A stretch of 64,000 nucleotides of DNA from Naegleria gruberi. Its lineage: Eukaryota. Location: the NCBI GenBank assembly GCA_000004985.1, contig GG738855.1; one strand, written 5' to 3'. The notes beneath the pieces are model-generated. The model was given only the letters and a program-made list of their open reading frames with translations. It was not told the origin of the DNA and did no database searches. The translations under genes and the position numbers were made by a program. This document shows, piece by piece, positions 1 through 64,000 of the stretch (positions within the stretch are counted from its first letter, which is position 1; the number at the start of each line of letters is the position of its first letter).

Positions 1-22
1 TGCCAAGAGATTATTTGATATC

Positions 23-670
23 ATGTCATCTAAAAATTGCATAACTCGTGCAGAGCTATCTGAAATGGTGAGGAAGTATGTTTTCAAGTTTAGAATGCCA
101 AAGAAGGCTGAGGATTTACTTTTGGAATTTTCAGTTAACTCATCAATCAAGCCAACATTTGAGGATTATGCTGTTATCATTGTTGGTTATATTAATACCA
201 ATCAATTAACTTTGGCATTCAAATTACTGAAGAAGCTGATTGACTCTAGTAGAATAAGACACAGAACTTACTCAAAGGCAGAATTAACCAATTTTATTTC
301 TATCATTTCTATTTTAATTAGACAAACTGTTGATCCAAACATTATTTCACTAATTGCCAATATTTCTGCAGATATTTTCTTTGAATCATTTGAAGCCAAC
401 AGTGATCATCTGTTACAATTATTGAAGGAAATTAGAAATGACAGACAAATTAGAAAGCACATTTTACATTTTGCAGTAACTTTTAATGAACAATGGGCTA
501 AACTCATACTAGAAAGAAACTATCCAAGAGCCAGCTTAGTCGATGAAAAGGTATCGAACTATATTTTGGAACAATTTACAACCAATGAAGACGTAAAGAT
601 TGCACTTGAAATTCTCAAACAAATTAAGGAAAAGAATGAAACTCTCAAAATTAAAAAGAAGACAGAATAA
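23..670 (+). CDS. Hypothetical protein. The frame is open back to window position 2, so the gene may start upstream of the window.
   Basis: 215-aa ORF with ATG at 23 and no in-frame stop back to base 2. No recognisable domain. Its stop lies 11 bp from the convergent SNAP gene stop. Confidence 0.4.
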   Translation: MSSKNCITRAELSEMVRKYVFKFRMPKKAEDLLLEFSVNSSIKPTFEDYAVIIVGYINTNQLTLAFKLLKKLIDSSRIRHRTYSKAELTNFISIISILIRQTVDPNIISLIANISADIFFESFEANSDHLLQLLKEIRNDRQIRKHILHFAVTFNEQWAKLILERNYPRASLVDEKVSNYILEQFTTNEDVKIALEILKQIKEKNETLKIKKKTE

Positions 671-681
671 ACTCTATTTAT

Positions 682-1680
682 TTAAGTAAGATCAAGCTCA
701 CCATCTTCATCTTCAAGAACAGAAGTACAATGAATACAGTTTTCCAATTTTTTCCTTATTGCTAGAAGGAGTTGTTTAACCCATTCATCCAATTTGGTAA
801 CTTCTAATGTTTTCTTTACAACTCTAAGGAAGATTTTTAAATCTCTTTCCTTGAAAGCCTTATAAAGTCCAACTATAAGATCAAACTCTCTACTCTTCCC
901 AAAATTAGCTCCTCTATCACTAAAATGTTCCAAATCCATCCAGAATAATTCCAAATCTTCTTCATTGTAATCATCATTAATTCCAGCAATCTTTGTGAGA
1001 GAAGCATAAAACATATAACGAGTTTCCAAATGTCTAATAAGAGAATTTTCACCAGTTGCTGAATTACCACTATTCCATTCAGCATTTAAAATTTCCTCCC
1101 AAACCTTACTAGATTCCTTGTATTCCTTCAATCTAACATAAATATGAGCAATTTGTTCCAGACAATTATTTGCAGTTGCATAGGCTTGTTGGAATTCAAA
1201 AAGCTCAGCAGCACTTCTATATGTTTCTATCGCAAGATGTAAAATATCCACATCCACAATTGATTCAGCACTCAACCTCTCAGCAATTTCCTTCTCCTTA
1301 CGAGCTGCTTGGGCAGTTTGACCATTTTCTGTATAGATCAAACTTGCCTTCTTTAAGGAATCAATAGCCTTATTGTAGGTATCCTTAGTTTCATCAAACA
1401 TTGTGTCTTGAAGATAGGCTTCAGAGGCTAAATTATACACGTTGGCTGCTTTGTGTTTCTCTCCCGATTTTACCAAACATTCAGCGGATTTACAATAGGC
1501 ATCACCAGCAGAAGAATACATGTTACTTTCCATATAGATTTGGGCAGCTTGCTCATAATACTTCATGGCATCCTTTGTCTTGTTACCAAAGTGAATTTTC
1601 TTACTCAATACGCTTGCAGCCTTTTTCATCAACTTATCACCTGCATCACAGGTTGTTGAGGCAAACTCTTCCAAGGACAT
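682..1680 (-). CDS. Soluble NSF attachment protein (alpha/gamma-SNAP family)
   Basis: 332-aa ORF with the TPR-like helical repeat pattern typical of SNAPs (AYCKSAECLVKSGEKHKAANVY..AIETYRSAAELFEFQQAYATANNCLEQIAHIYVRLKEY). ATG at 1680 rc with an A/T-rich upstream context. Confidence 0.7.
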   Translation of the reverse strand: MSLEEFASTTCDAGDKLMKKAASVLSKKIHFGNKTKDAMKYYEQAAQIYMESNMYSSAGDAYCKSAECLVKSGEKHKAANVYNLASEAYLQDTMFDETKDTYNKAIDSLKKASLIYTENGQTAQAARKEKEIAERLSAESIVDVDILHLAIETYRSAAELFEFQQAYATANNCLEQIAHIYVRLKEYKESSKVWEEILNAEWNSGNSATGENSLIRHLETRYMFYASLTKIAGINDDYNEEDLELFWMDLEHFSDRGANFGKSREFDLIVGLYKAFKERDLKIFLRVVKKTLEVTKLDEWVKQLLLAIRKKLENCIHCTSVLEDEDGELDLT

Positions 1681-1787
1681 TTTTTTAAAATTAATAACTG
1701 ATTAAGATTGGAGGACAATCATTGTTCAATTCTTCAACTATTTGATCCAAGAATTTGATTCCTCTCACTCTGTATATTGAAAAAGAG

Positions 1788-3338
1788 TTAATGTTTAATG
1801 ACACCTTGTTTCTTAAGGTCGAGATAGGTTTGTTTGGTGTAGACATTTCCTTCAGCATCTTCAACTTCCTCCATTTCTGATTGGTCCCAACTTTGTTGTT
1901 GATCTTGATTTTGCATACTCTTCCATAATTCCACAGCATCTTTGATCTTTGTAATGTGATGGAAATGTCTAGTGTTTGGAATTCCTAGAATTTTCATACC
2001 ATTAGCATGTCTCCACTCTTGGAAGTGTTTTTCAAATTCCTTATGTCCCCAGTATGAGTGATTACCACATATTTCACAAATGTATTCATTTCCCAAGCCT
2101 TGGAATTTATAGAGCCAATATGGAATAGGTTTACCATCAGGACCAATAGGCAAGTTCAAAGGATTATTCTTCTTACTGGCATATTTACTGAGTGGATCAT
2201 TAGGATCAATTGCACTATTGGCCTTCTTTTGTTGTTCTTGTTGTTCGTCGTCATCCTCCTTGTCCATTTGCTTTTCAATTCTTTCCATTTCAGCTTGATT
2301 TTCTTCCCATGTCCTGGTTGACTTTTTCTCCACATAAATCTTAGTTTGTTGTATTACATCAGATAGCCATTCTGTTAAGAATTTGGAAATCTTGTATTCC
2401 ATTAATGCTATCGACCTTAGTTTATCTACATTGTGATTGCTCTTTCTTTTACCTCCTCTTCTCTTCTTCTTTTTACCTTGTGCTGATGAATTTTGCTCAG
2501 ATGTTGGTTGATCTTTTTCTGGTTGACTCTTTTCCATCAATTTAACCAAGAACTTCCAATGTTCAGGCAAATCACCACTAGTACACTTTGTGTCGAATTC
2601 CTCTTCCAATTTATCAACCATTTGTTTGATGCCCATAAGAGGTTGAGTTCTATTCATAAAATCAATAAAGTAATCCAAAAGACTTTCCAAATAACTCTTA
2701 TATTTTTCCTGATTTTTAAGATCTAGTGACAATTTGTCAAATTGACCTAAAGTGACAAGATATTCCACATAGTCAATAGTTTTATGTTCAACAGGTGGAG
2801 TTGCTGTGGAATTCTGTTCATTAATCAGGTCTACGAATGCGTTATAGTGAGCATTTAAATCGACATACCTTCCATATAATTCTTCGTCGGTGAACAAAAC
2901 TTTAATTTCCTGTTGAACTCGTTGCTTGACTTTTCTTTGAGCTTGTTCATCATTGGATTCAGAAGTATTTCTATTCTCAATTTTAACAGCAAATCTTCTG
3001 TGGTAATCCTTGATTTCTTCCAACTTTGAATAAAAACTGTTGATCGTGTTTGGTTGAGTTGTTTCAGTGATTTGATTTTTCATAGATTGTATTTGTGGTG
3101 TATTAGAATCATAAACACCAGTGTTACAAGCCTCGGATGTTTGTCCATAACAAGTTGTTAATAAATAGTTAGATTTTTGTTGTATTTGTTCAATATGATA
3201 ATTTATACGATGATTTTGATATACAATATGTTTTTGTGTTCTAGCTTTGTGTTTGATTTCATAAATTACAGATTTGATGGCTTGTTCGACGTCCGTGTGA
3301 GCAAGACGTGTTTGCTCAATCATCAACGATGAGGACAT
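1788..3338 (-). CDS. SF3A3: Splicing factor 3A subunit 3 (SF3a60/Prp9)
   Basis: The C-terminal U1-type C2H2 zinc finger YICEICGNHSYWGHKEFEKHFQEWRHANGMKILGIPNTRHFHHITKIKDAVELW is near-identical to the SF3A3 signature. 516 aa with an aaaaaaaATG start context. Confidence 0.8.
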   Translation of the reverse strand: MSSSLMIEQTRLAHTDVEQAIKSVIYEIKHKARTQKHIVYQNHRINYHIEQIQQKSNYLLTTCYGQTSEACNTGVYDSNTPQIQSMKNQITETTQPNTINSFYSKLEEIKDYHRRFAVKIENRNTSESNDEQAQRKVKQRVQQEIKVLFTDEELYGRYVDLNAHYNAFVDLINEQNSTATPPVEHKTIDYVEYLVTLGQFDKLSLDLKNQEKYKSYLESLLDYFIDFMNRTQPLMGIKQMVDKLEEEFDTKCTSGDLPEHWKFLVKLMEKSQPEKDQPTSEQNSSAQGKKKKRRGGKRKSNHNVDKLRSIALMEYKISKFLTEWLSDVIQQTKIYVEKKSTRTWEENQAEMERIEKQMDKEDDDEQQEQQKKANSAIDPNDPLSKYASKKNNPLNLPIGPDGKPIPYWLYKFQGLGNEYICEICGNHSYWGHKEFEKHFQEWRHANGMKILGIPNTRHFHHITKIKDAVELWKSMQNQDQQQSWDQSEMEEVEDAEGNVYTKQTYLDLKKQGVIKH

Positions 3339-3512
3339 TTTTTTTTATTTTTAAATATTTTTTAAACAATTCATCTTCAACAATAGTCAAGTTGTATTGA
3401 ATTATTGTCAATGGTGTGATGATATTAGAATATAATATTCAATACTACATATTAATTTAAAAACTAATAGTTAACTTGGCATTGAAATTAGAATTTGTAA
3501 TATTTAAAAAAA

Positions 3513-4001
3513 ATGCTTCAACAATTTACTAAAATGCTCAGAGGTTCAGGCAACATGATGAGTGCTGCCAGAAAAATTCAACCAAAGAGAGGTCTTGAGG
3601 AATTTATTGATAAAACTGTTCTTGAAGGAAAACCATTAGAAACTAGTGGAAGAGCTTGGAGTATCAAGGAAATTCGTAGTAAATCCCTCTCCGATTTACA
3701 AAAATTGTGGATTGTTTTGATGAAGGAACGTAATATGCTCTTAACATGTAGATTATTAGCCAAGTCTATGGGAGGTAGAATGACACATCCAGAGCGTTTG
3801 GTGAAAGTCAGAACATCAATGGCTAGAATTAAAGAAGTTATTGCTGAAAGAGAAAGAGATGCTAAAGAAGTTGCTCTCTTAGAATTTGAAAAGAGAAAGG
3901 CTTCTAATTATTATGCTTTCCCACAAACAAACCCACTAGGTCTCCAATTATCTACCGAAGAAGCTCCTTCAGAGACTACCTCATCAACTCCTTCCCAATA
4001 A
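3513..4001 (+). CDS. Mitochondrial ribosomal protein uL29m (MRPL47 family)
   Basis: WSIKEIRSKSLSDLQKLWIVLMKERNMLLT matches the MRP-L47/L29 core motif. The N-terminus looks like a mitochondrial presequence. ATG in an A-run context. Confidence 0.6.
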   Translation: MLQQFTKMLRGSGNMMSAARKIQPKRGLEEFIDKTVLEGKPLETSGRAWSIKEIRSKSLSDLQKLWIVLMKERNMLLTCRLLAKSMGGRMTHPERLVKVRTSMARIKEVIAERERDAKEVALLEFEKRKASNYYAFPQTNPLGLQLSTEEAPSETTSSTPSQ

Positions 4002-4156
4002 TTTTCCCTCCCGATAATATCAAAATAATCAAATTTCTTCATTGGTTTTAATAATAAAAATATAAAAACTCTTTCTAAAACTGAGATTGTAATTCTTTAA
4101 TAATAATTATTCATTAATTAATTGAATTTTAATAAAAGTTAACAATAATAATTGAC

Positions 4157-6820
4157 ATGAAAAAAATGCAAAACAATGATGAAACAATGCTAATTGATGA
4201 AAGTCACAATAGTGTCTTGAATAAAGAAGAATCGGACATGATCCAATTTATTCCCTTCCAAGAGGGAATTTCATTTCAATATAATAGAGTTTACTTTCCT
4301 CTTTCAATGATGAGAAAATTGAGGAGTAGAAGACCAAATAATAATAATTCAACATTATCACTGGCTGACGATACGCAAAGTGTCAAATCATCTACTTCAT
4401 CAAAAAAGTCGACACAATCAAATTCATCGAAAAAAAGCACCACTAGCACTTCATCTAAGAAGGTGTCTCTGGTGGCAAAAGGTTCAACAACATGTAAGGT
4501 TAATTATTGTCTGGATGGACCTTGTATTGTCACTTTGAATGAGATTAAAATTATTTCGAGTACTTGGGTAATTGATGATACTTTACTCTCTCCATCACAA
4601 TCAGAGGAAGATAATCGAATTTCAAAGTTGGCCAAGGCACAATCTAATGTGTTTTTATTCGATGAGTCAACTATGGAAAGTACTAGTGATTTTTTACAGA
4701 CAATGCAGGATAATATTCTGAATTGCAAGAAATTCGAAATTAAGAATGTGGAATTGTTGGACATGTGTGCAGAAAATGCATCAGAAATAATACTCAAACC
4801 AATTAATCCAAAATTCAAACCTGAAACTAATCCACAAGCTATCAGTATGAAAAATTTGAGATATCACTCTCTCTATTTGAATAATAATAGTATAATTTGG
4901 TTCTCGAATAATGAAGTTTACAAAGTGATCTCTGTTATTTCCAACTCATCAGCCAAATCCAAACCAAATATGAAACACAATATCTTCAGAATTGTTTCAG
5001 CAACAAAAATTATAGTAGAAGATTCAGGTTTTGAAAATAATCAATCAAAGGATCATAATGAGGTTGAACAGGCTCCTGAAACGAGTTTCTTCCTTGAATC
5101 TAAACCTTGTAAAGAGCTCTTATCACTTCTCAAGGTAGCAAACAGATTCTTCCATCATACCTTCCTCTCCTCAAATAATTTCTCACATGGTGCTATTACA
5201 ATCACAACCCCTTATTCAATTCTAGTTCATGGTCCTCACAATATTGGAAAAACGAGCTCAGTTAAAAACATTTCAAGATATTTGAAGAGTCCACTCGTAT
5301 CCGTGAATTGTAATACTTTGGGAGGAGGAGCTCTAGGAAATGAGCAAGCCATAACTTCCATTGTAAATAGATTGTATGAAAGTTTGGAAAGGAGATGGAA
5401 TTCTAAGAAATCAAATGACATTACACTTGTGTTATTCCTGGATGATTTGGATAAGATTCAGCAGGGTTTATTCTCTTCCCTCATTTCCATTCAAGAGGAA
5501 ATGAAAAAGGCTGAAAATATTCCTAAAATTCCAAATGTTATTGTAAATATTATCATTATTGGTTCAGCATCGAGCGATTCAGAGTTTATGAAAAAGATGG
5601 AAATGAGAGGAAAATTCCAAAGAGAAGTGAAATTTGACCTTCCAAATATTGAAGAAAGAAGACAATTCCTCGAATTATTATATTCAAAAGATTATTCCAA
5701 TGTGCATTTTAAAACTATTGCTGATACAGCCACTGGTTTTCAATTCTATGATTTAGTTAGAGTGTTCAGTTCTCTTAATGCGGATGTGGGTTTTAATAAG
5801 GACATTAATATCAATACTGAATATGTTCTGAGAAGAATTATCGAGCTGGGAATTACACCATCCATCAAGTCACTCACAGATTACAATGAGGGACAAGAAG
5901 AAACACCACTCGGAGGAGATGAATCAAGTAGTGAGAAACATTGGAACAAGATTGGTGGTCTTTCCAATCTCAAACAAAAAATCAGACAAGCTGCTGAATG
6001 GCCAATGAAATATCCAGACAGTTTCAAGAGATTAGGACTCCAACCACCAAGAGGTATTCTCCTGTATGGTATTCCTGGAACAGGTAAAACAACTCTTGTC
6101 AGAACACTTGCTCTCTCAACCAATTCTACCTTTATCTATTGTAATGTTGCTCAAGTATACTCTCCATATGTAGGAGAAGCTGAAAGAGCCATTAGAGACA
6201 TCATGTCGAAAGCAAGAATGATGAATCCTTCAGTGGTATTTTTCGATGAAATTGATGCAATCGTAGGCAAGAGAGATTTCTCTATGGGAGGAGCTGATTC
6301 TGTGAGCAGTAGAGTTTTATCAACCCTCCTCAACGAAATGGATGGCATTGAGAGTACAAAGAATTTACTAGTTGTTGCAGCCACCAATAGACCTGATATG
6401 ATTGATAGTGCCTTAATGAGACCTGGCAGATTGGAACACCTACTTCACGTACCACCACCAGATAAAGAAGCCAAGGAGTCTATATTTGAAATTCATACCA
6501 AGAATCTAGGAGAAACATTCTTAAACTCATCCAATCAACTCATTCATCGATCAGAGTTCATTAAGAATCTGGTAGAATGTGAGGAAATTTCAGGTGATAT
6601 GACTGGTGCAGAAATAGAGGCACTATGTAGAGAGGCCTGTATGGCAGCCATTCGTGATTTAGAAAGAAACAAACAGGCAATTCCTTCTAACATTATCATT
6701 TCATGGCAAAATTTCAAGGATGCAAGAAAACGAGTTCAACCCTTCCTCTCCACTGAAGAAGGTAAGAAAATGCTCGTCTTTTATGAAAAGTTTGAAACAA
6801 GTTTTGATAAAAACAGATAA
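4157..6820 (+). CDS. Two-domain AAA+ ATPase (CDC48-type D2). The N-terminal S-rich region and the D1 domain are divergent. AFG2/SPATA5-, NVL- or PEX6-like.
   Basis: The canonical D2 carries Walker A GIPGTGKTTL, Walker B VVFFDEID, SRH NLLVVAATNRPDMIDSALMRPGRLE and the typical C-terminal lid. The upstream D1-like block has GPHNIGKT and LVLFLDDLD. 887 aa. Confidence 0.8.
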   Translation: MKKMQNNDETMLIDESHNSVLNKEESDMIQFIPFQEGISFQYNRVYFPLSMMRKLRSRRPNNNNSTLSLADDTQSVKSSTSSKKSTQSNSSKKSTTSTSSKKVSLVAKGSTTCKVNYCLDGPCIVTLNEIKIISSTWVIDDTLLSPSQSEEDNRISKLAKAQSNVFLFDESTMESTSDFLQTMQDNILNCKKFEIKNVELLDMCAENASEIILKPINPKFKPETNPQAISMKNLRYHSLYLNNNSIIWFSNNEVYKVISVISNSSAKSKPNMKHNIFRIVSATKIIVEDSGFENNQSKDHNEVEQAPETSFFLESKPCKELLSLLKVANRFFHHTFLSSNNFSHGAITITTPYSILVHGPHNIGKTSSVKNISRYLKSPLVSVNCNTLGGGALGNEQAITSIVNRLYESLERRWNSKKSNDITLVLFLDDLDKIQQGLFSSLISIQEEMKKAENIPKIPNVIVNIIIIGSASSDSEFMKKMEMRGKFQREVKFDLPNIEERRQFLELLYSKDYSNVHFKTIADTATGFQFYDLVRVFSSLNADVGFNKDININTEYVLRRIIELGITPSIKSLTDYNEGQEETPLGGDESSSEKHWNKIGGLSNLKQKIRQAAEWPMKYPDSFKRLGLQPPRGILLYGIPGTGKTTLVRTLALSTNSTFIYCNVAQVYSPYVGEAERAIRDIMSKARMMNPSVVFFDEIDAIVGKRDFSMGGADSVSSRVLSTLLNEMDGIESTKNLLVVAATNRPDMIDSALMRPGRLEHLLHVPPPDKEAKESIFEIHTKNLGETFLNSSNQLIHRSEFIKNLVECEEISGDMTGAEIEALCREACMAAIRDLERNKQAIPSNIIISWQNFKDARKRVQPFLSTEEGKKMLVFYEKFETSFDKNR

Positions 6821-6927
6821 TTTTCAATTAGTATTGCTTTTTGTAAACTGTTTTCATTATCCAAGAATAATGGCATCTTATCCTATTTAATATTTAATTA
6901 TGAATTTAAAATTATTATTATAAAAAA

Positions 6928-8500
6928 ATGAGTACACAGCCCAATCATCAGCTGCCACTCCTCCTCGACAATGATCATCATCACTCTATCAATAGTGGTG
7001 GTGGCGGAAATAGTGGTGGCAATGTGAGTATGGGTAATATTATTGGTGGTGTTGGTAATAATAATTTGGGATTTGGATCACTACAACCCTTTGAAGTACC
7101 CGATGCTTTCGGAATGGTTGAGGATGGAATTTATAGAAGCTCGGTTCCTAAAGCTGAAAAACAATTTCAATATTTAAAAACATTGAATTTAAAAACTATA
7201 TTATTTCTCTCTCAGGAAATTATATTGAAATCATTTACATCGTTTTTAGAGGAGGAGAAAATTGATTTAATAGAATTAGGATTATTGATTTCTAATAGAA
7301 CATTGAGTGGAGGATTGAAAATGTCATCCAATTTGAGATCGGATCAACCTTTATCACATTCTGCCTCTTCAAGCTCATTCGGAGGTATGTTATATCAGAT
7401 TACTTTGATTATTCTATAATATGCGAATATTACAATGATTAGATATGTCACCTCACTCTCCTAATGGATCTAGTCCTAAACCAAGCCTCTTTTCACCTTC
7501 ATCAAATTCTTCACTTTCAACTACCACAACTGTAGTCAATACTACATCGAATCAAACAAATACATCATCATCAACACCCTATCCAAGTCTTGCAAATAAT
7601 ACAGTCTCTCCAATTCCTCCTGCTTTACAAATTATTAATAATATTTCACTCTCTAATATTTCTTCTTCAAAAGGATTGGGATTTACCGATGAAATTTATA
7701 ATACTAAACATTGTACAGATGATCTCATAAAGGAAGCTCTGGAGATTTTAATGGACAAATCATATCATCCCATTATGGTAGTTTGCTCCTCTGGAATTCA
7801 TTTAACAGGAACTCTCATTGGATGTCTGAGAAAGTTACAGGACTGGTCACTGACCTCAATTTTTACTGAATATGAATGTTTTGCTGGAAATAATTCTCGC
7901 CACATTGATCAACAATTTATAGAAATGTTTGATACAGACCTTGTCACTCTACCTACAGAGTCATCAGGTAATTTACCTCAATGGTTTGTGGAGCACAAGA
8001 AAATGAAAAGAGAAGAGGAACGAGAATTTGAGGAAATGATGAAATATCTCGCAATGAGGAAGAACAAAACAATACCATTACCACCACCACCTCACCCAAC
8101 CAATGAATCCACAACTACCCACTCAACCACAACAACTGCTACAACAGGTCATCACAGAACTGGAAGTATTGTAATTTCGCACCATATTCACAGCAATGAT
8201 CATCATTTATCAGCTTTACCAACTAGTCATCATTTCCCAAGTGCAACACTTGCCCGACCTCATTCACCAAATAGACGGTTAAGCAATGGTTTGATTAACA
8301 ATATTAGGAAATCAAACTCTAATGAGAGTATTCACCTTCATCAACAACCACACACTGATGCAATCCTTTCTGAAAATACTGAATTGTCACCGTTCAAATT
8401 TACCTATCAACGATACATGATGGATAAACATTGTCCACTCATTAGTGAAAAATCCAACTATTCAACTTCAAGTATTGTAGAGCAGGATGAAGATGATTAG
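6928..8500 (+). CDS. PFA-DSP/Siw14(OCA)-family tyrosine-phosphatase-like protein in two exons, with a degenerate P-loop. Likely a pseudo-phosphatase.
   Basis: Exon 1 is 6928..7384 and exon 2 is 7443..8500, joined over a 58-nt GTATGT..AG intron. Exon 1 encodes FEVPDAFGMVEDGIYRSSVPKAEKQFQYLKTLNLKTILFLS. Exon 2 encodes IMVVCSSGIHLTGTLIGCLRKLQDWSLTSIFTEYECFAG, which matches the HCKRGKHRTGCLVGCLRK region of PFA-DSPs but with K, R, K, R replaced (CSSGIHL instead of CKRGKHR). It has a G/N-rich N-terminus and a S/T/H-rich C-terminus. Confidence 0.6.
7385..7442 (+). other. Intron (58 nt) of the PFA-DSP-like gene
   Basis: GGAG|GTATGT donor at 7385 and ..TTAG| acceptor at 7442. Splicing joins two ORFs in different frames (phase 1) and restores a continuous phosphatase domain. 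Confidence 0.55.
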
Positions 8501-8534
8501 GCGAGCTCATATGTAAAAGGATGAATAAATTAAT

Positions 8535-9779
8535 TTATTTTGTAACCTTGAACTTTTGAACCTTTTCCAACAAACTCTTAGCATTTTGGTCATTCTTAAA
8601 GTGTTCACGGACTGGGGCAAGGATAGCATTAATAGCCTTAGACAAAGCTGGCTTAAGTTCAGAAGGATGCAAGGTTTGTTCAGCAAAGTCCTTTTCAATT
8701 TCTTCATAGGTTGTGTAAGTCTTATTTCCACCGAACTTTTCGTCTTTTTCAATCAAAAGTTCACCTCTCATTGGTAAAATAATATGTTTGATATATTCAA
8801 GAGGTGGGTTCTTTTCAATATTACCTGGTTCACAGAAAGCACTCTTAACTTTCTTATTGACATCAGCTTCACTATCTTCCATGAAAATAGCAGCAAGTGG
8901 ATTAGATTTGGCCATCTTTGTTGAACCATCCAAACCTGGCAACATGTGGTGAGAGAGAATGATTGGAGAGAATCTGAACTTTGATTTAGTCTTCTTATCC
9001 TTTCTCTTCAATTCGGAATATTCACGAGCCAACATGTTGACCTTTCTTTGATCCATACCCAATTGACAGATATCAGCCTTCAAATAGAAGATATCAGCAC
9101 ATTGCATACATGGATAAAAGATTTGAGCAGCACTCAAGTCTTCGGCTTCGTTACGACCCATAATTTGTGAGCAACGTTTAATACGGGCCAAATTGTTATT
9201 ACGAGCAATATCAAGGACATTTAACCAATAAGTGTTAGGGTCCTTGTTAATAATTTCACTACTCCAAACAAATTCGACATTATTCAAATCCATACCAATA
9301 CTCTTCCATACTTCAATCATGTATTTACCAACAGTTTGAATCTTTTCCAAATCACCATCCATCTTGTTATTCATGAGAGCGAACCAATCGGCAACCAAAA
9401 AGATGAATTTACATCCAGCCTTGGTAAGCTTATTAACATTGATAGCCTTCATAACACCTTGGGCAATGTGAATACGGCCTGATGGTTCAAAACCGTCATA
9501 ACAAATAATTTGTTCCTTCTTATTCTTGATGAGAACACGGAGTTCATCTTCTTGAATACATTCTTCACCAACACTTCTAATCAAATTGAATCTTGCTTCT
9601 TGTTCTTCAGTAAGTTCAGTGACTGGACCTGAAGGTTGTTGAGAAATTGTGGTTTCCTCGAGTTGAGAGGTAACAGCTTCAACTTGTTGCTCTACGCTTT
9701 TTTGTTCTTCAGTATTGGACATTTTTTTTCTTATCAATAAAAAATACGAGTGTGACTCATCGCCACTTTTTGAGCTCAT
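8535..9779 (-). CDS. YARS1: Tyrosyl-tRNA synthetase, cytoplasmic, plant/archaeal type. The likely real start is the ATG at 9722.
   Basis: ICYDGFEPSGRIHIAQGVMKAINVNKLTKAGCKFIFLVADWFALMNNKMDGDLEKIQTVGKYMIEVW, KMAKS, and the C-terminal KSAFCEPGNIEKNPPLEYIKHIILP..GGNKTYTTYEEIEKDFAEQTLHPSELK closely match TyrRS. The internal ATG at 9722 has the aaaaaaaATG context used by most genes here. Confidence 0.85.
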   Translation of the reverse strand: MSSKSGDESHSYFLLIRKKMSNTEEQKSVEQQVEAVTSQLEETTISQQPSGPVTELTEEQEARFNLIRSVGEECIQEDELRVLIKNKKEQIICYDGFEPSGRIHIAQGVMKAINVNKLTKAGCKFIFLVADWFALMNNKMDGDLEKIQTVGKYMIEVWKSIGMDLNNVEFVWSSEIINKDPNTYWLNVLDIARNNNLARIKRCSQIMGRNEAEDLSAAQIFYPCMQCADIFYLKADICQLGMDQRKVNMLAREYSELKRKDKKTKSKFRFSPIILSHHMLPGLDGSTKMAKSNPLAAIFMEDSEADVNKKVKSAFCEPGNIEKNPPLEYIKHIILPMRGELLIEKDEKFGGNKTYTTYEEIEKDFAEQTLHPSELKPALSKAINAILAPVREHFKNDQNAKSLLEKVQKFKVTK

Positions 9780-10064
9780 CCGGAGAAAACAAGCGAAAAA
9801 AACTTGTAAAAGCTATCTCACGTGCAGTAGTTATTAATAATTATCGAATCGATTCAATCACATTTATTTCATGTGCAAAACCAGATTGGAGGTAATAATG
9901 CTGGCTTATTATAGTGATGAATCCAGTAATAGACAAGCGATGAGATAATTGCATTGTTGCATTTTGGTTATTTTTCTCAATCTCTATTTTTTGATATTTT
10001 TGAATAACTTTCCATTTGTGAAATAGCCGAACAATCAAGCCATTTGAAGAATTGTAATAATCCA

Positions 10065-11021
10065 TTATTTCTTTTCCTTTGCTTGATGTTTCATTATTTC
10101 ACTGTATTGGTGATTAAATATTTTTGTTAATTGACTGAGTCTTGAATTGGTTTGATCGTCAGTGGTTGTTCGTTTGGCTTTTGCAATTAATGTTAATGAA
10201 TGATACTTTTTGAGGAGAGTAAGAATGTCTTTCCTATCAGCAAATTCCTTACAAACAATCTCAAATTCAATGCTCGAAAAATCTACGGAAACGGACAAAG
10301 GATTTGATTCCATGTTTCCCGTTAATGAATCATATAAATATCCAATTAATTGAATATCCTTCTTCTCGAATAATATGTAGTACGAAAGAGTCAGATAGAA
10401 TAATCTGGCTTTCTGTGAATTATTACTCATTAATTTTCCAGCTAATTCCAATCCCTGTTTGAATCGACTTTTGTTCTCCTCCTTTAACGCCCACTCCTTT
10501 TTCAGTTCATTAAATACTTCCTCAAATAAATTATTACAAGAAATTCTATGACTCTCAGTTATTTGTTTCCATTCATCATTCCACTTTTCAATTTTAATAT
10601 TGATCGGATCTATTTTAGAGGGAGATGGTGTGATAACTTCAACATTTAAATTCACAGGTTTATCAGGGGTTTTCTCTACCTTGTTTTCTGTGATTTTCTC
10701 TTTGGGTTTTTCAGGTGTTATTGTTACTGGTATTATTTCTTCTTCATCAGGTATCGATTGTATTTCCGACATCATACTAGAAATTACTATTGGCTCCATT
10801 GTTTCAGAAGGCTTATTTGGTTTTTTCTTTTTTGAAATGGGCACTTCTGTTGAAATAGGTGCCTCTTCCTCACTATCATCATCATCGCTAAGTGATGTCC
10901 TATTATTAAAGAGGCTAACCATAGATCTTTTTCCATTTCTATTTGTACTACTATTACTGACAACTACAGATGAAGAAGCTATTGGTATCTTTTCCTCTGG
11001 TAATGCACTATCTATTTTCAA
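10065..11021 (-). CDS. Hypothetical S/E/K-rich protein with an unresolved 5' end
   Basis: 318-aa ORF. The track start at 11021 is TTG, not ATG, and the first ATG is codon 33. The upstream region runs into the N gap at 11218, so the true 5' exon or start is uncertain. Confidence 0.35.
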   Translation of the reverse strand: MKIDSALPEEKIPIASSSVVVSNSSTNRNGKRSMVSLFNNRTSLSDDDDSEEEAPISTEVPISKKKKPNKPSETMEPIVISSMMSEIQSIPDEEEIIPVTITPEKPKEKITENKVEKTPDKPVNLNVEVITPSPSKIDPINIKIEKWNDEWKQITESHRISCNNLFEEVFNELKKEWALKEENKSRFKQGLELAGKLMSNNSQKARLFYLTLSYYILFEKKDIQLIGYLYDSLTGNMESNPLSVSVDFSSIEFEIVCKEFADRKDILTLLKKYHSLTLIAKAKRTTTDDQTNSRLSQLTKIFNHQYSEIMKHQAKEKK

Positions 11022-11217
11022 CTCATCGGGAATGTCATATCTTTCATTATGCTCATCAGAGATTAATGATTTTAAAGTCGATGGTGGAGTTGTTATTGTT
11101 GTTTGAAAATATTTACTCTTAAGAGTGGGATTTCGATTGAATGATGTAGATGATGAGGATGTTTGTTGTTTATCGGATTTAAGTGTTTGATCTTGTTGTT
11201 TCTTATTCTCTGGTGGT

Positions 11218-11267
11218 NNNNNNNNNNNNNNNNNNNNNNNNNNNNNNNNNNNNNNNNNNNNNNNNNN
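11218..11267. other. Assembly gap (50 N), plus a single ambiguous base at 11303
   Basis: Run of n in the sequence. Confidence 0.99.
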
Positions 11268-11407
11268 CTAATCGTAGGCAACAAGTAATACAATTTTTTT
11301 GANTTGGGAGACACTATGAAATTTTGTAAGGCATGTTGTTGTGTCAGTGTTGAATTGAAAAACAATCATTCTTGTTTATCATTAGAATATTGATTCAATT
11401 AAAAAAA

Positions 11408-11638
11408 ATGACAGAAAAGAACATTGAAGCACTCAAATTGTTTGTCAAAGTTTTGAGAACGGTAAGAAAATTACCACCAGAAACTAGATCATACTATCGG
11501 AATTATGCCTATCAACATTTTGTTAATCACAAATCGGAAAATGATGAACGTGCTCACCAAATCATTGAACGTGCTAAACAGGATATTGAATGGATTGAAA
11601 GAAAATATGGAGTTTATGAATCACCATCTAATCAATAA
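11408..11638 (+). CDS. LYR-motif (Complex1_LYR) family protein, probably a small mitochondrial protein
   Basis: ALKLFVKVLRTVRKLPPETRSYYRNYAYQHFVNH has the L-x-x-L/F-K-x-x-L-R ... R-x-x-F pattern of LYRM/ISD11-type proteins. About 76 aa from the ATG at 11408 (aaaaaaaATG). The track ORF starts 36 nt earlier. Confidence 0.5.
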   Translation: MTEKNIEALKLFVKVLRTVRKLPPETRSYYRNYAYQHFVNHKSENDERAHQIIERAKQDIEWIERKYGVYESPSNQ

Positions 11639-11691
11639 TTTGTAAATTATTATTTTGTAAATATTTTGTCACAAGAACTTGAAATAAAAGC

Positions 11692-12855
11692 TTAATCATA
11701 ATAATAAGTACTCAAACGATAACGAATGAAAAATCCAATAGCACAACATGTTACTTGGAAGATAACCATAATAATGGTGAGTGTGCTCTCTTTCATTGGT
11801 CCAGTAATTTCCAAAATCAAGTTCAAAAGTGTCCAATTCTTACTACTTTCCAATTTTCCTGTAGCTTGATTGAATTTAGGAATACGATGTCTAGGACAAG
11901 GTATTATTCCGAACAGTTGTGGAGTGGATATTAAAAAGTTCAATATTTGTGGAATGAGGAAAAGCATCAAAGTCTTACTAAAGTGACCCATGATACCAGT
12001 AACAGCAAGAATCATGCCAGCAAAATAAGTATAGGTATCACCAACAAAGACTTCACTTGGATACCAATTATAGTACAATAATCCAAAGCTTACAGCAATG
12101 AATGGAATGATACAAACAATGGAGAATAAGTGTTGTTCATTTCCAGCTTCAAATTCAACAAAGTTATGTAATAAAATTGAGAGACCAATGACAATAGATT
12201 GACTAACTTCCAATCCATTAATACCAGCCAAAATATTGATAGTATTTGTACAAAAGACTGAAACTAAACACATATAAACCTTATAAAGGATACCAAGTTC
12301 CAACATCCAATAATTGTCTCCAACAGTTGTGGCAATACTTTCAAAGAATTGGAATGCTCTCAAAGGCTTTGGAATGACTACTGAAGTCAATCCAGAATAA
12401 GTTGTGAGGAGAGGAAGAGCAGCGAGAGTTGGGAGAATCAATTTGTAACGCCATTTTAACTCCAATACATCATCAGCAAATCCAAGGAAAAGCATAAAAC
12501 AAGTACAGAATAATCCAGCAATATAAAGATCATGTTGGGCCTTGTCTTGGAACATTTCTTGGATGAAACAAACACAAACAATATAAACAACTCCCGGAAC
12601 AATACCCAGTGATTCTGGTACTTTAGTTTTAGCTCCTTCTTCGCCCTTATTCAAATCCTTTCCAGCCAAGCCAGCTTTTTCATTCAAACCCTTGATAGAA
12701 GGTATCATAAATAAAGTTACAGCATATCCGATCAAACTAATAATAATAGATATTTGTATCATGTAATTACTTCTCAACACTTCGTGTGTCAAGAACATGT
12801 AAAGAAGCGGAGCAATCAATAACAAGCCTCCAATGTAATTGATCTTTGATTGCAT
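11692..12855 (-). CDS. ALG7: UDP-GlcNAc:dolichyl-phosphate GlcNAc-1-phosphotransferase (ALG7/DPAGT1/GPT)
   Basis: Multi-pass membrane protein with GFADDVLELKWRYK, TNTINILAGINGLEVSQS, and VFVGDTYTYFAGMILAVTGIMGHFSKTLMLFLIPQILNFLISTPQLFGIIPCPRHRIPKF, all MraY/GPT-family signature blocks. Confidence 0.85.
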   Translation of the reverse strand: MQSKINYIGGLLLIAPLLYMFLTHEVLRSNYMIQISIIISLIGYAVTLFMIPSIKGLNEKAGLAGKDLNKGEEGAKTKVPESLGIVPGVVYIVCVCFIQEMFQDKAQHDLYIAGLFCTCFMLFLGFADDVLELKWRYKLILPTLAALPLLTTYSGLTSVVIPKPLRAFQFFESIATTVGDNYWMLELGILYKVYMCLVSVFCTNTINILAGINGLEVSQSIVIGLSILLHNFVEFEAGNEQHLFSIVCIIPFIAVSFGLLYYNWYPSEVFVGDTYTYFAGMILAVTGIMGHFSKTLMLFLIPQILNFLISTPQLFGIIPCPRHRIPKFNQATGKLESSKNWTLLNLILEITGPMKESTLTIIMVIFQVTCCAIGFFIRYRLSTYYYD

Positions 12856-13054
12856 TTTTTCTTGTTATTTTCGTGTTTTGACAACCAGATAAAAAGGTAA
12901 ATAACAAAACGTGTCCGTACAGATTTTCATTGTTTTACAGAATAGTTCTCTATTCCATTTGTTAGTTTTAATGGATCTAATAAATTTATTAATTATGAAA
13001 CTTTGATCATAATAAATTTCTTTTTTATTTCTTTTATTTTTTTTTAATAATAAA

Positions 13055-13817
13055 ATGCCAGCATTGAAGAAGCCAACAAATACGTTGCTGAAAAACACTC
13101 AAGTATCAGCTTCCTCCTCGGGAGTTAATAATAATACATCATCACTGCCAACAACACATGTTGGTGCCTCCTCTTCTTCTACCGTACCAAGAAGTGGCAC
13201 GATTTTGATGAATAATGTGCCTCAAAGTAATACTCTGGAGAATACACCAAAAAGGACTGTACAAATGTTGTCGGCTCCCCCTCAACAACAGGCTCAAACA
13301 GCTTCTCCTTCTACAACAACTACACAAGCCAAGAGAGGAAGAAAAAAGAAATCGGATACAGTCAAGAAGGAATTATTTGTCGATACAGCAACTAAACCCG
13401 AAGCACCTACAACAGAACCTGTAACATCATCAATCATTCAAAATAATAATACTACACCAACAAAATTAGTGTGCCCATCAACACCTACAAGAAAAAAGAA
13501 GAATAGACCAACATTTGCTGTAGCAAAAATCAAAAGAATAATTCAATCAGATGAGGAAATTGGTAAAATATCTGCTGTTGTTCCTATTTTAATATCTAGG
13601 GCTTTGGAACTTTTTATTCAGGATTTAGTTGTCACATCATCAAAAATTACTAAAAAGAAGAATGCTGGTACTGTGACAACAGCTCACTTGAAAGAGACAA
13701 TAGAGGCAGAGGATAGATTTGATTTTTTGAGAAACAAGGTCAAAAATATTCAATTATTATCTACATCTAACGATGCTGTAATGAGTGACGATGATGAAAG
13801 TACAGGAAAGAAAGTAA
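13055..13817 (+). CDS. DRAP1: NC2-alpha / DRAP1-like histone-fold protein (3' end lost in the assembly gap)
   Basis: FAVAKIKRIIQSDEEIGKISAVVPILISRALELFIQDLVVTSSKITKKKNAGTVTTAHLKETIEAEDRFDFLRNKV aligns nearly residue-for-residue with the DRAP1 histone fold. The S/T/Q-rich N-terminus is followed by the fold, then the ORF runs into N. Confidence 0.7.
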
Positions 13818-14294
13818 NNNNNNNNNNNNNNNNNNNNNNNNNNNNNNNNNNNNNNNNNNNNNNNNNNNNNNNNNNNNNNNNNNNNNNNNNNNNNNNNNNN
13901 NNNNNNNNNNNNNNNNNNNNNNNNNNNNNNNNNNNNNNNNNNNNNNNNNNNNNNNNNNNNNNNNNNNNNNNNNNNNNNNNNNNNNNNNNNNNNNNNNNNN
14001 NNNNNNNNNNNNNNNNNNNNNNNNNNNNNNNNNNNNNNNNNNNNNNNNNNNNNNNNNNNNNNNNNNNNNNNNNNNNNNNNNNNNNNNNNNNNNNNNNNNN
14101 NNNNNNNNNNNNNNNNNNNNNNNNNNNNNNNNNNNNNNNNNNNNNNNNNNNNNNNNNNNNNNNNNNNNNNNNNNNNNNNNNNNNNNNNNNNNNNNNNNNN
14201 NNNNNNNNNNNNNNNNNNNNNNNNNNNNNNNNNNNNNNNNNNNNNNNNNNNNNNNNNNNNNNNNNNNNNNNNNNNNNNNNNNNNNNNNNNNNNN
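13818..14294. other. Assembly gap (477 N). It removes the 3' ends of two convergent genes, DRAP1-like and S1P-like.
   Basis: Run of n. Confidence 0.99.
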
Positions 14295-17200
14295 ACTTTA
14301 GAGTGAAGATGCATATCAGAGCCTGGCCCTCTCTCTGGAAGAGCACTGCTTTGTGAAATGAATAAGTGAGAAAGAGTTTTGATGTTTGCATCCTTAATAA
14401 ATTCCTCACTCATTTTGTGTTGGCTTGTGTATTGGAGAATTTGATCCAACAACCAGAAACAATTATGTGTTGGATTTCCAACAGCATCTAAACAATTAGA
14501 GTCACCAAATACTGCTATTCTACCTTTTCCAGATTTTGAAAATCCTAGTACTGGTACTTTGTGGATTGTACTGGAGGAGTCTGTTCCAAGAATTGGTTTT
14601 GAATTTTGTTTTCCACTCAAAATTTCAATACCTTGATCTTTAAGATGGAAAGAAGCAAGCATACCTTCTTCAGGGAATTTAATAATACTAGTTCCTGAGA
14701 GGAAAGAAGCCTTCTCTTTTCCAATTGTTATCTCACCTGTATAGACTCTTGTACCAAAAACAATGTTGAAAGGATCCAACAATGCATTCAGTGCTGGTAA
14801 ATTACAACCTCCAGTAATTGGAGTCCAAACAGTATAGGTATTATCATCGAAAAATTTGATATGTTTCATGATTGGAACGCTGTACCAGTCAGCAAAGACA
14901 GCAACAGAAAGACCATAAACTTGAACATCTTCTTTCAGTTTTTCTCTCTCTTTTTCTGTAAATTCTTCTTCAGAGTCTACAATCATGAGAGTAGAATATT
15001 TGGATGCATCAAAGGTTGTGAGATCTCCGGTTAGGATTTCAACATAATAACCCTTGTTTCTCAAGAAAATATACAAATCTCTAAAGTTGGTATGGATATG
15101 ATCACCATTCCAGTCCAAAATTTCATCCTTATTACCTAAATTATCTCTTGGAATGTAACCTGGTGGATATTGAATGTTATGATATTGATCCCACAATATT
15201 CTTTGCTGTCTCAAGGGTGGTTGAATTACCTTGACTTTTAATTTAAGTTCCATCTCACTAACTTGCATCTCGTTGCCATCTTTTCCAACTCCCAAAGGAG
15301 GTGACATGATTTTCATCTTGATTGTTCCTTCACAATAGCCATTGAAAAATCTTCCTCCACTATTAACAGAGATTTGTACACCCAACCATCCAGAATATGG
15401 CCACATTACCCTTGGATGAGTAAAGGTAACATCTAAAAAGTCACCATACTTTCCAGGTACAAAAACTGGTTCTCCAACAACTCTTCCAGAGGCGCTCATA
15501 GCATTAAGGACAGTAACATTGAATACAATAGGCATTGCAGTATGATAAATAGGTTGTGAACAGTATGGCCACATGTATGGGCAAGATGTAAGATCCAATT
15601 CACTAGGATAAAAAGTAGCTCTAGGTTTGGCTTTTTCCATGTAATCTTGGAGTAATTCGTAGGCCTTCTCTAGGTTTAGTTTACCTGCTCCTTGTTCGAA
15701 AATATTGGCATGATGAACTCTTTGAGCTGATTCTAAAAGTATTTGCTTGATACTGGCTGGATTAATGAGTGGCAATAAAGAATTATGAGTATTTGGATAG
15801 TCATCCATTTTAGCTCTTATTGAAATATCGTCAGAGTTTTGAGTAGAGGTATCCTTATTCTTCAGAGTACTACTGGCAAGGAGAGTAATAGCACCAGCAA
15901 TAACTGGACTTGCTACACTTGTTCCAGATAAAATAGAATGACAATATCCAACATTGTCACCAGCCTTATTCAACCCAAGTCCTCTAAGTTTGACTGACAT
16001 GGTTACAATGTCTGGTTTAACTCTTCCATATCCATTATTAAAACGTAACTCGTAAGTGGTAACACCTCTACTGCTAAACTTTGCAATATTATCATTATCG
16101 TCAATACCTCCAACACCAATCACATTTACAAGATCTGCAGGATTGTTAAGTGTTCCATAAAGAGGGCCATCATTACCAATGGCAGAAATAATAATAATAC
16201 CGTTGGCTGTGAGTTCCTTTACCTTATCTATGAATGGGATATCGAGGTAATCAGGTCCACCAATGCTCAAATTCAAGATTTGAATACCAGATTTCATAGC
16301 ATAATTGAATGCATCCAAAAACCAGGATGTATACGAAACTTGTTTGCTTGTAAATACTTTAAAGATGAAAACAGAGGCTTCAGGAGCAAGACCTCTACAT
16401 CCAGATCCCCTTTCCTTCTTCTCATTAAAAGGTTGTGTAGTGTTGGACTTTGGTGTGTAGGGTGTCAAATGCTTAGAGCCAATAACTCCAGAGATGAAAG
16501 TACCATGACCTAACTCATCATTTACAGAGTCTTCTGTTGTATAATTTATCATATCTTCAATATGAGAGAAGGATTCTTCATGTTTAGTACTGGAAAGTCC
16601 AGTATCAAAAACAGCAACTCTAATATTTTGTCCATAAATACCCTGTTCCCAAAGTTTGTGGGCATTCAATTTTTCTGAAACATCAACATAGGAATGACTT
16701 GGATGATTACATAATTTTCTCCTGTGATGGTGGTGGTCTGAATATTTATCCTCGGTTGACCATTGAGTAAATAATTTTCCAATACTATTAAGAATTGAGT
16801 GATCTTGTTCATCATCTGGAAGTGTTTCAATATCGTGATTGAGTAATTTTCTTTCATTGTTCATCATGTTGTGATATTCATGTTGACGAACAACATATCG
16901 TACAAATTGAGTCCTTGACTCTAATTCTGACTTTAAAGTAATATTTTCAAATTCAACAAGTGCAAAGTCAGTGTCAAACATTCTAGTAGCTGCATTATCC
17001 CTTTCAATTATTTTATATCCTCTATGAGTTCCTCCTAAAAGTGTGCTAATGTATTCATCATGTTTAAATGCTTTCATATATTCTTTAAACATGACAATGT
17101 ACCTCTCTCGTGATGTAGGAGTTGTATTGTTATTGTTGTTATTTGATGCAGTTGCTCCTTCCATATTTTGACCACTACTATTACTACCAATACTACTGGT

Positions 17201-17596
17201 ATTAAACTTCTTACACATCCTGTGTAAATTCTTCGATTTTACGAAAGGAATGGGTTGGAAAAATCTTTCATACATTTTCCTAACAGAGCATTGATTTGAC
17301 GTGCTACTATGAGCAGCCATTACATAAAATCCACCACTTTCAATATTGGTGTCAAACTCGTAACCTTTCAATAATTTAGAGAGGTCTGATATTATAATAT
17401 AAAGAGTTAGTATTATTATTAGTGATAACAAAATTGTTTTGAATAGTTTAGATGATTCTCGCTTCTCGTATCTATGTACATTTCCTATTATTTTCTTATT
17501 GTTTATATTAAAAATATTATTGTTATTGTTGATATTAAATTGCCTCAATCCGGAATTCCGTGATGAATGTATTTTAAAATATAAATTGTTCATCAT
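14295..17596 (-). CDS. MBTPS1: Site-1 protease-like subtilisin/kexin-family serine protease (MBTPS1/SKI-1 homologue). C-terminus truncated by the gap.
   Basis: Catalytic triad VAVFDTGL, HGTFISGVIG and GTSVASPVIAGAITLL. The S1P-specific downstream region YHNIQYPPGYIPRDNL..LDWNGDHIHTNFRDLYIFLRNKGYYVEILTGDLTTFDASKYSTLMIVDSEEEFTEKE is also present. There is an N-terminal signal anchor. Confidence 0.85.
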
Positions 17597-17845
17597 TGAT
17601 ATTAGTATATTTACTAGTGTGTTTTGGTTTATTGAATGATGATCAGCACCTTCCTCTCTCTTCTATCTCTATGATGGTGGAGGTTGTAGTGTGCAATAAA
17701 CCGACTTGAATTTTTTTGAAATGATAAATATTCCTTTTCAAAAGTGATGTTCTTGAAAGACACAAGAAAATCCTCTCATGTTCAAGCTTTGAAAAACTCA
17801 ATACTACTGCGCCTTTGACTACAGTTATTGTAAAAAAGAGAATAA

Positions 17846-19505
17846 TCACACAATTTTTGGCAAATGTTCTCTTCCAACACCAATGCTTAACATGTTGCCA
17901 ATGTCTCGATTACTGGTAAGAGTTGTAATTTCTCTTACAGCTGGCCTCTTTGGAACACTGCTCTTATTCCAGAAAGTCAAAAATCCCACAGATTTGTTAC
18001 TCCCTCTGCTAATACTTGGCATTCTTGAAGAGGTGCTTCCATCCTTATTGTTGGAACCATATTTATGATCTAAAACACTTCCAAGATCTGATAGTTTGCT
18101 CTTTCTATCGTAATTACTTGTATCAAATGTTTGGGGCATTGATAATAATGATTTCTGCTTCTCCTTTTGTTTTCTTTTTTCAATGTAATTCTGTGAGTCA
18201 TTCATGTCAGTGATAAAAAAGCTCTTTGTTGAGCTAGCTTCTTCCTCTTCGTAGAAATCTTTCTCTGACAGTCTTGGAATAAGGTTTGCCACATCTTCTG
18301 TAATGATTCCTTGTTGATCCATCCATTCTGAGAATATTTTGGATCTTCTCTCTGCCTTCTCGTACATTTCTTGTGATTTTTTGGATTGCTTTTCAAGGTT
18401 AGAGACCTTCTTTTCTCTATTGGATTGCCGTTTCTTTCGTTCTTCTCTTAATTGCTTATTGACTTTCCTCTGCTCAGCAATTTGTTCTTGAGATAAGGTC
18501 TTGTTGGCATGATCCATATCTACAACCTCCTCAGTCTGTTTCTTTCTTCTCTTCTTATTTTTCTTTACATTGGATGACTTTTCCATGTCATTCTTTGAGG
18601 GGATACTTGCTTTTTCCTCTGAGCTTCCACTATACTTTTCATAGTGGTAGGAAAAATGCTGGCTGTCAATATAGGCTATCGAATCGGAAATATGGTCATT
18701 TCTTTTATCATTCTTCACCTTTTGATTTTCTGCACTGAATCCGTGGATGGCTATGAAATCATCAAATTTGATAGGGAGCTCTGCTTCTCTATTTTTCAAT
18801 CTTTCTCTTTCTTCTGGAGGAATTTTGAGATATCTTCTAAAGGTTTCATCCTCAATTGTTTTGGCTAATGCCTCTGGGTCTTGTTCCTGTAATTGGGGTG
18901 AACCATTGGAATCAGAAGACATTGAGGAAGACGCTCTCGAATCAATATCATATGTATCAGTCATCATTGGACTAAAATTATTATCAACTCTATCTAGAAC
19001 GTGTTCTTCGACAATATTTTTCAATTCAATACTGATTTGTGGATTAATTGAGGGTAGTTCAATTTTGATTCCAAGATTTGAGGCTGGAGGNNNNNNNNNN
19101 NNNNNNNNNNNNNNNNNNNNNNNNNNNNNNNNNNNNNNNNTCTTCATCCTCAATAACATCCGCTGTAATTCCATAAATTCCTCCAATAGAAGTTTCTATT
19201 CTGTTTTTAATTATATCAAAAGACTCTCGCACCTCTGGCATGAATTGTTCAGCATCCATTCCTTCTTCAATTTCATCAACCTTACTTCCAATTAGTTCCG
19301 ATGCTTGTAAATTTTCGTTAAATGTTGAACTATTCATACTAGTGGAGAAGGCCTTCTCCTCTTGAAGAATTTTCGCCTTCTCCTCCTCATCAAAATACTC
19401 ATCATCTTCATCGGCACCAACAGTGACTATGGTAGGCATCTTTGTGTTGGATTTTTTTCTATGTGGTGTAAATAATAACGTTATGGACAGTTGGTCCTTC
19501 TTCAT
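17846..19505 (-). CDS. Hypothetical K/E/S-rich charged protein (spans the 50-N gap)
   Basis: Two ORFs in consistent orientation flank the gap at 19091..19140. Lysine/arginine-rich coiled segments (KKNKKRRKKQTEE..KVNKQLREERKKRQSNREKK). No confident domain. Confidence 0.35.
19091..19140. other. Assembly gap (50 N)
   Basis: Run of n. Confidence 0.99.
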
Positions 19506-19689
19506 CTCTTTCTATATTAAGATTTATAAAGTGAATGATTAATGGAATAAAAAAAAGTGAATCATCTCAGTATTATTATTGAGTGCATTCAAATTTAAAT
19601 CACGCCAATTCATTGTGTCACATTTGTTTGATTATTGTTATTCAACTTTGATGGCTCCATTAAAATTTTGGAATTAAAAAACACAAAAA

Positions 19690-20955
19690 ATGTCTTCGAT
19701 ATGGCGTAACTCTATGGGTTCAAATTCGGGTGGAAATACATCATCAAAGAGTACTAAAAATCAATCTTCATCATCAAATAATATACAATCATCAGCAATA
19801 CCCGGATCATCAACAGTTTCGAATGCCAATCCTTCTCAACAAGCTTCAACAAAGAAGACAACAGGAAACACTACAACTAAAAAGAAGAAAACTAAAAAGA
19901 ATGATGATAATACATCGGTAAATACAGGTTCTACATTCTTTGCCACATCATTCATTCCAATGCATTCAGCCTCTCTTCTGAAAGGAATCACACCAATTAT
20001 GCCCGGGCCAAAAACTGTGAATCAAGGATTTTTAACCATGTCCTCTGCTCCTTCTCTTCCTCCATTTCCTACCGCCAAACCTTCTCAATCTCCATCCACG
20101 ACAGCAACAACACCAGTCACACCACCTACAACCACTACAATTCCAAAAGCAGCAACTGCATATGATTCCGAAGAGGATTTGCCAAGTTATAGTAGTAATT
20201 CAAGTGATCAATCAGATTCGAGTAGTGATGATAGTAGTAACTCTGAATCATCAGACTCCTATAGTTCTGCTTCTGATTCTGAACTAAAAAAGAAAAAGAA
20301 GAGTAAAACTAAAAAATCAACATCAGCAAAAAAGAAGGATGACAAGAAGGAGAAAAAGAAATCTAAAAAAAAAGAAAAAAGGGAAAATAAGGAAACAACT
20401 CAATCCAAAACTCAAACTGTTAAAACTGTGGAAGAGGAAAAAAAGGTTGTAAGTGATGCTAAAAAAGATCAAGCAATTATGCCACCACCAAAACCAGTGG
20501 TACAATCGGAACAACCAAGTATTACCACTAGCTCTTCAACCAATACAACAACGACGAGCTCAACTCCTGTTGCCACTGATAGTTCAACTAATAGTTCAGC
20601 AAACACTCCTAGTAGCACAGAGCCACCAGTAAGAACTAAAAGAAAGTACACCAGACGAAAGGATAAGGAAGCAGCAGCCTCTACTGCAGCAACTACCACA
20701 AAAGATACAGAAACTCAAGGAAAGAAGAAAAGAAAAAAGAGAGAAGTCAACACATCGGAACCAGTAGTTTCAGATATAATTTCTCCAAAAAAGAAACAAG
20801 CTAAGAGCAAGACACAAATAGTAGAGCAGCCCACAGATCAAAACTTGGATCTTACAATTTATGCAACTGAGGATGATGACAAGTTATTTTTCATGGATAG
20901 AAATGAACGATCTATTAAGAAGAAATTGGATGATAATGGTAAGTTTGACTGTTAA
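19690..20955 (+). CDS. Low-complexity S/T-rich protein with alternating acidic-serine and lysine blocks (Nopp140/SRP40-like nucleolar phosphoprotein architecture)
   Basis: SSDDSSNSESSDSYSSASDSELKKKKKSKTKKSTSAKKKDDKKEKKKSKKKEK. ATG at 19690 in an A-rich context. The ORF ends next to a GGTAAGT donor-like site at 20939. Confidence 0.4.
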   Translation: MSSIWRNSMGSNSGGNTSSKSTKNQSSSSNNIQSSAIPGSSTVSNANPSQQASTKKTTGNTTTKKKKTKKNDDNTSVNTGSTFFATSFIPMHSASLLKGITPIMPGPKTVNQGFLTMSSAPSLPPFPTAKPSQSPSTTATTPVTPPTTTTIPKAATAYDSEEDLPSYSSNSSDQSDSSSDDSSNSESSDSYSSASDSELKKKKKSKTKKSTSAKKKDDKKEKKKSKKKEKRENKETTQSKTQTVKTVEEEKKVVSDAKKDQAIMPPPKPVVQSEQPSITTSSSTNTTTTSSTPVATDSSTNSSANTPSSTEPPVRTKRKYTRRKDKEAAASTAATTTKDTETQGKKKRKKREVNTSEPVVSDIISPKKKQAKSKTQIVEQPTDQNLDLTIYATEDDDKLFFMDRNERSIKKKLDDNGKFDC

Positions 20956-21026
20956 TTTTTCAAGAAATAACTTTTGAAGATTTATTTTATGGAAAGAATT
21001 ACAATCATGAAATTTTAAGGGATGAA

Positions 21027-22205
21027 TTGGTGGGAATTCCATGGTGCTTTGTAAAAGAGTCAGAGGTGAATGGGGCAGAGAAGAGCAACTCAATCCAATG
21101 TACAACATATCTCGATGCTGTTAATCAGGAGAATCAATTTATTCTCCACTCCTCTGCACATGAAGTCGAGGATGTGGAAATGAAAAATACGAAAGAACAA
21201 GTTTACGAACCAGTATCTATTCAAGGAATGAATGCACTGATACCAATTGAGTTGATTCAAAATCCTGATTTATTTAAAACAATATTTAGTATGAATACTT
21301 GGAATAATGTGCTAAAGGAGGAACATAGGATGTTTTTGAAACAGTTTTTACCTCCATTACTAACATCGAAGTCAAACGAGTCATCACATCAACATAACGA
21401 AACTATTGAGGAAAATATTCCAAAACCTACCACCACTGTCGAAGAAGTAAAAGAAGAGCAGCTTACTTCTAGAGAAGCAGAAGAAAAAGAATGGCAAGAA
21501 TTGATGAATGGAAGTGGAATGCGTCACAAGAAGAATCTTTCAACATCATCACTTTCTCAATCCTCAAAACAAAACGATTCAACATGTAATTCTAAGAAAT
21601 CAACAGATTCACCATTGCTTGTAAAAACTCTCACTCAACTTTTTAACAAAACTCCATTCCTATTCAATCATGAAAATGATTTATCAAAGTTTGTAAAAAG
21701 AGTAAGAAATGGCCGCTATCACCCTACTGTCCAATTGGAAAAACAACAAATGAAATATCTTCTCTCTATTAATTTGAGAATGGAATATCACTTATATATT
21801 GAGTGTGAGCTACTTGCCAGACGTAGATTATCAGCCCTTCAAAAGATCAACACTCTAAAGCTTGCTCTTCCACCTTGTATGACAAAACCAAATCAAGCAA
21901 CATTGACTGCCATCGAAAAACGAAAGCAACAACTCTTTGAGAAGAATAGTAAGATAGCTCTTCCTCAAGTGCAAAATTCAATGTTTATGGAACAACAACA
22001 AACTCAAATGGAACCACCAACCAGCACAACACCTTCTCAAAAGAAGGAAGAAGTTGAGAAATCAAAAGTTACTGCCACAACAACAGCACCAGTTGTTAAG
22101 GAAAGAAAGAAACCAGGTCCAAAACCAAAGAAAAAGAAAGATCCTTCGACAGATGCAGCTGCTCAGTTTGAGTTTGTTAATTTCAAATCCAAAGCAAGCA
22201 AGTAA
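21027..22205 (+). CDS. Hypothetical protein. The track start is TTG, and it may be a downstream exon of the 19690 gene.
   Basis: The frame is open from 20949 with no in-frame ATG until well downstream. The product is K/E/Q-rich and ends KERKKPGPKPKKKKDPSTDAAAQFEFVNFKSKASK. Confidence 0.3.
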   Translation: MVGIPWCFVKESEVNGAEKSNSIQCTTYLDAVNQENQFILHSSAHEVEDVEMKNTKEQVYEPVSIQGMNALIPIELIQNPDLFKTIFSMNTWNNVLKEEHRMFLKQFLPPLLTSKSNESSHQHNETIEENIPKPTTTVEEVKEEQLTSREAEEKEWQELMNGSGMRHKKNLSTSSLSQSSKQNDSTCNSKKSTDSPLLVKTLTQLFNKTPFLFNHENDLSKFVKRVRNGRYHPTVQLEKQQMKYLLSINLRMEYHLYIECELLARRRLSALQKINTLKLALPPCMTKPNQATLTAIEKRKQQLFEKNSKIALPQVQNSMFMEQQQTQMEPPTSTTPSQKKEEVEKSKVTATTTAPVVKERKKPGPKPKKKKDPSTDAAAQFEFVNFKSKASK

Positions 22206-22377
22206 AATAGAGATTTTTTGTTACAAACCATCACTCCCTCTCAAACTTTACCACAAGAACGTAAATAATGATATAAGGGTAACATGTTTACAACCACAAA
22301 TCAGGAAGGCAGAACTCTCTTGACGCCAAAAAAACCAATCTACGATTTTAACGAATTAAGGTTTTTTATAGAATAAA

Positions 22378-25300
22378 ATGAGTCAAACTGCACGCTCGTT
22401 CCAATTATCGCAAAATAATGCATCGTTGAGCAGTCTTCTCAATAACACTAACAACAACAACAACACGAGCATGACAAGACCATCACCTCTCAACCTTTCT
22501 TCAATTAGTGATAGGGAAAAGATGGATCCATATCCAACGATTTCCCAACACTATCAAAAAGGTTTAGCAGTAAGAACACCATCATCAGTTGCTTCATTTA
22601 GGACTCAACAAACAAGACCTCAATCATCAGATCTTCTCTCCGGAAGAGTATCACCTTTTCTATTACATAAAAAAGGAGGACAGAATGGAAGGATGCGAGC
22701 CTCAGAAGATAGGGCTCCATCACCTTCTCCATCTGCTGTAAGGGAACAATTAAACAAATACAAGGAAAGCACTTCCCCAATTATAAAGAAACAATTCGAG
22801 GCAAAGAATAAATCAATGATGGAAAATACAGAAGATGAGAGCTCTATAAGAACAAATAATTCGAGCTTTTTTGATGACAAACGAAGTCTTCCTTTACTGA
22901 AAGGAAAACAAGAGAAAAAGAAAAGAAGTCAATCACCAAAATCAGCAAGAGGATTTCCAACAAATTTCGAAGACGAATTTTCAACCGATTATATGGATAC
23001 ACCACGAATAGGAAATTTATCAAAACCTCAAAAGTTGTTGACCTCTTATGATGACGAAAAGTACCAAATCAAAATTCTCATTGTTAATGACAGCTCCAGA
23101 TCAACAACAAAATACCAACCAAAATCTAACATGCTTCGAGATATTATGGATCAAACTGACCTAGATATACCAATGACGGACAAAATCACAAAAACTGAAT
23201 ATGAAAAACTGGAGAGAAGAGTTTCTGAAGAATTAGCTCATCTATCAACTACTCTTCTCCCTGGTCAATTAAAGAAATTAAAGAAGAAGAGATTAACCGA
23301 GTTATTAAGATCAAGACAAACCAAATCTGAAAAAATGATGCAAGGGTTATCAAGAATTGATATCCTGCTCCAAGATTATGAAACAGCTCAAAATAATAAT
23401 AGTGAAGTTGAGTTTTTAAGTGTAGATGACATTTCAGATTTAGTATTCAAAGAACAAGTGGACCGAGTTGGAGTGATTAACCAAAGTAGAGATAGAATAG
23501 CGGAAGTAACAAAAGACTTGGATCAACGATATAGCAGTAGGACAAATATTTTGAAAGGTATTATGAGTTGGATTCGATCATATGATGAAGATGGAGATAT
23601 TCTTACGGAAGACAAAGAGGAAATGCAAGAAATCGAGGGAATGCTGGATTTTCAAAATGAAAATGTATTGGAACCTTTAGGAAATGTACAGGAAAACATT
23701 GGTTTAACACTAGAAAGATTGAAATCTATTTTTGAAGAATATAAAATAATGAGGTTCTCGTTGTTGGACTTTAATGCAGAAACTTTTAAGGATGAAGAGA
23801 AGAGAAAATCATTCCTCAAAAAAATCACTGAAAAGTTTAAAAAGATTGAAACTGATATTGGAGATTCTATCACTGATTTGGATGGGGCAAATAGTGCTGT
23901 TGTTTCTCTCAAGACAAAATTAAAAGATAAGGAAAAGTTTATAACTGCTCTTGTTGAAAGAGACAAGAGACATGTGGAATTCTATGCCAAACTTAAAGAT
24001 AGGTATAATGAGCAACAAGGCATGCTGAAAGGCATTTTGAGCAGGCTTAAGCTTCCAGAAGTGAAAAATATTATAGATATTGGATTTATTTTAACAGGAA
24101 GACGTGGCTTATCAGATGAAGAGTTGGATTTGGATAGTATTGAAAGACAAATTAATGAAGGTTTTACTGAGGATGAAGAGCTTCTCAAACCAAACTATGA
24201 GATCCTAAAGGCAACAGCTGCTTACCAAGATATGGATACTTCAGATGATGAAGAAATTCAACAACGTAACCGAAAGAAGAAGAAAAAGAACAACGCAGAT
24301 CTTTCAGATTCTAGCGATATTGAGGAAGGGGATACAAAGAAAACAAAAAAGAAAAAAGATGGTACTGTTAATGCTGATGAAGATTTGGATGACGATTTTG
24401 ATACTTCATCTCTAGAGTTCGATATGGACGATTATGAAGATGAAATGAGAGAGGCAGAGACAAAGAGAACTGATATTAGTCATGTTTGGATGTTGGACAA
24501 TTGTTATAATTACGAGTTGGATAAGAAGGAATTCCCTTACATTCCTGGTTCAGTTGATCTTGAAAAGTTTACCCCTGCTGAATTAAAACTCTACTTGACT
24601 GCAGATGGTTTATTCAAGACGGTGAAACGAATGGAAAATGATAGAATGAGATCTCAAGACTTTGATGCTAATGAACTTCAAAGATTGATCGACATGGAAG
24701 AAGCTCACTACATGAAAGAGGAAGATCAAGAACATCAAAGTAAGATGGCTGCTTCTGTTATAGAAAAATTAACTGAAGAAATTGATAGACTTAAGAGTAT
24801 TCTCGTAGAAAAAGGAGTTGACTCATCTTCATTAGTAAATCCTGATCTTGGTAAAACAGTTAAAGATTTCCACGTAATGAAAACACAACAAGAAGAGAAA
24901 CATGCAATGTTAAGTAAGATGTTAAAAGAAGAATACTCAAATCAACATGCTCAACACTACTCAAATCAAACTCAGAACAATGGAAAACAACCTTCAGGAG
25001 TACAACACAATATTAATTCAAGTAACTTAAATCCTGTTACTGGCAATAATAACCAGGGATCCTATCCAACAGATTATGGTGGGTTTGAAGCAAAACGACC
25101 TAATCGAGGAAGATATGGTTCAATGATTGGGCAGGCACCAGATAATAGGCAGGACAATCTTGAATTAAGAGGAATGGATAACGAGAGAAGGAAATGGTTG
25201 ATGGATAAAGAACGTGCAGAGGCAGATCTATTGAAATTGAACACTGAAATTAAGAAACTGAGGGTGGCCAAAGCAAAGATGAATAAGGGAGATCCATCTC

Positions 25301-26238
25301 AACAAACAGGAGAGGGTGATGCTACAGGTATGGGCATCGAAGAAGGTGGCACTTCCAGTTTTGATGTTTCTAACATTTCATTATTCAAAGGGGCCACTGA
25401 AGAATTCAAACCAACAAGCGAAATTCTTCGAGAAATTGAAGACATTTACGATTCAGACGAGCTAAAATACATAATTAACATTATTCTTATGGAGGCTGAT
25501 AGATTGATAGATTATATTTACTATATGCACAAGAAGATTAGAAAATTCCTCTCTTTCTTGAACTTCTTCACAAATATGAAAGGACCGAATAATTCTAAAT
25601 ACTCTGAGGAAGAGTTCTTGGCAGATTGGATTAATCTAAACAAGAAGATTGACAAGAGTATAAAGGCTAAAAAGTCAAAGAATGGAGCTGAATCTCCTTG
25701 CAACTCTCCAAGATCAAGTCCAATATCTCCAAAGAGAAGAGGTGCTGGTGTTTCTCACAGGGAGGCCGTCAGAGATCAGCTGAACTTCTTAATTGAAGAA
25801 ACAGAGGACGAAAGCAAAACAAAGAGAAACCCATCTAAATTGAGTAAATCCATTACTGCGTTAATGATGAAGATTTATAATACAGTGAAGCAGTACAGAT
25901 ATAAGGTTAAGGTTAAGGGTTTGGAAGAATCCTCTCACGGCTCAAATTCACCAGTTAAGAGAGACAGAAACTACAAAAGTGCTTCCCAACCATTTGTTCC
26001 AAAGCCTCCAAAAGAATCGAGACCAGCCCAAATCAAAGTATCCGCAATGACAAGAATGTTGAAACATCAAGAAGAAGCCAAGAAAAGATGGGAAGAAAAG
26101 AAGATGAGAATTCTGCAAGAGGAGTTGGCAAAAGGTCAAATGTTTTACAATGTCAAAACTTCAGGAACTGGTGCTCAGCAAATCCAGAAGCACTTGTACC
26201 AGTTATGGCAAATGATGGGAAAACACCAAGAAATATAA
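22378..26238 (+). CDS. Large (1286 aa) charged coiled-coil protein of unknown function
   Basis: Long uninterrupted ORF with ATG in the ataaaATG context. Extensive K/E/D-rich heptad-like segments and no recognisable catalytic domain. Confidence 0.5.
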   Translation: MSQTARSFQLSQNNASLSSLLNNTNNNNNTSMTRPSPLNLSSISDREKMDPYPTISQHYQKGLAVRTPSSVASFRTQQTRPQSSDLLSGRVSPFLLHKKGGQNGRMRASEDRAPSPSPSAVREQLNKYKESTSPIIKKQFEAKNKSMMENTEDESSIRTNNSSFFDDKRSLPLLKGKQEKKKRSQSPKSARGFPTNFEDEFSTDYMDTPRIGNLSKPQKLLTSYDDEKYQIKILIVNDSSRSTTKYQPKSNMLRDIMDQTDLDIPMTDKITKTEYEKLERRVSEELAHLSTTLLPGQLKKLKKKRLTELLRSRQTKSEKMMQGLSRIDILLQDYETAQNNNSEVEFLSVDDISDLVFKEQVDRVGVINQSRDRIAEVTKDLDQRYSSRTNILKGIMSWIRSYDEDGDILTEDKEEMQEIEGMLDFQNENVLEPLGNVQENIGLTLERLKSIFEEYKIMRFSLLDFNAETFKDEEKRKSFLKKITEKFKKIETDIGDSITDLDGANSAVVSLKTKLKDKEKFITALVERDKRHVEFYAKLKDRYNEQQGMLKGILSRLKLPEVKNIIDIGFILTGRRGLSDEELDLDSIERQINEGFTEDEELLKPNYEILKATAAYQDMDTSDDEEIQQRNRKKKKKNNADLSDSSDIEEGDTKKTKKKKDGTVNADEDLDDDFDTSSLEFDMDDYEDEMREAETKRTDISHVWMLDNCYNYELDKKEFPYIPGSVDLEKFTPAELKLYLTADGLFKTVKRMENDRMRSQDFDANELQRLIDMEEAHYMKEEDQEHQSKMAASVIEKLTEEIDRLKSILVEKGVDSSSLVNPDLGKTVKDFHVMKTQQEEKHAMLSKMLKEEYSNQHAQHYSNQTQNNGKQPSGVQHNINSSNLNPVTGNNNQGSYPTDYGGFEAKRPNRGRYGSMIGQAPDNRQDNLELRGMDNERRKWLMDKERAEADLLKLNTEIKKLRVAKAKMNKGDPSQQTGEGDATGMGIEEGGTSSFDVSNISLFKGATEEFKPTSEILREIEDIYDSDELKYIINIILMEADRLIDYIYYMHKKIRKFLSFLNFFTNMKGPNNSKYSEEEFLADWINLNKKIDKSIKAKKSKNGAESPCNSPRSSPISPKRRGAGVSHREAVRDQLNFLIEETEDESKTKRNPSKLSKSITALMMKIYNTVKQYRYKVKVKGLEESSHGSNSPVKRDRNYKSASQPFVPKPPKESRPAQIKVSAMTRMLKHQEEAKKRWEEKKMRILQEELAKGQMFYNVKTSGTGAQQIQKHLYQLWQMMGKHQEI

Positions 26239-26284
26239 GTATACCAGGTGGTCCTCCAGTGTTTTAATAAATTACATTAGTTGA

Positions 26285-29200
26285 TTAAGGTTTATTGAAT
26301 TGTTGCTTGTCAACTTTCTTCATAATATAGTCAACAAGTACAGATGAGTATCTTTCTAACATATCAGACACTTCAACTTGCTTTAAATCTGTTGAATTAA
26401 GGTTATTGTTACTCGAGTCCAAACCACTCACTGATGGGAATACAAATTGAGAATGGCTATTGGACATACTAGCACTTTGGCTCATTCTGACATTCATTTG
26501 AGCAACCATTTTCTGGAACGAAGAAAGAATCTCTAATGATGTTTCAGAATGGGATACTGATAGTTTTTCCATCTCTTGCATAGTATCCTCAAATACGCTT
26601 GTTAATTTGGCGATATTATTCTTTATCTTTCCAACAGAATCCAATCTTGGAGAATGAATTTGAACCATGTCAGACTGATCGAGTCTTGTTTCCTCAGTTT
26701 TTCCATACTCTACAGTGTCATCATAAGAAGTGAGGGCCAGTTGAGGGGAGTTAAATATAGGATTTGGTAAGTTGTTATTTACAACTGGACTTGTTTTCTT
26801 AGGAACTGGAATGGAAGCAATCTCTTCTTCAGCTGTGTGTGCAGCATTCATTATTTGAAGCATTTCTTCATCTTGTTCTGGTTCTTCGTCCTCAGATTCT
26901 TCAGCAACTTCATGCTTGGAGAGAACTTCTTTAAAGTCATTAAGTTTCTTGTTGATTTCCTCCTTTGAAACCTTGAAGGCTGGTTTTATCTCGTCGGTTT
27001 TGAGACTAGTCTCACATTCATCCCTGAGTTGTTTGACAACAGAATCTAAAGTAAATCTCTCTGCAGATTGCTCAACTTTAGCCAACTCCATTGAGTGTTT
27101 GAACGAAGAGCTGATACTAGCTCTCATAAATGATGGTATTGCTAAAGGTTTTACAAGATCTTCTTCCAATTGCTTAGATACCATCTTTGAGTACTCTCCT
27201 TCATCATCTTCACTATCTTCATCATCGCTTGCTGCTTCTAAATCTCCAAGTTCGATAGACTCAGAAACATTGTCAGATTGAGATATAATATTTACATCAT
27301 TGACTTCTTCCAATGGAGCCTTTTCAATTGAAATTTCTGCAACATGTTCATTTTCTGCAACCTGGAAGCTGGTATCTGCTGAATTTTCATTTGAATCAAA
27401 GATAATTTCTTCTTCCGATACATCATCATCACTTAGATCCAAACTTTCAGTATCAGACTCCTCCAGTATATGTTCCTCAGAGTTGACAAGATCGTCATCG
27501 TGGTGAATAATAATTGGAAGAACTGGTCTTTTGTAGGTGAGAGATCGTTCCGTATCACTAATATTTGATGCCAACTTGAATCCATCTCTCTCCACTTGTC
27601 CCCATTTTGATAATGGTTGCAACTTATCGTCTTCATAGACCTTTGGAGACAAGGAGTTCTTGGTCCAATGTGATAAACTTGGTGAGCTCTCTTCAGTTTG
27701 TGATGGTTGTTCATCCTTATTTCCAAGATCAAATTGTTTGCTGAGTGATTTAACTAAATCAGAGGAAGCCAATCCTCTTGAAGAAGGTGGAGAAGGTAAG
27801 TTAAAGTCTATCATTGGTGATTTAATTTCTTCCTCCAGTTTTGACAATTGAATAGGCACAATAGTTTCCTTTGGAAGTGGAATTGGAGGGACTGGGGTCG
27901 AAACAATCTTTTCAATTTCTGAAAGCCTTTCTTGCATGTTCTTAGACAATTTGGTTCCAATACTCCAGATAAATATGCAGCCATCAGCTGAAGTGGTAAT
28001 TAACCTCTTCAAATCAGGAGTAAAGTTAATTGAAGTAATAACGTCAGAGTGACCTTTAACTCTTGCAATAGACACCTTTTTGTAGAATGAGTAAACTCTC
28101 AAATGCTTATCTGAAGCACTTGTAACAGCTAAAATACCTGCAGGACAAAGCTTAACTCTGAGTGGATCAGCATTATCACAACCAGTCTTAACTGGCTTTG
28201 GATCTTTTGTGTCAATATATTGTTTACATTTACCAGAGTCAATGTCATAAATATTAATCTTCTTTCCTTGACCAGCAGTAACAGCCCATTTACCAGTAAC
28301 ATCAGCGTCAAGATCGAAAACAGAGAATGGAGAGGGTGTTTGTTGGTATCTGACAACTCTAACGGATTTCTTTTGAGGGACATCTTCAACTCTTCTGAAA
28401 ACTACCGACTTATCAGCTCCCACACTCACAAGTTTAAGGGAATCACCAGTTGGTTTTTGAGTGCTGAGAGTGAATTTAATTGACGTCACAGAGGAGCTGT
28501 GATCATCCAATGTTTGAACAACTTCAGTTTTTCCATCTTTCATTCTGTATAAGTGAATCATTCTATCTCTACTTCCAGAACCAAACAAAACGTCCCCATT
28601 TTGTGTTTGATAGGAATCAATGCAAAGAACTTCAGACTCATGAGCAAATTCGTCATACTTGGAATCAAAGTTGAATACGTCATGCACTCTGACATGTCCT
28701 TGTTTGTCTCCTGAAATGATATTGCAACCATCTGGAGAGAATCTAACACTTCTAATACCTCCTTCAACAGTCTTGTCATTTGGTGGAATATGAAGAACGG
28801 CAAGAAGATCTTTACAGAATGCACTCTTGCCAGCAACAGAAGATCTGATATTTTCCTCTTGCTCACCAGTTTCTAAATTCCAAAATCTAATAGTATTATC
28901 TGCAGAGCATGTTGCAAAAGTGTTTTGAGGGAAAGGGGATTTTGAATTTCTTGGAAGAACATCTGCTCCCCAGATGCAACCAGAATGGCTAATGAATGAT
29001 CTGTATTTGCAGATAGATTGAAGATTTGAAATGTCCCAAACGAAGAAGCTTCTATCATCATACATTACAGAAATCTTATCTCCGAATATTCCACAAACAA
29101 TAGCATTAGGGGCATCTATTTCAGAAGAAGTTGGTTTGATGTAACTCTTATTAACGCTCGAAAATACGCTCCTCAATGTAATGTGAGCTGTAGATGGAGG

Positions 29201-30249
29201 AGGTTCAGGAAGAGTTTTCTTGAATTGTAAAGTTTTTGTCTCGAACAATCTTACAACACCCTTAGCACATGAAATGGCAACATATTTTTCTGCAACTGAA
29301 ACGCAGTATGCTCTCCCAACTTTGATATTGACCCAACTTTGAAGTTCCTTTGATTTTGGATCTACTTTACATAAAATACCATCCATTGTGACAGCATAAA
29401 CCTCAGCAGTGTCATTTCTTTTGATTGTTAAAGAGAAGGGATATGGTTAATTACTTACTTTCCTCTGAAGGCAATAGAAACAAAGTTAGCTTGCTTCCAA
29501 ACATCAAGGTTTGTCGAGACTGATTGAACAGAGAAAAGTTTTGCTGATCTAGAAATTGACCAAAATCTAACAAATCCTTTTCCTACAGTAATAAATCCAT
29601 TATCGTCACTAGGTGAGAGAATTAAATCATTTGTTTCATCAACAGTTTTTGAAAATTTCAATTCGGCCTTTCCTCCAGCTGAGATATCCCAAATTTTCAA
29701 TTCATTTTCAAAGCCAACACTTAAAACTAATTTGGAATCTTTTGAGAAGCAAATATTCTTGACTTCATTTTGATGACCTTTTTCTTTGCTCTTTAGTTCA
29801 CTGAAAATTTTTGGTTTTGTTTCTTCAAATGTTTGAGCAAACACTTGATGTAGGTCCCAAACAACAATTGATGGTTTTGGTCCTTTTTCACCTGCTGCTA
29901 AATATTGACCACATTTCGAAAATGCAATACAATTGAAAGCCTTGTTTGATGTTGGATGTTCTAAAAACCTAAGTTGCTTATTCCTCTTAACATTATAAAC
30001 TACAACAATAGTGCCTGCCAAGTATGCAACCACTTCCGAATTCATGCTGCTATTACCTCCGATCATTAATGGCAGAGCTCCACTTGTAGGAAACAATGAC
30101 GGATGCAATTTAAAAGATTGCGAATTGAGGACAGTACTTCCGATAATTCTCTCTAATTTAAAACTTTCTCCCCCAGAAGCAAAAGAACCTTTTTTAACTG
30201 ATTTTAATGAAGAGGGGTTCTTCTTTACATTCCTATCACCGAGGTCCAT
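26285..30249 (-). CDS. MAPKBP1/WDR62-family WD40-repeat protein in two exons
   Basis: The N-terminal exon 29459..30249 encodes EVVAYLAGTIVVVYNVKRNKQLRFLEHPTSNKAFNCIAFSKCGQYLAAGEKGPKPSIVVWDL. The downstream exon 26285..29417 encodes ILCKVDP..VAEKYVAISCAKGVVRLFETKTLQFKKTLPEPP and CIWGADV..TCSADNTIRFWNLE. These are collinear with human MAPKBP1/WDR62. A long acidic/S-rich C-terminal tail follows. Confidence 0.75.
29418..29458 (-). other. Intron (41 nt) in the WDR62-like gene
   Basis: On the minus strand, GGAAA|GTAAGTAATT donor and cccttctctttaacaatcaaaAG| acceptor. Phase 2. Joins ORF 29455..30249 to ORF 26285..29386 in frame. Confidence 0.65.
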
Positions 30250-30524
30250 TTTCTATTATGTTGTATTCGTGATTATTATTTCTTTCCGCAAAACGGTCCT
30301 CAATAAATGCTGATTGAATTTTTTTTTGATGAAAATTATTTGTAGTTTGTATGGCGGCATTGTATTAAATGATACACAGATACACACTTCAATTAAAATA
30401 GAACAATCGATTTTTATTATTATTTTTGTAAACAATAATTCGAATATTCTAAAAGAATTTTAGAATAAATTAGGGTTTACAATTTATTGAGTTAGTTTAA
30501 AGATTTCCTAAATATTAATTGGAA

Positions 30525-31427
30525 TTATTGAGAGTAAGTTTTTTTGGCCTCCAAAATTCTACCAATATTATCCAACAAGACATGGAAATTTGGAGCTGAT
30601 ATTAACTCTGATATTGAAACAGGTTTTCCATTATTCGAATTGTTTAGTTTTGAAACAAGTGATTGAAGAACGACAACTGCTCCATGTTGCCCATATAATT
30701 GAGAAATTTGCTGTAATATTTGAGTGAGTTTCCTTTCTTTGTTGAGATGATGTTCTTTAGTTTTTTGCTGATGAAATTGAAATAATTCCCATTCACTATT
30801 GAGTTCATCTGCTGATATTGGTGTGAGAGGTAAAAGACCATCCCAACTGTAATTAATAGTAAATGGTTTTAATGAAGGAGGATACAGTTTTTGGCCTAAT
30901 TGAGCATCTAGGAAGGTGCTATTTGGTAGTGGTTGTAAATTCGAATCGGTTGAAATATTCGAAGGGATGTGTATGATGTTGTTGTCATCAGAGGAAACTA
31001 GTTGATTATTCATATTATTATTATTGAAAGGAATGATGTATGGTTGAAAGGTGGTGGTATTATTGTGGCTGTTATTATTACATGGAATGGAAGAAGATTG
31101 GATGTGGTAAATGTTCTGTTGGGGATTACTAGAATTTTGTAGTGGTTGGCAATTATTAGAAGAGAGAAGGTGATTTGGACATGTTGTTTTTTGTTGGCGG
31201 TATGTAAAGAGATGTTGATTGTTGGCAAACTCTGTATTACTTATGACGAAGAACTTTTGTGATGAATTAGAGTTATTTGTTGATGTTTGGTTATTCGTAT
31301 GGTGATGTTTTGATGTTGATGAATTGGAGTTATTTGTTGATGTTTGGTGCTGCACTGTTCTTGTATCATTATAAACCACTTGCATGCAAAATAAAAGGTA
31401 CGGTATTTTGTTTGAAAAGGGAATCAT
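30525..31427 (-). CDS. Hypothetical N/Q/S-rich protein
   Basis: 300-aa ORF with ATG at 31427 rc. Polar low-complexity N-terminal two thirds and a more structured C-terminal ~100 aa (ELNSEWELFQFHQQKTKEHHLNKERKLTQILQQISQLYGQHGAVVVLQSLV). Confidence 0.4.
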   Translation of the reverse strand: MIPFSNKIPYLLFCMQVVYNDTRTVQHQTSTNNSNSSTSKHHHTNNQTSTNNSNSSQKFFVISNTEFANNQHLFTYRQQKTTCPNHLLSSNNCQPLQNSSNPQQNIYHIQSSSIPCNNNSHNNTTTFQPYIIPFNNNNMNNQLVSSDDNNIIHIPSNISTDSNLQPLPNSTFLDAQLGQKLYPPSLKPFTINYSWDGLLPLTPISADELNSEWELFQFHQQKTKEHHLNKERKLTQILQQISQLYGQHGAVVVLQSLVSKLNNSNNGKPVSISELISAPNFHVLLDNIGRILEAKKTYSQ

Positions 31428-32221
31428 GTCAAACCTTGTTCCACCTTGTTGCTATTGTTGATACGAACATTTTCAAAAAGTTGTTGGCCATTAGTAGCTA
31501 GTTTTTAATTCGAGTTGGATTTGATAAGATGGTAATTTGTGTGTGATATGCCTTTATTTGTGATAGGACTGAAAGGGGCGTTTCAGTCTTCTTCAGTCTC
31601 TGCCTTATTTGAGGAGGAATTCTTGCATTAAGACTCAAAGAAATCAAATTGCCTTGATTCAAGAAACTATAATGTTGTGTTGATTTTTTGTTATGTATAA
31701 GTGTTAACGCCAAATGTCTTTAGGATTCTTCATTAACTCTTAAATCAAAGTATATGAATTTATAGCATTGAAGGATGAAGATTTTCTCGTATAATAATGC
31801 CAGATGGTCCTCTTAATAAGTAGTTCCAAGCTAAATACTCCTAACATTTATTTTCGAAAATAGGGCTCTTATAGATGGACTCTTAATAATGCAAACTGAT
31901 GATCCTTATTGCTTAGGCATAAATATTAAATCAAACAGATCAACAAATATTTTGCTCTGGCCAACTTTTCCCGCCACAAAAATTCTGTTTGAATTCCTTC
32001 TGTAGGAAAACCAGCAAGTTTGACAAATAATTATTTTTAATTTAAAACAAAAAAACTGCAAAAAAAATATTAGAGTGATTGATAGGAAATACTCTCTCCG
32101 TTGTGCTACCTATCTAGAGTTTCATCATCACAGTATTGTCTTTATAAATTATAAATAGCGATTTTAACACAATTGGTTTAAAGAAAGGATAAATTTTAAA
32201 AATCAAAATTTTGTTTAAAGA

Positions 32222-35200
32222 ATGGAAGCACTTTTGGACTTTAATGCTCCGTTTAATGTATCTCTTTTGGATCAAATTATTGATTGCTTGTATTCCAGCA
32301 GAGGAAACATTCAAGAGGTAAGTTTACTTTTAATCCGATGATACCAACAATTAACAGATCCAAATGGCACAAAAAGTGCTGAGTCAATTTAAAGACGATC
32401 CTAATTCATGGACAAGAGTTAAACAAATTTTAGAAACTTCAAATAATCAAAATTCTAAATTCTTTGCGCTCCAAGTATTATTACAAGTTATTCAAACAAG
32501 ATGGAAAATTTTGCCTCCAGATGAAAGGGATGGTGTTAAAAACTTTATAGTACTCACTGTTATTAATTGTTCAAAGGATGAAACCTATTTCAGACAACAC
32601 AAACTTTTTATCAACAAGCTTAATGAAGTACTTGTAGCTATTGTCAAACAAGAATGGCCTCAAAATTGGCGAAACTTTATTCCAGAAATTGTCAACTCGA
32701 GTCCATCTAATGAAAATTTATGCGAAAATAACATGAATATTCTCAAATTGTTAAGTGAAGAAGTATTTGACTTTTCTGCTGGTAAAATGACAACAAAAAA
32801 GATGACACAAATGAGTGAAAGTTTCCGTTCCGAATTCAAACTTATTTATCAATTGTGTGATGCTATTCTCCAACAAGCACAAAAGCCATCTTTATTATCA
32901 GCAACACTTCAAACATTACTTAGATTTTTGAACTGGATCCCTCGTGAATTTATTTTTGAAACATCAATGCTCGAAATTCTTATTACAAAATTCTTACCTG
33001 TACAGCAATTTAGAAATGACACTCTGAGATGTTTAACAGAAATTGTCAGCATGGTCGAACCAAAATACGACGAAAAATTTGAATTGATATTTGTTTTTAT
33101 TATGAGGGTTATTCCAAGCATTCTTCCACCAAACACAAACTTGCCAAGTGCTTATAAGAATGGATCTGATTATGATCAAAAGTTTGTTCAAATTTTGGGT
33201 TTGTTCTTTACATCATTCCTTACAAACCATTTGGGTGTGGTTGAAAAGGATCAACATTCTCAGATTGTGCTCGAAGCACATCAATATCTTGTTGAAATTT
33301 CTAAAGTAGATGAAACTGAAATTTTCAAAAATTGTTTGGACTATTGGATTTACTTCTCTCGTGATTTATACTTCTCCGAAAAGAAGGCATCTCAATCAAA
33401 TATTTATGAACCATTACTTCTTACAAGACCAGCATCTGCTAGAAAAGCAATTTACTCGAGAATTATGTCACAAGTTAGATTAGTAATGGTATCCAAGATG
33501 GCAAAACCAGAAGAGGTTATTATTGTTGAGGACGAAAATGGACAAGTTGTAAAGGAATATATGAAAGATGTAGATTCCATTCAATTATATAAGAGTATGC
33601 GTGATGCTTTAATTTATTTGACTCACTTGGATTATGTAGATACAGAAAAAATCATGTTGGAAAAACTCCGTGCTCAAGCTAATGGTTATGAATGGTCTAG
33701 GCAAAACTTGAACACTTTGTGTTGGGCTATTGGTTCTATCTCTGGTGCTATGGATGAAAAGGACGAAAAGAGATTTGTTGTTACTGTGATCAAGGATTTA
33801 TTGAATATGTGCGAAATGAAAAAGGGTAAAGACAATAAGGCTGTTGTTGCATCTAACATTATGTATGTTGTAGGTCAATATCCTAGATTCTTGATTGCCC
33901 ACTGGAAGTTTTTGCAAACTGTTGTTAACAAATTATTTGAATTTATGCATGAAAAATTCCCTGGAGTCCAAGAAATGGCCTGTGAAACATTTGTTAAAAT
34001 CTCTATCAAGTGTAAGAGAAAATTTGTTCAACGTCACCAAGGAGAAGATGTCATGTTTTTGGAAAAGATCTTGAGAAATCTCAAGTCTAATATCTCTGAT
34101 TTGGAACCATCCCACATCCACACTTTCTATGAAGCTGTTGGTTATATGATCCAAGCTGCTTTACCAGCCGATCAAGAAAGACTTATTCAAATGTTGATGT
34201 CAATGCCAAACTCTAAATGGCAATCTATTATGAATATGGCCGCCCAAAATGTTGCTACTCTTGCTGATACAGCTGTATTGAAAGAATTGGCAAACATTCT
34301 CAAGACCAATGTCTCTGCAAGCAAATCGATAGGTAACGCCTACCTTCATCAAATGAAAATTATTTTCAAAGACATGTTAAACGTTTACAAGGCATACAGT
34401 CAATTTATTTCTGATGAAATTGCAAAGATTGGTGTAAAGGCTGCCACTCACTCCAATGTCAGAATGATGAGAGCTGTAAAGAGAGAAACTCTTAAACTTG
34501 TTGAAACATTTATTGCTAACTCTGATGACACACAATTATTAGTTACATCATTTTTACCTCCTCTTTTGGATGCTACACTTGGCGATTACAAGGCTAGTGT
34601 TCCAGACGCAAAGGATCCTCAAGTTTTGTCATTATTATCAGCTTCTATGGTTAAATTGCAAACAGCTGTTGACCATTATTTGCCTACAATCTTGGAATAT
34701 GTTCTTGAATGTACTCTTCCAATGATTACCACTAATTTTGAAGATTATCCTGAACATAGAATGAATCTCTTTGTGTTATTGAAGTCTATCAACAAATACT
34801 GCTTCCAATCTTTCCTCCACATTCCTCCTATGGGCTTCAAATTGATTGTTGATTCAATTTTATGGGCTCTCAAACATACCCACAGAAATATGTTCGAAAC
34901 TGGTCTTAATATTTTACAAGACATGCTTTCCAACATTGAACATCTCAATAATGATGGTTTGAGAAATGAATTTTATGGAAAGTTCTACCTTCCAATCCTT
35001 GATGACGTTCTTTATATTTACACCGATACCTTGCATCAATCTGGATTCAAGGTTCAAACAACCATTATTCATCACTTGCTCTATGTTGTTGCAACAAATA
35101 AGATTACTGCACCAATCTCAGAAGGACAAACTGTATCAACTGATGTGTTTGTCAAACAACATATTCATGATGTTTTAATTCAATCTTTCAGCAATCTCAA

Positions 35201-35456
35201 TTCCCAATATTTAACTCAATTTATTGTTGCCCTCTTTGGATACATTCATCAAGAACAAGAATTCACCAATTGTTTGCGTGACTTCCTGGTCACACTCAGA
35301 GAATATCAAGGTGAAGATGTTGATGTAAGCGATTTGTACTTTGAAGAGAAGCAAAAGAAAGAAATTGAATCACGACAATTGCGTGAATCAGTTCCAGGTT
35401 TGGATGGTCCATCTGCTGTAAATGAACTTGCGCAAAGCTATGATGATGACCTCTAA
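32222..35456 (+). CDS. XPO1: Exportin-1 (CRM1) in two exons
   Basis: Exon 1 is 32222..32317 (MEALLDFNAPFNVSLLDQIIDCLYSSRGNIQE) and exon 2 is 32358..35456. Together they reproduce the CRM1 N-terminus (LLDFSQKLDINLLDNVVNCLY..AQEVL..PDAWTRV in human). Strong collinearity runs throughout (NMNILKLLSEEVFDFSAGKMT, GSISGAMDEKDEKRFVVTVIKDLL, ASNIMYVVGQYPRFLIAHWKFLQTVVNKLFEFMHE). Confidence 0.9.
32318..32357 (+). other. Intron (40 nt) of exportin-1
   Basis: CAAGAG|GTAAGTTTAC donor and ..CAATTAACAG|ATC acceptor. Phase 0. The track ORF lacks the first 32 codons, which this join restores. Confidence 0.8.
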
Positions 35457-35486
35457 ACAATTCCAATAAACTTAATTTTATTCCAA

Positions 35487-37436
35487 TTAATCAATGTCGT
35501 TGTGTGTTGGATCTTTTTTCTTTTTGTAATAACCATCCAAGAAAGCTTCATAAGGCGAAACATAATCTGGTCTATAAATGGAATCATTATTTAAGGCAAA
35601 TTGTTCGTGGAAACGATCTCTTGTTTGGAATTTGCCTTCATCTACACCATCCAATGCAAGTTTTACTTTCTTTTCTGCAAACTCTTTGTAAATTTCTGTA
35701 ATTGGCTTTACTGCATCCTTTTGTTTGGCTTTTTGAGCTGATGCTTGTTTTCCTAAGGCCAACTTGTAAAGCTTCAAACCAAAATTGTTATCCTTCCAAG
35801 AAATGTTTTTTGGCTTTGAATAGAACACAGACTGAACTCTTTCCATATATTGTTCTGAATTATCAAACTTGGTTTTTACAGCACTTTGTAAATGACATGC
35901 CCAAATATTTCCAGTGTACTTTTCTGGAGGAATCAAATTTACCACATCATTTACCTTATCATAATTTCCAAATCTTGAGATTCCATCAATATAAATATAA
36001 ATAGATGCTATTGTTGGTTTGTTAATAAGGAGGAACATTTGTTCCAATTTTTTGACATTTTCCTTACTGGCATACATTTCCATCATTCTGCAAATTAAGT
36101 TTTCATCTCTATTGGCAACACGAGAAAAGTATTCCTCTGCTTGAGATTCCATTTTAGCACCACAGTAAGCTTTTGTCATTAAAATAAAAGTAAAATCATT
36201 TGGTTTTTCAATGGTGGTGAATACTTTTTCCATTTCTTTAATCTTTCCCATTCTACCATAGATCATCAACATTGTTTGAGTGATGTGCCTGTCTGGACAT
36301 TCATATGATTCATATATTTCTATACACTTGTCATAATTTTGTCTAATCTTATACACATTGAGCATAATATTGAACAAAAAAGGAGAAGGTGATAAATTCA
36401 TAGACAAAAATGTTTGATACATTTCTTCTACCTTAGCAACTTGTCCTCTATCCACTAGTGACTTCATCATAACACTAAAGACACAGGTGATAGCTTTTTG
36501 ATCATTAAGACCTTCTTGTATCTCTAGCTTGCCATCAATAAACTTTCTAAAGAGTTCATTCAAATTTTTAAAGTCACCAACTCTGCAATATGCTGTTAGT
36601 AGGGTTACAAAATTTACATAGCTTGGCTTCATACCAGTCCAGATAGGGATCGAGTCAAAAAGAGAATGAACTGCAGGAACATCTCCAACTGTTAAATAAC
36701 TCATCATTGTAATATTAAAAGTATGGTAATTTGGCTTTAAAATGCGAATTTTCATGCTATCCAAATATTCCAGATCAATATGTGTTAAGAAATGTAACAA
36801 TTGTTTGAAAGCTGGTTCTGACAAGTCATGCCTTTCCTTTTTTGCAAATATATCAAGTTTTTTGTTAAAATCTCTAATACTAGGGCAAGTTTCTAAAAAT
36901 TTTAAGTATTCCTTGACCAAAGCTTCATCTCTTGCCTTTCCCGTGTATGGTTTCATCTTTTGGAACTGTTTTAATTCCAACAACTCCTCAAAACTGCTTT
37001 CCTCATTGACTGATTCAACTTTTTTATCTATTATTTTCTTTCTCTTTACGAGGGAAATGTCTTGCTCACCTTTTTTCCTATCCTTTTCTTCTGGTGATGA
37101 ATTCTTTTTTTTCAAATGCTTATTATTTTGCATTGGTGATACTATATTCCTATTTAGAACTACATTTGGTTTTGAGTTAACCATTGATGAACGAGTGGAA
37201 CGTGATTGAGTAAGATTAACATCCAAAAGTGGTGAGTCTGTTACTTGTTCAACAATATTCTTTTCATCATTCCTTGTTCGGGATGATGTTGAAAAGAATT
37301 TACTACTACTCGAATTAATCTTTCTACAATCCCAACAATCAAATTCTCTCCTTCTTGTGATCATCACCGAATTCTTCTTCAACACTCTCCTCATCATCAT
37401 TTTGTACTGCTCTTCAAATACCTTCCCTCCAAACAT
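35487..37436 (-). CDS. Pentatricopeptide-repeat (PPR)-like protein, probably mitochondrial
   Basis: 649 aa with a basic presequence-like N-terminus (MFGGKVFEEQYKMMMRRVLKKNSVMITRRR). The central part has tandem ~35-residue helical-repeat periodicity typical of PPR/TPR-like proteins (NFVTLLTAYCRVGDFKNLNELF.., FNIMLNVYKIRQNYDKCIEIY.., FILMTKAYCGAKMESQAEEYF). Confidence 0.45.
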   Translation of the reverse strand: MFGGKVFEEQYKMMMRRVLKKNSVMITRRREFDCWDCRKINSSSSKFFSTSSRTRNDEKNIVEQVTDSPLLDVNLTQSRSTRSSMVNSKPNVVLNRNIVSPMQNNKHLKKKNSSPEEKDRKKGEQDISLVKRKKIIDKKVESVNEESSFEELLELKQFQKMKPYTGKARDEALVKEYLKFLETCPSIRDFNKKLDIFAKKERHDLSEPAFKQLLHFLTHIDLEYLDSMKIRILKPNYHTFNITMMSYLTVGDVPAVHSLFDSIPIWTGMKPSYVNFVTLLTAYCRVGDFKNLNELFRKFIDGKLEIQEGLNDQKAITCVFSVMMKSLVDRGQVAKVEEMYQTFLSMNLSPSPFLFNIMLNVYKIRQNYDKCIEIYESYECPDRHITQTMLMIYGRMGKIKEMEKVFTTIEKPNDFTFILMTKAYCGAKMESQAEEYFSRVANRDENLICRMMEMYASKENVKKLEQMFLLINKPTIASIYIYIDGISRFGNYDKVNDVVNLIPPEKYTGNIWACHLQSAVKTKFDNSEQYMERVQSVFYSKPKNISWKDNNFGLKLYKLALGKQASAQKAKQKDAVKPITEIYKEFAEKKVKLALDGVDEGKFQTRDRFHEQFALNNDSIYRPDYVSPYEAFLDGYYKKKKDPTHNDID

Positions 37437-37650
37437 TCGGCTACTAACATTTTGTACATTTTTTTAAATACTTTGAAATTATCCAAATTTGCCATTTGCA
37501 TAGAGCCTAATCGGTTGATCATGATTTGATGAATAATAATAATTCATTCTCAACAAAACAAATAATAATAAATTCGAGAGTAGAATGGTGATGAATAATA
37601 ATAATAAATCACTTTCAGAAGACAGCATAGCCGATATTTAAAATAAAAAA

Positions 37651-37833
37651 ATGGCCATTACACCACAAGCAGTGATTGCCCGCCTTAAGGAAAAACCAAT
37701 TTTCTTCTTACCATTTGTAGTTGTCGCAATGGCAATGAATACTACCCTGAATGATTACATGAAGAAGGATGTTCCTGTTGATGCTAACAAGCCAAAGGAA
37801 ACTTTGCTCAGCATGGATGACGGTGCGTTTTAA
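37651..37833 (+). CDS. Candidate small (60 aa) single-pass membrane protein
   Basis: ATG in the ataaaataaaaaaATGgcc context inside a ~600-bp intergenic region. One hydrophobic helix (PIFFLPFVVVAMAMNTTL). No homology recognised. Confidence 0.25.
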   Translation: MAITPQAVIARLKEKPIFFLPFVVVAMAMNTTLNDYMKKDVPVDANKPKETLLSMDDGAF

Positions 37834-38030
37834 TAGTAATTATTTATTTTGATAACATAATAATACGGAATCATTTAAAATAGTCAACAAGAGAATTGAT
37901 GAATTCGAATTGTCAAAGAAATAATCTATTGGACTTTGATTGTAATTTAATTGGAAATTAGTAAAAATCACATAATTATTATTTAATAATGAACATGATG
38001 GATTTTATTGTGGAACAAATCACAACAATT

Positions 38031-41000
38031 TTATAGGAAAGGCATCCACCAGATGTACATACTCTTCAAGTTTTCTTCGTTGGTTGCTTCATCGATCAAG
38101 TAATCAACCTGACCAGAAATACTGAGAGGAAGTGCACTATCACCAACAATTCCTTGAAGTTTTTGTCCAATTATTTTGTGTGCCGAATCTACATCAGCAG
38201 AATTCATGGCTTTCTTGGCTTGGTTTTCTTTCTTCTTTTGAATTTGTTCCCAATCCAGGAGTGGATCGTGTTTGAAGGTTTCTAAAACATTCAACAACGT
38301 TTCATTATTCTTTCTCAACAATTCCAAAGTTGCTTCACAGGTCAATCTAAAAGCTCCTTCATATCCTGTAACTCCCATACCATCTATCATATTTCTGGTC
38401 AATCTGAATGGTACTTTTTCTGGTATGTTCAATAGTCTACCACTTTCGAACAACATTGCCAAGTCAACATGGATTGTATCTCCATTGTTGGTGTCTATTA
38501 AAATGTTTTCGCTATGTCTATCACCCAATCCTACTATATATCCAACCATACTCCAAACTGCTGCTGTCTTGACAAAGTTGAGACGATTCTGATACCACTG
38601 GTTTGGTTCTAAAAATTGATGTAAGAAATATTTACCAAAAACTGGTGGGTAATCCTTAACTGCATAGTCAAATGCTGTTCCATAGCTTTTCTGTGGAACA
38701 CCATTGGATTTTCCAAACTTTGTTAGTATTGATTGTTGCAAAGGTTGCTTTTGCATTCTTAAATATTCATCATCAATAAGTTTTCTCAAAACATTTGTAT
38801 TAGGAACCCATTCTACTAGACCTGTATTATTTGAAAGTGGGATGGCTGAGAATAATCTAAGATACAACCTCTTATTTCTAGTTTTCTTGTCACGTTTAAG
38901 CATTCTATTGATGACAGCATTAAGATCCATCATTCTGTTGTCTTTTCTAATGTCATCATTTGCTTTGAATAAGAAATCATAACGATTTCCATCTGAGCCA
39001 GTAATTCCAATCTTTTTAGGTTTTTGTAATGAGTTCATAACAGTACCTTCTTCGTGAAAACTATTGATATAGACTTTTGAAGAGTTATAAGGTGAGTAGT
39101 CTGTCTTGATGTGTTGGTTCTCATCAAAAATATTAGCTTTTTGAATTTCCACAGAAATGAGTGATTGGATTGGTATGATGAAATTTTTGCATGGATTCAT
39201 AACACATGAAGGTAAGTACTTGAATTTTCTTGCAATCATCTCAGTCTTTTTTTCTGGATTCTGTACCACTCCATCGTAAGCTTTACCATTTTTAGTTTTG
39301 AAAATGTTCAAGCTAAATTTTCTTTCCTTGTCCGGCTTTTGAATAAATGCTTCACATAACTCATTAAATCCTCTCAGTGTCTTTTTTTGATTTTCAATTA
39401 TACACCTAGCTACATTGCTTATATTATCAGCTGACTTGGCAGTAGCAATTATTTCTTTTATAGCTTTCTTTCTTTCTTCCTTTTCACTTCTGCAACCAAT
39501 AGTCCAAATACTTTCTTCTGGGAATGCTAGTAATACTTTTGTAATCATTTTTTTGATGGCTGAACAAACACTATGACTCAAATGAGATATTCTAGAATAT
39601 AATTGGGGAAGAGAAATAGCCCAAACATAGTCTGGAAGATTGTTAATGAGCTCAACGATAACGTCATTCACTCTAGTTTCTTTAGCTGATGTTTTCACGC
39701 TCTCATGTTCCATCCATAATGTCAATAATCTTGGTAGTGCTGTAAAGATATTCTTCACACCATATTTGATTGATTGACCATAGTTTTGAATAATTATACT
39801 AAGATCGCCTGCTGATGCTGTTTTTTCTTCCTTTTTTAGAACAGCACTATATGACTTATCTAGATATGAGGCCAAAAAGAAATAACCCTCTTCCCATTGC
39901 TTGTCAATATCTATAACCTCTTTGTAGGCTCTAACTACATCTGTCTTTTGCTTGTGTTCTCTATCCCAATTAACATTCAATAATTTAATCTTAGCTGTTA
40001 GTAAATCAGTTTTCTTTTGTGTTGAATGGCTTAATGTTGGTTGTTCACTCCTAAGAAAATCTGTAAGCATTGGTATGGCTTTTTGAACATCACCTATTTC
40101 GTATAATAATTTAGCCTTTTCAACAGAATAAAGTGGAGAATTGAGATTGGATCTTGCCAAAGCCGTTTCAGCAATATGGTATTGTTTTTCTTTTCTTGCT
40201 TGTTTAGAAATGTGCAACCATAATTCACTGATATTTTCGGGAAGATTATGAATTTTAAAGATACATCTTCTCACTGAATACAATAACTCTCTTTCAGAGG
40301 ATGAGTTGGTGGTGATTTTGAGGTTCTTATCCAAATATTGAAGGAAATGCTCTAACTCTGGACTTAATTCCTTTTCCTCTAGATCTGGTAGTGTAGTAGA
40401 GTTGTAAATTCTGAATCCTCTTTCAAGTTCAGATAGCACTTGAAGCTTTAACAAGTCAGGATAGCATCTTAAATAGCTTTCGCTAGATCCAGCTGACAAA
40501 GATGTAAGGATATCCTTTTTGGCATATATTAGTTGCTCATCAAAACTTTTACAATCCTTTTTAACGTAGAAAGAGAACAATTTGGCAACGTGTGTATCAA
40601 AAGATGGAACGGAAACTTGTTCTAATGAAGAATCAAGCTCACTCCAATGTCCAAGTCTCCAGCGGGCTTGAAGAATAAATGTTGCTTTTGTATTCTTTTC
40701 AAATGGATATCCATTGATTATCTGGAACATGGTATTGTATTGTCCAAGATTCAAATAGCACCTTAATAAGGAATCAAACTGTGCTGGAGTTAAGCTTTGA
40801 TTTTCTAATAGAATTTCATATAGATCTCTTGCATCTGTCCATTTCTCATCCACTTCCTTATCTAAAAGGATTTCATTGATTTCAGAATGGGTACGCATAG
40901 AAGCTAAACCTGCCATACTGTCACGATCTTTTGTTTGAGAATAAATTCTTTGCAGATTATTACCAATATCCTTGTCTAAATTTCTGAAATCTTGACCTTG

Positions 41001-44000
41001 GTCTCTAATGTATTCCTCGTAGTACATAAGTGATCTATAAAATGCTGAGTGATTAAATGCAGTTGCAGCAAGGGATCCAAGTGAAATACTTCTTAAAATC
41101 TTCTCTGCTTTTTCAACAGATTCCTTAAGAAGGCCTTTCTGATTCCTCATTTCAGGTGCGCTCATTTCAAACCATCTCTTAAGGTCATCAATAAGACAGA
41201 AAATTGTCTGAGCATGTTCAGTTGTCTGAGAATGTTCTTCAGCCTCTGACATTTTAAGGTCATGATCAATGACGGACATTATTTCTGTGCCAATCTCACC
41301 TCTATCAGAATCTTGACCAAAGAGTAGAACATGATGGACTAGATAGGGTAAAATAATTTTCACTAATACTTTGTCTGTACTAATCATAGGTCTTGCAGCT
41401 TTAAATATTTCCGATCTTTTAGTATTGAAATTTTTCATTTTTGAAATCAAGAACTTGGCCCAAGAGGCCATCCACTTGGAGATTGTAAGACTTCCTTTGA
41501 ATATAGGTAATTTGTATACGTGTTCAGTACCTGATACTCTCAAGCCTTGATCACCTGTTATCTTGTACTTTTTAGATATTTCTTGAAACACCTTTTTATC
41601 CAGTGTTTGAACTATTTTCAACAATTCTTGTCTTGTAAAATTAATTTTAGAAGTGTTACAAGGACTGACTTCTGTATGATCAAAAATTAACTCTATCAGC
41701 TCAACATCTGTCTTTTCAGTGTTGGCTACAATGGTTGGACCAATATTTAGAGCAGCTGGATCAATTGCTCCAATTTCACTTAAAGCAGTAGCTGAAAGTA
41801 ATTTAATAACCTCCTGTGTATCACTACAGCTTTTAAGTAAAGCTGTAACAAGTTTGTTAATAATATTATTTACACTCGACTCTGAAAGTTCAAACATTGA
41901 AATAATTTTTCTTTGAATTATTTCCTTATTTTCACTCAGAATACCTATAAGGGTTTCCAAAGCATTTTGCTTGACTGTAACATCTGATTGTTTAATACCA
42001 GGCAGAAGAAATTCTAACTTGGCATCTAGTGACAGTTTTCCAATCTGTTGCTCAATAAATTCATTAATAGGAGCCAGATCTTTTCTCTTGGATAAATGCA
42101 ATAGTGTGAAATCCAAACTTTTCTTGTTAGTCTGAATTAACTTTAGAATACATAAACATAATTTGGTTCCAAAATCAGAGGAATCAACAATTCTACAAAG
42201 AGCAGATATTATAGAGTTCATATTGTTAACTGGAATGTTCTTGTCATTAAAATGTTTCATCATGAAGGATTCGAAAGATTGTAACACATCTATTCTAAAT
42301 GAACATCTCAAAAGATGAGTTTGATAAATCTCCAATATTTCTTTAAAACATGTTCCAATTTCTGCTTCAAATACATCAATCATATTCACAACAATATGAA
42401 ATCTTTCTCTTTGTTTGATTTCAGATGCTCCCTTATCTTTGAAAACTTTCGAAATTTTGATTAAAATACCAGAAATATTCCCTTGTAATACCTTTTGCAC
42501 CATCTTTTTGTCACCAATACTATTTAGAAGTTTTTTCACTTTTCCTTTATGTTCATTATTAAGAAGTTTCATAATAATATTTTTAAAGGCTGTTGATATA
42601 ACTAAATTGGCTTGAACTTTTGTAATTTCAGCGGCCTTAATAAATTTTTCAAAACTTTCTAGTGGAGTTTTGTCTTTTTTGATAAATTCTGTAATAATAT
42701 TCTCAATATGTTCAATGATAATAGTAGAAAATTCGTTACTATTTGATAGTACTAATATTTGATTACGAAAACGTAATAACTCCCCCTCTACTGCCATCTC
42801 TGGCAGGACATGCTTTAATATTTTTGAAGCTATTTTTGAAAACTCCATATCAAATAGGGAAGATAAAATGTTTTGTAATTTGTTCTGATTGAAATACTTA
42901 ACCCAATATGCGAATAGAGTCATGAAGAACTCGTCTCCTATTGATGATGAAAGATACTTTAAAATTCCTTTGTTGTCGGCTAGTTTCTTCAAAGATATGT
43001 AAACAATTGATGATTGATCAAAATCTAGAGATACTTCAGTAAAGAAAAATAGGACATTTCTTAATGTCTTTGGGCAATTATCCAGTATGAGTTTCAGTAA
43101 TGGAATGATATAAAAGTAGTATTTGAGAGTCATCTCTTGATTATCTGTGTTTTCCTCATAAATTTTCCTGAGGAATGTTTTGATTTCGTCTACAAAAAAA
43201 TTAAAAGGGTCATCATGTAGTTGGTAAATACTTTCAATCGGAACTACTAGATTTCTATTTGGAGTTATCCATATAGAGAAAATTGATGTTGCGAAAGCAA
43301 CAATTTCAATGTCCTTATGCATTATCATTTTCATATACCTGACCATATCTTCAAAGTGTAAATCAATTTCCTCTTTTCTTATATTTTCAATAAAGAATGC
43401 AACACATTTGAGTAATTGTAATTGTGTTTTCTTTTCAACCTCAGAAGGTTCCAAAATAAAATCCCAATCACTTAGTCTAAAAACGGAATTATTTAAACTT
43501 TCTTGAATGGTTTCTTGTATTACCTCGCATATGATTGGCCTACAACTGGCACGAGAATAGAGCTTCCTTAGGTGATGGCTTACTTCTGCTAGGTCAAACA
43601 TTTTGAACCTAACAATTTCAGGGAAGCACTTTATCACTGCTTTTACTGATGCTTCACTCAGTTCTAGTTGTTCTAAAACTACTGTCTTACATGTTTCATC
43701 AAGAGTTAATTGATAAAATCGAATAATATTTTTCAGTGCTAACACCAAAATATCTTCTTCCATTTCTTTAGCATATAATTCTACTCTACTGATACAATAA
43801 AGTCTCAATTCATTAACTCTTTCAGGGTCAAGATGTTGTGGAATATTATTTTGGAATAAATTGTCTATCATGATAATTGGATGTTTTGAGTACTATCAAT
43901 GATTAACTTCTGAATCTAATGAGAACTTACTTCAGTACAATTTTTGGTATAATCAATCAATGAGTGAATGAGGTCAATAAGAGCCAAACTATCCTTTACT

Positions 44001-45445
44001 GGCCCAAAAGGACAAAGGGCCATTAATAAAATATACATTTCTGTCATATCAGCATCGTTTTCAGAGCATTTTGATACATATTTTTGTAATGTTTCAAAAA
44101 GTATTTGTCCATACTCTGAATCGATAAGATAAAAATTGTTACCAAATTCATGTGAAGGGAATTCAGCTGAATTAAAACTCGAATTAATATCCTCATTAAA
44201 ATCTCCCTCTTCTATTTTTCTTCTCTTACTGCCTTGAGAATCTGTTTGAGACTCTTTTCTTTTGGTTGCGTTCGAAGAGTAGTGAATTGACAGATATTTC
44301 TTAATTAGATCAATAAAATCCTCATTATTTGGGAAAATGTGATTTTGAAAACATTCTTTGATAGCTTCAATACCTTTTAGAACTAATTCCAAGTCTGTCA
44401 TACTGTACTTATCGATGAATACACATAGTATGTTAATGATTTGTTTTTTAAATTTTTCACTTTTAGAATTGCTAATATTCCAGTATAAATAACTAGTAAT
44501 AGTGTTAATCATTTCTATCCTTTCAATCCCAAAATAGGAAAGGATTAAAATCATTTCGTCCATTGTAGAATTTAACAAATCAGCAAATAAATCATCAAAC
44601 TCCAATGTTCTATACGATGGAAACATCCCATAATAACCATTCAATAAGGTGATAATTAAATTGATAAGATTTTTGTGAATTGTTGGATCAAATGATTGTG
44701 TGGAAGAAATCAGTGTTACTATTTCCATAGAAAGTAATTTGATTTCATTACTCGAATATCTAATTTGGTTACAAATATTATTGAAAACATTTCGGTGTTG
44801 AGCAATAATTGGGTGTCTACCGACTAGGGTTTTTAAAATATTAGTGGCATATTTTTGAATAACTATACATTGATCTGCTGAATGAATGTGAAGAACAGTA
44901 AATTTGCAGATATTAGGTAAGAACATGATAGATGCTGTTTCAGTGAGGCATTCTTTAGATCCATTATTTGGAAAGAATGATAAATAAATTTGGCAAAGTT
45001 GAGGAATAACATTGGTAATGTCACCAATGAAATTCTCAAAAGTAGATGGAAAGTTTGATAATAAAAACTCTTGGCTTTCTAATAAAGCACTCAGAACACT
45101 CTCCTCTAAAACTGTTGTGTAATGAATGTCAATTAGAAATTTAAACATAGTGGAAATCAATTCCGAAATAGTATTTGAAGTTAGTAATTTGTTAGCAACC
45201 ATATCCTTTCCAGTTACATCCAAAATGTTTTTAATAATATCCAATAGAGCACAAATACTCTCAACATCCTCTTGTTGGAGAGTTTGGTTTGCACATTCCG
45301 AAAAGTTGATCAATGAGAGAATTTGACTTGCTGATCGCAGGGTTTCCTCTTCATTCAAGTATTTTTTCAAGGGTTGGTTGATAGATTTAATAAACGGTAG
45401 GGAACTTGGTAAAATGATTTCTTCAAGGTTCTCTTGTTGAGACAT
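38031..45445 (-). CDS. ATR: ATR/Mec1-type PIKK checkpoint kinase in two exons
   Basis: The downstream exon 38031..43892 ends with the PI3K/PI4K catalytic domain (GDRHSENILIDTNNGDTIHVDLAMLFE, DLRKD) and the FATC motif (MYIWWMPFL), collinear with human ATR. The upstream exon 43931..45445 encodes a ~505-aa HEAT-like N-terminus. The join by a 38-nt intron gives about 2460 aa. Confidence 0.85.
43893..43930 (-). other. Intron (38 nt) of ATR
   Basis: On the minus strand, ACTGAA|GTAAGTTCTC donor and ..CATTGATAG|TAC acceptor. Phase 0. It fuses the 532-aa upstream ORF to the 1946-aa kinase ORF without frame change. Only 45 bp separate the two ORFs. Confidence 0.7.
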
Positions 45446-45622
45446 TTTTTTGTTCTTGTTATTGTTGGAAGCCTGCTTCAACCACTTCAAAACAGACAAG
45501 CTTTTATGTTTCAAACATCTTTACTGGGTTTTTGTTCTCGAATTGATGGAAGTTTTGGTGTCAATTTACATATTTCCTTTCTTTCCGAATTATAATAAAC
45601 CGGTTCCTTTTATTTTGTTGTT

Positions 45623-46183
45623 TTATTGTTGGGATTCAACAAAGGCTCCCTTTTCGTTTATCTTTCTATTCTTTGCTCCTTGATGCTTTTCAACGAATAA
45701 TTTAACATTTTCTGGGACTTCATAAGTTTGTGGTGGTCTCTCCTTTTCAAGTTTAACAATGAACCATTCCACGAGGTCCTTAACCTTGAGAATTTTAGGT
45801 AAATCAGCATTAGGAATTTCTCTTCCGAAACGAACCATAGCGGTTCTGAAAACTTTAAATCTCAAACTTTGTTCTCCCAAAGCAAAATTATATACGTCGT
45901 TTGGAGTGTATCCTTCTTCTTGAGTTATTTTTGTAACAATCTTCTCCAATTCTGATGTGAAGAGTTGTCTCAATTCTTGGCGAGTTTTTGTGAATAATTC
46001 AGGAGTTATAATACCTCTGACTTCAGAGTCTTGTTCTCTATGTACATTGTTTGTTGAGAAAAGTCTAACACTGGCAAATTTATGATGATGAGTGAAAGCT
46101 ACGGAAGATGATGAAAACTTGGAGCATGATGAGAGAACGCTCTTCTTTGCAACAACGGCGCGCAAGAATTTAGTTGCGAACAT
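45623..46183 (-). CDS. Small mitochondrial-targeted protein, possibly mL50-like
   Basis: 186 aa with a presequence-like N-terminus (MFATKFLRAVVAKKSVLSS). The C-terminal block LGEQSLRFKVFRTAMVRFGREIPNADLPKILKVKDLVEWF resembles the mL50 conserved region. aaaaaaaaATG start. Confidence 0.3.
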   Translation of the reverse strand: MFATKFLRAVVAKKSVLSSCSKFSSSSVAFTHHHKFASVRLFSTNNVHREQDSEVRGIITPELFTKTRQELRQLFTSELEKIVTKITQEEGYTPNDVYNFALGEQSLRFKVFRTAMVRFGREIPNADLPKILKVKDLVEWFIVKLEKERPPQTYEVPENVKLFVEKHQGAKNRKINEKGAFVESQQ

Positions 46184-46312
46184 TTTTTTTTAATTTCAAA
46201 TTTTTTAAAATTACAAATAATAAAAACTGTACATCAATCATCAATATGTAATACAATATTAAAAACAAGTAACAATCTTCTCCTTTTAATTATTAAATTA
46301 TTACCATCTTTT

Positions 46313-48250
46313 TTATTTTGTTCTCTTCCGAATTGTTTCCAAAATAGACACAAAGAAATTAGAAACACTCCTTCTGTCATCGAATAATTTTGGTATTGAT
46401 GTGAAAAAGTATCTACAATAATCTAGCAAGTAGGGAGTATTTACACGGGCAAGTAATTGGACTAAAAGTAAAAAGTCAGGCGCAACAGTAGAGGAAACCT
46501 TGATAACTTGTCTGTGATCTGTTCCAGCACTCAATTTTTCTACTTTTTCAATGTCCAAATTGTTATTTTTACAATATGTAACAAGTGAAACCTGAGATAA
46601 TGAATCCTGATTCCAAAGTGAAGACACAAGTTTGACAAATTCAGTATCCACACATTTTGAATTTTCTACAACAGTAGAAATGATTCTATATTTTTCTGGA
46701 GCCTCAAAACCATCATCTCTACTCAGTATTACCTTTTGAACTGCAAGGTCATCCTTACTAATGACCAGATCGAAAGATTTCATTCCATTAAAGTATTTCC
46801 TTTGAACCATTGAAGAATATTCGAAAATATCTGGCATTTGATGTCTTTCAGTATTCGTATAGGTCTTGTTATTCAATTTAAATCTTTTACCACAAGCTTT
46901 TACTCCATAACGTCCATCCTTATTTCCAATCTTCCAATCACTAATATTATCTTTCAATATCTTGATAAAATCTTCTTTCTTTCGTGGAAAATATATTTCC
47001 TCATTAACAGATATTCCAATATAGTAATTCAATTCGTTAGTTGATGGGTATCTAGCTTCATATAATCTTAATTGTTTAACTATTTGTTTCATGTCAGTAG
47101 TTTTCTTCATAACTCTGGTTTTCATTTCAAAAGTGACATCCTCTTCCTTATTAATCTCGCTTCTTGAGATTTTGTTAGCTTTCTTATTGGAAGAGTCCTG
47201 AATTACATTTTTAGAAGGGACATAATAACATGGTAGAATATACAGAGAATTAGTGTCAAAGTATTGAGAATCTAGTCCCTTGTCTCTATTATCAGTTAGT
47301 TCTAAATTCTTGTATTGGTTTGAGAATGCTCGTTGAATGATTTCTAAATTTTTAATATCCCGTGAAATTTCGTATAATATTCTTTTCATAAAATATGCAC
47401 TGATACTATTCCAAGAGATGGTTGAAGTAAGAGCTAATATTCGTTGAAAGTCTGGCTCTTGGCACTTTGAGCTCTCAATAAACTTATTAATATCATCACT
47501 AGAGTCCAATTTATCAATTCCTGATTTATCATCAAGATTAGAAATATAATATTCATAGGATTCTGGTGAAATTTCATTATTCTTCTTTAAATGATAAGCC
47601 AATCTTTGAAGATCTCTATGTTGACAATTTGAAATATGAAGGATGCTAGAAATTTGATCTGACAATTCAACACTTAATGCTTGATCCAGGCCTTTCACAA
47701 AAAGAATTCTTTCCTGTGGTAATGGTACAAAAGTCAAGTCGTGCATTTCAGTTTTGTCTTTCACTATCTTGATTAACATATCATAAGAATTGAAAGCAAT
47801 TTTTTTAAGAACCTTCACCTTGTTCCAAGATACAGTCTTTTTTGATTGTTGATCAGTGTCATACAAGATAACACAACTTACACTTGAAGAAAATTCAAAG
47901 CCTAGCAGAGAACTCACCTCTGTAGGATAGAGAGGCAAATAAATTTCTTGAGTATCGTTGAGAGAAATTCCGATCACTTGTATTGAAAAAACATCGTCAT
48001 TGTCACCCTCTCCTTCCAAATGGTAAACTCCAATATTTTGCATCAAAAAACTGTTATTAATTCTTTGTAATATTTCCACTTCTTCCAAAGCACATTTTCG
48101 CAAAGAAACTTTACCGTATCCAAGGAAATTATTGGGATCAAATTTATAACATCGAATGGATAGCTCTTTCATGTTCTCTGTTTGCTGATGCATTCTTCTT
48201 TTTGGCTTTGTTATTGTGTGGTTGGTGAATGTGTTGTGTAGGAACGCCAT
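46313..48250 (-). CDS. Hypothetical protein (645 aa)
   Basis: Uninterrupted ORF with ATG at 48250 rc in the aataaaATG context. No recognisable domain. Confidence 0.45.
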   Translation of the reverse strand: MAFLHNTFTNHTITKPKRRMHQQTENMKELSIRCYKFDPNNFLGYGKVSLRKCALEEVEILQRINNSFLMQNIGVYHLEGEGDNDDVFSIQVIGISLNDTQEIYLPLYPTEVSSLLGFEFSSSVSCVILYDTDQQSKKTVSWNKVKVLKKIAFNSYDMLIKIVKDKTEMHDLTFVPLPQERILFVKGLDQALSVELSDQISSILHISNCQHRDLQRLAYHLKKNNEISPESYEYYISNLDDKSGIDKLDSSDDINKFIESSKCQEPDFQRILALTSTISWNSISAYFMKRILYEISRDIKNLEIIQRAFSNQYKNLELTDNRDKGLDSQYFDTNSLYILPCYYVPSKNVIQDSSNKKANKISRSEINKEEDVTFEMKTRVMKKTTDMKQIVKQLRLYEARYPSTNELNYYIGISVNEEIYFPRKKEDFIKILKDNISDWKIGNKDGRYGVKACGKRFKLNNKTYTNTERHQMPDIFEYSSMVQRKYFNGMKSFDLVISKDDLAVQKVILSRDDGFEAPEKYRIISTVVENSKCVDTEFVKLVSSLWNQDSLSQVSLVTYCKNNNLDIEKVEKLSAGTDHRQVIKVSSTVAPDFLLLVQLLARVNTPYLLDYCRYFFTSIPKLFDDRRSVSNFFVSILETIRKRTK

Positions 48251-48358
48251 TTTATTTTATTTGTTGGTGCGTTTTGATGATTTTTTTACCAGCATTTAGA
48301 GGTTTGTTTGGATGCAAAAAATTAACGAAAACTCAAGTAAAAATTTTATTTTCAAAAT

Positions 48359-50209
48359 TTAATGCATATAAGTTTCAAGGTCGTCCTTAACAGTTTCCCA
48401 CAATTTTCCACTCTTGATGAGTTGACAAATATTTTCAATATCTGGTGAAAGGAATCTATCTTTTTCATATTTTGGAACTACTGATCTAACCAATTGATAA
48501 ACCTTTTCTAAAATTGGCGTAGTTTTGAGAGGTCTTAAAAGATCAACACCTTGACAAGCACACATTAATTCAATTGCCAAAACATATTCAACATTCTTGA
48601 CAACATCAAGACATTTAAGACTAGCAAATGGACCCATAGATACGTGATCTTCCTTAGCAGCAGATGTAGATAATGTATCATTGGAACTTGGATGCACCAA
48701 AACCTTATTTTCACTGGTTAATGCACTAGCTGTACAGTGTGCAATCATAAAACCAGAGTTAAGACCTCCATCTTTAACCAAAAATGCTGGTAAACCACTC
48801 AAGTTACCATCAATTAAACGAGCAATTCTTCTTTCACTGATATTTGCCAATTCAGTAATACCAATAGCCAAAAAGTCCATAGCCTTAGCAGGATATTCAC
48901 CATGGAAATTACCTCCACTGACAATTTGTTCGTCATTTTCCAAAGAAGTTGTCAAATGTAATTCTGAACGAGAATTTTCATCATCTAAATGTATGTGATG
49001 CGAGTTTGGAACCTGACTTCCTTTCTTATTACTAAATACCATTGGATTATCGGTGGCTGCATTTAATTCATTTTCCATAATATTCTTACAGAATTCAACA
49101 GTGTCGTTGACAATACCATGCACTTGAGGAATACATCTCAATGTATAGGCATCTTGGACTCTTGAACAATTCAAATGGCTTCCTGAAATTTCAGAAATTT
49201 CAAACTTCTTTTCATTTCCAACAGCTGTTTCAAGTTAATAAATATTATTTTGTTAAAACGTACTCTTTTCGGAGAACAAAAGGGATCTCATTCTACCAGC
49301 AACTTTAACTTGTCCAGTGTGACGTCTGGCAGCATGAATTCTAGCATCAAAAGCTTTGAATGTACCTCTAAGAGCTTCCAAAGTCATAGCACCAACAATA
49401 TCAGCAACACGAGTGGCATTAACAGAACGAACCAAAGCTTCAGTACCCAAAGCACAAATGAATTGAGTACCATTGATAAGAGCCAAACCTTCCTTAGCTT
49501 GAACTTGAATAGGTTCCAAACCGTGTTCCTTGAGTACTTTGGCAGCATCCTCATAGGTCTTTGTTGAAGGATTGTACATTAATCCTTCTCCCATCATTCC
49601 GAGAGCCATGTGAGCAAGAGGAGCCAAATCTCCAGATGCACCAACACTATATGTTAGAAATTATCCACATCATTATAATTTTCCACAATAATATTTAAAG
49701 ATTATTAATTATCATCATCATAAATATAAATTATATATATGAAATTATTAACACACTACTAATACTCACCTTCCTTTACATGGAACAGCAGAAATGCATC
49801 CAGCATTAAAAGCCTTTACCAATTTTTCAACAGTATCCAATCTAATACCAGAGAAACCCTTTGCCAAAACGTTAATACGGAGAGCCAACAACATTTTAGA
49901 TCTTTCCAAAGATAAGTACTCTCCAACACCAGCAGAATGAGAACGAATTAAATTCTTTTGTAAATCTTCAATATCTTGCTTTGCAATAACGGTTGTAGCA
50001 AAACTACCAAAACCTGTATTAATACCATATTTTACCTGATCAGTAGAGATGATATCATCAACAATTTTTCTAGCCTCCACAACACGTTCCTTTGCTTCCT
50101 CCGATAATTGAATTCTAGTTTTAATATCGTAACCAATTTGATATAACTGCTCACAGGTCAAATTGTCTCCATCCAACACAATGATATGATGTTCGTTGTT
50201 GTTTTGCAT
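48359..50209 (-). CDS. HAL: Histidine ammonia-lyase (histidase) in three exons
   Basis: Exons are 49770..50209, 49264..49646 and 48359..49224. The spliced product contains the MIO-forming [62 protein letters not shown] and KEDHVSMG, all collinear with HAL/PAL-family histidases. The track start at 50251 is TTG; the first ATG is at 50209 (aaaaaaaATG). Confidence 0.85.
49225..49263 (-). other. HAL intron 2 (39 nt)
   Basis: On the minus strand, GAAAAGA|GTACGTTTTA donor and ..AACTTGAAACAG|CT acceptor. Phase 1. The splice restores ..[38 protein letters not shown], matching the region preceding the conserved [10 protein letters not shown]. Confidence 0.6.
49647..49769 (-). other. HAL intron 1 (123 nt, very AT-rich)
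   Basis: On the minus strand, AAAGGAAG|GTGAGTATT donor and ..CTAACATATAG|TGTTGGTGCATCTGGAGAT acceptor. Phase 2. The splice creates ..[16 protein letters not shown], exactly the conserved context of the Ala-Ser-Gly MIO triad. Confidence 0.75.
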
Positions 50210-50430
50210 TTTTTTTATCAATTCGGAGGAAAAATCATCAAACTCCTTCAAATGGCACAGAGTTTACAATATAGATTTCGTTACCTCTTCAACTAATAAG
50301 GATTCTCAAACATGAAAAAAGTTGAATATTTTTCTATTACAAGATGGTTTAACAAAACGTGAATTTTTTGAAAGAAATAGTAAAAAACTGTTATCCATCA
50401 TATTAACATGATGTAATCTTCACATTTGAA

Positions 50431-52317
50431 ATGGAAACTTGCGAAAATCATCACAAAAAAATGAATCAACTTCCCGAAGATTTGATCTTTTCAATTTTTC
50501 TCTATTGTCCCAAGACTAGTGATGTAGCAAATTTGCTACAATTGAATAGACATTGGTTGGGTGTGGCAAGATATGAAGCCTTGTGGCGGATGAGGTTTGC
50601 ATTCCATTTATCGGATAGAATTAAGAGTGAGGAGGAAAGATTGGCCGATAATCAACAAGCCTTGTCAACTTCTAGATCAAAGGGAACAATTAGAAAATTA
50701 AAATTACTTGCAAAGAGTCATGTTGATGAGGCTGAAAAATTGTACACCAGAGAGAAGGTTTGTGAACACGGAGGAGATGATGATAGAGAACAAGGTATTG
50801 ATTTTTATACTGGATTCCGTTTCTATACAATCTTTAAAAAGGAAATTGAAGGTTTAAGAATTGGAAAAATGACTGAGAAACTGATGGAGCTCATATCTTG
50901 TAATTATGAAAGGACTAATTATGCAGTTAATGATGAGAATATTTTGACTGATGAAAACCCATTGAAAAAGAAATGGAAACGGTTTATTGACTTTGTTGAT
51001 TCCAATTTGGTGCCAGACTCAGAGTCTGCTATCACAGATCAATATTACATGTTACAAAAAAATTGTACAGCTCAGTTTGCAACCAAATTTGAGGCAGATT
51101 TATCCTCAATGATGAAAAAATTGAGAAAGTATTTTTTCAAACTTTCAAAACCTAAAGAAGAACTCTATCAAGAATTTAACAATGCAGTTGCAAATATTTT
51201 GGAGCCAGTGAGGATACTGACAGACACCTCAAAATACAAGTATCCTATTGATGCTTACAAATGCCTTCCTGTAGCTGTTGAATCTATGAATTTTGATTTG
51301 GTACACTCACTTCTCGTTTCCATCAAGGATGATTGTAAAAGAACTGATTCTGAAAGACAATATCGTGACATTTCTGTGAAGAACGGAGATGCACTTGATT
51401 TTTGCAAAAAATTAATGACGTCATTTATGAACAAATCCTATCCAGTGGAAAATATTATGTATTTCTTGAATAGTATGGTTGTGATTTTTCCATCCTTGAT
51501 GCATGAATTGAGGAATAAGAACCATGCCAAGTTTAAATGTGATGAAGATTTATTGGCCAACTCAATAATTGATTGTAGAAATTACTATACAGGTATGGAA
51601 CTTTCTATGGAGCTCTTCGAGAAGGCAATTAGAGGTATGTAGAATTTAGTATTAATTTTTTGACTTTCAAAAGATTGGGGATTTCCAGAGGGTTCTAACT
51701 TTGTATCAAAGCTTTTGTATAGTTATCATAATGTCTGTAAAGTTTCAGATTTCACCTCCTCTCTGAGGAGAGATGTAATAGATACAGGAAAGCTTATTCA
51801 CCTTATTGAATTATATGAGGAGGTTTCTGGTGAAAAGTGTGATGATGAATTTGCATTCCTCTGTGCCGCATGTACCCCAAATGTTGAACTATGTAAATAC
51901 TTTACAGATACAAGAGGATTATCTTTGGAGAAAAAAATAACCAGTGGCATGCACGCACTGCCATATGGTTATATGAACTATTATTATCCACAGACCGAAG
52001 ACTTCATGTCAAAGATCGAATTTCTACTTGATAGAATGGATAATTTTTTCAATTATGAAATTGCTGACATAGTCAACACTGATCCACTTCTGAGATTTTT
52101 CTATTCCATTGCTTATGCTGATGCTAATCTTGTAGAAAATGAAGAAAAATATTTTAGAGTATTGAGAAAAATGTTAGACAAGAGACCAGACCTTGCTTAT
52201 AAAATTCGTGGTGATACTTCTGCTTTGGATATTATTGACCACCTAAAAGATGTAGAAGCGGTACAACAGGCAATTAAGATTATTGAGGAATACCAAAAGA
52301 AATGGGAAACAGAATAA
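50431..52317 (+). CDS. F-box domain protein in two exons
   Basis: Exon 1 is 50431..51634, with the N-terminal F-box LPEDLIFSIFLYCPKTSDVANLLQLNRHWLGVARYEALWRMRF. Exon 2 is 51689..52317. Both ORFs are in the same frame and the intron is 54 nt, a multiple of 3. The track start of the second ORF is TTG. Confidence 0.55.
51635..51688 (+). other. Intron (54 nt) of the F-box gene
   Basis: ATTAGAG|GTATGTAGAA donor and ..GGGGATTTCCAG|AG acceptor. Phase 1. It removes the in-frame TAG at 51640. Confidence 0.55.
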
Positions 52318-52348
52318 ATGAAATGGTTGTTAATTTATTACATTCTCA

Positions 52349-55300
52349 TTAAATCAAGAATACAGACAATACAGAAAATACAATAGCCAACAAGCCAGCA
52401 AAGTTTGTTGAACCAGCACTGATAACCTTACTCTTAGAGGTCTTTGGAGTGATAACAGTTGTACTCTTTGAGGCAGTTGGAGTGACAGTAGAAGTACCGG
52501 TAGCAATAGATCTACTGACAGCATAGGTACCACTTTGTGAAACTTGAATAGTGGCAGAAGAGGAAGAAACAATTGAAACACTACAAGATGAATCCTTACT
52601 GAAAACCTTGGTTGAGTTATTCCAAAGCAAACAATCATATTTGGAAGTACTTGTACCCAAAGTAAAGTTACCACTAAGAGTAATTCCAATCTTCACTCCA
52701 TTCAAGCTCAGCTTGGCACCAGTATCAGCATTTTCCAAGCTAAGTTCAAAGAGTTTGGACATAATGGTCATACTTTGAGAATAAATTGCCTTATACAAAT
52801 TGCTCAATTGCTTGATATTAACACCAATTGAAGTAATCGATGAGGAGAAGCCAGCAGTAAAGTTAGCAGGCAATTGATATTGAGTATTATTAGCAATAAC
52901 TTCACTGTAAGAAGCAGTAGAAGATGCAGAAATCTTCTTGGTATAAACAATAAATTCACTGCTTGAGGAAATTGAAGCTGCTTGATCGAGGAGTTGATTC
53001 TTACTCATGCCTGCCAATAAACTAGCAGCACTGTCCAAAACAGATTGTGAATCAGTGGCAAGAGATCTCAAAGCTTTAGCACTTCTTGTAGAAATACCAG
53101 AGCTGGATAAGATATTCTTAATAAAGTTTGATAAGGATGAAGCAATTGAATTGGCAAGATCACTTGAAATTGGCTTATCAGAATTTGCCAAAGCAGTCAA
53201 TGACGAAGCAGTAGATTGCAACATTTGACCTCTGGTATTGGAATCAACCAAATCCAAACTATTAACTGCAGCAGAAATGAATGAAATGGTTTCAGCAGCA
53301 TCTTCAACACTAACAGCAACTTGAGATTGCTTACTCAAAACTGAACTAATAACATTGACAAGGAAAGCCTTGACTTGAGTAACAACTTCAGCTGCCAAAT
53401 TTTGATTAGAAATTGAAGACAATGAAGAAACTGCAGCAGCACTACTAGCAGTAGAATCAGCAACGTTAGCACTTTGGTTAAGGAAATTCAATGCAGCTGA
53501 ACCACTTGTCAAATCAGGAGGATTAGAAATAACACTTGTTTCAATATCACTGAAAGCATTCTTTGAATCGAATACTCTAGCTCTAATTCTCAATTTCTTA
53601 TCAGCAGCTGGACTAGGTGGCAATTTAGCTTGAACTTGATTATCAGTAGTTCTACCAGACAATGTACTCCAGATTCCACGAATGGCATCATAGAAGAAGA
53701 ATTGATAAGTCAATGGAGAGTTAGAATCATACCATCCACTACATGTGACGGTAACAGTATCAAGACCAGCAGTACTACTTGCAGGACTGGCACTAATGGC
53801 TCCTGGCAATGGTGGGCTGTTAACAGTAAATTCGAATACAGAGTAACCACCTGCATTTTGAGTAGAAACATCAACACGAACTGAATAAGTAGTATCGGCA
53901 GAAAGTGCCTTACCAGAGATGAGCAATGAACGACCACTTGTCTTTGAAATAGTTGTTGATCCTTCACTCAAAGTGAAACCTTCAGTCAATGAAGACCAAG
54001 TGAAATTGATAGGATTTTCTTGAGCTGGAACATAATTCAATACATCAACAATGAGTGGAATATTTTCACCAAGTGGAATTGATGATGGAATCCAATCATT
54101 TCTAGTAAGTCTAATACTAGCAGTAAGAACTGCATAACCAACCATTGAAACATAAACTTCTTGTGATGCAGTTCTTGATCCCTTAGTATAGGTTATAACA
54201 ATTGAATATTCACCTTCTGGTAATGAAGCAGCAGGGAATGTAGCAACCTTATTAGAAATAACACCTGACATGCTGTATGAACAAGCAGAATTGGTTAATA
54301 AATTGGTACATGTTGCTGAGAATGTATCAGTGCTTGCATCTCTAGCTGGATCATAAGATCTAGTGAAATCAATAGCAAAACTTGTTGTAACAGAGGCCTT
54401 TCTAGTAGTACCACCAGTAATCATCAAGACAAGATCGGTAGCAATAACTTGCAAAGTAACAGTAGTTTCATAGGATGAAGCTGGTGATGCCTTAGCAACA
54501 GCTCTAACCTTGAATGAATAGGTACCAGCAGATGGGAAAGCATTTTCAAGGAAAATAGCAACTCTATTGTTATCTCTTAATGTCATAGTAGCTGTGGCTG
54601 GTCCAGATTCTTGTGACCAAGTCCAAATCAAAGTACGATCACTGAAGAAACAAGATGGATATTCAACAATTGGAAGAATAGAATATAAACTACCCATATT
54701 GACAGATTGAGAAGCACCACCTGGAATACGAACAATAACTGATGGAGTTGATGAAACAGTAAACTTGAAACTAGAAATGGCAGTTAAATTGAAACCATTT
54801 GTAACAGTGACAGACATGGTAAATTCACCATTTGATAATAAAGAAGCGTCCAAATATCCAAAACTTCCACCAACAAGAGCCAATGAAGCAGAAGCAGCAG
54901 TTAATGAACCAGGTCCAGAAATTGAGTAAACAAACTTCAAAGGTCTTCTATCAACAGAAACTGAAGCAGAAGCATCAAATAAGAAAGTAGTACATGAAGA
55001 AACATTCTTTGGACCACGCAATTCAGCACTTGGAGGTAAGAATGAAGATCCACTACTAGTAACTGAAACTGAACCAAATGCATTGTCATTATTTTTAACT
55101 TGGAGAGCATCACCTGGCAAAAGAGAAGCAGCACTACCCAAAATGATTTGGAATGAATTCTTTGAACGATCATCCCATCTACAAATTGGAGCAGAACCAA
55201 CAGCCTTCAATGATGATTCAGATAAAACAACAGCACAATCAATGTTGTTAGTTAATGAGGGGAATGCAAATTCGAATGAAACTCTATCACCAATAGAACC

Positions 55301-58300
55301 AAATGTTGCACTTGAACCAAGTTTGATATTACATTTGGATCCACTCCAACCAGAGGCACATGAACTACAAGATTCACCAGCATACATACCCAACAAGTTG
55401 TTGGAAATACAGGAACAAGCACCATTAGCAGTACAGAAACCATTTCCACTACATTTCTTCATTGGATCACAAGTAACATTACAACTAGGTCCATACCAAG
55501 AAGCAATACAAGTTCTACAGAAAGGACCAGCAAAGTTTCCAGTACAACTACAAGTAGTATCAGCATTACAAGTACCTCTTCCCAAACAAGTAACATTAGC
55601 ATTACAAGCTAAACTCTTACAATCAGCACCTCCATAATTAGGTTGACAAATTTCACAATTAGAGCCAGCCCAGAAACCACCTGCTTGAGTTGAGTTACAG
55701 ACACAGGTATTTGGACCAACACAAGCACCATGTCCCATACATGGATTATTTTCATAAGAACCACAAGTGAAAAGTTANNNNNNNNNNNNNNNNNNNNNNN
55801 NNNNNNNNNNNNNNNNNNNNNNNNNNNACAACTTTGAGGTTTGATCAAGACCAAAGCAAACAAAGAGTGAGCATGTTGATCCTGCATAACCCTTAGCACA
55901 GACATTACATTCATTACCAGCCCATCCATTCTTACAGACACATTTATCTGGACCTGAACATAAACCATTTCCAGAGCATGAACCAACAGTCTTTGAGTAA
56001 CAAACAAAGTTTTCACAATTTGCACCATATCTGGTTGTATTACATTGACAAACGTCTTGAGCAATACATTTACCACCACCTGAACAAACGCTCAAGCTTG
56101 ATGCAGCAACACCCTTACAAGTAATAACTGTAGTATTTGTGTTGGAATTTGAATTAATTTCACAATTCTTTCCAGTGAATCCTGCATTACATTGACAATA
56201 ATCAATATCAATACATTTACCATTTCCTGAACAAACCTTAGAATTATTTGACAAGATGCCAAAGCATGATAAAATGTTTTGGTTATTGTTGTTGTTAATT
56301 TCACAACTCTTTCCACTGAAACCACCATTGCATTGACAAGCATCAATACCAATGCATTTACCGTTTCCTGAGCATACATTAGTATTATTGGCTAATAAAC
56401 CAAAACATGATGGGGCAATTTCACAATTCTTTCCATTGAAACCACCATTGCATTGACAAGTGTCATTGGAAATACATTTACCGTTTCCTGAACAGACCTT
56501 AGTATTGTTTGACAAGAAACCAAAACATGATGGCATTGGTTGATTGTTGTTGTTGTTATTAATTTCACAATTCTTTCCATTGAAACCACCATTACATTGA
56601 CAAGTGTCATTGGTAATACATTTACCATTTCCTGAGCAAACCTTAGTATCATTGGCTAACAAACCAAAGCATGATGGCATTGGTTGATTATTGTTGTTAT
56701 TATTAATTTCACAATTCTTTCCAGTGAAAGAAGGATTGCATTGACAAGTGTCATTGGCAATACATTTACCGTTTCCTGAACATGCATTAGTATTATTGGC
56801 CAATAAACCAAAACATGATGGCATTGGTTGGGTACCATTTCCATTATTTTCATTATTTGGATTAGGTGGCAATTCGTAATTCATTGGGTAGTAAACAGTA
56901 TCAATAGCAATATCAAGTTGAGCACAAATACTGGCACCATTGACAGAGATTGGAATATTCATTTCAACTGGACCAGATCCGGTATCCTTAGCAAAACCAA
57001 GCTTACTTGGAAGAGGTGTTTTGAGAGGTGAAGGAACCTTATTCAAACACAATTTAACACCAGTCATATCATTATCGAATGAGTAACCATTACCAAATAA
57101 AACACCAACGGCTGATTTGGTTGCATTATTAACAATTACAACAGTGTTAGGATTTCTAAAAGTAGTTCTAGCTTCAACAAATTTAACATCATTGAATGAT
57201 ACTTGAGGAGGAACAGTAATAAAACCAAATGATAAAGAATCAGAAACAGTATTCTTGTCTGCTCCAGCAGGAACAACAATATGACTATCAGTAAATGTTA
57301 AAAATTTCATATTGCTACAAGCTGGATCAGAACCATCACCACATTTACATGAAGTGAATGTGATAACATTTTCTTGCATATTTGTCAAACAGGTCATCTT
57401 CTTAGCAACCAAATCTGGCTTCATATTAGCAACCATTGTAGTATAAACCTTAGCTGGAATTTGAGATTCAGGATTCAATGACCAAACCCATTTTCTTGAG
57501 GCAACAGGTTTAGTAACATCCCATTTCAATTCCTTTTGAGAAGCCTTAACCCAGTTACCATTTCTGAAGTTGTAAACATTCTTAATTACAACACCATTTG
57601 TACATGAACTATCCTTACAAGTTGAAAGAGAATTGAAAAGACCATTTTGTGGATTGAAACAACCCTTGAATGCATGACAGGCATCAACATTATTTGGAGG
57701 AGCCAATTCCCAATATCCTAAAGGACAGAAAGTATTTGGAACTGCATTGAGAGGAACAGTGAAATTATTGTTACTAATTGAAACATTAAACTTGGCAGCA
57801 ACTTGAGCACTAGAATCTTTACACAAACACATATCCATCAACTTGTCATATGAACAAGTGGCTGGACAATCTGCCAAAACAGAAGGAACAGCACAAATAA
57901 CACCATGAACAGGATAACCTTCACATACACCATTAGCAGTACAAACTTCAGTTGAGTTGCAATCAGGACAATTAATATCACATTCATAAATATTATCGCA
58001 ATTACTCTTAAGCATGGCTTGATTTGCCTTACCACACATAACGTTTGTTGGACAAGTAGTGTTATCATAGAAATAACCATCAGCATCAGAATCAATCATT
58101 GAGCAATTCAATGTACTATTGCAGTAAAAACAACCTTCATTACCACAGCTAGTGAATGGGCAACTGGTAACACTTTCACAAACCTCTTTAGTAACTTGTG
58201 GGACTACAGCATTAGTAGCAAGATCGATACATTTTGGAATCATGACATTGTTAGAAATAACCAATGGAACAATATCTTCCTTAGTAGAATTAATTAACAA

Positions 58301-58950
58301 ACCAAAAACAGAAGAAAAGGAAGGAAGGGCCATAGGTCCATAATTACCCTTAGTATTCAAACAATCAACAAATTCATCTGGAGTGGATGACTTGTCACAG
58401 CCAGAACTCTTGATAATTGCAATTTCATTATCAATAGCACTTTGAATGGAAGAACCATCACACAAACCAACCTTAACTTCTGCTGNGAGGAATGCCAATG
58501 AAGCTTCAACTCTAACATCTTGGAACAATTCATATTACTCATTGAATTGATATCATAAAATGCAAAAGTAGTATCTCTTCTGGTGCAACATTGGTTATTA
58601 GAATTACCACAACATGGATCATTCTTCCATGCAGCATCAAGTGGAGAAATATTACAGGCACCTGAGAAATCATTCAAGGTAATTGGAGTTTTGTTATTCA
58701 AGGCGAGTCTTTGGGCAACTGTACAAGTACCTTCAGTATTTACATTGGTTCCTAGGAAGGCAAAGGCAGAAGCTCCCTTAGCAATTTTGAAAGCAGGTTG
58801 TGCATTAAAACCAGCATATTCAGCCTTAGCTTGAGCAGGAGTACAAAGTGGCTCTACATTATTTACAAGTGCTACTAAGATAGTAACTAGAATACACACA
58901 ACAACTAGTGAGACGTAGCTCTTTAGATTGTATTTACAGTGTATGTACAT
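52349..58950 (-). CDS. Giant (~2200 aa) secreted or GPI/TM-anchored cysteine-rich EGF-repeat surface glycoprotein. The model spans an N gap and a frame disruption near 58486.
   Basis: N-terminal signal peptide (SLVVVCILVTILVALVNN) and a Cys-rich head. There are at least five near-identical tandem EGF modules (PSCFGLLANNT.VCSGNGKCI.NDTCQCNGGF.GKNCEINNNNNN), then further EGF-like modules (CSGNGLCSGPDKCVCKNGWAGNECN). A ~1000-aa S/T/A-rich stalk follows, and a C-terminal hydrophobic tail (NFAGLLAIVFSVLSVFLI) is consistent with a GPI-anchor signal or TM. Three track ORFs (58357..58950, 55775..58528, 52349..55738) are collinear on the minus strand. Confidence 0.7.
55778..55827. other. Assembly gap (50 N) inside the EGF-repeat gene
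   Basis: Run of n. Confidence 0.99.
56155..56830 (-). repeat. Tandem array of five ~126-138-nt near-identical coding repeats (EGF modules with poly-Asn linkers) inside the giant surface-protein gene
   Basis: Repeated nucleotide blocks, visible on the plus strand as the recurring ggaaacggtaaatgtatt / ttgacaagtgtcattgg / catgatggcattggttg strings. They encode QPMPSCFGLLANNTNACSGNGKCIANDTCQCN.. five times with few substitutions. Confidence 0.75.
58483..58538 (-). other. Putative 56-nt intron (or sequencing-error frameshift) containing the ambiguous base at 58486
   Basis: On the minus strand, TCAATGA|GTAATATG donor and ..CATTGGCATTCCTCnCAG|CAGAAG acceptor. Removing it joins the signal-peptide/Cys-rich ORF (58950..58539) in frame to the 917-aa ORF. 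Length mod 3 = 2, matching the observed frame offset. Confidence 0.4.
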
Positions 58951-59335
58951 TTTTTTTGTTTTCGAATAGAAGTTGTAGTGTGGCAGATTGATTTATATAC
59001 CCCAACCCCAACCGGTTGATTGTAATAGAGATGATTTTCTGAGAGACGTTGTTGCTACCAATAGTTCATGTGTACAGTCGCTGATGGTACTAGATGGAGA
59101 GTTTTGTATTACATTAAACTTTTGTGCACTACAACGACTGAGAGATAGCAGAGATGAATGGCATAGATAATAGAAAAATCCATATTTGTATTCCTTTTTT
59201 GAAATGACAATTCCAAAAAACAAATTAAATCACCTCCCATCACTATTGTAATTGAAAATGGAGGGAAATATGTAGTTCAAAAAGGAGTTGTCGAAAAAGT
59301 TCAAGTGTCTCACTAACCAAATAATTAATTGATTT

Positions 59336-61591
59336 CTATTGAGATGTATAGGTTTCTGGTACGTTCAATAAGAATACAACACCATCATATCCACTCAATA
59401 AACACCAATTTTTGAGATCCTCATGTTTGGATGGGTGATATAAGCATCTGTGCATTGCCAATCTGATATCTGGTGTTAGCTTTTCATTTTTGAATCTAAA
59501 AGGTAGACGAGTGAATTTTTCGCCTGGGTTGTCTGCATCTTTAAAGTGATAAGGGAGTGAGTAGCATACATCAGCCTTATTTGACAATTTGTATGTCATT
59601 TCTGGATCAGTTTCAGAATAGTCATTATCATTTGTGACAAGTTCCACTTGTAAAAGCAAATCATCAACTCTATTATCGACTGCTCTTCTCTTCTTTCCCA
59701 TAGAATCTTGTTCTAATGATAATACTTCTATTCTTCCTGTTGCTGTAGCAACTAGAATACTAGAACGAGTTGATGAAATAGAAATATCCCATATTGGACC
59801 ATCACATGTAGAAAAAAGTTGGAAAGCATTTTCAACAGCATCAAATTGTCTAATGGTACCGTCGTGTGAAACAATAAGGAGAGCATTTGATTTTTCTGGA
59901 AACGCCACTCCAGTCATCCAAAAACGGTTTCCACTCAAAGAGGCATAATAAGGATAGAAAATATCCCTCACGTCCCAAATTTTGAAAAATCCATCATTAC
60001 TACATGTTGCAAAAATATATTCGTTCATAGTAGGATCAAACCAAGAGATACTTCGAATGGATAGGTCATTAGTTGGATGGCTATGTCCAAAAACAGAGAC
60101 TGCATGTTCGAGAATATTTCCCTCAGTATTATTAAGAACCTTCCAAAGTGAAATTGTACCATCATGATAACCACTCACAAAATATTTTAAACTAGGAGAC
60201 CATGAAATAGTGTATGGTACCTTTAGAGAGGCATTATTTTCAGAATCATGCTGTAATTGAGAGTAAACTTCTGGTTTGAGCGATATTACAAGCCTTTCAT
60301 CTTTTCCTAGTTTAATATTATTCTTCGATTCGTATTCTGATAAAATCTGTGAGTAGTGAGGCACGTTCAAAATAATGACAGTTCCATCAGAACATGCACA
60401 AGCTAATATTCCAAGTCTTTCATTTTTTACATATGAATTTGGCATCCATTTCAAATCCCAAATAAATCCATGATCGTGCTCAATATAGAATTGGACATAT
60501 GGATCCCTATTCAATTGCTTATCCGAAAGTTTTCCAAAATTCCAAATTTGAATTTTTCCACAATGTTCAACATCTGAAATTGTTGGAACTTTCACATTAC
60601 TATGACTAGCATCGAATAATTCTCCTTTCATTGTTGGCTTTCCTGTTTTATGAAATGATGAATGAAGAGTATGAGGTGCAATGGCAACAAGTTGTTCCTC
60701 CTCAGCTGAAGGTCGACTCACCCAATCCAAAGCCCAAATAGGTGCTCCAATATTTAACATGGCAGCTGAACATTCAGTACCAACTCTTGTTGCTGTATGA
60801 AGATCCAAATTAATTTCACTACATCCTCTTTCATTAGTATCACATTCAGTGTATCCTTTTCTTTCTTTTTGAGGTTCTGTGTTTAATAGAATAGTCTTGG
60901 AAAACTTTTTTTGTGCTTGTTGTGGAAAAGTGACAACATCAGTGATGGATATTTTCCTAATATTTACAATTGACGAAACTCTATCTGGACATGAAGATGC
61001 CGAGTCCAAACTTTCATTTGTGATATAATCAGTCAAATAACGAACATCTTTTGTTTTTTTCTTTGTTGATGACTTTTTTGTAGAGGCTTTCTTTGTTCGG
61101 GTGGGTGTTTTAGTTGGTGTTTTTGGTTCGGATTTACTTTTAGTTGGTGTTTTTGTTTTTGTTGGTGTTTTTGGCTTCTTTGTTGCTGATGATTTCTTTT
61201 TCTTCTTTGATTTTGGTTCGTATTCTTCCTCTTCTTCCTCTTCTGAATCTAATTCACTTACTACTTCTTCCTCTTCTTCATTATCGGAGGGAACATATTC
61301 CTCTTCCTTTTTCCTCTTCTTTTCNNNNNNNNNNNNNNNNNNNNNNNNNNNNNNNNNNNNNNNNNNNNNNNNNNNNNNNNNNNNNNNNNNNNNNNNNNNN
61401 NNNNNNNNNNNNNNNNNNNNNNNNNNNNNNNNNNNNNNNNNNNNNNNNNNNNNNNNNNNNNNNNNNNNNNNNNNNNNNNNNNNNNNNNAAGCTCGTGGTT
61501 TTCTTGTTCTCTTTGATCGGGTTGTTCTTGGTGGAGTTGAAGCAGATTCATCATCTTCATTCTCTGTTTCTTCCTTCTTTTTTCTTGGCAT
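59336..61591 (-). CDS. WD40-repeat protein with a K/E/T-rich disordered N-terminus (interrupted by a 164-N gap), possibly TFIIIC tau91/GTF3C2- or WDR76-like
   Basis: ATG at 61591 rc in the tataaaaaATG context. N-terminal KTPTKTKTPTKSK basic repeats. The C-terminal ~450 aa have WD-like blocks (DGTVIILNV, HDGTISLWKV, SNDGFFKIWDV, SHDGTIRQFD). Confidence 0.45.
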   Translation of the reverse strand: MPRKKKEETENEDDESASTPPRTTRSKRTRKPRAXXXXXXXXXXXXXXXXXXXXXXXXXXXXXXXXXXXXXXXXXXXXXXXXXXXXXXXEKKRKKEEEYVPSDNEEEEEVVSELDSEEEEEEEYEPKSKKKKKSSATKKPKTPTKTKTPTKSKSEPKTPTKTPTRTKKASTKKSSTKKKTKDVRYLTDYITNESLDSASSCPDRVSSIVNIRKISITDVVTFPQQAQKKFSKTILLNTEPQKERKGYTECDTNERGCSEINLDLHTATRVGTECSAAMLNIGAPIWALDWVSRPSAEEEQLVAIAPHTLHSSFHKTGKPTMKGELFDASHSNVKVPTISDVEHCGKIQIWNFGKLSDKQLNRDPYVQFYIEHDHGFIWDLKWMPNSYVKNERLGILACACSDGTVIILNVPHYSQILSEYESKNNIKLGKDERLVISLKPEVYSQLQHDSENNASLKVPYTISWSPSLKYFVSGYHDGTISLWKVLNNTEGNILEHAVSVFGHSHPTNDLSIRSISWFDPTMNEYIFATCSNDGFFKIWDVRDIFYPYYASLSGNRFWMTGVAFPEKSNALLIVSHDGTIRQFDAVENAFQLFSTCDGPIWDISISSTRSSILVATATGRIEVLSLEQDSMGKKRRAVDNRVDDLLLQVELVTNDNDYSETDPEMTYKLSNKADVCYSLPYHFKDADNPGEKFTRLPFRFKNEKLTPDIRLAMHRCLYHPSKHEDLKNWCLLSGYDGVVFLLNVPETYTSQ
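61325..61488. other. Assembly gap (164 N)
   Basis: Run of n. Confidence 0.99.
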
Positions 61592-61652
61592 TTTTTATAA
61601 AGGGAGAATGTGAAACATAAAAGTACTTAATAATAATCAACAAATATTTAAT

Positions 61653-63479
61653 TTACAATTTGGAGACGAATTGATAAACAAATTGGCTTTGTCCATTTTC
61701 TTCCTTCCATTCTCTTTGAACATTTGAAACAACTTCCTTCAATCTTGGGTAGGCACAATCAACTTGCCAGTTTCCGAAAATATCACTCAAGATGGAGTCA
61801 ACATACCAGATTGGAGCAGTTGACAATTCCTTCTCGAAATCCTTGATAGCACAAGATGCACTTCCTTGCCATCCACCCTTTTGTAAAACAATGCTGGCAA
61901 CCTTTCTTTCAATAACATCACTGAACTTGTTCATGTCATTGGCACTAATCTTACCATCTTGAACACCTGGTTGATCATATGCATTAATAGCGCGGAAAGC
62001 AGCCAAAATTGAAACAATTCTTTCTTCCAAAGCAATCATCATACCAATGTTGAACATATCACATTGTTCATATGTACATGAGAGGAATGGTTTACCATTC
62101 TTATACAGAGCATTTTCAGTACCCTTAATGAAACCAAGCATTTGTCTACCCATACTCAAATAGCTTGTTCCCTTCTTGGAATATTCAGTCAAATCACTGG
62201 CAGCAACCTTTTCACCGGCAAGTTCTTGCTTATCGGTTGGGTCAAGAACTGAATAATCAGAGTTTCTCTTCAAATAGTAAACAAATTTAACAATGCAATC
62301 ATTGATACCCTTTTGAACTTGTTGCATGAAGGCATGTTGTTCACCAGTACCAACACCACCAAAAACAGTTTGACCTTCTGGACTTTCAACACCAGAATTT
62401 TCAGAGAATTGTTTACCCAAACTTTCCATATACAATTGTTGTAAATAGTGAGCAAATTCACGGAGTGAATCAGAATAGCCAAGAACAATCAAATTCTTTC
62501 TACCATGTCTCTTTTGATAATGATCCATAAGAATAGCTGTAACTAAGGCTGGATTCTTCAATTGATTTTCAACTGTATCAAATCTTCTGGTCATTTCATC
62601 CATGTAAGATTGACCACGCAAGAATCCAGCAAAGTCCAATTTAGCAAAAGCAGCTGGAACCATTCCAATAGCACTACCAACACTAGTTCTACCACCAGTT
62701 TCTTCGTTCATGTAGAATGTATGTAAGAAGTGATTCTTTTGAGCAAACTTGTCAAAGTTACTATTCTTTGTAGTAATAGCAATATTATATGAACCAATAT
62801 TACCATTTTGTGCAATACCTCTGTCCAATAATAATCTATTGAAAGTATTCATATTTCCCTTAGTTTCGGCAGTACCACCACTCTTTGACATGTTAACAAG
62901 TAAACTTTCGCTCAACTCCAAAACACCCTTCTCTCCAAAAAGTTGATCAAAACTATCAGAGTCAGTATTACTGACAAAGTATAACTTTGGCAAACCTTCT
63001 TTTTCTTGCAAATCATTGAAATAAATACCCTTCATGGCAACACATAACAACAATGGTCCCAAATAAGATCCACCAATACCATTGAAAATGACATTCTTGT
63101 AAGCCTTTCCTGTTTGTTCATTCTTTAATTGACCACTAATAATTTTACCAACTTTTTCATTAATATCATTCCATAACTTTAAACTATCATCCAATGATTT
63201 TCCAGCAACTGTTGATGAAGCCAAACGTAAATTATAGTGATCAACACTACGATTTTCTGATTCCGATGCAATAACAGTCTTATTTACAATTTGTCCATTT
63301 TCAATTTCTTTAATCTTTTGAGCAGCAACTTTAACTGCATGAACATAATTTTCCTTCAATAGTGTTTGAATAGTTGTTGTTGGTGATGCTGTTTGAGACA
63401 AGAATCCAGAAATATTAAAAGTAAAATTAGTTTCCTTGTCGTGGAAAATATATCCAGGTGTAGTGTAGAGTTTATCCAT
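61653..63479 (-). CDS. Glucose-6-phosphate isomerase (PGI), divergent bacterial/cyanobacterial-like type with an N-terminal extension
   Basis: SIS-domain signatures NVIFNGIGGSYLGPLLL, NMSKSGGTAETKGNMN, FYMNEETGGRTSVGSAIGMVPAAF, LQQLYMESLGKQF and VGTGEQHAFMQQVQKG. The track start at 63557 is GTG; the first ATG with an A-rich context is at 63479. Confidence 0.75.
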   Translation of the reverse strand: MDKLYTTPGYIFHDKETNFTFNISGFLSQTASPTTTIQTLLKENYVHAVKVAAQKIKEIENGQIVNKTVIASESENRSVDHYNLRLASSTVAGKSLDDSLKLWNDINEKVGKIISGQLKNEQTGKAYKNVIFNGIGGSYLGPLLLCVAMKGIYFNDLQEKEGLPKLYFVSNTDSDSFDQLFGEKGVLELSESLLVNMSKSGGTAETKGNMNTFNRLLLDRGIAQNGNIGSYNIAITTKNSNFDKFAQKNHFLHTFYMNEETGGRTSVGSAIGMVPAAFAKLDFAGFLRGQSYMDEMTRRFDTVENQLKNPALVTAILMDHYQKRHGRKNLIVLGYSDSLREFAHYLQQLYMESLGKQFSENSGVESPEGQTVFGGVGTGEQHAFMQQVQKGINDCIVKFVYYLKRNSDYSVLDPTDKQELAGEKVAASDLTEYSKKGTSYLSMGRQMLGFIKGTENALYKNGKPFLSCTYEQCDMFNIGMMIALEERIVSILAAFRAINAYDQPGVQDGKISANDMNKFSDVIERKVASIVLQKGGWQGSASCAIKDFEKELSTAPIWYVDSILSDIFGNWQVDCAYPRLKEVVSNVQREWKEENGQSQFVYQFVSKL

Positions 63480-63866
63480 TTTGTTATTGACTAAAGTAAT
63501 TTGATGATGAATGTGATAATAGTTGGTATGTTGAGTTGATACTTCTTGGTACAACACTTACAATTTTTTTTAAACTTGTTTGCTAAGCTGAAGGTTTCAA
63601 AGTGACTTTTTGAATCTTTTGTTGTTGCGACTATCGACCCATTTAAGGTATTTTCGACGTGAGGATGCATTTTTTATTTAATTAATTTCTCCTCATTTGA
63701 TTGAGGCGATGAAGCATTGATGAATTCGTGAGGATAAAGTTATTCAGGCATGCTATTTAATATTGCTCCGATTTGTTGCATTAGTTGGAAGTGAAAAATT
63801 GTGAAAAGGATCAATAATAATAATTTAATGATTTATTTTTGATGGCAATAAATAATAGGTGTGGAT

Positions 63867-64000
63867 TTACTTGTCTAAATCAGAAAGGTCTGGCTTTTCT
63901 TCATCTTCTTCGTCTTCATCATTTCCGACAACCATATCATCTTCATCTCCTTGTGGTGGATAGAAATTGTCCATACCAAAATCATTAACATCACCTCCAG
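63867..64000 (-). CDS. 3'-terminal fragment of a gene ending in an acidic tail. The 5' part lies beyond the window.
   Basis: The frame is open from the window end to TAA at 63867..63869 and encodes ..GGDVNDFGMDNFYPPQGDEDDMVVGNDEDEEDEEKPDLSDLDK*. A second frame is also open, so the assignment is tentative. Confidence 0.2.
   Translation of the reverse strand, partial: GGDVNDFGMDNFYPPQGDEDDMVVGNDEDEEDEEKPDLSDLDK

What the first reader, a model, noticed from the sequence alone, without database searches (positions are those of the whole stretch)
52349..58950. About 2200-aa secreted EGF-repeat surface glycoprotein with a recently amplified tandem array, mucin-like stalk and probable GPI signal
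It is the largest gene in the window. It has a signal peptide, a Cys-rich head, at least five near-identical 42-46-aa EGF modules joined by poly-Asn linkers, more degenerate tenascin-type EGF modules, a ~1000-aa S/T/A-rich stalk and a C-terminal hydrophobic tail. This domain grammar is typical of cell-surface adhesion or recognition molecules in amoeboid protists. The near-identity of the repeats at the nucleotide level (56155..56830) implies recent unequal crossing-over or ongoing concerted evolution, and the copy number is likely polymorphic. The same repetitiveness probably caused the assembly gap at 55778..55827 and the ambiguous base at 58486.
Basis: partly seen in the sequence, partly recalled or inferred. 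Interest (0 to 1): 0.55.

Follow-up and report, generated by a model that had tools for sequence, protein, structure and literature searches.

The report
Naegleria surface protein: EGF, REJ, dead GAIN
This is one large, already catalogued but mis-modelled Naegleria gruberi gene for a secreted, probably lipid-anchored surface protein whose supposed "mucin stalk" is really the REJ and GAIN modules of the polycystin-1 and adhesion-GPCR families, with the self-cleavage site lost.

Summary
The window is Naegleria gruberi NEG-M. The three minus-strand ORFs (58950-52349) are one gene of about 2,210 aa. The N. fowleri orthologue runs colinear across both breaks: a missing base at 58522/58523 and the 50-N gap.

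The public model XP_002680062.1 ("basal body protein NBP family", 1,915 aa) lacks the first 206 aa, including the hydrophobic leader. It also bridges the gap with a false intron.

**Confirmed:**
- the hydrophobic N-terminus and the Cys-rich head;
- five similar EGF modules with poly-Asn linkers, plus at least six more EGF modules;
- a terminal hydrophobic tail preceded by small residues, which looks like a GPI signal.

**Not confirmed:**
- The GPS motif is degenerate. The Cys pair is lost and His-Leu-Thr has become Gln-Ser-Gly, so canonical autoproteolysis is unlikely.
- The EGF units are 79-89% identical in DNA, with Ks 0.16-0.98. They are neither recent nor homogenised.
- The gap and the N lie outside the repeat array.

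**Verdict:** a new variant of a known kind, of modest interest.

The parts
52349..58950 (-). Whole gene: one coding region of about 2,210 aa, read as three ORFs because of two assembly defects
   Evidence: ORFs. The N. fowleri orthologue is colinear across both breaks. The existing model P0004/XP_002680062.1 maps to 58333-52352.
58858..58950 (-). N-terminal leader (aa 1-31): Lys-containing start, then a 17-aa hydrophobic core VSLVVVCILVTILVALV. Probably a signal peptide, possibly a signal anchor
   Evidence: Hydropathy 3.3 over aa 13-29. The orthologue P0154 has an equivalent hydrophobic leader before the conserved LC(D/T)P. No predictor was run.
56864..58857 (-). Cys-rich 'head' of about 665 aa, found only in the Naegleria orthologue pair. 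Fold unknown
   Evidence: No Pfam family even at E 10. 35% identical to N. fowleri with most Cys invariant. The AlphaFold model was unusable, pLDDT 31.8.
58522..58523 (-). Frame break: one base appears to be missing in a CC run (tgt tcc|caa gat). It joins ORF A (..NMNCS) to ORF B (QDVRVEAS..)
   Evidence: Frames read. The orthologue reads straight through (SCISDVSFEAGLSF). The ambiguous base at 58486 lies 36 nt away.
58486..58486 (.). Single ambiguous base (N), in unique head sequence
56154..56830 (-). Tandem array of five EGF modules. The cores are at 56815-56708, 56671-56564, 56527-56420, 56407-56300 and 56266-56159, joined by poly-Asn linkers
   Evidence: TRF periods of 144/120/141 nt with 81-88% matches. 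Family D1. 79-89% DNA identity. Ks 0.16-0.98. Pfam EGF_Teneurin and EGF_2.
55828..56153 (-). EGF module 6 (core 56119-56012, about 55% identical to units 1-5), module 7 (8-Cys type) and the start of module 8, which is cut by the gap
   Evidence: Read directly from the sequence.
55778..55827 (.). Assembly gap of 50 N. By comparison with N. fowleri it hides about 27 aa, the rest of EGF module 8
55775..55777 (-). In-frame TAA at the first three bases after the gap. Probably a contig-edge error (one change from TCA, CAA or GAA), but a real stop is not excluded
   Evidence: Sequence. The orthologue has Gln here (CEQFTC).
55325..55774 (-). EGF modules 9-11 (8-Cys type with a C-x2-C extension)
   Evidence: These modules are conserved with N. 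fowleri, yet part of them is treated as intron in the public model.
54539..55324 (-). Beta-rich region of about 260 aa before the REJ match, with weak PKD/Ig-like signals
   Evidence: K319L-like_PKD E 3.8e-5 and PKD_4 E 0.005, both below the Pfam cut-offs.
53441..54538 (-). REJ domain (Pfam PF02010)
   Evidence: 136.2 bits against a cut-off of 25, E 1.7e-39, profile positions 49-440 of 452.
52514..53548 (-). GAIN domain: helical subdomain A followed by beta-sandwich subdomain B
52514..52633 (-). Degenerate GPS motif CLLWNNSTKVFSKDSSCSVSIVSSSSATIQVSQSGTYAVS. The first Cys, the Trp and the second Cys are kept, the Cys-x-Cys pair is lost, and His-Leu-Thr is replaced by Gln-Ser-Gly
   Evidence: There is no Pfam GPS match even at E 10.
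52403..52513 (-). Ser/Thr/Lys/Pro-rich linker of 37 aa. This is the only stalk-like segment
   Evidence: Sequence.
52349..52402 (-). C-terminal hydrophobic tail FAGLLAIVFSVLSVFLI plus the stop codon. It is preceded by the small residues S-A-G-S (within ISAGSTN) and has no cytoplasmic residues. Probable GPI-attachment signal
   Evidence: Hydropathy 2.75. The same design occurs in the orthologue and in at least six paralogues, whereas other paralogues have a longer TM followed by a Lys-rich tail.

Best explanation
**What it is.** The locus is a single Naegleria gruberi gene for a cell-surface glycoprotein of about 2,210 aa. From N to C it has these parts:
- a hydrophobic leader;
- a Cys-rich head of about 665 aa, seen only in Naegleria;
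- at least 11 EGF modules, six of them a lineage-specific expansion;
- a PKD-like region plus a REJ module;
- a GAIN domain whose GPS motif has lost the second disulfide and all three cleavage-site residues;
- a 37-aa Ser/Thr-rich linker;
- a terminal hydrophobic peptide with the look of a GPI-attachment signal.

**How it most likely works (inferred).** The protein enters the secretory pathway, and its many Cys become disulfides. It is N-glycosylated (34 sequons), and the tail is exchanged for a GPI anchor. The rigid EGF-REJ-GAIN rod then holds the head away from the membrane as a binding or recognition surface. The GAIN domain cannot self-cleave, and no 7-TM or 11-TM body follows it. It therefore serves as a structural membrane-proximal module, not as a tethered-agonist switch. 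Any signalling would have to pass through a partner, for example paralogues that carry a transmembrane segment.

**Shown versus inferred.** The one-gene structure, the EGF, REJ and GAIN identities and the degenerate GPS are shown. Leader cleavage, GPI anchoring, surface location, lack of cleavage and an adhesion or recognition role are inferred.
For: **Organism and existing model:**

**One gene:**
- The orthologue P0154 aligns to reconstruction residues 35-690 in a single HMMER domain (E 1.4e-110) that spans the frameshift.
- Over the whole length it is 48% identical across 1,969 aligned positions, and the alignment crosses the gap.

**Domains:**
- EGF families and REJ (136 bits).
- Degenerate GPS: an invariant Gly sits at the position of the nucleophilic Thr in 13 of 13 members of the subgroup.

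**Membrane topology:**
- Only two hydrophobic segments, one at each extreme end.
- The GPI-like tail is conserved in P0005, P0007, P0009, P0010, P0014, P0021 and P0028/P0156. Sister paralogues P0012, P0015 and P0018 instead have a TM of about 25 aa followed by a KKKK tail.

**Selection:** the EGF units are under purifying selection, with Ka/Ks mostly 0.1-0.45.
Against: - No signal-peptide or GPI predictor could be run. The 17-aa hydrophobic core is long for a cleaved signal and could be a signal anchor.
- The frameshift and the in-frame TAA at the gap edge could be real lesions, which would make this a pseudogene.
- The deposited name ('basal body protein NBP family') points to an intracellular or flagellar-apparatus location. 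I could neither trace nor exclude that.
- The head domain has no recognisable fold, so the ligand-binding role is a guess.
- No expression or localisation data were available.
- Non-canonical cleavage of the GAIN domain cannot be excluded from sequence alone.
Confidence: 0.7

Rival explanations
1. It is an EGF-repeat adhesin carried on a ~1000-aa mucin-like Ser/Thr/Ala stalk. The near-identical EGF array was amplified recently or is being homogenised, and it caused the assembly gap and the ambiguous base.
For: - The C-terminal half is rich in Ser (18%), Ala and Thr.
- The EGF array is real.
- It is larger than in N. fowleri.
Against: - The 'stalk' matches Pfam REJ at E 1.7e-39.
- The region after it folds as a GAIN domain.
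- Ks between units is 0.16-0.98 and DNA identity is 79-89%.
- The gap and the N lie outside the array, and the window has other gaps in non-repetitive sequence.
Confidence: 0.05
2. Same architecture, but anchored by a C-terminal transmembrane helix, or by the N-terminal hydrophobic segment as a signal anchor, rather than by GPI.
For: - The terminal segment of 17 hydrophobic residues could just span a membrane.
- The N-terminal core is long, at 17 aa.
- Several paralogues are true single-pass TM proteins.
Against: - No residue follows the tail, whereas TM paralogues have a helix of about 25 aa plus a Lys-rich stop-transfer tail.
- Small residues (S-A-G-S) sit 18-22 aa from the C-terminus, as expected for an omega site.
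- The design is conserved in the orthologue and in at least six paralogues.
Confidence: 0.15
3. A protein of the flagellar apparatus, as the deposited name 'basal body protein NBP family' suggests. It could be a flagellar-base or flagellar-membrane REJ protein, in the way that polycystin-1 and sea-urchin REJ proteins are ciliary or flagellar.
For: - The names in the public records of this gene and of paralogue P0156.
- From established knowledge, REJ-family proteins in animals are ciliary or sperm-flagellar membrane proteins.
Against: - No paper explaining the name was found.
- The architecture is wholly extracellular: 122 Cys, EGF modules, 34 N-glycosylation sequons, and no cytoplasmic segment. 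It cannot be a structural component of a cytoplasmic basal body.
- Most paralogues are simply named 'predicted protein'.
Confidence: 0.08
4. A recently inactivated pseudogene. On this view the frameshift at 58522/58523 and the TAA at 55775-55777 are real.
For: Two reading-frame lesions exist in the assembly as given.
Against: - Each lesion lies beside an assembly-quality flag: the N is 36 nt away, and the TAA is at the very edge of the gap.
- The remaining 6.5 kb has no stop in the correct frames.
- All Cys and domain signatures are conserved with N. fowleri.
- Ka/Ks between the EGF units is below 1.
Confidence: 0.07

Closest known systems
Sea-urchin sperm receptor for egg jelly, suREJ1 (from my own knowledge of the family; no sequence comparison was made here)
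   Same: A large secreted ectodomain with EGF module(s), then a REJ module, then a GPS/GAIN region close to the membrane. It has a minimal membrane anchor rather than a channel-like body, and a presumed ligand-recognition role at the cell surface.
   Different: - suREJ1 has C-type lectin domains, a single EGF module and a true TM helix. This protein has at least 11 EGF modules, a novel Cys-rich head, a GPI-like tail and a GPS without cleavage residues.
- There is no evidence of orthology. The similarity lies in the shared modules.
Polycystin-1 (PKD1) and PKD1-like / PKDREJ proteins
   Same: The REJ domain (PF02010) is followed immediately by a GAIN domain. More distant relatives found here have REJ, a canonical GPS and 8-11 hydrophobic segments.
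   Different: - No 11-TM body, PLAT domain or channel-like region.
- The GPS lacks the Cys-x-Cys pair and His-Leu-Thr.
- Membrane attachment is by a terminal hydrophobic peptide only.
GAIN domains of adhesion GPCRs (BAI3 4dlo, CELSR1 8vy2, GPR126 6v55, latrophilin 4dlq/8vti)
   Different: - Sequence identity is 8-14%.
- No 7-TM domain follows.
- The residue at the nucleophile position is an invariant Gly.
- A 37-aa Ser/Thr linker, rather than a short Stachel-to-TM1 connection, follows the last strand.
Naegleria fowleri 7TM-RGS proteins with GPS motifs and EGF-like repeats (PMC9283941)
   Same: Same genus. The extracellular regions combine EGF-like repeats with a GPS motif, and they are interpreted as contact or adhesion sensors.
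   Different: Those proteins are seven-pass proteins with a cytoplasmic RGS domain and a recognisable GPS. This protein has no TM body, no RGS domain and a degenerate GPS. Direct homology between them was not tested here.
N. gruberi paralogues: XP_002678591.1 'basal body protein' (P0156), XP_002680115.1 (P0007), XP_002682682.1 (P0010), XP_002676264.1 (P0014), XP_002672407.1 (P0021). Also N. lovaniensis XP_044552523.1 (P0009)
   Same: EGF modules, REJ, a GAIN domain with the same degenerate '..sTG.Y.V' GPS, a Ser/Thr linker and a GPI-like tail.
   Different: They lack this gene's Cys-rich head and have other N-terminal modules. Identity over the GAIN region is 17-21%.

Membership tests
REJ-module proteins (polycystin-1 / suREJ / PKDREJ family) | REJ domain recognised by the family profile (Pfam PF02010) above its curated cut-off | tested here: met
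   136.2 bits against a cut-off of 25, E 1.7e-39, profile positions 49-440 of 452.
REJ-module proteins (polycystin-1 / suREJ / PKDREJ family) | GAIN domain directly C-terminal to the REJ module | tested here: met
   [not shown]
REJ-module proteins (polycystin-1 / suREJ / PKDREJ family) | Canonical GPS motif: four Cys, two Trp and the His-Leu-Thr/Ser/Cys cleavage triad | tested here: not met
   - Only two Cys and the first Trp are kept.
- Cys-x-Cys has become Ile-x-Val, and His-Leu-Thr has become Gln-Ser-Gly.
- There is no Pfam GPS match at E 10.
REJ-module proteins (polycystin-1 / suREJ / PKDREJ family) | Transmembrane region (1, 2 or 11 helices) after the GPS, with PLAT and a channel-like domain in PKD1-type members | tested here: not met
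   The only hydrophobic segment after the GPS is the last 17 residues, and nothing follows it. There are no PLAT or PKD_channel matches.
Adhesion GPCRs | GAIN domain fused to a seven-transmembrane domain, with a tethered agonist exposed by cleavage | tested here: not met
   The GAIN fold is present. There is no 7-TM domain and the cleavage triad is absent.
EGF-repeat extracellular proteins (teneurin/tenascin-type EGF) | Repeated 6- or 8-Cys EGF modules above the family cut-offs | tested here: met
   EGF_Teneurin 60.7 bits (cut-off 24.3), EGF_2 51.2 bits (22.1) and EGF 23.2 bits (21.5). EGF_TEN is below its cut-off, at 46.9 against 65. Eleven modules were counted by their Cys pattern.
   The ~990-aa region consists of folded REJ and GAIN domains. 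Only 37 aa (52403-52513) are a Ser/Thr/Lys/Pro linker.
GPI-anchored proteins | N-terminal ER signal, a C-terminal hydrophobic peptide with no cytoplasmic residues, and small omega, omega+1 and omega+2 residues about 20-25 aa from the end | tested here: inconclusive
   - The sequence features are present by eye: S-A-G-S, then 18-22 residues ending in a hydrophobic run.
- They are conserved in the orthologue and in paralogues.
- No GPI or signal-peptide predictor was available, and no biochemistry.
Basal-body proteins (the deposited name) | Experimentally shown localisation to basal bodies, or homology to a known centriole component | not testable with these tools
   The name occurs only in the records and no source paper was found. 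No centriolar Pfam family matches.

The most novel reading that the evidence does not exclude
Heterolobosean amoebae carry a family of free-standing REJ-GAIN ectodomains. They are tied to the membrane only by lipid, and the GAIN autoproteolytic site has been systematically dismantled (invariant Gly at the nucleophile position). If so, the REJ-GAIN pair is an ancient, self-sufficient extracellular module that can work without a 7-TM or 11-TM partner and without cleavage. It might act as a co-receptor, a decoy or a mechanical spacer for transmembrane paralogues, possibly at the flagellar base as the unexplained 'basal body protein' name hints.
Probability: 0.3. Interest if true: 0.5.

Novelty: new variant of a known kind. 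Interest (0 to 1): 0.35.

Why it matters
- **Evolution of the GAIN domain.** GAIN domains are normally discussed as the membrane-proximal, self-cleaving switch of adhesion GPCRs and polycystin-1. GAIN domains were previously reported in Dictyostelium and Tetrahymena (PMC3321182). A Naegleria subfamily that keeps REJ and GAIN but drops both the cleavage chemistry and the transmembrane body extends that distribution to Heterolobosea. It would also show that the module has a cleavage-independent structural or binding role. The relatives found here form a graded series of GPS decay, which is useful for thinking about which parts of the motif serve folding and which serve catalysis.
- **Annotation.** The public gene model is wrong. 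It lacks the first 206 aa, has a false intron that removes about 61 aa plus the gap content, and carries a probably misleading name. That would mislead secretome or surface-proteome predictions for Naegleria, including comparisons with the pathogen N. fowleri.
- **Limits.** This is still a predicted protein with no functional data, and each of its modules is well known.

Tried and rejected
**Searches that led nowhere**
- The search for homologous proteins was run three times: on the REJ-to-C-terminus piece, on the head, and on a two-sequence head alignment. It returned nothing each time. It did not even return the 100%-identical public model, which is a cluster representative in that same collection. 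Its silence therefore says nothing about how widely the family is distributed.
- The look-up of encoding contigs on two neighbouring ORFs found nothing.
- phmmer of the C-terminal half against PDB sequences found nothing. The GAIN link needed an intermediate profile and a structure model.
- Pfam at E 10 on the head and on the post-REJ region gave only noise.
- The head-domain AlphaFold model, built from a two-sequence alignment, had pLDDT 31.8 and was discarded.
- The afdb50 fold library was unavailable.
- Ten literature searches did not reveal the origin of 'NBP'. The last one hit only Nbp35 iron-sulfur proteins. The Cell 2010 genome paper is not held.

**Readings considered and rejected**
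- An intron at the ORF A/B junction. The only GT..AG pair is 20 nt apart.
- The public model's intron across the gap. Its 'intronic' sequence encodes EGF modules that are conserved in N. fowleri.
- A second family member inside the window. Paralogue P0007 matches only this gene.
Full report
**Source and setting.** Two neighbouring ORFs are identical to Naegleria gruberi NEG-M proteins XP_002679947.1 and XP_002680050.1 on a 613-kb scaffold. The window is AT-rich (31-37% G+C) and gene-dense. It carries ordinary eukaryotic genes: CRM1, ATR, site-1 protease and phosphoglucose isomerase. It is draft sequence, with five N gaps and two single Ns in 64 kb.

**Checking the observation.**
- The three minus-strand ORFs, the 50-N gap at 55778-55827 and the N at 58486 are as described.
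- I joined ORF A (to ..NMNCS) to ORF B (from QDVRV..), and ORF B to ORF C across the gap. This gives 2,182 aa with 122 Cys and 34 N-x-S/T sequons.
- The joined protein has only two hydrophobic segments, aa 13-29 and the last 17 residues.
- Tandem Repeats Finder and the repeat finder both report an array at 56154-56830, with periods of 144, 120 and 141 nt and 81-88% matches.
- The array encodes five 36-aa EGF cores (C-F-G-x7-C-S-G-N-G-K-C-x5-C-x-C-x8-C-E). Four of the five cores are followed by a poly-Asn or Asn/Ser-rich linker. The third and fourth cores are joined by only four residues (I-A-P-S).
- A sixth core is about 55% identical to the others.

**One gene, and the public model is defective.**
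- A full HMMER scan of 1.84 billion representatives with the C-terminal 991 aa found a 100%-identical 1,915-aa protein, P0004. This is XP_002680062.1 / EFC47318.1 / D2V765, named "basal body protein NBP family".
- The same scan found a 55%-identical N. fowleri protein, P0005, which has a longer model P0154 of 2,016 aa.
- The public N. gruberi model starts at an internal Met (MALPSFSS..), so it lacks 206 N-terminal residues. It also joins ..KNGWAG to GFWAGS.., treating the gap and its flanks as an intron.
- The N. fowleri protein reads straight through both places. Across the A/B junction it has ..CCTRRT..SCISDVSFEAGLSF.. (single HMMER domain, E 1.4e-110). Across the gap it has one complete EGF module..CFGVDSLNKYVCSGNGACVAPNKCQCKNGAFGERCEQFTC...
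- In the DNA, the A/B break is what a single missing base in a CC run at 58522/58523 would produce (tgt tcc|caa gat). It lies 36 nt from the ambiguous base.
- The gap hides about 27 aa. The in-frame TAA forms the first three bases after the gap and is one change away from Ser, Gln or Glu codons.
- I therefore read both lesions as assembly defects. I leave about 7% for a real pseudogene.

**What the 'stalk' is.**
- Pfam places a REJ domain at residues 413-778 of ORF C (136 bits, E 1.7e-39). Weak PKD-like signals lie before it.
- The 345 residues after the REJ match have no Pfam hit. They end in C-L-L-W-N-N-S-T-K-V-F-S-K-D-S-S-C-..-S-G-T-Y-A-V, which resembles a GPS motif.
- Among the 150 best relatives, 31 have a canonical GPS (C-x-C-x-H-L-T-x-F). 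Several of these are followed by 8-11 hydrophobic segments.
- Nine of the 150 relatives matched my pattern for the degenerate form, and inspection of C-termini added five more. Those whose source I looked up are all Naegleria proteins.
- I aligned the post-REJ region of 13 degenerate-type proteins (A1) and of 12 canonical-type proteins (A2). hhalign relates the two at 97.2% probability and E 3e-11 over 261 columns, with the Cys-Trp-Cys columns in register.
- The A2 profile hits solved GAIN domains, with ADGRL3 at E 5e-16.
- AlphaFold on A1 gave pLDDT 78 and pTM 0.74, with eight helices followed by a 13-strand sandwich.
- Foldseek's seven best PDB matches are all GAIN domains (BAI3 at E 1e-11, then CELSR1, BAI2, latrophilin-1 and -3, GPR126).
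- The C-terminal half is therefore PKD-like/REJ plus GAIN. Only 37 residues (52403-52513) form a Ser/Thr/Lys/Pro linker.

**State of the cleavage site.** A joint alignment of the last ~60 residues of both groups puts this protein's I-Q-V-S-Q-S-G-T-Y under C-S-C-N-H-L-T-S-F. Four things follow:
- The Cys pair of the second disulfide is gone.
- His has become Gln and Leu has become Ser.
- The nucleophilic Thr has become Gly. That Gly is invariant in all 13 members of the subgroup.
- The aromatic residue at +3 is kept.

By the established mechanism of GAIN autoproteolysis (PMC3321182), this domain should not cleave. Other relatives show intermediate states: P0036 keeps HLT but has lost the Cys pair, while P0039 and P0050 keep the Cys pair but have lost HLT.

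**Membrane anchorage.**
- The protein ends ..KVISAGSTNFAGLLAIVFSVLSVFLI. Small residues lie 18-22 positions from the end, and nothing follows the hydrophobic run.
- The same design is found in the N. fowleri orthologue and in paralogues P0007, P0009, P0010, P0014, P0021 and P0028/P0156.
- Sister paralogues P0012, P0015 and P0018 instead have a helix of about 25 residues followed by KKKK and a short tail.
- This contrast is the usual signature of GPI-anchored versus transmembrane family members. No predictor or experiment backs it here.

**The EGF array.**
- Units 1-5 are 79-89% identical in DNA and 72-89% in protein.
- Nei-Gojobori Ks is 0.16-0.98 and exceeds 0.5 in seven of the ten pairs, and Ka/Ks is mostly 0.1-0.45. 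There are only about 21 synonymous sites per unit, so the values are noisy.
- N. fowleri has two modules where N. gruberi has six.
- The array is therefore a lineage-specific expansion, but an old one under constraint. It is not a recent amplification and not a homogenised array.
- The gap lies more than 320 nt from the array, in modules that are at most 76% alike. The N at 58486 lies in unique head sequence.

**The head.**
- Residues ~32-700 have no Pfam family even at E 10.
- Among the 150 relatives, only the N. fowleri orthologue matches them, at 35% identity with nearly all Cys conserved.
- The two-sequence AlphaFold model was unusable, with pLDDT 31.8. The fold and any ligand remain unknown.

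**Interpretation.**
- The best-supported reading is a secreted, heavily disulfide-bonded and glycosylated surface protein.
- A lipid anchor and a non-cleaving GAIN-REJ-EGF rod would present a Naegleria-specific head for binding or recognition.
- The protein works like the ectodomain of suREJ or polycystin-1-type proteins, but it fails two defining features of that family: a canonical GPS and a transmembrane body. It is also not an adhesion GPCR.
- GPS-bearing, EGF-rich seven-pass RGS proteins have been described in N. fowleri (PMC9283941). GAIN domains have been reported in Dictyostelium and Tetrahymena (PMC3321182).
- The modules are therefore not new in protists. What is unusual is the combination of a GPI-type anchor with a dismantled GPS.
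- The deposited 'basal body protein' name could not be traced and does not fit a wholly extracellular architecture. A flagellar-membrane location would fit what is known of REJ proteins in animals, but that is speculation.

**Verdict.** The gene is already catalogued, though mis-modelled and probably misnamed. It is best described as a new variant of the REJ-GAIN ectodomain kind, of modest interest (0.35).

Noticed in passing
window 52352-58333 (public model XP_002680062.1): The deposited N. gruberi gene model lacks the first 206 aa, including the hydrophobic leader. It also uses a false GT..AG intron (..KNGWAG|GFWAGS..) that removes about 61 aa of conserved EGF sequence plus whatever the gap hides.
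   Followed up: yes
records of P0004 and P0156: This gene is named 'basal body protein NBP family' and a paralogue with the same EGF-REJ-GAIN-GPI design is named 'basal body protein'. No paper explaining 'NBP' was found, and the name conflicts with a wholly extracellular architecture.
   Followed up: partly
relatives P0004-P0153: REJ-GAIN relatives come with three anchor types: a GPI-like tail, one TM plus a Lys-rich tail, or 8-11 TM. They also show a graded loss of the GPS: canonical CxCxHLT, then loss of either the Cys pair or HLT, then loss of both.
   Followed up: partly
[not shown]
   Followed up: no
tool behaviour (against 33, 35): The word-indexed protein search returned no hit in three tries. 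It missed even the identical protein that the exhaustive HMMER scan and the cluster look-up show to be in the same collection.
   Followed up: partly
window 11218-11267, 11303, 13818-14294, 19091-19140, 61325-61488: Four further N gaps and one further single N lie in the window, several of them inside long ORFs (for example 13757-17596 and 59336-61591). Neighbouring gene models are therefore likely to be affected as well.
   Followed up: no
window 58992-58999: A TATA-like tatataaa lies 42 nt upstream of the start codon at 58950. It is a possible core promoter element.
   Followed up: no
window 50431-52317 (+) and 52349: The F-box gene (50431-51642, NAEGRDRAFT_47209) is followed by a 200-aa ORF at 51715-52317 on the same strand. 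That ORF ends only 32 nt from the stop of the target gene, so the two 3' ends converge closely. Whether the two plus-strand ORFs are one gene was not checked.
   Followed up: no
window 22378-26238 (+) and 46313-48250 (-): Two long ORFs (1,286 and 645 aa) have no Pfam family at E 1e-5.
   Followed up: no
window 4157-6820, 13757-17596, 26285-29386, 32364-35456, 35487-37436, 38031-43871, 61653-63557: Ordinary housekeeping genes surround the locus: an AAA ATPase, site-1 protease (MBTPS1-like), a WDR62/MABP1-like WD40 protein, CRM1/exportin-1, a PPR protein, ATR kinase and phosphoglucose isomerase. There is no cluster of related surface-protein genes.
   Followed up: partly
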